Below, piece by piece: positions 1 to 64,000 of a stretch of 64,000 bases of DNA. The notes beneath the pieces were generated by a model. That model saw nothing but the letters and a program-made list of their open reading frames with translations, was not told the DNA's origin and made no database searches. The translations under genes and the position numbers were made by a program. Every line of letters begins with the position of its first letter. Within the stretch, counting starts at the first letter, position 1. The stretch lies in NCBI GenBank assembly GCA_951804945.1, contig OX638156.1, positions 40,672,001-40,736,000 of the forward strand, read 5' to 3'. This DNA is from Podarcis cretensis (taxonomy: Eukaryota).

Positions 1-182
1 ATTATGGAGAATACGATGAAAGACAGCTTATTTATAAAAAGGGCATACTAAGCATATTGGAGAACTTGAAGATGGACAGTTGACTTTGTTGACAAAGGAG
101 TCAACAAGGTGTTAGTTGCATTTTTTTAAAAGAGACACACTGTTGAGCAGGGAAGTCACCAGAGAGACGAATTCCTCATTAC

Positions 183-2473
183 CTCATAATCCATTTCCAG
201 ACAGGCAAACATGGGATTTTCAAACCCCACATCTACTCCAACTACATGGTAAACCAAGGTGTTGGCTTTATGCGCTTCTAATGGGGAAGAAATTGTGAGT
301 CGGGCTGCAGCATCCCTGTTCAGAATGTACACTAGCTTCTGCTTCTCAATGGCACCTATGAAGAGATAGACAGAGAGAACATTAGGAATACAGAAGCAGA
401 AGATGTCTGCACTTTAATGCTTAAGGTGCCCAATCCCTACTCTTGCATAAGCAGGCCTTGCAGCCCTCTCAAGACACAGCAGTTTTCCCCTGCTACTTTC
501 CTGTTGGAAGAACCAGTAGTTGCATTCAGATGTAAGACTAAACCAGTTTAACATTAGAAGTTGAACCACAGCAGGATTGGGTTTCGCACACCCATCCTCT
601 TCTGGACTACAAGAGCCATAACTGCCATTGTCATAGTGCAGCCCCATATAAAGGAAAGGTGGCATTAAGGTAGCTGCATATGATCTTATAACCATGTCAG
701 TGGAGGCTCACCTGAAGACACCTTTTTTCCCATCACAGGATGGTAAACAATTAGAAAACCATGTTCAACATTCAATGTTTTTACAGATCCACTTTAGCTA
801 CTAAGATTTGTATCAAACCCCAAAATTACATTTCAGCTTTAAAAATATGGCATGATGCATGCATAAGAAAATGGGCATTTATGATGAGAACCTGATCAGA
901 ATTGGATCCAAATGTCTCCACGTCTTATGTCAGAGAAGAGACATGAATTCCTAATCATCACTTCAGGGAAGAGAAAACTGTTGCACCAGTTATATGGGGC
1001 TTAAGTGCTTTTCTTCAAACTGACACCCACAGAAGGCTCCACTTACATCCCATTAAGCAAACTTAGCTCTATTTCTAGTTCAGTTTTCAGCAGTCATACA
1101 CATAACCACATCAAGTACCAAATGCGTAGAAGGGAAGTATTTTGAATTATGCTGCATTCCAACAAATTCTTCGTAACATGGAATCACCCTGATGGGCTGA
1201 GAGTAAATCTAGCTGGAGTGGCTAAGAGTATAAACTGGGAAACCCTGGTCTAAATATCAACTCAACCACAAACTCATTTAGATGGCCTAAGGAAACTCAC
1301 AACTTCTCAGTTCCCATTTGCAACACAGATCTAGTTGCACTGGGATCGCCAATAAAAGCACTTTTGATTGGAGCGGTTTCAAAACCTAGACCAAGGATAG
1401 AAAAACCAACCAATGTTTCTTATCCAAATCATTTCTCCCATTCAGTTACTCAACAGTATTATACAGCTACCACTGAAAACAACCATCCCAACTTACTGAT
1501 CATGACAGCTCGCCCCTTAGGATCCACAGCCAAATACTGTCCAGGAACAATTCTGCGACAGCCACTCTTGCCAAAGGTTTCCTGGTGTATCTTCTCAAAC
1601 ACATTTTTTGAGGGCTGATATTCCAAGATAACAATGCGACCTGAATCACTGCCCACCACAATGTAGTCTTTGGTTCCACCAGTTAATCTGAAGGCCATGA
1701 GAGAGCGAATGATTCCAAAGACTTCCACTGTCAGCAAAGTATGAACTTTTCCTGTGTTCGGATCAGGACGAAGCAACTCCAAGATTTTGCCTCGAGAAAC
1801 AACAATTTCTTGTTGTTTGGTACCTAAAAAGAAAAGAAAAACCTGATCATCAGCCAAAGAGGAAGATGGCCAAAGCATCAGCACTTCTCTATCAAACCTC
1901 CCATTGCTGCTTACAAGTTCAAAAGTGCCTTGTAGGTTTGTTTTCCCTACCTGAGTTGTGACCACTTTTTACAGAGAGAACACATAAGTAGTTGTCCTGA
2001 AATTGTGATGCAGACCAGAAATCAGAATGCCAAATCTTGAATCAGAATTGGAGGTCAACAGACAAATTGCTTACTTTTCAAAAGCATATTGCTCTGCTAT
2101 CCATATACATGATATGTGGCCACTTAACCTTGCCCTTCCTTGCCTTTTGATAAGCCAAGGAGAAAAGTGAATGTTGCAAGCCTAACCACTGCCTGATGTC
2201 TGAAGAGGTTCAGAAAACTTAGTTTATTTGGCTCAGAAAAATATGACAAAGTTGAGATCCCATATTCTACAAGAATCCTGAAATAGTATCTCTGCCATTC
2301 TAAACAAAATTGCAGGTATACAACTTCAGCAGAAATACATGCTATGTCTAATATCAGACTTTGCTTTCACCTTTCATCTAAGCTTTCAGTCAGAACTGAG
2401 TACCTGAAAAGTTGCCATGGATGGCATAACTGATCCCCGTGGCTCGCTGCAGAGTTAGGTTATAAAGGAACAT
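183..2473 (-). CDS. SF3B3: Splicing factor 3B subunit 3 (SF3B130), 5' part; gene continues beyond the left edge of the window
   Basis: Coding exons 2473-2404 ([23 protein letters not shown]), 1823-1497 ([27 protein letters not shown]...[11 protein letters not shown]) and 355-183 ([29 protein letters not shown]...[14 protein letters not shown]). Sizes are 70/327/173 nt with GT-AG ends and consistent frame. The peptide matches the SF3B3 N-terminus. Confidence 0.97.
891..967 (-). ncRNA. SNORD111B: C/D box snoRNA of the SNORD111 family (position of SNORD111B) in SF3B3 intron 3
   Basis: Minus strand reads CCTGAA-GTGATGA (C box, 961-955)...TTCATGTCTCTTCT-CTGA (D', 933-930)...CTGA (D, 899-896)-TCAGG, with a terminal stem CCTGA/TCAGG. 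The guide is complementary to the 28S rRNA segment GAAGAGACATGA. SF3B3 is the known SNORD111/111B host. Confidence 0.9.
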
Positions 2474-3230
2474 GGTGCCGATTGATATCACTTCCCCTCA
2501 GTTCACCTGCTGAGAAAAGGAACACCAAGCAGTTAATACACTATGTGTGTATTTATGATACAAGATTTTATGGACTAAAGTCCAGCTCACCAAACAGTTA
2601 TTTTAAAAAGCATTAGACAACTTAAAAGATGTATGGCATGATCAGGGAGAACAATTTTAACAGGCCTTATTTCTGAGTAGACATGCACAGGACTCCACGG
2701 CTGCATAAATCCTGACCACATCCACTTTCGAGTACACGTGCAGTAGGGATGGGCGGAGAGAAATAAGTCTCTTACAAATAAAGAACAGCACCGTCCTCTC
2801 CACGTTGACTCAAACGTAACTGCCACCCCGCTCAACGGGGCTTCCCCCTCCACAATAAACCTGCCTTGGTATTGCAAGTTATGTGGGTTAAAACAATGGA
2901 GGGTCGGGCTTAAACCCTGCACGAAAAACTCCCTCCTGGTTTGCGAAAAAGCAGCGCGCGTCCTACCGCTGCTGCTAGGCGCCCCCTCCCCTCAGTGGAT
3001 AAAGTGAAAATGCGGCCAAAATTGTCCAGAGAAGTGTACAAAGCGCGGCACCCTCACTGCCTGCTTGTCCAGAGCTCTTTCCCGCCCGCACCGGCGTCGC
3101 CCAGCAACGGTCCACTCAAGGGCCTCGGTAACACCGCGCGCGTGGCAGCCTACAAATACGCCATGGCCTCCTCCCGCCGGGGATTAGAGAAGTTGCAGTC
3201 TAATTCTGAAAAGGATCTGGCGGCGTTTAC

Positions 3231-3320
3231 CGCAGGAGCAGCGCGGATGGCGGCGGATCCTGCCGCTGCTTCACTTCCTCCACAGCCCGCAGTCAAGCAC
3301 CGCCATTGCCTCAGCGGCCT
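3231..3320 (-). other. SF3B3: Probable non-coding exon 1 of SF3B3 (5' end approximate)
   Basis: CpG-rich segment ending in the donor GCG|GTAAAC at 3231/3230. The next exon has its acceptor at 2506 or 2509, upstream of the ATG at 2473. Confidence 0.55.
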
Positions 3321-3769
3321 CCCGCGCTCCTTGGGTCCTTCCACGTACGTAGCGCGGAACTGAGCGATTGGGCTGGCCACGGCGTGCCGGAAGCAACCCC
3401 CGCGCGGCTTGGACTGTTCCACTTCACCCGTTTTAGCCTGGAGTTGTTGTTGTTTTGCTCAGGAAATAATCTCACCATTTTATTCTGCAATAGAAACGCC
3501 GCTGTTGGTGGTTGTTTCCCTACCCCCCACCCCGAGACACAGGCAATAGCTTAGGCCCCTATATTAATGTTCCCGGATGTGACGATTTGTCTGCTATAGT
3601 CTATTTTGGGTAGACGTATACACGGACGCCGGAAGCCGAATTCAGTTTTGGACGCTGTGCTTTCCCCACTTTCTAGGAGCTTCACTGTCTTTTCTGTCCA
3701 TTCTCCTGCCAGCCTTTGTCTCCCTGTGCTCCGTTGCCTCGCGAGTTTTATTCCCCGCTTGTATTCTTT

Positions 3770-3917
3770 TAGAAGACATCTGAAGGCAGCCCTGTATCGG
3801 GGAGCTTTTAATGCTTGGTGTTTGACTATGTTTATATATATGCTGCAAGCCGCCCAGAGTGGCTGGGGAAACCCAGCCAGATGGGCGGGGTAAAAATAAT
3901 AAAATTGTTGTTGTTAT
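3770..3917 (+). mobile_element. 3' end of L2-type LINE
   Basis: Encodes FRRHLKAAL, then the stem-loop GCCGCCCAGAGTGGCTGGGGAAACCCAGCCAGATGGGCGGGG and an AATAATAAA/(TTG)n tail. Same family as 25120-25461. Confidence 0.7.
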
Positions 3918-4494
3918 GTTGAAACGCTTGGGCTGAAATGCACTGAGCCGGTGCTGGGTCCTGGTGACCGTGTTAGACCAGGACTTGGGAGGTCTCGGGC
4001 ATGTCCCCGTCTCTCTCGCAGGGGCTTTGTGAGGATAAAGCAACCCCCGTGGAGCACGGAGACTGCGTACAGCGCTTTGGGCCCTTTGGCGGAAAGGCGA
4101 AGAGAGGCAAAGTGAAATGAAGTAAAACATCAAGAGCCAGGGGAGACCGCGGGAGACACGGCTTCAACGCTCCCGCTCAGCCTTGGAAGTCAGAGGCTGC
4201 CCTTAGGCTAATCACTGCCTCTCGGCTTGTAGGCCTACCTCGCAGGGTGGTTGTGAGAATAAAATGGAGGAGAGCCGTAAGCTTCCTGGGCGAAAGAGGG
4301 CGCAGAAATCTAATTAAAGATCAGTAACAAAAGCCGCCATCCCGCGGCTTCTGTGGTCCGTTTACGCTTAGGACCCGGGCGGGGGAGGAGGGTACCATTA
4401 AAAAAAGCGTCCACAGGAGCCCGGAAGCGCCATTTTCTGGCTAATCCAGCGCGACTCTTCAATTTTCTTATCTCTAGAACGACGCGGGGCCAAA

Positions 4495-21568
<17,074 letters not shown>

Positions 21569-21903
21569 CTGTCTTTGCAACAACCTACTCCTGCTAGTGG
21601 AGATCACTGGTGCCCTCTTCTAAGAAGACCTAGCTATGTTCTTAAGACTGGAGGGAAATGCAAGTCCCTTTCCCAGTGGGATCTCTGAAGCTGAAAGAAC
21701 AGCCACCTCAGTATACGTTGGGTAAACTTCAAAACCTTAGTTCCTCCTTCAGAGATTTCTCTCTTGTTTTTCTGCAAGTTGGTACAGCTCGCCTGTTTCT
21801 ACATCTTTATCATAATGCACAAACATTTCTACACAAATTCAAGTTAAATAGCAACTGAAATTGCCAGGCAAATATTGTAAATTTTAGTTAAGTGGGGCTA
21901 AGA

Positions 21904-22234
21904 CAGGGGTCAGCAACCCGCGGCTCCGGAGCCGCATGTGGCTCTTTTACACCTTTGCCGCGGCTCCGGGGCGGATACTAGCGAGGGGAGGAGGCGCATT
22001 GTGCGCCCCGACACTTCCCACTGTGGCGGGCGCTGTACTGGCTGTGACGTCGCATGGGGGCAGTGCGTGTGTTAGTCACGCACTGTCCCGACGTCACCTT
22101 CCCACCCGCTGTCAGATCGCGGCTCCGGAGATATATTTGTTTTAAATGTCGCAATGGTTTTGCGGCTCCCAGTTTTTTTTTCTTTGGGAACGGGTCCAAG
22201 TGGCTCTTTTTGTCTTAAAGGTTGCAGACCCCTG
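21904..22234. mobile_element. Non-autonomous hAT (Charlie-like) DNA transposon/MITE, 331 bp
   Basis: TIRs CAGGGGTCAGCAACC / GGTTGCAGACCCCTG (14/15 match). Perfect 8-bp TSD GGCTAAGA at 21896-21903 and 22235-22242. GCGGCTCC subterminal repeats. Confidence 0.9.
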
Positions 22235-22508
22235 GGCTAAGACCACAGATCAACTAAGTCACAGGAACAAGATGGTGCTTTGGGGGATGTAGACATTCTT
22301 CTATGCCAGTAGGTTCTGCATTCTGTCCTTGGTGTTTCCAGTGAAAAGGCTCTTTAGAAACAGAGACAGTTAAGATGCCTGACTATGACCCTGGATAGCT
22401 GCCTCCAGTCAGAGTCAACAGTGCTGAGCTCCACCAATCAATGGTCTGAATTCATTTAAGATCCCTTAATGTGTTCATCATATGCTGTGCGGAGGGTGGG
22501 TCAATTTA

Positions 22509-22541
22509 AATAAAGGAGAATTACATCAGCAAGGAAATAAA
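22509..22541 (+). terminator. Candidate COG4 polyadenylation signals
   Basis: AATAAA at 22509-22514 and 22536-22541, the first canonical hexamers I found after the COG4 stop. Confidence 0.55.
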
Positions 22542-22784
22542 AAGTTTTTCATTGATTACTTCACATAATTTCCTGAAGAATGCTGTAGATCTGACTGCCA
22601 GGCCCTACTAATTCACAACGAAGTATTGTTTTTCACTTGGGTGGGGCAGCTGCTGTTTTCCCCCCATCTGCAGTGAAGGAGTGCATGAATCTTCCAAAGA
22701 AATACTAAACCAAATTCAGCCACTGAGTCATTTGTCCATAGATCTTGCACAGCTGTAGGACGTGGGCAGGAAACCCTGCAGTGC

Positions 22785-25700
22785 CTATGGTTCCCAATCC
22801 TCCTCCAGAAGCTGTATTTGGAACCCAGCTGTGTCCACCTCCACAGTGTGGATGCTGAAATTCCCCAGGCCCTGAAAGGAAGGCATGCAGGGTGAGTGAA
22901 ATCTTCACTACAAAATATTTAAATCAGAATATTTTGTTCTGCAGCCTGGTGGAACTTCAACACTACAAGGGGGTCGACTGCCACTCCTGACCTGACATCA
23001 GGCCTACATGCCCTAGAAGGTCACAGGCCAGTGCAGAGGCCACTGTTCTCTTTGGCCAGGAGGCTACATTCTAGCTCTGAAAAATTTGGTTTCTACACAC
23101 AGCCACATTCTACACACAGCCACATGTCTCCATCTGACCAAGCAAAGGGGCATCATCACAACAGAAGAGCTCAGCCAAAGCACTCAAAGATTATGCTAAG
23201 CAGTATTGGTGAGAAGTGTAGCCTTGGCAAGGGGTGTGGCCTAACCCTGGCCAGAATCTCAAGGGCCTGTTAGAGAGGCCTGGAGGGCCAAACTCAGCTC
23301 CCAAGTGTGAGGCTCCCCCTCCCTGCAACTACATGGTACCCACCCATCACTGAATTTCTCCTCTCCGAATTTCCTTGGGAGAGGGTGTGCATTAACCTGC
23401 TCCTGGACCCCAAACCTGCTTAAATTTCTGCAGGGGGACACCGATTGATAGGGACTTAGGAGTTGGCTCCACTCACCTCTGTTTCCATCAAGATCCTCTG
23501 CAAGGCCTCTTGGTTCCTGGGCTCTTTAGTTAAGACATAGAGAAAGCCACCTCCTCCAGCGCCAGCCATGCTCTGCCCATAAACATGAGGCTGGAGCACC
23601 TCCATCATGCGCCGGACAGCCAAAGGCTCACACCCAGGGGCCATATTCTTCTTCTGCAGCCAGTAATGATTCATACACTTGCCAAAGAGAGCCAGGTTGC
23701 CTGGGGTGAGAAGGAGGAGTTACAGGACACTCTGGCATTGAACAATTAGCCCATCTTAGAGCAAAGTTGCTAGGTCTCCTTTTCCTGTCAGATACAGCCA
23801 GACAGTGCTCTTGGCTCCAATCACATGGTGTGCATGTCAGCCTTCTTCCTTCTGGGGAAATCTGACACCTGGGCTGGGCTCCCCACCACAGAAGTGGGAA
23901 GATAGTAGCTCTGGCTGCTCTTCCCTGCTGCTTCTCTGCTGCTTTCAATCTAGCAAGAGGAGCGCTACAAGATCCAGCTAGATAGAATTGCTTTCCCCAA
24001 ACCAGTGAGTGCTGGCTGGGGCTGTTGGGGCTTGCCCTCCAGATGTTTTGGGCTACAGCAATTTGGGGAAGGCTAAAGTCCATGATGGGGATGCGGGTAG
24101 CGCTGTGGGTTAAACCACGGAGCCTAGGACTTGCCGATCGGAAGGTCGGCGGTTCGAATCCCCGCGACGGGGTGAGCTCCTGTTGTTCGGTCCCTGCTCC
24201 TGCCCACCTAGCAGTTCGAAAGCACCGCAAAGTGCAAGTAGATAAATAGGGACCGCTCCCCGGCGGGAAGGTAAACGGCGTTTCCGTGTGCTGCTCTGGC
24301 TCGCCAGAAGCGGCTTAGTCACGCTGGCCACGTGACCCGGAAGCTGTCTGCGGTGAGATGAGTGTGCAACCCCAGAGTCAGTCACGACTGGACCTGATGG
24401 TCAGGGGTACCTTTACCTTTACTTTTAAAGTCCATGATGACATCTTAAAAGATGCCCCCCTCCTACTCCCATTGGTTGTTGCCTGGGGTAATTGCTCTGA
24501 AGCACACATACGCACACAACTATCCTAGTAACTCCTGCAAAATGAGAGCCTGTTCAACACAGGAGATGGTTTCTGTGCAAGGTGTTTTGAGCAGAGGCGC
24601 TGTAGCCTCTGCCCTGGGTAATGAGCTGTACAAGATGCCCAATAAACAAACTGCAGTACCTTGCCGAAGGGCCTGGGCACACTCCTCTGCGTTGTTCACC
24701 AGCGCGCTGGCATTCTGCACAATGGTGGGTAGCCGGGCATACCAGTTCCTTAGAACATCCTGAAAGAAAAGGAAGCAATTAAAAACTGTCTCCGTTTCTG
24801 GTGCTCAAGAGTGCTTAGAGGAAGAAAGGCTTAGCAAATTCCTCCTCTACAACCACCCTCCTGCACCTTGGGGAAAGTGCCAGTGTAAAAATACTCTTTT
24901 TAACTTTGTGTTTTAATTGAGAGCCATCCTGGTGTCATTGGTTAGAACACTGGACTAGAACCTGAGAGACCAGGGTTCAAATCCCCACACGACCATGAAG
25001 CTCACTGAGTGACCTTGGGGGCCAGTCAGTGCCTCAGTCTAACCTACTTCACAGGGTTGTTAATGGAGATTAAATTGAGGAGGGAGAGAACCCTGTAGGC
25101 CACCTCAAGCTCCTTGGAGCTTGGCGTCTCCACCCCCATCATTCTGCCCGGACGCTGAGGTCCAGCGCCAAGGGCCTTCTGGCGGTTCCCTCATTGCGAG
25201 AAGCAAAGCTACAGGGAACCAGGCAGAGGGCCTTCTCGGTAGTGGCGCCCGCCCTGTGGAACACCCTTCCAGCAGATGTCAAAGCGATAAACAACTACCT
25301 GACATTCAGAAGACATCTTAAGGCAGCCCTGTTCAGGGAAGTTTTTAACGTGTGATATTTTAGTGTATTTTTGGTTTCTATGGAAGCCGCCCAGAGTGCC
25401 TGGGGAGGCCCAGCCAGATGGGCGGGGTATAAATAATAAATTATTATTATTGTTATTATTATTGGAGGAAAAGGTGGGATATAATTGAAATAAATAATAA
25501 AATAAATTGCATTTTACATGACCCTAGGACCTTAGGGTGAAGGGGGGGGTAATAAAACAATAAGAAAACTATTAATAAGAATGCATGCAACCCTACCAGG
25601 TGAGTCATCCTACCTGTGTAGACCAAAACTCAAGGGTGAAATGCATCATGCCAACAGCACAGGGAGAAAGGTACACCTGTTGTAGGACAGGTACAACTCT

Positions 25701-28700
25701 CTGCTCTAAGGTACGTCAGAGCTATGGACCTCAGGCCACAACTGGCACCTCCAAGCACCTTCCGTACCTGGAGCAGGTTGCGGGCCAGGCGGGTCTTGCC
25801 CGTGTACAGCAGGAGCAGGTGCTCATTCAGGGTGTTTATGAAGCCCTCTGGGACGGTGATTTGCTCCACTTCTACCTTTAGTGGCAGCTGAGGCTTTGAA
25901 CGCCCAATCTTGAGGCCTGGCACCAGCCCACCCACTTGGTCCTGCCACCCTCCACCTGCAAGGAACAAGAACAAGTGTTGAGGAAGAGATCCTGCTTGTT
26001 TACCAGTTGCCAGGTGAATCCCTTGTGGGAGGCAGGAGGGGTCTCTGATCCAATGGAGAGAAGACTTATCTATAGTTGGGAACCCTCTTCCTTTCTGAAG
26101 TAGTAAAATTGCTGATGTGGGAAAGGACAGAAGGACCCTGCTTTGGTTTAATCTGGTTTCAATTATTACACCATGTTTTTATAGTTTAAAAATGTATAAT
26201 CAGACATGATAAAGCATGGGATAGAATTCACATTATTAACATCACTTGAAGTCCTTTTGTTTGTCCAGGCCTGCAGAATGATGATGGCCATTTAATTATT
26301 GTATTTTGCTGTTGGTTTTATCCCGTTCTATGTTGTAAGCTATCCTGGGCACCCTTTGAGTAGGAACCGTGCCATGGAGAGGGGTTAATCAAAAGTGATT
26401 TCCCCCGTCAGATTGAGCACCTGTCAGATTGAGCACCTTTCCATGATGTCTCATCCTCGGCAATATTAGGAAGTACCGGTAGGTGTGAGAAGCAGAATAC
26501 CAAAAATAGATCCTTGCTTCAGCCAATAGAGATACACCCACATAGGTTTATTTGCATGTGAATGCTCTGCCCCAGTGGCAAAGCAGCACTGAATGTAATT
26601 ATCAAAAGAAAAGGACACTGAGAAACGGTAAAGACCCTCCTCCTATGCATCCCATTGCATATCAAAGAGATGCAAATGAGGATCCCCCTGCCTTCAACCT
26701 AGCCCTTCCCTTTGGCCTGAAAGGGCTGCTCTGCCTTCACCCTCACTCTCATGCATCCCACCCACTGCCATTTCCTCTTTGACCTAGAACCCTGTTTGCT
26801 TCTAATCACTTTTGGCCCCTCTCCACCTCTGGGCACAGGTCCAGATCACAACTCTGAAAAGCTGCCTCTGAAAAACTCTTTCATCGCACAAGAATCCTTT
26901 CATCACAAGGCTAGTTTTCCTGTCTTCCTAACAAGTCTGGGTCAGGCTGTTGGTGGGGGCTATGCCTTTTATTATGCACATTCCTTCAGGGCAAAGTCAA
27001 AAACACAGCCAAAGGGCAGAAGCTACTGGACTGGCCCAGTTGCTTGGAAGGCACCAGAATCCAGACTGGCGTAAGACCTGTTTATGTGTTACTCAAGTGG
27101 AGGGCAAAAGTCTGCAAAGCAAGAAGGAGGTCACTGACTTAGCTGCTTGGCAGAAGGGCAGGATATGACATTTTAAAAGGAGCAGCATAGAAGGAATAAA
27201 AACATTCATCCAATGAAACATACAGACATGGGAATCAGACGTGGCCAGAACTGTGGAGAAGAGGGAGCAGTTTTGTGCAAGCAACAGAAACACCCCAAAA
27301 TATTTTCTGGAAGAAAACAGCCAACAGCACCTTTGAAATCACAACAGTCAAATGAACTGGAGAGATTCCAGCCAAGTCTTGATCACAGAATTGTAGAGCT
27401 GGAAGGGACCCACAAGGATAATCTCGTTCAACCCCCTGCAATGCAGGAATCTTTTACCCAACATGGGGCTTGAATACACAGCCCTGAGATTAAGACTGTC
27501 ATGCTGTACCGACTGAGCTACCAAGGCAGATGAAGAAATGCCTTCGAGGCCCTGCTAATGCTATATTTGAGGCTAACTTCAAGAAAAGGAGGGCGAGATG
27601 GCACTGAGTTAGACATCTCCCTTTCTGCAGTTTTTTGGTTTCTTTGGCATGTGCAGCAGAACAAATAAAAGGTCTTACCTGTGGTGAGAACCTGCTCCAA
27701 ATGCAGCACGGCATGGATGAGGGACTCAACACTGGTGGAGTGCCCAGATGCCTGGTATAAAGAAGCCATCACAGCCCCAGCCAGGATGCTGCTGGTGCCT
27801 ATAGGAGAGGGCAAGTGAGCACAACATGGCTAGCGGGGTGTGTGTGTGTGTGGAGGCCTACCAGTTTTTTTCTTTGTCACTGGAGCCCTATGCCACCCTT
27901 TGGATTCCACAGTACCAGACCAGAACCTTGTCATGAGAAGGGCCAGACTAGGTCAGACCAAAGGCCTCCCTAGCCATGTAGATGCCTCTGAGAAGCCCTA
28001 CAACAGCCATCTCCAGCTGTTGCTCCCTGGTAGCTGGTACTAATCAATGGCAGAGTGCCTGGAAACTGGAGGTTCCATACACCTAACATCTCATATTCTA
28101 CTTCTATTTCTGTTCTTCTGCAGCCGAAAGAGCAACAGTGGCAAACAAGAGGGAGGTTTGGAAAACTCAAGGGAAGGAGCACAAGGTCTGCAGAAGTATA
28201 TAAAAACCACAACACACACTAGCTGTAAAGTAACATAACATGATATGTAATAAAACTGTAATTTTAATCATCATATCAAAAAGCACAGTTCCTGATGGCA
28301 ATGCATCATATCTTCTATATATATTGGAATAGTCCAAGGATTGTCAAGTCCAAAGATTACAATGCAGTTCCTGCTGGCAATGTAATGGCATTGCCAACAG
28401 GAACTGCATTGTAATCTTTGGACTTGACAATCCTTGGACTTTACGATACCAATATATATAGAAGATATGTTGCCATCAGGAACTGTGCTTTTTGATATGA
28501 CAATTAAAATTACAGTTTTATTACATATCACGTTATGTTATTTTACAGCTAGTTACGTGGGTGTTGTGTTCAAAAGGTGGTTCACGTAATGAAGCAATAG
28601 TGGTGTTTGTTGAAGTATATAAAAAAGCACTGAAGTTGAATGGAGGAAAGGAAAGAGAGGTGGATGGGGTTCTCATCTCATGCCTTTGGGGCAGGGCAGG

Positions 28701-31700
28701 ATACACGAGGCCCCTCCAACGTCAACAAGAGAAATGCTGCCAGAGTAGACCTGAGGTCTTTGCTAGGTCCCCTTGAGCAATTCCAGGCATGCACGTAGAG
28801 AGGTTGGAGGCATACCCAGTCCTGATCCGTGAGGAAGACGTGACCAGGTGCGGAGTTCAAAGCCGCCTCCAAAGTGTTCCATCAGTTGCTCCCGCAAGGA
28901 ATTCTGAGAAGCAAGGTCCACAATCTGGGTGCAAATCAAGGCTGCTTTCAACAAAGCTCCTAAGAAGAAGAAAAAAGACGGGGGTGGAAGCCAGGACAGC
29001 CCCTTTCTGTCCCACAGTGGAAAGAAATGAGACCTGGACTCGGGATGGGGCTGGCGGGGTTGCAGTTAGGATCTGAACTCGGGAGTGGAGTGGGAATGCA
29101 ATGAAACCTAACAGGCCATAGTGGGGAGATCAGGCAGGGGAGCATTGCAGAGAAACAGGCCTCATTCCAAAGCATTGTGAACTAGCAGGTGAGTAGCTGG
29201 TCCTGAGGCCCATTAAAAGAGGAGCAAGAGGCTGGCTACTCTCAGGCCTCCGACAGACATGTGAAAACAAAAGGCACATTTTATAGCAGATGCAGCTGCC
29301 TAGAATCATAGGAAGCTGCCTTATAACAAGTCAAACCTTGGGTCCATTTAGCTCAGTATTGTCTACACTGACAGGCGGCAGTTCTCCAGGATTTCAGGCA
29401 GTCTAAGCTAGAGATGCTGCAGGGGATTGAACCAGGAACCTTCTGCATTCAAAACAGCTATTCTACCACTGAGCTACAGCCCAGCCAGTACAGGGCTCCC
29501 TACTGACACCTGATATGCCTCTCACAGGGTTTCCTCACAGCAAGCAAGGAAGCTGCTTTGGTACAGTTGCTCCCTTCCCGCTGCAGGAAAAGGGGCTCTT
29601 ACCGGGTGCATGAGGCTGGCAGTAATCCCGCAGGTCTTCCAGGTCTCTGCAGACCAGCTCCACCACCATCTCTCCCTCCAGCCTCCCGCTGCGGCTAACG
29701 AGCCGCAGCTCTGGCTCGGCAATGCGCTGGGTCTGTGCACCAATGGGCCTGTGCCCATCCACCAGGACGGCCAGGTCCACCACTGCGCCTCCGTGTTCAT
29801 AGGTGATGGGAGGGGTGTCGCTCCAGCCACCTGCAAAAATTAGCCCAAAGGGGGTCAGGTAAGAAACCGCACAGCCTCCTGCCCAACCACCCACCCAAGC
29901 CCATAACCAAAGAGTGGGACTCTCCCCAGGAGACCTTGCAGTGCTGCAAAGGATGCTGGATGCTGCTTGCACCCAACTCATCTTCTGTGCCCTTGCATGA
30001 GACCCTGCACATCATGCTTCAGCTCCTCAGTGAGCCCAGGGCTTGCTTCTGCCTTGCAGGGAAAGGATCCCCCGGCACTCAAGGCAGGAGCCAAATGTCA
30101 CTCACAGCCCCTTCCCTATCAAATCCCCCCTGCACTGTCCTACACAAGCTCCCTCCCTCCATTCAAGACCGCACTGAGTCATGTTCTGTGGAGCAGAAGG
30201 ACAAGGGCCCCTGCCAAGCCTCCCCAGGCTTGCCAGCTTGGCCCTCTGGGCACAAGGCACCTGGGGTCGAAAGAGGCAAGCGGCTACCTGGCTCCAGAAA
30301 GGGCAACTTGACAAGCCCAGGCCCAGCAGCCACTTACCAGAGAGGTCTATTCTGGCTGGGCAGGCTGCTCTCAGCCAGCGGCCCATGGGAGGCAGCGTGG
30401 CCAGCCTGAGGCTGATGAACTGGCAGGAGGACATCACAGCCTGGCGGACGAGGATCTGCTCGGCACCCTCATAGTGTCGAGCAGCGCGGACCAGGAGGAC
30501 AGGCCTGCAAGGAAGGAGAAAAGGGTGTCTCTGGTTGCTTGGGCTGCTTCTGCCAACAGCCTTCTCCAACTGGGTACCCTGCAGTGGTCCAATACTTCCA
30601 TCAGCATGAGATGCTGTGAGTCAGCATGGTCATAGATTATGCGGGGACTGATGAGAGTTGTAGTCCTAGGCTGGCGAAGGCTGCTTGATTGGCCAAGGGC
30701 TTTTCCGTCTCAGTTGTGTTTGCCCACACAGAGGCCATCCTGAAGGAAACTCTCCTTCCCATTTTTTCAGTGGGGTGAGTTCCACTCAGAGGCATTCCAG
30801 GACAGAGGCAGCTCTCTCATGCAGGCCCCCAGATTCTTCTCCCATCCTCTGTCTGCCACCACAGGCTTGCTCTGGAGGGCCACTTGTGAGCCTCTGTCCC
30901 TTACACAACGCCAAAGGCCCCCATGGGCCCAGGCATCTGCTCTGCAATACCCCATGGACATCAGAAGCAGAATTGAACCCTTGGTCTATGTAGCCCAGTC
31001 TCTGCCTGGCAGCAGCTCTCCAGCACCTTGGCAGAGGAGGGTCCCATACAAGCAGCGTTTTATTTGTATGCCCCCTTTCCATAGTTAAAACCATGCTCAA
31101 AGCAGCTTACAACATGAAAAACATACTTAATTAGAAATATAACGAAAGCAGCCATAAACAGTAAATAGAACACATCAGAAGCTGCACAACCAATTTAACA
31201 ATTCCCACATTAAATCATAATGAGATATAAAAATAAATATACATAAAATTATTATCAATAACAGTAACAACTGCCCCCGCCCCCCAACAACATCCCAGCC
31301 CAAGAGCCTGTTCAAGAGCCTCAGCTTTTGTAGCTGGAGTCAGTCAGGGACCTGCCCAACCAGGCCAGGTGGAAAAAGGCCTCCCATCACCTGATGCCAA
31401 GATTTGAGCTTGGCTCAGGTGCTTTGCCACTGCACACCTGCCCTTCCCCTGGGGCCTCGGAAGACAAGGCCAGCCCACCTGGAGCAGCTGAAAGGGGGAC
31501 ACACTGAGCATGTTCCTTCCTTCCATGCTCCCGGTGAGTGCAGGAAACAGCATGGCCTTGAGCAGTGATGGCAAAGTTTTCCTGGTCATGTGCAGACTGA
31601 GCTTTGCACAGAGAACTTGCCTTTGCCAGGCAGATGGACAGGTGGTGCCAGCGGGAATACAGCTTTATCACTACACACACACAAACACACGCTTGCAGTA

Positions 31701-34700
31701 CCTGTCCAGCCACTTCTTCCTCTCCTTGGCCAGCTCCTTGACACCCTCAGGGATGTCCCCCTTCTCCAGGTGCTGGAAGGCCTGGGCCCAAGCTGTGTTG
31801 GCTGCCGGGCCACTCCGTAAGCCCCCTTCCCCTTTGGCCAGGCAGCCCAGGAGGTCAGCAATGCAAGCCAGGGATCGAGCAGCAACGCCAGGGTCTTTGG
31901 CCATGGAGGCAACTAGGAGGCAAACAAGAAGTGGCCTCAGAGCCTGAAAAGTGGCTCTTTGGCTTGAAACTGGGCTGGTCCTGGGAATGGCTACACCTGG
32001 GAACATTGGGAGGTTTTAATGGATGTCAAAATGGTCTGCAAGAGCTCCCCAGAGCCAGTGGTCCATGGGCGGGCTGGGAGGAACCGTCTCCACAAAGCCT
32101 GTGTGGATTCACAATGCAAGTATCCCTGGAGCCAGGAAGAGTGGAGGGGAAAGAACCCTTTCACCCACATGGGCAAGGCCAGTCTGCCATCTTTGAAAAC
32201 AGCCAGGCTGGGCAATGGCGGAGCTGCTCACTGAGGCGCTGGTGGGTAGAGCTGCCAGACTCCCAGGGAACTCTGGGAATAGCTGAAGCAGAGGTGCCTG
32301 TTTCCCCAGACTGGGGGAAAGGCAATCCAGCAGCGGCCATAAGGAACCAAGGTGGAATTCTCACCCAGCCGTGGGCAGGAATTGGGTAGGAGCCCCCCAC
32401 TTACTTACTTACTTCCAGTCCCATATATAGGCACCCTGCAATTAAATGGGCAAAATGCTGCCCCAGACACACAAACACACACACCCTGCCAGTATGTCTC
32501 ACCCTGGTCCAGTGTCTCCAGCATCGCCTTGTGGTAGCCCTCCAGGGCTGCGGAATGGATCAGCGGTAGGAGGCTGCAGTTGCTGTGTTCCATCAGGACC
32601 CTCTTGGTCTTGCTCTGGGCCTGCAAGAAGAAGGTGGCCCTGCGGGCAGCCAGCTCCGCCTCCTGGTCCAGGCTCCCCTTCAGCTCCTCCCAGGACATGC
32701 GCCAGGAAGTCCGCCAGCGCTGCAGCTGCTCAGCCCCTGGAGGAGAAAGAAGGGAGCCCAAGAGCCAGAGGACGTCCCCGACTCCCAGGGGCTCGGAGGC
32801 ATGCAGCACGGGGAACAGGCGGGCATTCAGCAGGCAGCGGCGGTTGGAAGGGGTGTCTGGGCTCCAAAGGTCATGACTCCTGGGCAGGGCAGGGATGGTG
32901 GCACGTCAGTCACTACCACCCAGCAAAGCATGGAAAAGCAGCCTCAACCCCACAAGGAAGGAAGGTGGCAGCCCCCAGCCAGCCCTTCCTGCTACAAGGC
33001 CACAAACCAGTAAAGTCCTCCACTGCAAATGATGAACAAAAAGGCTGCTTTGTCCCTCATTTTTAACGGGACTGTAAGGATCAAAAATCCAAACTTGCAA
33101 CACAGATTGTACATTGAATATGAAATACACCCTGAAAGTGTCTCTTGAATGAGTATCAGTTGTACAAATTGAAATCTTGTCTTAATTAGTTAATGATGAG
33201 CCCCAGCACCTAGAGCACGTGTCCAAGGAGGCATTTTTAATTTATAAAGGTAAAGGTAAAGGGACCCCTGACAATTAAGTCCAGTCACAAACGACTCTGG
33301 GGTTGCAGCGCTCATCTCGCTTTAAAGGCCAAATGAGCCGGCGTTTTTCCGCTTCTGCAGACAGTTTTCCCGGGTCATGTGGCCAGCATGACTAAGCTGC
33401 TTCTGGTAGAACCAGAGCAGTGCACGGAAACGCCGTTTACCCTTCCCGCTGGAGCAGTACCTGTTTATCTACTTGCACTGTGTGCCTTCGAACTGCTAGG
33501 TTGGCAGGAGCTGAGACTGAACAATGGGAGCTCACCCCGTCGCTGGGATTCTAACTGCCGACCTTTTGATCGGCAAGTCCAAGCGGCACAGTGGTTTTTT
33601 GTTGTACTTTTCATACACTGCTCAGGGGCAATTGTAGATAAATAAAATAAATGGAGGCAGAGCAGCAGCTCCACAGCACGGGGTGGGGGTGGGGTGGCTG
33701 ATGTGTGGGGCCCTCAAGAGAATGGGCTGGGACCTGCACACGTACCGTATTCCAGTGCGGAGGAAAAACTCACGCCAGGGCATGTTCAGGTAGGTGCCGC
33801 CTTCTTCTGCCACACTCTAAAGAGAGAAGAGGGCAGGTGTGAGCGTCTCAGAGAAGGAGGAATAACCAAGAGAATAGAGGCGGGGTGGGATGGGGCAGAC
33901 TGTTCTGGGGTTCTTGAGGTCACCTGCCTCAAGACAAACTGCTCTCTGAAAGAAGAAGCAGAGTTGCTGTGGGGAGTGGGATTCCCCAGAGACCTGCAAG
34001 GTGCCTCCAACCTGTACAGGCTCCTTCCTCCCAGGCCAAGCAGACTCCTGTTACACACCTGCCAATCATCATGATGCCCACTCAGGGTGAAGACCTTGCA
34101 AGAGATCCCTCTCAGCCTGACAATGTGTCCCTGGACAACCACGTCCCGAAGCAGGTAGCTCCTGAGGGCCACGGAGGATGTCATGTCCAGCCCAGTGAGG
34201 AGGCAGCCAGTGTGGATCTCCAAAGGACCCTGGAGAAAAAGACCAAGGGGACTCGGGCATTTGTGACACACACTCAGCTCTCCTGCTGCTGCAGGGAGTC
34301 CACACAGAGCTTGTTCTTTGGGTCTCTAAGTTAGCAGGACAGCTGGGAGAGAGGGGAGACTGTTTGCCCGCTGCCCAAGGGCAAAGCCCACCTGGAGAAA
34401 GCAGGCCTGAGATCCTGGCTCAAGGTTGCTGCAGCCAAGTCACCCTGTCTGCTTGCGTGTCAGGCAACTAGCTGGCTGGGGAGAGTTGAACTCTCAAAGC
34501 AAACGAGGGTAGGCAAAACACCAACAGCTCTGGCTCCCTGCAGCCTGTTTACAGCATTTCTGCCCCCCTCCTTCCCTCCAAGGAGCTTGAGGTGACGGAT
34601 GTGGTTCTCCACCCCTTCAGTTTATCCTCAGAGCTGCCCAGTCAGGTAGGTCTGGTTGAGAGGCCGTGACTGGGCCACGGCCACCCAGTGAGCTTCAGGG

Positions 34701-37700
34701 CTGAGTGGGAGATTCAAACCCTGGTCTCCCAAGTCCTAGTTCAACCATCTTAACCCCTACACCATACTGAACCTTGGGTCCTTGTCCTCCTCATATCATC
34801 TCCTGCCCTGGGCCTGATGCTACCAAACCTTAAGGCTTGGCTTTAAATACCATCTCTGGGATTGGTTCCTGTTCCAAATCCACCAAAGATGACCCTGTGT
34901 TGCCAGAGAGAGAACTTCTGGCGCTCAACAGAGAACAAGGGCAGTTGCCAAACTTCTTACTCCCATCCCCAGCATGGCCCACCTTCAAGCGGCAGTGCTG
35001 GATCACGCTCCCAGGCCCCACTTTCACTGCTCCCTCCAAGAGGCTGTTGGTGACAGAGCAGCCCTCAGCCAGCAGCTGAGGCTCCTGCATGGGAAGAAAG
35101 AGAAGGAGGGGTCATGGTGAGGCAGGGAAGTCCAGGCAGTCTTGGTAGACTCTGCCTACATAAGCTGCTAGTCCTTATGGGTGGGGAGCAAAACATGCAA
35201 TCAAGTGGGGCAGCATCAGGTGAAATGGAAGGCCCAGAGTAGAGCTTAGCAGAAGCAACTGCCCCATATGAGCCCCATAGCAGCTCTTTGCCCCTTCCCC
35301 TTTGGCAACAGCTGCTCCTTATGTCCTCAGTTTGTGCCAACACCTTCTAAATTACAAGAAACCAGAATTTTGGAATCTTAATTATGGAAAGTTGTCTCAT
35401 CAGCAGAATGCACATAGACTTCAGCTTCACCCAGTTGCATAGCTCCCCTGCTGCCCCGCCCTGCCAAGCACACACACAACTGTGCTGCAGAGAAGGGCTG
35501 CTGGGGTGGCGTGAGGGACCCTCCCACCAAAACAAGGCACTCAAGAGCCTCTGAGGCATCCCCCAACCAGGGGTTGTACTCACAGCCACATGGGAATGTG
35601 CCACTTTGCGGAAGGACCTGCTGCGGGCATTGCCTGGGTGGGGCGTGAGGTGGCGGATGTGGTCGCTGGCAGACATGGTCATGTAGTCATAGCAACCCTC
35701 AGGGATGTACGCTGTGGAGAGGGAGGAGCCAGAGGCCACAATTGGCACCTAAGAGGGTATCCCACACCAACAAGCCTCCAAAGGCCTCGAGAAGGAAGGT
35801 CAAAAGAGGGAAGCCAGAAACGTGTTATGTAGCCAGCTCAAGTCCTGCACAGAGTAGACCCACTGAAATCAATAGACACAGCTGACTCTGGTGTGCTGTG
35901 AGTAGAACTTAGCTGCCTATACAAGCCAATGTGTTTTGTCTGCCCCAGGGCTCAGGATGGCAGCCCCTCTCCTGCCTCCTGCCACAGGAAAACAGCCTCC
36001 CACCACTATAGAGCAGGAGATGGAGAGATATGCAAGCTTGTTTCCCTGGAGGCAGATATCAGGATTTTGTGTGCAGTGTGCCCCTTGCCTCCCCGCTGGG
36101 TACCCTTGCCCACACCCTAGGACAGAAAGCAATGTGTTGCCCCAGAAAAGCAGCATCGCCAAATGGTGGAAGGGAGGCCGATTTCACCAACCAGATGTTT
36201 TTGACAACTCGCATCAGCCCCAGCATTGTATAGCTGTGCTAGCTACAGCCGATGGGTCAAAGTTCAAAACATCTCGAGGGCACCAAGCATCAGGCTGGAG
36301 AGGCTGGCTGGCATTGGACGAAGCAAGTTCACAACCTCACCCATCGTGAGAGGCACGGCATGGAGAGCTTTCCACAGCACGGAACGGGCACTTCTCTCTG
36401 ACCCTGCCTCCTGGACATTGTCGCCACTGCCCATCCCTGGTCTCTGACCCTTCACAAAGGCCTCTTCGCTGACTCCCTGGGCCATGCAGAGCAGGATGTC
36501 GAAGAAGAGAGAGAGCTGGCATGAGGGAAGAACAAGGAGGGGGCGAATGAGTCTTCTGGACAGGGAAAGATCTGGCTCCACAAGGAGACACCCAAGCAAA
36601 GCATTTGCACATCATGACAAGTGGAGGGACAGTTTCCAAGCTGTGCAATGGACTGACTGGAAGAACAAATGGGGTGGGTGGGAGAGATTGAAGGAACACT
36701 GTCTCAAGTTAAAAGCTACCCAGAGAGGCTTGTGGAGATCTGCAAGGAAGCAGGCTTAAGAGCATAAGGAAAGCCTGCAGGATCAGGTCGGTGGACCATC
36801 TCATCCAGCCTCCTGCTCTCACAGTGGCCAGCCAGATGATTGGGAGAAACCCACAAGCAGGAACCGAGCACCAACAAACTTAAAGTAGCATGGGGACAGG
36901 CAAAGGAGGACACCTTCACCCCAGTGTGGCTCCCCTTTATCACATATAGAGGCCAAGAAGATAATGACCTATCCAACCCAACAACATATGAATCAATATG
37001 ACTAATCTGACCCGACGACCCCATTCTCACGAATAGAAGCAAATAACATTGCAATCAGCCGAGCTCTGATAGAGGACCGAAGCACATGATGCTGACACAA
37101 ACACCCTGTACAAACATTACGAAACAGAAAATCATTATCCCTACCGTCTCTCCCTGCCCCATCTCTCTCTCCTCTCTCTTTTCTCCCAACTGCATAATGC
37201 AGATAACAACAGTGTTTCATACCGAATGCAAACAAACTGTGGTAAAGACTCTTATGAATTGAAAGTGGAGACACTATATGTCCTTTTTTTGTTTATTTGC
37301 TTGTTTGTTACACAAGAAAATCTTTAATAAAAAACTTTTTTTTTTAAGAGCACATTTCTCTCCTGCGGTTTCTAGCAACTGGTATTCAGAAGGGTTCTAA
37401 CTCCGATGGTTGAGGCAGAGAATAGCCATCATGGCTAGTAGCGGAGGATCTCTGGGCTCACACGAAAGCTCACTCACTGTTCCGCAAAGTGCAGAAAGAG
37501 GGAAGCTGTGCAAGCTCCAGCGGTCTCTGTATTAGGGAGGTGTTATTTCCCCCCCCCCAAAAAAAGGGTATTGCATACAGAAAAGGAGAGGAGAGAGAGA
37601 GGGAAGGGGCTTCTCAAATTGCTCCCCCCAAAAAAAACAAACCATTTATTATAGTTGTTAATGCCCATTGAGAGGTGGAATAGCTGCTTCAGGGGGAAAC

Positions 37701-40700
37701 AGTTTTGCCGGAACACTGAATACTGTTTAGGCTGCTTCCTCCTTGGCCAAAGGCAGCCTCACTTGTATAAGTCACAAGAATAGGGAGGGAGGGAAGCCAT
37801 TCTTCCACCACACAAACACACACACCTGCAAAAAGCTACCAGGATTCAGGAGTAGAAAGAAATGATGGGGGAAGACCACAAACAATTATTATTACAGACT
37901 GCATCATGGCATAAATTCCATCGAATACAAAATGAAAGCAGAACAAGATGCAGACACAAATCTCTGAGAACAATAAGAAGATCACTTAAACAAACTCAGA
38001 TCTTCCACACACACGCTAAAGAAAACATTTCATCAGGTACAAAATTGATCTTCCACAAATGGTAAGGTTACACCTCAGGGAAAGCCTTCCTCTAAACAAG
38101 AACGACTTCCATAAGCACTTAAACGTCATCTCAGGGGGTGCCTGACTGTTTTTGGTTGGGAATTGATTCCAGAGAGCTTATGCTGCAATACTAAAAGCCT
38201 GGTTTCTAATGCAGGCTAAGGACACCTCTGGGGCTGGCAGTACTCTGGGGCTGCAGTTGCAGGGCAGCCATCTATGGTGCAAGGCAGCTCTTTGACCCTT
38301 GAGATATGAAGAAAATGCTTTTGTGACAGATTATGCAATAAAGCCCTCTCGGGGTCAGATCATGATGTCCTTGGCAGCTTGAGGCATTCTTCCCGATGCC
38401 CAAGAAACCATCACTGCAATCGGAACGCTAAAGCCAGCCCAGCCTCAATGCCACCTGCCTCCTCATAGGGGAAGATGGGGAGCGGGCAACACAACTGCAG
38501 CTCTGTTATAGCATATTTTGGTGCACATGGGCATCCCAACATTTTGCAGCTGGAGCACTATGCTTCCAAAAAAAACCCAGCAGGAAGAGGTAACTCAAAT
38601 GGAGAAGAATTCACCATGGCAGGGAAGCCTTGAAGGGCTTGCAAAGCTGCAATAGGACCTAAGAACACTAGTGTGCCCACAATCCTCACAGCACTGCTTC
38701 CTGCAATAGCTGTTACTGTGAAGAAGTGGAGGGGGGAGCACATTCTCCCAACAACTCAATGCTGCAGTTGGAGAACAGGGGAAATGCTTTGCCCAGGAGA
38801 AGATGTGCTAGGAGGTGGTGTTGGGGACATCCTCTGGATCACTTGCATTGACTGGAGGCAGCAGCCCATTCTGGGCTTGGGAAGACCCCAGTTGGTGCCC
38901 TCCAGGTGCTGGCTGCAGATGGCGGGAGCTGTATTCCAAGAGGATGCCATGTCAGCTGCCCCCCAGCTTGACTTGGCAACTCTTAACACAATCTTCAAGA
39001 GCACTTTGACCTCAAACTCAGGTTGTACTGGCCTTTTGAAGGCTGACTCAATGGGCCCAAAGCCCCACAGCTTACTCACCTGGCCTTCACCCTGCGACCA
39101 TCCATTGTGGGGGTCGCTGGCCAGGGGCTTGCTGCCGGCCACTCAGGACTTCCCCCAGACCAGCTGCATTCACACCTGGGCAGATTCATCTGCAGCCACC
39201 CAGGTGATTTCCTCTTCCCTAACCTGCCTCTTCTTAAGGGCCTCACCTGGATGGCGGGGGCTCCTGAGTCCAGCCCCAGGTAGGTGCAGGCATCAAGGGG
39301 TGGGATGACATGGGTGGCCAGAAGCTGCTCCGCTGCTTCAGAGGAGAAGAAGACAACCCCACACACCTGCAGGGGTAATAAGAAGCTCAGCTTTTCTAGG
39401 GTTTTCAGCCCTGCAGACTAGTGAGATTTCAAGAGTTTTAGGCAGATGGTTCTGCAGCAGGCTTGCCCCGCAACTAAGGGCTTGCCCACACTTAATTTTT
39501 GCCCTGCACTTTCTAGCCACAGGTCCATGCTTCCCCCCCACCCCCAATTTTCACAGGAAAACCAGCTCTTTGATGCAGAATCAGAATACATAGCAATTTG
39601 GGTTTCCACAGATTGCCATTTGTTCTGGTTCAGTCTACCTCTGAATACCAGATGATGGGGAATAACAATGGGAAATGTGAAGTTTCACTCGGGTCCTGCT
39701 TGGGGGCTTCCTTTCCTTGGGGGCATCTGGTTGGCTATGGTGAGAATGTCGGGTCGGCCGGGGGCATGAATGACCCCCAGGCAAATGACAGGAACGTTTC
39801 CAGCTTGTCCCTCCCATCAGCATGCAGCTCTAGGGGGTTCCGACAGCCTTCCCCGACAATTTATAGTGACTCATGTCTTGGAGACATTGAGCACACATCC
39901 AGAAACTCAACAGAGAATAGGATGCTGCACTAGATGGGTCTGATCCAGCTGCAGGGCTCTTCTTGTGACTCCAGCCCAGGCCCAGAACTCACCAGTGGGA
40001 CCTTCCCGTCTGGCCCCACACACTGCCGGATTTGGTCTTCAGGGCTTTGGTAGAAGATGTCTTGCACCACCCCCTGGAGGGACAAGGATGAGCAGAGTTA
40101 CCCCAAGGAGCATCAACAGCTAATGCACTTGGGCAGCAATTATCTGTGAGAGGAGGGCCTAACTAGACACGGTGCTAATCACTTTGTTGGCTTTTTAATT
40201 TTTTATTTTTCTCTGACATCATAGCCCGGAGACTGATGCTTTCACCCTTTGTCTCCTCCACAGTCCTGATCTGGCCTGCATCTGCCAAACCACATCTACA
40301 GTATCTGCCCTGGAAGGAAAGATACACAACTATGTCTTCTTACAGGACCCATGAAAGTAGTGGGGCAAGTGAGGAGAGGCATCTTCAGATGCTGCTGGGT
40401 TTGTAGCTCCCATCAGACCCCGCAAGCAGCATGGCTAATGGCCAGGGGAGATGGGAGTGTGAGTCTAGCAATGCCTGGAGGAAAGCAAGCAGCCCAGGAG
40501 AACGATGCCATCAAAGGAAAAAACACCCAAAAGAACTCTGGGCCTGAAACTTGTTGTCCATTACTTTTGGGAATTGTAGAGGCTTTCCAGCCCGAGTGCC
40601 AAAAGGGTCAGCCAGAATGCTCCTCTGCCTGTCCCAGGCAGGGGGTTATAGGGGAAACTGGGTGGCTGCTGGAAGAGGCCTTGGGCGAGGTACCTGAGTG

Positions 40701-43036
40701 TCAGCAAGGTAGACTCCATGCTGCCTGGCATAGGAGATGCTCCCGGGCACAGCAATGACTCTCACCCCCTGGAATCCATGCCAGTCGATCTCTGGGAGGG
40801 GAGGGGAGGCGTCAAGCTTTACATCAGATTTGGCAAGTCTTGCCCATAGAGGAACACCCACCCACAACCTCCCAAAATAGATATCAAAATTAAAGGAACA
40901 CCTCAAAATGAATCAGGGGAGGAGAAAGAAGGCACTTTTCAGCTATTCCTCAGGACGTAACCTCTTCCGGCTTGCAAAGAACCACCACTCTCTCCCAGCC
41001 AGTCCTTGAGGCCTCCCATACACCTCACCTGTCATGGTTGGGACTGTGAGAAGCATATCTGTGCTGGAAACCCAGACCCCTGGGGGGGAGCCTCTGCACA
41101 CCTGGAAATGGAGGCAAGGAGGAGGAATTTGAGCCTGTAGGAGCAGGAGCAGCACCTCTGAGCCCCTGCAGGGCATGGTGGGGGTTGGCAGGGAGAGGAG
41201 GTGAGTGGAAGGCTTGCCCACAATCTCAGCAGGGCCAGGGCAAAGCCCACCAAGGCACTGAAACAGGACGGCCTGCAAGGATCCGCCCCACTGACCTGGT
41301 GCATCAGGGTTGCAAGGAGGCTGTCCAGGTTGCAGGTGAGTGCCTCAGTGGGGGCCGCAGGCTCCTCCATGGGGAGGCAGGTGAATGCTCGACTGCAGTC
41401 ATCGAATAGGAAGTCCCGGCCCTGGCAAGAAGGAAAGCAGAATAGCAGAGCAGCAGAGGGAGCAGGCCGAAGGCACAGCCTCCAAGTACTTCGGCTGAGG
41501 ATTAGGAGCAGGTCGTCCCACCCAAGAGGAGGGAAGTCTCCTGCTGTGGAAGCTCTTATCCTTGGTGCCTGACTAGAAATAGGCACCGCCCTCTTGCTTT
41601 TCTGAGGATCGCACCCAAGCATGGTCAGTGCAACCCCACCACAGAGCTCACCATGTGCAGAATGAGGATCCAGGCCTTTTGCAAGACATCAGATGTGACC
41701 ACCTGGAAGGAACATCAGACAGGGGTCTCTTAGATTAGGAAATACAGTGGTCTGGAAGCTGAGAGACAAAAGAGGTGCCATGAGCAGGGCAGAGGAGGCA
41801 GAAGGAGGCAGCCTGGGGTCAGGGATCCTAGGAGTCCATTCTAATTACTGCTTTCATAAATGTCTACATCTTCTATTAGTTTGATTTTTAAAAAATTAAA
41901 GAGAAATAAATAAATGTCATAAATGCATAGAGAAGGGGTGTTGGCACTTAGCTGGCCACTGTGAGAACAGGATGCTGGGCTAGGATGGGGCCTCGGCCTG
42001 ATGCAGTGCTGTGATGGTACCAGGGCAGATATCACAACATTGCCCTCCCATACCTGCTCAGTCAATAGGTGCCCTTAGACATGAGGGTGGGGGGATTCGG
42101 CTGGTGGAGGTCAGTTGGCACTTGTTTTCTCCCTTGCTCACCGTGTAGCCTGCTCGAGCGCTCAAGTGCTCAGCTGCCACCAGGAGCGCATTGAGAGTGG
42201 CTCCTCCACTGCCAACCTGGCCCTTGGGGTCTTCAACTGTGAGCAGGATGGGCTGTCGCCCCAAGGAGCTCCGATCCCTGCGGATCTCCAGCTCTGGAAG
42301 CCAAATGAATAGAGACTCAGTTAGTAAACACAGGTCACAGCATAGAGAGGGCGAAGGAAGAAGGATCCCTGCAGCTTGTGAGAAGCCCTGGAGGTAGGAG
42401 TGGAAGGGTCAGTGGCTCCCAGGTTGGTCCCAGCCTTTCCTGCATCCCTCAGTCCTGCCAGCCCTTGTCTGATGCTGGTCCAGCCACGCCTGCAGGTGGG
42501 TTCCCAAATACTAAAAGGTTTCACGGTGACCGAGGACATTGCTTGGGCTTGCTTTTGGTTAGGCAACAGAATATTAAAAGCTCATAATTAGCTGCTAAGC
42601 CTGCCACCTCCCCAAAGACATCAAATCTAGCCTAAAGGGCGAGAATAGCAGTTAAAGGATTGTCTAAGATCAACAAGATGTCGTCAGTGAAAAAATTAAT
42701 ACCATACTGCCAACTCATTTTAAAAAACCCCATAGTGCTCTACAACAAAATCATGAAAGCATAATGAAATTACAAAATCATAAAATAGCTCTGGATTTTC
42801 AACAAAGGGTTGAGTGAGGTGGCCTACAAGCTCCACTCCAACTTCGTTGTTCTGAGTCCCACCCCACCCCCCTCATTTTTAATTCAGCTCCAGCCCTAAC
42901 CTTGCCCTGCAATGTGTTGGCTCGGATCCCTGTGTGTACAGGAAGGCCTCCACTCACCTTTTTGGAAGGCAAAGACACTGTCCTTGTGCTGACATGTCAA
43001 AACGATGACGGTCCAGTCCACCTCTCCTCCAGCCAT
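22785..43036 (-). CDS. FCSK: L-fucose kinase, complete, 23 coding exons, ~1090 aa
   Basis: Exons 43036-42958, 42293-42142, 41702-41652, 41421-41296, 41101-41029, 40791-40694, 40073-39993, 39366-39247, 36515-36341, 35711-35584, 35084-34983, 34229-34059, 33816-33746, 32879-32503, 31912-31702, 30504-30338, 29830-29603, 28959-28816, 27798-27679, 25955-25768, 24759-24660, 23700-23477, 22871-22785. Total 3273 nt, in frame. Motifs: [22 protein letters not shown], and the GHMP kinase motifs [41 protein letters not shown]. Confidence 0.96.
24088..24425 (+). mobile_element. Sauria (POM-type) SINE
   Basis: tRNA-like head with B box GGTTCGAATCC and (ACCTTT)n tail. 14-bp TSD TAAAGTCCATGATG at 24074-24087 and 24426-24439. 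Has an internal deletion of ~30 nt relative to the copy at 33246. Confidence 0.9.
24925..25505 (+). mobile_element. tRNA-derived CORE/MIR-like squamate SINE, split by an L2 insertion
   Basis: A/B box head (TGGTGTCATTGGTTAGA...GGTTCAAATCC). The body resumes after 25467 as GAAAAGGTGGGATATAA plus an A-rich tail. Same family in reverse at 34555-34770 and 44520-44730. Confidence 0.75.
25120..25461 (+). mobile_element. 5'-truncated L2-type LINE
   Basis: Encodes [17 protein letters not shown]...[10 protein letters not shown], then a 3' stem-loop and (TTA)n tail. TSD TTGGAG at 25114-25119 and 25462-25467. Confidence 0.85.
27382..27527 (-). mobile_element. SINE with tRNA-Lys(CTT)-derived head and CR1-type tail
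   Basis: 27527-27455 aligns without gaps to vertebrate tRNA-Lys-CTT (about 59/73, from memory; anticodon 27494-27492). It is followed directly by GATTCCTGCATTGCAGGGGGTTG...GGTCCCTTCCAGCTCTACAATTCTGTGAT, the CR1 tail also seen at 61510-61592. Confidence 0.8.
28207..28611. repeat. Long inverted repeat (hairpin) insertion flanked by 14-bp direct repeats
   Basis: Arms 28218-28382 and 28389-28553 with a 6-nt loop. GAAGTATATAAAAA at 28193-28206 and 28612-28625. Confidence 0.9.
29302..29482 (-). mobile_element. tRNA-derived squamate SINE (Squam2-like)
   Basis: Minus strand begins GGGCTGTAGCTCAGTGGTAGAA...GGTTCAATCCC. Degenerate relatives near 9520-9620, 22300-22470, 47790-47880 and 50720-50830. 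Confidence 0.65.
33246..33597 (-). mobile_element. Sauria SINE
   Basis: (AAAGGT)n tail on the + strand; body matches the copy at 24088-24425 in reverse. Confidence 0.88.
34555..34770 (-). mobile_element. tRNA-derived CORE/MIR-like squamate SINE
   Basis: Reverse-complement similarity to 24925-25119 and its tail. Confidence 0.7.
36872..37345 (+). mobile_element. 5'-truncated L1/Tx1-type 3' end nested in a minus-strand CR1 tail (36757-37440)
   Basis: Reads [24 protein letters not shown] (an FxxxWxPF-type ORF2 end), then a UTR and AATAAAAAA. Host CR1 tail sequence is present on both sides. Confidence 0.55.
39747..39912. mobile_element. 166-bp solo-LTR-like insertion inside a CR1 tail
   Basis: TGTCGGG...CTCAACA ends, with 5-bp TSD GAGAA at 39742-39746 and 39913-39917. 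Removing it restores the CR1 tail GGTGAGAATAGGATGCTG. Confidence 0.7.
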
Positions 43037-44519
43037 GCGTTTAAAACAGGCCTCTCTGCTTTTCGCACTGCTGAGCCTGCAAATAAGGGAGCCACCTGCC
43101 AATCAAGCTCAGCTTAAAAGCCACTGATCTAAGTGACACAATTACACAAGCCCTGCCAAATCACAAGGTTGGACCCCTCCAGTATCTATTAGTGAACATG
43201 GAAAAGGGGGGGTGGCATATGTCAGCCCAACCATGCAGTTTTTGGGTCTACTGAAGAGCCAACATGTTTTTTTGTTGGACTACAACTCCTATCACCACTG
43301 AACACTGGGTCATTTTTGGCTATTGCTGATGGGAGATGGAGTCCAACAACTTCTGGGGGACACCATATGGATGCAGTGGGTGAAGAGAGCAGGGGAGCCA
43401 GTGTTCCAATTGCTGTCTGCTTATGAATCTTGCTGGCTGATGAATGTGGGCTACCTGCTGTCTCACTGGACTACTGCGAGTCCCTGTGCCTGCCTGTAGG
43501 TAAACCTAAGTGGGTATAACTTCCCTAATGCATACATTGTTCTTTCCCACTTCCCTCCTCCTGCCCATGCAATCTCAAATATACATTGGATGCCCCTTTC
43601 GGGACAGGGGTGGGTAGGGCAGTGGCGGCTCTCCTCTGGTGCACTCTATAAACACCAGGAACATCATGGATGATGTTTTATGTAAAAATAAATAATACAA
43701 AGGTTACTGCATATCACCAAAGGGCATTGCATTTATCACTTTCATACTTCACTCAAAAAGAGATTGATTCATGTCCACTTCCTCCTGGATAAAGTTTATT
43801 TATGCTGATAAAGTTTTTCGGTCTCAAAGTTCCCCAGAAGGCAAGGGATCCTTGATAGGTCTGTGGGGAGCTTTGGGTCTCTGGCTTTTGTGGTCACTTC
43901 CCACCATTCTGGCAGCAAAGCAGTTGTGAAGATCCTGCTCTTTCAGCGCTTTTGCGAAGCCCTCCCATCCCAAATGAGTTGGGCATCATTCCTTCTTTCA
44001 CAAGCTGAACAAACTAAGCTGAATATATAAATATAAAACATGCAAAATTAGCATAATTTATACCGGCTGCAAAATTTGTTTTTCTCTAATGCCACTGAAC
44101 ATAGACATAAGTGTTTTAATCAGCAAAGCCCGGCGTAAAAACAGTCCTGGGCATTAACTTGGGCAGGGAAAACAAAACAAATTGCGCCAGGACTACTTGG
44201 CATTGGCATCCTGCCCCCCCCCCGCCCAAGTAGGTGACCCTATTTTGTACCACAGTGAAACAAAGAGTTTGTGGGAACTTGTCACAGCCCCCCTTCAAAT
44301 ATTTGCATTTTTGACAGGCATGCGTGCAGTCAACAACCAGTGCCAACACCAAGGCCTTCCTAATGGGCTCCCTGCCAACATCATCCCTGAAATTTTATCC
44401 TTTCCCAGTTCCATTGTTTAGAGAGGGAAAAAACCCACCCCACAGTCTCACCCCAGAGGGCTCAGCATCTGAAGAATTCTTACTAAGCTTTTACATGTTT
44501 TACTTTTTTGTCATTATTG

Positions 44520-44730
44520 TTACATTTCTATCCCACTACCTTTCCTACAAAGAGCTCATGGAGGTGTAGATGGTTCTCCCCTCACCTCCTCATTTTTATC
44601 CTCACCTCACATCAACCCTGTGAGGTAGGTTAAGCTCAGAGAGAGAGAGAGAGAGAGAGACTGCCATGACTGAACGGAGTTTTGAACCCAGGTCTCCCAA
44701 GCCCTGGGAGGCCAGGACTACACACCACAC
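44520..44730 (-). mobile_element. tRNA-derived CORE/MIR-like squamate SINE with internal (GA)n
   Basis: Same family as 34555-34770. Confidence 0.65.
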
Positions 44731-44749
44731 GACCATTCAGCTGCCCTTG

Positions 44750-45380
44750 AGGCGACGGACATTCCCTCCCTCATAGGAGCCAGGCTTCCCCTCCACCCCT
44801 CGTGGGAAGGACTTTTCGGCCCTTTCACGGGGCTTCCTTCCTGAGGCCCACTTTGCAGGTAGCGAAGCTGCTGCAGCCCGAAAGTGCATGACACGCTTAC
44901 ACGGGAGTAAGTCCCACGGGAGCCAAAACGACTTACTTCCGAGTAGACGTGCAGCAGAGCACGCTGAGGCTGCAAGCCCCTTAATAATATCGGATTAATC
45001 GGCCCCTCCTTAACACGCCACGACAACTTCCTCCTCTTGCACTGGCGCTTTAACTGAGCCCTCTTTCCCCTAGATCCCCACCCCACCCCGAGATTTGCAC
45101 TCTGGGAAATGTAGTCCATTCACTCACAAACAGGAGAAGGTCCATCTGCCCGTAGAACTACACTTCCCAGAAGGCGTTATGCTTCGAGCCGGGAGGGCGG
45201 GCTGCTCTTCCTCCTTTAAAGGCGCAGGCCATCCTTCGCTCACATGGGTGCCTCCAAACCAGCCCCTGCGGCGGCGGAGATAGCGATATTGCAGGGTTTG
45301 AGTCAGCACCAACTTGCAATGCTAATTCCTTGGAAGTTTTATATGTGTGTGCTTGCGTTTGCGCGCACAGTGGTCCTATG
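44750..45380 (-). promoter_or_regulatory. FCSK CpG-rich promoter and probable non-coding exon 1, with two ZNF143/Staf-type motifs
   Basis: Minus GGACTACATTTCCCAGAGTGCA (45117-45096) and plus ACTACACTTCCCAGAAGGC (45157-45175). Candidate donor GTGAGT at 45127-45122. Acceptor of the ATG exon at 43076. Confidence 0.65.
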
Positions 45381-45513
45381 CGCCTTACTTTGAAGAAAAG
45401 TTCCCTGAGTTCAGCAGGCGTTAACTCTCAACTAGATGTTCAGCTAGGAATGAGCCCCTAGGACCTTCATTGGTACCTTTGGGTGGATGCTCCAGACCCT
45501 GAGCTTTCACTTA

Positions 45514-45777
45514 TGTTATGTATTGAAGTTCTCACCCTGGGCCAGCAGGGGGATACTATAGATAGTTTTCACTCAGGTCCACATATGCAAATAAGGAATT
45601 GAAAGTGACGTTCAGTGATTGGATAGTTACAGAAAGTTGCTACTGTTGCTTTGTAGTGGAGCTCTGTATAAGCAGGCTGGCTGAACCATTCAGTCCAGTT
45701 CTGTTCTGGCCTGTGAATAAACAAGAGCTGTCTGAAGAATCGCTGTGTCATCTGATATGTTCACCCACAACTTAACA
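45514..45777 (+). mobile_element. Solo LTR, 264 bp
   Basis: TGTTA...TAACA termini; 5-bp TSD ACTTA at 45509-45513 and 45778-45782; TATAA at 45667 and AATAAA at 45716-45721 in U3-R-U5 order. Confidence 0.85.
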
Positions 45778-45887
45778 ACTTAAATATTAAAAAGTAAGTC
45801 TCGGGACCTCTGAGAAAGAAATTTAGGAGGGTACCTTTCCAAGCAAACTATGAGAGTGCCTTTGTGAAGTGAAATGAGCCAAACGCT

Positions 45888-46616
45888 CACCTTTGGTGGA
45901 CATGCCCAAGGATTAAGACTTTCTGGGAGATGATTTATAATGAAATGAAAAAGGTATTTAAATATACCTTTCAGAAGAAACCAGAGGCCTTTCTCCTGGG
46001 CATGGTCGGCCAATTGGTGTCAAAGAAGGATAGAACTTTCTTTATGTATGCCACAACAGCAGCAAGAATACTTATTGCAAAGTACTGGAAGACACAAGAT
46101 TTACCCACCCAGGAAGAGTGGCAGATGAAGGTGATGGACTATATGGAACTGGTGGAAATGACTGGCAGAATCCAAGACCAAGGAGAAGAGTTGGTGGAAG
46201 AAGATTGGAAGAAATTTAAAGTTTATCTACAGAAACATTGTAAAATTAAGGAATGTTAGAAGGATGTTGGAATGAAGCTATGTGGTTTTAGCAGAAATGT
46301 TATAAAGGATTAAGTAAAAATGGATTGGTAATTAGTGAAAGAGGAGAATGTAAAAATATAGTATATCAAGATAAATTTTTTTTAGGATAATAACAAGGAT
46401 GGAAAGGATTTGCTGAAATATCTAATTGAACTAGAATACAAAAAAGGGAGGTGTGAGGAGGTCAAGGAAATAAGCAAAGGAAAGAAAGTTATGTAAAGGT
46501 TGGATTTGTGGGGTTTTTTTCTTTTTTTGTTTGTTTTTGTGTTTTGTCTGTTTAACTTTTTCTACTTTTCCTTTTGTAACCTTTAAAACTTTAATAAAAT
46601 CTATTAAAAAAATATA
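45888..46616 (+). mobile_element. 5'-truncated L1 (Tx1/L1 clade) retrotransposon
   Basis: ORF2 C-terminus HLWWTCPRIKTFWEMIY...AARILIAKYWK...W (ORF 45930-46259), then a 3' UTR, AATAAA and an A tail. 18-bp TSD TGAAATGAGCCAAACGCT at 45870-45887 and 46617-46634. Confidence 0.88.
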
Positions 46617-47381
46617 TGAAATGAGCCAAACGCTTTTCCCGCCTGTGGCCTGCCACTCTTCTTAGTTAATCAGCAAAGTCAGAGTTATGATTGACGACGA
46701 GCGCGTTGTTCTGACACCAGGGAAAATAATCCCCGGAGTCTTAAAAGCGGTCGTTTCCTCCTCCCATTTAGTGTGCTTTCCCTACATCCTCCTCATTTTC
46801 TAGCCCTTGGAATCTCCACCGTTTCCACTGCCTTTACTCCCAGGCAGCAATACTGTATGCATTTTTCTTCTCAGAAAAGTGGTCCCTAAAAGGCTTCTTC
46901 TGAGATCAGGTAATCTCTAAAGAAAGTCATTTTCTGCAAATACTACGACATAGTATGTGCAGGCGGATGTTAAAGAGAAAGCCCCTCTCTCCCCCGCCCC
47001 CTCTACAAACATGAAAACATCTTAGGCACATTTCCTGGTGTGTTGCAGCTGAACACCAGGCACTCATTAAGAATTTACTGTATTGTTAGCTTGCAGCACC
47101 ATAATATATGTCTATTCAAAAGAAAGTCTATTTGTGTTTAAGAGGGTTTACTCCCAGGTAGGCGAGTATAAGATGACAGCCTAGGTTTTGGTTTAGGTTG
47201 GCGCTAGGGAAAACCGGGGTTTTGTTTTGTTTTGTTTTGTACCTCAAACAGTTGCATGGCAGGCAGAATTTCAACAGGTTAAGACTTTTCTGTTATTAAA
47301 AAGCCTCACTATGATTGTACTTGTTCTAATTTTGTGTTATGCTCTGTTCCCCTCCTGGCAGCCATCCCTGTGCCTTGAGTA

Positions 47382-47744
47382 AAGGTAAAGGTAAAGGTAC
47401 CCCTGCCCATACGGGCCAGTCTTGACAGACTCTGGGGTTGTGCGCCCATCTCACTTAAGAGGCCAGGGGCCAGCGCTGTCCGGAGACACTTCCGGGTCAC
47501 GTGGCCAGCGTGACATCGCTGCTCTGGCGAGCCAGAGCCACACACGGAAACGCCGTTTACCTTCCCGCTGGTAAGCGGTCCCTATTTATCTACTTGCACC
47601 CGGAGGTGCTTTCGAACTGCTAGGTTGGCAGGCGCTGGGACCGAGCAGCGGGAGCGCACCCCGCCGCAGGGATTCGAACCGCCAACCTTTCGATCGGCAA
47701 GTCCTAGGCGCTGAGGCTTTAACCCACAGCGCCACCTGCGTCCC
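47382..47744 (-). mobile_element. Full-length Sauria SINE
   Basis: (AAAGGT)3 tail and B box. Direct repeat TCCCTGTGCCTTGAGTA at 47365-47381 and 47741-47757 (TSD of at least 13 bp). CpGs retained. Confidence 0.92.
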
Positions 47745-48018
47745 TGTGCCTTGAGTAGTACAGCCCAAAAGTCTTCAAGCAGGAGGCTTTCTCAGCCTTG
47801 CCTGAAGTAGTAGAACCAGGAGTTGCACCTGGGACCTTTTACTTGCAAATCAGGTGCTCTGCCACTGAGCTGAAGCCTTTGCTCTTCATGGGTCCCCTTA
47901 GCTTGCTCAGGGGGACAGAGCAGACTGTCTGTGGACCTGTGAGAGTGTGTAGGTTCTGGGCTATGATTCTCAGGTCCCATCTGCACTATACATTTAAAAC
48001 AGCTACTTTAAATGGTCA

Positions 48019-48463
48019 TTGTTGTTGTTTAGTCCTTTAGTCATGTCCGACTCTTCGTGACCCCATGGACCAGAGCACGCCAGGCACTTCTGTCTTCCAC
48101 TGCCTCCCGCAATTTGGTCAAACTCATGTTGGTAGTTTCAAGAACACTGTCCAACCATCTCGTCCTCTCGCCCTTCTCCTTGTGCCCTCCATATTTCCCA
48201 ACATCAGGGTCTTTTCCAGGGAGTCTTCTCTTCTCTCATGAGGTGGCCAAAGTACTGGAGACTCAGCTTCAGGATCTGTCCTTCCAGTGAGCACTCAGGG
48301 CTGATTTCCTTCAGAATGGATAGGTTTGATCTTCTTGCAGTCCATGGGACTCTCAAGAGTCTCCTCCAGCACCATAATTCAAAAGCATCAATTCTTCAGC
48401 GATCAACCTTCTTTATGGTCCAGCTCTCACTTCCATACATCACTACTTGGAAAACCATGGCTT
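48019..48463 (-). mobile_element. BovB (RTE clade) LINE, 3' fragment
   Basis: Minus translation VVMYGSESWTIKK...IDAFELWCWRRLLRVPWTARRSNLSILKEISPECSLEGQILKL..QYFGHLM, with a (CAA)n tail. Confidence 0.92.
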
Positions 48464-49299
48464 CCCACAAAGATTTATGGGAACTGTTGTGTTATAAAGG
48501 TACTGGGAGTTGTTAGGAGAGCTCCCCTCCCCGGAGCTGCAATTTCCAGAGTTCCTTGGGAAGAACAATTGATGTTTGAACCCACTCTGGAAACAGGAAA
48601 TGTAATACAGGAGATGTATTAGTGCACGTGGGGAAACAAGTGTCGGAAGTCTCTTGTGCTAACCATGTGCTGGAGGAGCTGTCCAAAGAGTTGAGAGACA
48701 AATAATGAATGACATCCCTCCTCGCGGCAGCAAGCTTGGCTATTGCTCCATAAGATGGGACAATCTGAACACTGAAAGTGGGCATTTGGGGGCGGGGGAG
48801 TCTGCTGATTGCTCAAGAACTCCCAGATCAACTATGGGTGCTTCCAGGCAACAACCTGCTCATTGATTTGCTTGCACCCCCCCCCACCATTCTTTTTACT
48901 GTATTGCTGTTCGTTTGGGGAAGCACGCAGCTTTGCAACAACTTCACCTGAGTTCGGCAGTACGTGATGAAGGCAGTACGCTTGTAGACTGTCGCTAACT
49001 CAATCAGGCATTGGCAAATTCTGGCCTCACAATTGCTGCAGGTTAGGAGGTTTTGCACATTAAACCAATCCCCCCCCCCTCCAAGATCGAGTTTGGGTTT
49101 TTGAGACTTTTGGGTTAAGGAAAGTGCCCGGAAAATGCTCTTCCTCGCACACAAATCAGTATAGTTCAACAAACAGCCAACCCCCGGGGTGGGGGTGGGA
49201 TGAGTTTTACCAATAGTGGCTCAAAGCTCCCCCACCTTTTAGAGGAGCTGTCCCTTTAGCAAACACAAACACCGAGCTCCCCTCACCCCAGTTTCCTTA

Positions 49300-50600
49300 T
49301 CTCCATCCGCTCTCCTCGGAGGTCGGTTTACGCCGCCTTGCAAGGAAGCTCACAGCCTGGCTTTCTTGGCCACGGGTAGCGCATCGGAGGCGACAAGACC
49401 TGCTGCGCGCCGATGCCCTGAAAGAGCGCGCGCTCCTCCCGGTGCCCTTGCTAGATGCCTCGGGGCAGAGATCTCGGAAAGCGCAGGGCTAGGACTAGCT
49501 ACGCAGCGGCGCCCAGCCGGTCACAGAGGCAACGGCAGCCCCCTCCCTACGCTTTCCCACCGCCGAGACGAAGCTGGCGAGAGGCCGAAGAGGCGGTCTT
49601 TTCTTCCCGCCCGGGGGGCCGAGGCAGCTGGGAGCCCCCCGCCCCTCCGCAGAGTCTCCGCCCCTCCTCCCCTCCCCTCCGACGGCCGGCCTCGCTCCCT
49701 CCTTCCCGCGCGCAGCTCGGCCGGCGGAGCGGCGCTGAGGATGGGGCGGCGGGGCGCCTGCGGAGGCAGCAGCCAGGAGCCCCGCGGCAGGACCACGACG
49801 CTGCCGCTGCTGCTGAGCAGGCCGCTGCCGCCGCCTGGGGAAGCGGGGCTGAGCTGAGCTGGGCCCGGTGTCGCTAGTCCGCCCGCTGCCGCTGAATCCC
49901 CCCAACGCCCACCATGGATGGGGCCCGCGGCAGCCGCCGGCCGCAGAAGCAGGTAAGGGGCAAGACGACGACAACGACGAAGAGGAGGCCTGCGCGGGGC
50001 TGGGCAGCGAGCAGCTCCTTCCGCCGCCTTTGTCTCTCCGGCCCTCTGGGGGAGTGGACCCGGCCCGCAGCGCAGCCCAGTGGGGCGGACCGCCCGCCTG
50101 CCTGCCGCAGCGTCGCGAGGGGCTGCTGAGCTGTGGCAGAGGCCGAGGGAGGGCCCGGCCGGGGGCTGCTGCTGCTCCCTTCTCGCTTCTCCTGCTCCGC
50201 GAGGCAAAGGGGCACTCGCTCGCCGCCGCGCTTTCAGGGGCTTTTCCCACTCGGGAGGGCCGCCTTGGGTTCTGCGCGCCCGGCTGCAGCCCAGCGGAGC
50301 TCTGCCGCAGCTGCCTGTGAGGGGTCCCAGGTGCCGACCTGTTTTTGCCGGGAGGCCGGGCCAAGCCGGGATCTCTATTCTGGCGGGGGGGGGGCCGGGG
50401 ATGATCCTGGGTCCCTCGCCTCTCCAACGCGGAGAGCCGGATGGCTTGTGCCTCCGGGATCCCTCCGGCTCCTGGCTTGAAGAGGGGCTGCCTCCGGCCG
50501 GGCCTCTTGCCGGCTGCCCCCCACCGAGTCTTCCTCAGCCCCGAAATCGGTAAAGTTCGTTCTGTAACCGGCGTGTTACCTTGCCACGGCTGTTCCCTCT
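49300..50600 (+). promoter_or_regulatory. CpG island with probable first exon (donor CAG|GTAAGG at 49952) of a + strand gene; ST3GAL2 by synteny
   Basis: Very high GC/CpG, GC boxes and a strong donor. The vertebrate gene order ST3GAL2-FCSK-COG4-SF3B3 has ST3GAL2 divergent from FCSK. No ST3GAL2 coding exon is visible in the window. Confidence 0.6.
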
Positions 50601-53443
50601 GCATTCGGTTGCTTCTGGGCATGTGCAGAGTGGACTGCCTGCCGCAGCTGAGAGCAGTCAGAGGCACCACCTCTCTCGTTGTTTTGTGTTGGTGCCCAAG
50701 AGTTTGATTGCTTCCTGAGGGCACTTCAGTGGCAGAGAGTACTGGAGCGGAAGACCCCGGGTCCAGCCCCGGAAGAGCTGCTGCCAGTCCGTGTAGGCAG
50801 TACAGGACAAGATGGATCTGACGGCAGCCTTCCCCAACTACCTGCCTAACAGATGTTTTGGGCTGCGCTTGACCCCAGCATCCTACAGCTGTGCTGGGTG
50901 AGAGGAGTTTCAGTCAGAAACATCTGGAGGGCACCAGAATGGGGCTCCACCCACCCCACCTCATTCTCTGTTCCCAGCAATGGTCAGACAGGAGTCTCAA
51001 AGAGAAGCCCCACAAACAGGACATGATGGCAACATTGCATGCCCCCAGCACCTGCTGTCCAGATGTAGACTGCCTCTGGATGTAGAGGTTGCATTTAACT
51101 GTGATGTTAGACAAACCTACAGAGGGAAGGCCTACGTCAGTGGCAATCATTGCCCCTTGAGGTGAGGGGGTGACCATAAGCTGATGGTTTGTTTTGCGTG
51201 TCTGAATGGACTTTTATCCTTACTTAACAATCTCTGTCAGTAAACTTCATTGCATGTCCCTGAGGCATAGTTTTTAAAAGAGCTCCGACTTCTTAACTGT
51301 GTGACGTCCTATGTATCAAATTTTTGCATCTTGATACAGAGCACTACCGAAACCTGTGTTTCAGGTCAGCCTTCTAAATGAGCCCACAAAAGTCTCTAGT
51401 CTGCTAAGAGCCTGCCCTGGAGGATTCTCCCCTGTCTAGTAAGCAGACTGGGGGAGGAGGGAGGGAGAGCTCATTCTGCTGCCCTTGAGCCATTAGGCCA
51501 ACCCATTTGCTTTCTGTGCTGGTAGCCACAAGGGAACTGACTTTCCTTCACAGCTCAGCACAGGAAGCAAGTGAGGTTGGATCTGCTCCTCCGCTAGCCT
51601 GTTGTTGTGTTTCTGTTTTGGCTTCCCTCTCCTCTGTGTCTACAACAAAAACCAAGCCATGCAGTGATCTCTCTCCCCGCCAGCCCACTCACTTGCCAGC
51701 ATGGAATTCCTTGTTGCCTATAGTGACTAGGCTTGCTATTTAAAGCTGGTTCCGATGGGTTTCTCTCTCCAGCATTTTGCACAGTGAAGAAGGATAGAAA
51801 GAGTTGACACAGCTTCTCCCTGCAATTTCTGCTCTCCAGCAGCCCTTTGCCATCATGGCCCTGGCTGCCTTCCATTTCCTGAGGTATTTAAATTGGTTGT
51901 CTTTATGCCTTTAGGAAATAACACTTCAAATGTCTTCATTTGCTGTTTGCAGTATGCACTTGTCTGCTCAGGGTTTGTGTTCCTTTTTGTTTTCATCCAG
52001 GGGCAATATGCTTTGCACTCCCTGCCCCCATTCTTATGACTTCCATAACCCCAGGCAGAGTTGCAGTTGACTGTCAGTAGATGCAGTAGAATGGCAGCTT
52101 GTATATTTTTTAATTTGCACCTTCTTGTATTGCACTATTGCACAAATATTTCATTCCCCCCCCCAAAGGCTTTGCATGTTAGTTAAAGACCAGTTTAAAA
52201 GTGAGTGGATGAAGCATATCTAATCCATGATAATATTATTAATGTTCACTTAAAACCAACACTGAATTATTTGATGAAGAGGATCTTAAATCAAATGAAT
52301 ATATAGACAAAATGCTTCATTATGCAGTATGCTGAATTCTTGTTCCTCTGTGATACATACTATCTGAGCCTCTGCTATAGTCGTTTCAAAAGAACCTCCA
52401 AGTTTCTTTAATGGATTTTAATTCTTCCATGTAACATCTCTTTTACAGATCCTTCATTGTTGAGTAATTCTCTCTCCTGAAATTAAATACGACTTGAGTA
52501 AGATTTTCTAGATATTCTTTCACTTGCAGACATGTTGAATTTGATCATGCTGTGCTTGCTACTGCTCCCAGAAAGTTTTTCCTGTGCTGTCACTTAACAG
52601 TTTCCTGTAGTGCTCCATGATTCTGATTTCCTAAATGGATATTGAGGAAAACCAAGGAAAGGGTTAATGAATTTAGGAGGGTCCAGGGAGAGCGACATGT
52701 GGCTGGAGACCTTTAAATTCTCAGGTTTTTCCAGGATGCCAAATTCTGTGCCAGACAGCAGGTTCTGTGACTGCCCCGGAGCTGCATCGGATAGCACCCA
52801 ATAAGTTGGTTGGAGTCAAAGCTGTGAGGCAACTGCATCCTAATCTCTGAGCATAGTTTATGTGATGCTTCTGTGATGGATGTGGGCCCAGAACAGAAGT
52901 GCTTAGTGAAGGAAACACTTCTGTGCCCATTGCTGCTTTTAAAACAGCACAGTATAAAATATTCTTTTATTGACATATCTGCACTGTTGGCATAGCCTCC
53001 CACTTGTTGTGTTTGTGTGGCATGGTGTGCTTTGCAAAGAGTTGGGGGTCCAACTTTGTCGAGTTTCTCAGACTGCAGGTTCAAGGATTGGGCTGGAAGG
53101 GTTTTAATGAAAAAATATTAGCACCCAGTTGGCTCCCATCTTAGACTCAGGAGCCAGTTCAGACTTGCAGTTGAAAATAGGCAAGTTGATGAGCACACGT
53201 GTTTTAGTTTGTGGGCAATGCAACACACATCATGTTACCAAAACCCCTGCAGTCACTGCATGATAAAATCTGCAAGATCCCAAGCACAAAAGCGTACATG
53301 GCAGAGTAACAAGCCTGGTGGTTTCTTTTAATTAAAATCCTGGTTGAAACCTACTGTTACAAGATGTAAAAGGCAAAGACATTTTAGAGAGTGTGAGAAA
53401 AGTTATTGTGTAACACCAAGCTGGCTGTTGCTCCATCAATATA

Positions 53444-53685
53444 CAGTGGTACCTCGGGTTAAGTACTTAATTCGTTCCGGAGGTCCGTACTTAACCTGAA
53501 ACTGTTCTTAACCTGAAGCACCACTTTAGCTAATGGGGCCTCCTGCTGCTGCCGTGCTGCTGGAGCCCCATTTCTGTTCTCATCCTGAAGCAAAGTTCTT
53601 TACCGGAAGCACTATTTCTGGGTTAGCGGAGCCTTTAACCTGAAGTGTCTGTAACCTGAAGCATATGTAACCTGAGGTACCACTG
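53444..53685. mobile_element. Tc1/mariner (Tigger/pogo-like) MITE
   Basis: TIRs CAGTGGTACCTC / GAGGTACCACTG, TA TSD on both sides, internal TAACCTGAA repeats. Confidence 0.9.
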
Positions 53686-54267
53686 TAGACTGGCAGCCGT
53701 GGGGTCTTCTGGAGCCTGCTGTGCTCCTGACGATGCCAAGGGCTGCAAACCAAACCTGCACTGAGGAGGCAGCAGCCAACTTGAGGCTGCTCAGGAATTT
53801 TCTGAATTGTCTCTGGATTTTTGTTGTTTCTAGAGCATCTGTGCACACTGCACCTCCTCTTGGATGATGGGGCCTGCCACTTTGACCCATACTTTTGCAA
53901 CTGCTGAGCTTGACTGCTTTGGTATGCTTCATGTGGGGCTGCCCTTGATGATGACTTGGGAGATGCAAAATTGTCAGAGGGAAGAAGCAAGGAGCATCTT
54001 TTCCTCCTTCAGTTCCAGAGGAGGGGTTGGCACCACAGCTCATTGGCCCAGTTCAAGGTGCTCATGCTTAAGCTATAAAGATTCCCATAGTCTAGTACGC
54101 AGATGCCTCTGACACAAGTCATCTCTATTGCTTTCTTTGTTTACCCAACCAGATACTGCTTCATTAGAGCATCTGTTGCTAGGACGGCACTCTCTCCCTC
54201 TGGAACTGAGGATTTGTTCTTATAATTTGAAAGGACTGTCACAACTTTTCCTTGCCTGCTTCTAGCA

Positions 54268-54406
54268 CAGCCTATCCCAGTCTGGTGTCCTCTGGATCTT
54301 TTGGACTACAACTCACATCAATTCTCACCAGCACAGGTGTATGATGCTGGGGAGGATGGCAGTTGTGGTCTAAAACATCTGGAGGGCACCAGATGGGGAA
54401 AGGCTA
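54268..54406. mobile_element. Short palindromic hAT-type MITE
   Basis: CAGCCTATCCC...GGGAAAGGCTA ends, internal GGACTACAACTC/AGTTGTGGTC, degenerate 8-bp TSD TTCTAGCA/CTCTAGGA. Relatives near 30557-30683, 43270-43360, 50825-50947 and 60222-60270. Confidence 0.65.
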
Positions 54407-55224
54407 CTCTAGGATTTCTCCTTGGGAGTTTTTTCTAAATGGCTGAGAACATCTTCTAGCCAAGGTTGTTGTTGTTTTTTAAATTGTGGTTCATCAGTTG
54501 TTTGCAGTTGCCTTGAACCCATGTCAGAAAAGCAGCAAATACATATTTTAAAATAAACAATTTAAACCATTCATGGATGGCTAAGTTCGTAGATCCAGCC
54601 CCAAGGCAGTTTCACAGGCTAGCTGAGGTGCAGTAAAAGTTTGCCCAGGGTTCTTACCTGAGAGGGGAAAAGAAAAGAGTTCAAAGTTTTTCCTCACTTT
54701 AATTGCCTCTTTATTTTCTTTGTGACATCTAAATTGCAAATCTTACATCTGCATGGAGTGCAAGGGAGCCAACAGCAAAAGTGCAAAATGTACTTCTGGC
54801 TTTTGGAGCGTGGCCTGCAAAACCAGAGGTCAGGTTCTTGAGAAGACAGTTGATGGCCAAATTCGTAGTTGGTCTTTTCAGTAGCTGTTGCAGTTAAGAG
54901 GCCTCGTTGCTCTTTGTATGTGTGTGAGAGACAATGCTTCTAGGGGTACTGCTGGACAAGTGTGTGATCTGCATTGCACTCAGATCTGTTTATGTGCAGT
55001 GCTTTTGTAGAGAGCTGGATGGCACAAGAGCCATCCAGCGCAACACAAAGTCATCATTTTTTAGCAGCAGATTCTTGCGGGGATCTTTAGGTCTGACTGT
55101 ATAGGTGCCTTTCCCCCCTACCCTTTTCTAGACCTGTGTGCCAGAGCTCCAGAGGAGGGGACAATGAAAACGTTAAAGGCTCACGCTGGGCAGCGGCAGC
55201 CACACATTCCACCCACATAAAGTA

Positions 55225-55449
55225 CAGTGGTACCTAGGTTACATACTCTTCAGGTTACAGACTCCGCTAACCCAGAAATAGTACCTCTGGTTAAGAACTT
55301 TGCTTCAGGATAAGAACAGAAATTGTGCTCTGGCAGCGCGGCAGCAGCAGCAGGCCCCATTAGCTAAAGTGGTGCTTCAGGTTAAGAACAGTTTCAGGTT
55401 AAGAACAGACCTCTGGAACGAATTAACTACTTAACCCGAGGTACCACTG
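55225..55449. mobile_element. Tc1/mariner MITE, same family as 53444-53685, opposite orientation
   Basis: TA-CAGTGGTACCT...GAGGTACCACTG-TA; the internal sequence is the reverse complement of the first copy. Confidence 0.9.
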
Positions 55450-55868
55450 TACTTTAAACTGTAGAATTGAATCTCTGCTCTGTGGTGCCCAGTGTGATAT
55501 AGTGGGCAGTTAATTATAATTGCAACAGTTAACCTTGAAGAATAATCCAGTTGGACACTTCAACTCACTTAACAACAACAACAACAACAACACCATTATC
55601 ATCATCATCATCATCATCATCTAAAATGAGCTGGAGAAATCTATACTCAGGCAATGTTACTATGTATGGCCCAGATTTCTGAAACTTCTCAATATGTATG
55701 AAAATCCCCAGGCACTCTCTGTCCAGAAACCTTTTAAAAGGGTTTCATTATTGGTTTCATTGGCCCACACAGACTTAAGAGGAGGAGGAGCCCTGTCAAA
55801 AGCACAGAGAACTGAGGAATGAGGGGGGCACATGGGAAACGTTCCTGCCCATTTAGCAGCCACTTTCA

Positions 55869-55936
55869 TGGGCGCACAACCCCAGAGTCTGTCAAGACTG
55901 GCCCGTACGGGCAGGGGTACCTTTACCTTTACCTTT
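55869..55936 (+). mobile_element. Sauria SINE 3' fragment
   Basis: CAACCCCAGAGTCTGTCAAGACTGGCCC...(ACCTTT)3. Confidence 0.8.
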
Positions 55937-58309
55937 TTCCTTCAGGTACTGTGAGGTTTGCGGTTTTGCTATTCATGCAGCCTCTCTTCAGTCTCCTGAT
56001 TTTCCTGTGGATAGAGAGTAGGCTCTTGGCTCTGTTTGGCTGCCACCGCCGCTGCCTCCTGATCCTGTGAGCAGCCAAGCCTTGTTCATCTACACAGGAG
56101 GATGTGGAGTAAGCCTGAATCATGTGGCAAAAGTGACTTCATTGGAAAGTTTAAATACCAGCGGTTACTTCAAACCCCTTACTTGCACTGTAATTCCTGC
56201 CCCCAATCAGAGAGTGTTTTAAGTAAAGAGGGAGCTGAAAACATTACTAGAGTGTTATCCTCTCTTAGAATGACTCTGTTCCAATTCTAAAGCGACTTGG
56301 TGTGTGAAGTTCCTTCTGGCCAGCACCACATCTCAATCTGTTTGCCGGTCCCCACTCACTCAGTGTAGGAACTCCATGCAAATGAAATGTCAGGGTTTGT
56401 TTCAGCATAAGCTTTATTTAAGTTGTAAACCACCCTGTGATCTGCAGATAAAGGGCAGTATAAAAAAAAATAATTACTCATAATCCTAATACATTTTATT
56501 CTATAGCCCACTTTCTCTATGAAGGTGAAGGTGAAGAACCTGCTTCCTCCATCTCTTCCATTTTATCGTTGTGCCAAACTGCATATTGTATCGCATCCTA
56601 TAAGAAGAGCCCTGCAGCTGGATTTGACCAGAGGTCCTTCAAGGTCAGCCTCCCATCCCTCTTGGTAGACGCTCTTTCTGACTGCCCCCCCCCCACTTGC
56701 CCTCTCTCTCTCCCTGGGCCAAGGCCTTGCCAAGCTGCCTCGGATTTATCTGTGGTTGGCTCAAATTCCCCCTCAATTGGCAGTTTTCTTTCCACCTGGT
56801 GGAGTCCGCAGGCTGATATCCAGCCAATGGAAGGGTTTCAACAGCTCCAGCAGAGCTGCTTCTTGCTGCAGTGCAGCACCATGAAAAGGAGGTGGGGTTC
56901 CTCCTCCTCCTAGAAAGTATGCCAGATGCACGCTCAAGTCTAGTGTTGCTTTTTTGCAGCAACTGTTATGAGAAAAAGGAGGAACCTCCACTTAAGTGAT
57001 GGCACAATGGATTCAGTATGCAGCATGGGCCCTCTGGAGAAGGTGACTGTTTCTGTAGAAACTGTTATAGGCTGCTAACCCTCCGTGATCTTCCACCACC
57101 CCTTCCCTACCAGACGTCCAAGCTCAGTGCTTATATTGGGGAAACACATGTTTTCGGAATGAAAATTGAAGAAGGGCTTCCCTTTTGGCACCCAGCAAAA
57201 TCATTTGGCCCGAAAGGAGCCATCCCCTCTGTTCTTGTTGGACAGAAGAAGGAAGTCCAGGGCAGCGAGGTCAGATCATCCAGTCTGCATGAGGGGACAG
57301 TTCATTTGCACCTAGTGTCCAGCATATGGAATGACAGAGAGGGCAAACTGATAATGAAGCAGCAGGCCCAGAATGCATCAGAGTGCATTTAAGAGCAAGT
57401 TTTAGCTCCCAGGATTCTTCATGAAAGTGATGGAGAAGAACAGAAAAGTTGCATTGTAATCACCATAAGCCTGTTCCATGCTGGAGGCTGGATTGAGCCT
57501 TCAGGAAGCAAAAGAATTGAGAGTACCCAGTGCAGCTGATTCTGGTCAGCAGCTGTCAACAGGACCCCTGCATCCCAGGGCAGGAGATGCCTGTAGTTGG
57601 TCTGATAAGGTGGCTGTTTAGAAGGCAGTAAGACCAGGCCCAATTTTTCCTTTTCCTTTTTTGAGGGCCACTTCCTTTCTTAGCCTCTTTTCTTTTGCTG
57701 CAGCTCTCACTTGAATGGAGGGCGAGCCTGAGTGCATCTCTCTTGACAACAGGCTCAGACTCTGGGCTCATCTACACCTCCATTTGCCCCACTGCTTTCC
57801 CCCAGGAAAACACATAGTTTAGTGCTGAATCGGAACAATGGGTGCATTCTTCTTGAAGCTGTCAAGCTGTGAAAATCATGTCCACTGTCCCCCTAGAAGG
57901 TCGAAAACCATTTTGGGATTCAGGAAGGGTAGCTTTGGATATTGTCAGGAGATGGTTTGTTAAGATACTTGCAAGAATTTTGCCGGCTGCAGCTTAATAA
58001 TCAAGGTGCCTCGATAGTTTCCACAATCCGTTCTATCACCTTTTTAAAAAAAGAGATTGATAATTTTGGTATGCCTGTTCCCCTATTGAAAAATAGCTTT
58101 TCCCACTAGCATAGCTGAAACCTGCTTCCATGCAATTTCTGCCACTTGGTTCTAGGCAGCTCTCATGGGGATCCCCACTCCCATTGGAAACCCCTCTTTG
58201 CCAGGCTAACCATAGCCCAGCTCTTTCCACTGTTCCTCAGAGGGGTCCCTGGTCACCATCCTGGTCTTCCTCTTCTGGGCACACTCTATTTGGCCAACGC
58301 CCTCTTTTA

Positions 58310-59450
58310 AAAAATTCATTTCAAGTTTTTCTTTTTGATGTTTTATACAGGTAACCCTTTGGGTGCTGGGGGGGGGTGGTGGATAAAAAAAAATGTTGAG
58401 GAGGGTGTGCACAGTCACTTGATGTGACTTCCAGAGTATCCTTCATACAGCCTGAAGGAAACATGTCCATATATGAGATTGATACACCTGAGACCTTTCC
58501 ATCTTGTCTTACTTTGTGGAAAGCTGCTTCCTCATATGCAGCACAGTCAAGTCACATCCTCCGGCCATTGCACTAATGAACAGGGCAGGGGGTGGCTGTT
58601 CTTTCCAGTCCTGGAATAAGAGCCGGTTAGCCACCATGACTGTACGTAGGAGCCAGTCACATTCTCCATCAGTCATTGCTATCTTTTTTTTAAAAGAACC
58701 CCAAGATATGAAACAGGCTTCAGACTGTTGCAAAAGAAATAGGAGAAAATCTTGGGCTCAGAATTCTCTAATGCTGAGTACTAAAACTGGATGGACTGCA
58801 CAGTCCTTCCATGTAAAAATCCATTGTGGTGATCACAATCATTTTTAATTACTGCAATATACTTTGTGGGAGTGGGGTGGCTAATATTGTTAAACATATG
58901 GCAGTAAAAAAGCATTGCCTGGATCCTTCTGCCCACCTTCAATCTAGATCTAGAGGACTTGATGCCGCCTGAACAAACTCCCACCACAGAGAAAGCTAGC
59001 ATGTTGAGGCATGCCCTGCCATGCTAGTTTTTGTATATGCACGGTGGCTGTGTTGTGGTTTTGGTCTCTTTGCCAGTACCTCAGAACCAACTTCAAGAAG
59101 GTGCTGCCTATCTGAGCCGTTTAAATATTCATAATCCATAGCCAGATGGGGTTGGTGGCGGCGGCATACATAGCTTTTGAGGTGCAGTGAGTGGGTGGGG
59201 AGAGATGCTTCAAGTGAGTTTTCTTGCCCCAAGTCCCCCTTTTGTAAGCCGCTCTGGGGATTTTGCTGAGGGGTGGGAAGTGCAAATCCCTAACTGCTTC
59301 CAGCTGTGCCAGAGCTGCTTTTGCAGCAAATCTCTCTCCCATTGCAGGGATTACCCTGGATTCCTCCAGCTGCTGTTTTAAGAAGGAGCCCATAGAGAGA
59401 AGAGCTTGCTTTGCCTCTTGGCAGATAATGTAAGGGGAGGGGCTAAATCC
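58310..59450 (-). mobile_element. Old degenerate L1-type LINE fragment
   Basis: T-rich end at ~58325. Minus peptide WLLRTVMVANRLLFQDWKEQPPP resembles an L1 ORF2 C-terminus. Boundaries approximate. Confidence 0.4.
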
Positions 59451-60299
59451 AGGCAGAAGGAGGGAGAGGGTGTCATGGATACAAGCTGGACCAATTGATG
59501 GCTGTTGGGTGGGCATCAGAGTGACCTGCTGGAGGAAGAGGTGGAAGAGGAGGAGGAGGAAGGAGGACAGGAGGATATGAGATGCTGAGAAGAGGAGACT
59601 GAGAGTTGTCCTCTTCAATCTTGAAATATGAAATGTGCTGGTGAATGGGAACCCTTGAAGGGTCATCACAGGTCAGTGGGAAACAGCAAAAGCCTAACAC
59701 CTCTGAGCCAGGAGAGGAGAGCATTTTCATGTTAAGGATTGCATTTCCTTGGGTGGCACATGTAAACTATTTTGGGCCAGATCCTGGACCATACTTTCTC
59801 TTGCTCTTTTTCTGCATACATTCCAATTATTTCCTGTTGTGGAGCTAAATCGTTGAGCTTATTTTTGCCTTTTGGCCATGCCTTGTTAAGCTATTCAGTT
59901 AGTGAGTTGCTTGACCAGCTTGACATCCTTTAGGATTCAGGTCACTTTCCAGGCACTGCAGCAGTTAAATCTCTGGGTGGGGGAGGGGATCCATTTTGCC
60001 TATTGCACGTGTAGGTAAATGTGTGCTGGCTCCACATGGAAACTCCACTGGAGTTGCTTTTTGCCAGTTCGTCTGCTAAATTGGTTGATAAACCTCCTGA
60101 TTCTAGGGCATAGTGGTTGACTCGCATGTCCTTAAGAAGAAAAACAACCTTGCCTTTAAATACATTACAGGCAGGGTTGTGTTGGAATGAATAAAGGGAG
60201 CATATGGCTTTGTGGGGCAGGGCAGCTTCCCCCAACCTGGTGCCCTCTTGATATTTTGGACTGCAACTCAAAAGAAGGGATTGTGAGGAGCTCCAGATG

Positions 60300-60830
60300 G
60301 AGAATGAGCAGCAAAATGGCAAGTGCAGTTCGGTGTAACAACTGTGAAGTGATGCACGTTGGGGCAAAAATATATTGATTTTACAGCTACGCTCCCGGGG
60401 TGGTGACTGACCAGGAATGAAACCTTGGGGTCACAGTACATAACTCAATGAAGATGTCACCCCAGTGTACACCATTTGTGGAAAAGGCATATTCTATGCT
60501 AGGGATCATTAAATTAAACTGCCAATATCATCATGCCACTACAGTATACAAATCTATGGTGTGATCGCATTTGGAATGCTATGTACGGTTCTGGTTGTCT
60601 CACCTCAAAAAGGATATTGTAGGGCTGGAAAAAGGTTCAGCAAAGGGAAACCAAAATGTCCAAGAGGATGGGAGTGACTCCCCTATGAAGAAATGTTTTG
60701 GCAATTGAGTCTTTTTAGTTTATAGAAAAGGTGAGTAAGAGGCAACATGATGAAAGTTTATAAAATTACGCATGGCTTGGAGAAAGCGGAAAGAGCTAAG
60801 TTTTTCTCCCTCTTTCATAACACTAGGACT
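60300..60830 (+). mobile_element. CR1 LINE ORF2 fragment
   Basis: KWQVQF..CEVMHVG, then remnants of LYKSMV..HLECYVRFWLSHLKKDI.GLEK and RGNMMKVYKI.HGLEK. Confidence 0.8.
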
Positions 60831-61455
60831 AGGTTGGAAGTTGACCAGGTTACTCATAATGGTTTTATTGTACCTAGAATATTTTTGTATATTTTTAATT
60901 GATATGTATTAATTATTATAAGCAGGCTTGGAAATTTTATTGACAGGTGAGGTATAAATTCCTATAAAAAGAAATAAATAATTGTGGTTTTTTTCTACCA
61001 TTCTGAAGCATGCAATGGTATTTTGGTAGCCAAGATTTCTAGCCAAACTAAAATATATTGATTTCATTGACTATTTCAGATAACAAGGTAATCCTAGGAT
61101 CCGTTCCTATTAGGTGTCAAAGTATCTTAGCAGAATTTACAAAACATATTGCTGCCACTTCCATATTTAGACACCTCCCCCACCCCACCCCAGGTGTGTA
61201 TGAAGCTATTTAGCAAATTTGTGTGTTTGGGCTTTCTTAAGAGTGAAGGCATAACTTACCTTTGTTCACTGAACCTGAGTGCCCAGGTCATTCTTGTTGC
61301 TTAAGAACTTTAGGAGTGCCCTGCTGAATCAGGCCAAAGTGCTGGGTTCTTAGCATGAATCCCAGGAAATGGCAAGTTCCAAGCAGTCCTGACCAATCAG
61401 TTGTTTTCCATGAAATACCTCAGTTTCTCAGCTAGTAATTTTATCACCTGTAGCC

Positions 61456-61592
61456 AGGACTCTCCTTCACTGGAGGCTTTTAAGCGGAGGTTGGATGGCC
61501 ATCTATAATGGGTGCTTTAGTTGAGATTCCTGCATGGTAGGGGGTTGGACTAGATGACTCTCAGAGGTCCCTCCAAACTCTACAGTTCTATG
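61456..61592 (+). mobile_element. CR1 LINE 3' end
   Basis: SPSLEAFKRRLDGHL followed by GGGGGTTGGACTAGATGA...GGTCCCTCCAAACTCTACAGTTCTATGA. Confidence 0.8.
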
Positions 61593-62276
61593 AATTGTGT
61601 CTCAGTCTTAAAGCTAACTTTAAGATCTACCAGGACTAGCATCTAGCATTCTGTAAATTTATGATAACCTTTGTAGCTATGAGCCCTGTTTACTGTAGGA
61701 ACTGCTATCTTTGTCAGGCATGCTGTGGTTGCACACTGTGGTTAATGTTAGCTTATTGTTCATTTGAAACAACCAACTTCAAAACTGCACAGCCAGAGGA
61801 GGAATCAGGAGGGGTGAGAGGCTGCAGGGCTCAAGCGGCCCTTGTGTGTGTAGCCCTTAACTTGGATGGCTGAGGCTTTTGTCTGCGTGAGGATGGGGCT
61901 CTTTCATGGAATGTACTCAACAGTTACCAAATTGGGAGTTTTTCATCAGACATACAATGAAAACAAGACGAAACACATAAACAACCCTTGCAACACTTCC
62001 AACAAATCACAAAGGGCACACATTTTGTATAAACGTCATTTGTTAATCTGAGGAAGGCAGGCAAGGTGAAGAATCTTTAATATCGGAGGTCGCAGGAATG
62101 TCTGGGAAGCAAGGCAGCTGGTCTGCAGTTGAAGTCCAGAGTGAACAATAGGAGACTTTTGGTTCTCCTCTCGGAATCTTTTGACTTTGAGACCTGAGTG
62201 CATCCTGAAGCTGTCACTTTTATGCCACTGAATATCATTCAAGCAATTTATTGTACTATAAAATAATTCACATATA

Positions 62277-62513
62277 CAGTGGTACCTCGGTTTAAGAACA
62301 GTCCAGTTTAAGAACGATTTGGTTTACAAACTCCACAAAACCAGAAATAGTGTCTTGGTTTGAGCACTTTACCTCGGTCTAAGAACGGAATCCAAACGGT
62401 GGAAGGGCACCAGTGGCGGGAGGCCTCACTAGGGAAAGTGTGCCTTGGTTTAAGAATGGTTTTGGTTTAAGAATGGACTTCCAGAACAGATTAAGTTTGT
62501 AAACCAAGGTACC
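62277..62513. mobile_element. Tc1/mariner MITE, related subfamily, right TIR eroded
   Basis: TA-CAGTGGTACCTCGG on the left. The right end CCAAGGTACC runs into (CT)n(GT)n. Confidence 0.8.
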
Positions 62514-63139
62514 TCTCTCTCTCCCCGTGTGTGTGTGTGTGTGTGTGTGTGTTATACAGAAACAATTGACACAGACTTTCATAAAGAGCACACTAGCAGT
62601 AGCTCAGTTTTGAAAGTGTGGAAGCTTACAGGCCAAGCTTGCCAGTTCTAAAAGCAGAGGCAGAAATGCAAAGCCAGACCTAGATGGGGTAAAATTGGGC
62701 AAGTTGGAGAAAGAAGCTTGAAGCAAAGAGGAGTGGCAGGTGAAGTGAAGAGATGAAATGGATGGTGACTGGGGCTGTTTGCTGCCAGAAGAGAAATAGA
62801 AGTTTCCAGAAGAGGAAGAAGGCTTTTGGGTATTGACTTTGTGAGGCATAGGCATTAGGTAAGATTCGGGCAAGAATGGAAAGAAAGCTGTGGGAGACTT
62901 GGGGGGCATGGCTGGCGAATGGGCAAGTTATATACCAGCAAAAAAGCAGAAGTGCAGATGAGGAAGGAGAAAAGGACAAAGCAAAGAGCAGATCTCCGAA
63001 AGCAAGATTGGGGAAAGGGGGGCTGGGAGTGAGCGAAAGCTGGTAGTCCTGTAGAGGATAGATTGGGGGCAAGAAGGAAAATATAGACTTTGGGCAGCTA
63101 ATGGTCCATGCACTCTGGCATTCATCACAGTCTCCCATT

Positions 63140-63272
63140 GCACCAGAAGCGGTTTAGTCATGCTGGCCACATGACCTGGAAAGCTGTCTGTGGACAAATG
63201 GGAGATGAGCACCACTCCCCATAGTCACCTTGGACTGGGCTTAACCATCCAGGGGTCCTTTACCTTACCTTT
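63140..63272 (+). mobile_element. Sauria SINE 3' half
   Basis: CCAGAAGCGGTTTAGTCATGCTGGCCACATGACC...CAGGGGTCCTTTACCTTACCTTT. Confidence 0.8.
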
Positions 63273-64000
63273 TGCCTTACTTCTGCAAAGATGAAGACTT
63301 GGTGGTGGAGCTGAGAAGAGACAAAACGGGGTTTCCACATGGAATGTCGTCGTGAAATGAGTGAGATTTCTTTTCCAAAGGTTCCCAGCTGCTGAGGCAA
63401 AAAGCAGTTGTTTTTATGCCCAAGATAAGGGCTTCATGATGTAAATAGAAGCAAAGACTTGCAATCTATTTTTTCCTGTCTACTCAAACTCCCTGTATTC
63501 AGAGATTGTTGTTTCCTTGGTTAAAGGTCTTGGTCCAACAAAAGAAAGGGTAAAACCAACCTGAGCTGCAACCACCCTTGTCTGTTGCTTCTAAGTGGGG
63601 GACTTGGTTTTTCAATTTAACAAGCAATTCAGAAGGAGCCACAGGTGTGGGGGCTGAGACAGTGCTGTAGATGCTCCTCCACCAGGCTTTTGGTTATGAC
63701 TCAAGCTGCTCCGATCTCTTTGTATGCCTAGAATTTCAGCTGCCGTAATTTGAATCAAGTTGATCTCATAACAGTGGCTATATTAAAAAATAATTCACCA
63801 GGAGCACTCACTGGCTTAAGTAAGGGGCAGCTTCATCAGGGATTGAATCTTGTGAAAGCAACATGCTTGCTGCAGAATGAATAGAGCATTGGTCAGAATA
63901 ATGGACATACTGTGTGTTTGCATGTAAGTGGGGCAAACAATGCAATGCAGAGGCTCTTGTCTTTCTATTGACAAAGTCGGCCTTGAACTCTTGCCAGTGA

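Follow-up and report, generated by a model that had tools for sequence, protein, structure and literature searches.

A near-perfect hairpin in a lizard intron as a probable Penelope-type insertion of two truncated ends

The 405-nt palindromic insert described here (28207–28611 of the window, by which is meant the whole 64,000-nucleotide stretch of the Podarcis cretensis assembly that was analysed) consists, with a probability of about 0.85, of two 5'-truncated 3' ends of one dispersed family, standing back to back and left by a single event as an inert relic of the Penelope-like element (PLE) type. That PLE machinery produced it can be held with greater confidence still. The insert is most likely an ordinary dead-end insertion of this type and not a new kind of element, and the window copy looks special solely because the truncation points of its two arms differ by 9 nt.

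The insert lies between two copies of a 14-mer, GAAGTATATAAAAA, at 28193–28206 and 28612–28625, which are 405 nt apart and occur nowhere else in the 64-kb window, as the sequence-only reading had proposed for a flanking duplication. Arms at 28218–28382 and 28389–28553 base-pair around the loop TAATGG (28383–28388), with looser pairing beyond them out to 28207; alignment and folding bear this out, and the DNA hairpin folds at −176.9 kcal/mol (z −29.7), a value equalled by none of 100 shuffles. Pairwise alignment of arm against arm gives six substitutions, one of them within an indel patch, and two indels of 5 nt each, such that the original estimate of about five substitutions and two small indel patches holds outside the patch and falls short in the total. 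The overhang of some 45 nt reported on the right side is real and measures 43 unpaired nt. Poly(A) and ORF are both absent from the window copy. The features are as follows, the sense orientation being set by a hammerhead-like motif that longer family members carry ~160 nt further upstream.

27680–27798, minus strand: host exon downstream of the intron
28816–28959, minus strand: host exon upstream of the intron, start of the GHMP kinase motif
28193–28206, plus strand: left target-site duplication, 14 bp
28207–28382, minus strand: inverted arm, a 5'-truncated family 3' end that ends at the tail-less point
28286–28303, no strand: internal repeat copy (partner 28365–28382; mirrors 28391–28406 and 28470–28485)
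28380–28382, no strand: ATG microhomology at the junction, common to both arms
28380–28611, plus strand: sense arm, a 5'-truncated 3' end of the family
28383–28388, no strand: 6-nt loop, counted within the sense arm
28569–28611, plus strand: 43-nt tail, confined to the sense arm
28612–28625, plus strand: right target-site duplication, 14 bp

The loop is assigned to the sense arm because five of its six letters match the parent sequence. The internal repeat seen earlier within each arm was found again with its mirrored copies and is, to judge from the family sequence, inherited from the parent. Three clustered bases at 28303–28307 bring the left arm closer to the apex internal repeat than the family sequence is, and may reflect short ectopic conversion or chance. 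Elsewhere in the window, two 216-nt sequences 1.6 kb apart (53442–53657 and 55236–55451) are inverted relative to each other and 91% identical, and further dispersed repeats lie at 24088–24427, 33245–33597 and 47380–47744.

Perfect-looking palindromes can arise as sequencing artefacts, and among the contigs listed for the four sequencing runs searched, no single one covers the entire insert together with both flanks. A fold-back assembly artefact is nonetheless vanishingly improbable. Both junctions are carried by contigs of all four runs (two studies; organisms A, B and C, under three species labels): contigs entering from the unique left flank reach 41 nt into the insert, and others cross from the insert into the unique right flank. 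The apex is crossed by one contig (28344–28413) with zero differences and 28 letters on its shorter side, and independent mutations separate the two arms. The check on assembly that had been named at the outset thus comes out in favour of a real hairpin, resting on independent contigs over both junctions. No joint that skips the insert, as an empty site would give, was found in the four runs from these organisms, all of which carry the insertion.

The insert sits in a minus-strand intron of 1,017 nt (27799–28815, bounds read from sequence contexts), 204 nt from the splice donor at 28815, which agrees with the distance of about 200 nt first given. Joining the two flanking exons forms a GHMP-kinase motif, and six collinear matches to PF07959, each under the cut-off, lie upstream in the gene (window 32801–41418); these matches support a fucose-kinase-like host, while single-exon checks are weak (Pfam E 0.041; PDB fucokinase E 0.78). 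The earlier assignment to a fucose kinase gene stands at the level of collinear sub-threshold matches, and the name FCSK is that of the sequence-only reading.

The sequence-only reading put the hairpin forward as a Dicer/ADAR substrate and a possible DNA cruciform, and fucose kinase pre-mRNA might have recruited it as a regulatory duplex that acts on editing, small RNA or splicing. A predicted duplex of −263.7 kcal/mol on the host strand, the nearby donor and the presence of the insert in runs of three species labels would be in keeping with such recruitment, which we nevertheless regard as quite unlikely. In the family alignment the arms differ by 6.1%, inside the range of 4.1–10% seen against eight other copies; both carry private changes, including private deletions in each, with one shared change, and one CpG has decayed oppositely in the two. 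Folding of the minus strand is favoured over that of the plus strand by just 6 kcal/mol. If the indel patch is set aside, four of five substitutions become G–U pairs on the minus strand, which the sequence-only reading had rightly called too few to be significant (p = 0.19), and a G–U bias was accordingly rejected. Homogenisation of the arms was rejected as well; their divergence is that of unrelated copies. Arm divergence at this level suggests neutral decay, with no sign of selection on the hairpin.

The identity of the insert emerges from its relatives. A search of the same genome with one arm gave at least 50 matches; 40 of 64 candidates were scored, which makes the counts lower bounds. 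The loci from the searches resolve into 46 non-redundant sites, matches without a locus being omitted. Mapped on a longer copy, the 3' ends of the family cluster at two points ~43–45 nt apart, and the 5' ends are ragged; the right arm of the window is the family 3' end with the tail, and on the left a tail-less copy stands inverted. At 22 of the 46 sites two copies stand back to back with both 3' ends outward, and duplications of 12–19 bp bound 17 of these 22 (16 by script, together with L160, where a 14-bp duplication appears once the right boundary is shifted on re-reading), answering in the affirmative whether other copies are palindromic with long duplications. In a control of 300 random position pairs, seven reach 10 nt and one reaches 12 nt. 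A duplication was not found at five inverted sites (L011, L023, L024, L050 and L067) or at most single-arm sites, and many of the sites lacking one, inverted or single-arm, carry later insertions or exceed the fetched flank. Exactly one tail is present at 20 of the 22 inverted sites, none at two (L025 and L050, each with a shortened arm) and two at no site. Where both sides end at the standard points, one tail is present in 14 of 14 cases (p 6e-5 if the ends were independent at 0.5). Of seven additional loci, three are inverted and end at the standard points; each of the three has one tail, and two have a duplication.

The long AT-rich duplication had been taken as a pointer to target-primed retrotransposition. 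The target-primed reading gains support, and the length of the duplication is indeed a family trait; its composition is not, the duplications of the 17 sites being 56% A+T, whereby an AT-rich target preference was rejected for the family and the AT-rich target at the window site is a local matter. The suggestion of an undescribed palindromic element finds no support: other copies have arms of unequal and variable length, a single arm, or a direct tandem arrangement, and hence what moves is not the palindrome itself. What gains support from the tail, ends and duplications of the family is the other proposal, a Penelope-like inverted retro-insertion. A literature search gave no description of the family, which may nonetheless be catalogued in a repeat library.

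Two other routes to inverted arms can be set against these data. A foldback DNA transposon or MITE has an identical terminus at both ends and a fixed duplication length, and long inverted arms with internal repeats, in an insert devoid of ORF and poly(A), would fit an element with long terminal inverted repeats. The ends, however, are unlike, differing by the tail at 20 of the 22 inverted sites; duplication length varies from 12 to 19 bp; a single-arm copy (L015) and a direct tandem (L118) bear duplications of their own; and the ragged inner ends resemble 5' truncations. On the asymmetry of the ends this candidate was rejected as very improbable. L1 twin-priming inversion leaves a poly(A) tail and inverted segments that do not overlap; here poly(A) is absent and both arms cover the same sequence, and it too was rejected.

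For the family as a whole, priming from both target nicks is slightly favoured over fold-back as the way in which PLE machinery paired the ends; for the window copy the preference is less certain. A PLE reverse transcriptase–endonuclease acting in trans would nick the two strands ~14 bp apart, and each 3' end would prime cDNA on element RNA, one at the tail start site and one at the tail-less site; both cDNAs would stop early and be joined by microhomology, and fill-in would yield the target duplication. In the window copy both would have halted 9 nt apart, which would account for the near-perfect hairpin. The arms there overlap by 3 nt, ATG, at the junction, and their starting points on the parent differ by 9 nt; elsewhere junctions have 0–6-nt overlaps or short inserts, at offsets of up to ~500 nt that are mostly tens to hundreds of bases. 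By script the tail lies on the longer arm at eight sites and on the shorter arm at 11, several of them with later insertions. Clean examples exist of both, L001, L003, L007, L042 and L065 for the long arm and L002, L020, L023, L062 and L142 for the short, and a short arm that bears the tail could not have been copied from a tail-less long arm. The strictness with which tails come one to an insertion points to priming at both nicks of the target. Together with the short-arm tails, the cutting and extension of both strands from two start sites reported in PMC11167929 for PAc, a Poseidon element of Anolis carolinensis, make two-nick priming the simplest account.

Several points weigh on the other side. 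No ORF-bearing relative emerged from the searches of this genome, so that the mobilising element is deduced from layout; the hammerhead-like motif has no cleavage site where one would usually follow GAAA; the family tail of 43–45 nt slightly exceeds the 30–40 nt given in print; and the 9-nt offset would be a coincidence if the arms were truncated independently. Moreover, fold-back self-priming on ATG/CAT accounts for the window junction equally well. Under this alternative, which shares the PLE origin and is a possible if less probable account, a truncated cDNA or antisense RNA would have primed on itself to give the inverted arm, one tail being trimmed later by the endonuclease. The parent carries ATG, 6 nt and CAT exactly at the window apex, the internal junction of L026 shows the same 9-nt offset, and the two window arms have one derived change in common. 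Self-priming is, moreover, the reading given for such insertions in PMC3846280, and PMC8557442 proposes tail formation through endonuclease resolution. The five or more clean sites with the tail on the shorter arm speak against it, as do the large offsets of most junctions, and fold-back on cDNA still linked to the target would be expected to enter the flank and leave no clean duplication. The alternative would still hold if the hairpin first arose as free DNA and was then trimmed at one end or the other.

Among 33 matches that include the tail, three (L118, L159 and L160) run through it into the same sequence. In L118, on C19, a copy that is truncated and has the tail runs straight on into the remainder of the unit; a 4.3-kb L1, flanked by a 17-bp duplication of its own, interrupts the locus, and the whole is bounded by a 14-bp duplication. 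The parent unit reconstructed from this one locus is about 1,215 nt long, 33% G+C, with a longest stop-free stretch of 90 codons. L159 and L160 enter the same 110 nt past the tail, and L042 and L046 hold the inner part of the unit. The stretch that L159 and L160 share stops ~110 nt beyond the tail, at points that differ by a few bases (L159 1622 and L160 1617); what follows in L160 is a short segment ending at the tail-less end. Within the unit, ~210 nt are present twice (L118 5801–5593 and 1174–950; G000:C19, minus), the duplication being old and its two copies 68% identical. The nested L1 carries, close to its 3' end, two tandem copies of a 516-nt segment (2166–1651 and 2680–2165) that are 99.6% identical. 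A pair of matches 7 kb apart (C2:17414663/17421912), considered as a full-length element, proved to be two separate copies with a LINE between them.

In the search for a parental ORF, an upstream walk stopped at the unit's own start, a GIY-YIG search gave one unrelated young family, and ribozyme-pattern searches gave family copies only (11 of 11 matches). The parent family is probably non-autonomous. An autonomous EN+ PLE, with reverse transcriptase and GIY-YIG in a single ORF, was rejected for the window family, the window copy having no ORF and the unit at most 90 stop-free codons; searched against the genome's PLE proteins, the family gave no match.

The hammerhead-like motif lies ~160 nt upstream of the window truncation point and is thus missing from the window copy. 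Dimer-cleaving variants of the PLE hammerhead have reportedly been described. No site with two ribozyme motifs occurs among the 11 exact matches, the sole tandem having a truncated first unit, and a non-LTR retrozyme, built of tandem units that each carry a type I hammerhead, was rejected on this ground. In longer copies the motif has a CUGAAGA core, an extra A before stem II, a G–C-closed stem II and GAAA. The features that Cervera and De la Pena list for PLE ribozymes include the extra base before stem II, the G–C closing pair and palindromic 15.2–16.2 positions; the motif is without the last of these and without a U–H cleavage site after GAAA. Rfam gave no hammerhead model match among 15 loci, and its miRNA matches, far under threshold, reflect the hairpin. 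The predicted fold pairs CCUUGU with ACAAGG. In L164 (G000:C2:108459505–108459538, minus) and ten other copies, a 6-bp stem flanks the core and GUC stands one base before CUGAAGA. The motif may be a permuted hammerhead with a 6-bp helix III, a GUC site and no helix I, a form that may, if the predicted pairing is right, mirror the known minimal hammerheads lacking helix III.

The GIY-YIG search, in which 150 of 753 candidates were scored and 30 of the resulting loci used, gave the young family at least 150 matches. This family encodes reverse transcriptase (RVT_1) and GIY-YIG in one ORF with a cysteine-rich linker, and is called Neptune-type here from that linker as portrayed in PMC8557442, not from a tree. 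Its open frames reach 948 aa and its sequence suggests that it is likely still active. Among the loci taken, all eight inverted sites have one tail, with duplications of 12–16 bp. At L110, L111 and L113 (G000:C3:63.05 Mb, C2:71.85 Mb and C2:95.85 Mb) the inverted arms are 99.6–100% identical. Both families show one tail per inverted insertion and the ribozyme core sequence CTGAAGAA upstream of the 3' end, a comparison of ends that covered one PLE family of this genome. Unlike the window family, the Neptune-type family has a tail of ~34–41 nt that holds the ORF start, a canonical minimal hammerhead, and near-identical copies, which mark it as the younger of the two. A search for homology between them gave a best blastn E of 0.09 and a best tblastn E of ~0.04, on the antisense strand; with no meaningful sequence in common, it is layout and not homology that ties the window family to PLE machinery.

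Similar layouts are on record. PMC3846280 and PMC8557442, on complex insertions, describe, for the EN+ PLEs Pen2 and Pen2a of Adineta vaga, inverted 5'-truncated pLTRs with a one-sided 30–40-bp tail and 8–10-bp duplications, and the legend of Fig. 2 in PMC8557442 gives a PLE insertion scheme. Back-to-back 3' ends, a one-ended tail, a partial tandem, a palindromic short-overlap junction and a target duplication are common to Pen2/Pen2a as portrayed there and to the window family, which differs in having no ORF in any copy examined, a tail of 43–45 nt, duplications of 12–19 bp and, in the window, a pair of only 405 bp. PAc, likened here by its description in PMC11167929, is likewise a PLE of a lizard whose tail is bounded by two internal points at which reverse transcription starts, and its enzyme is predicted to be a dimer; PAc differs in being autonomous, with its ORF start in the ribozyme and an AT-rich cut preference, against the 56% A+T noted above. 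It is tempting, if doubtful, to see the family as a 1.2-kb non-coding PLE parasite on which a dimeric enzyme would use both nicks with a different start site at each, always giving one tail, no matter which arm is longer. Among the open-access papers listed, none combined pLTRs with twin priming. The family further resembles the non-LTR retrozymes outlined in bioRxiv 10.64898/2026.07.22.740005 and non-autonomous PLE derivatives (the non-autonomous Chlamys of PMC8557442) in being non-coding, in carrying a hammerhead or hammerhead-like motif and in being likely moved by PLE proteins. Retrozyme units as given in that preprint measure 51–972 bp, whereas the window family has a 1.2-kb unit, no two-ribozyme tandem among its copies and truncated inverted pairs.

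Overall, the window locus itself is ordinary, and its use lies in adding one observation to a pattern that runs through the family. A single tail on the long or the short arm, together with 12–19-bp duplications, recurs in two families of this genome that are unrelated to each other, and this constrains the open question of how PLEs make their inverted ends and tails. Stumps of this kind are also easily mis-annotated as MITEs or microRNA precursors.
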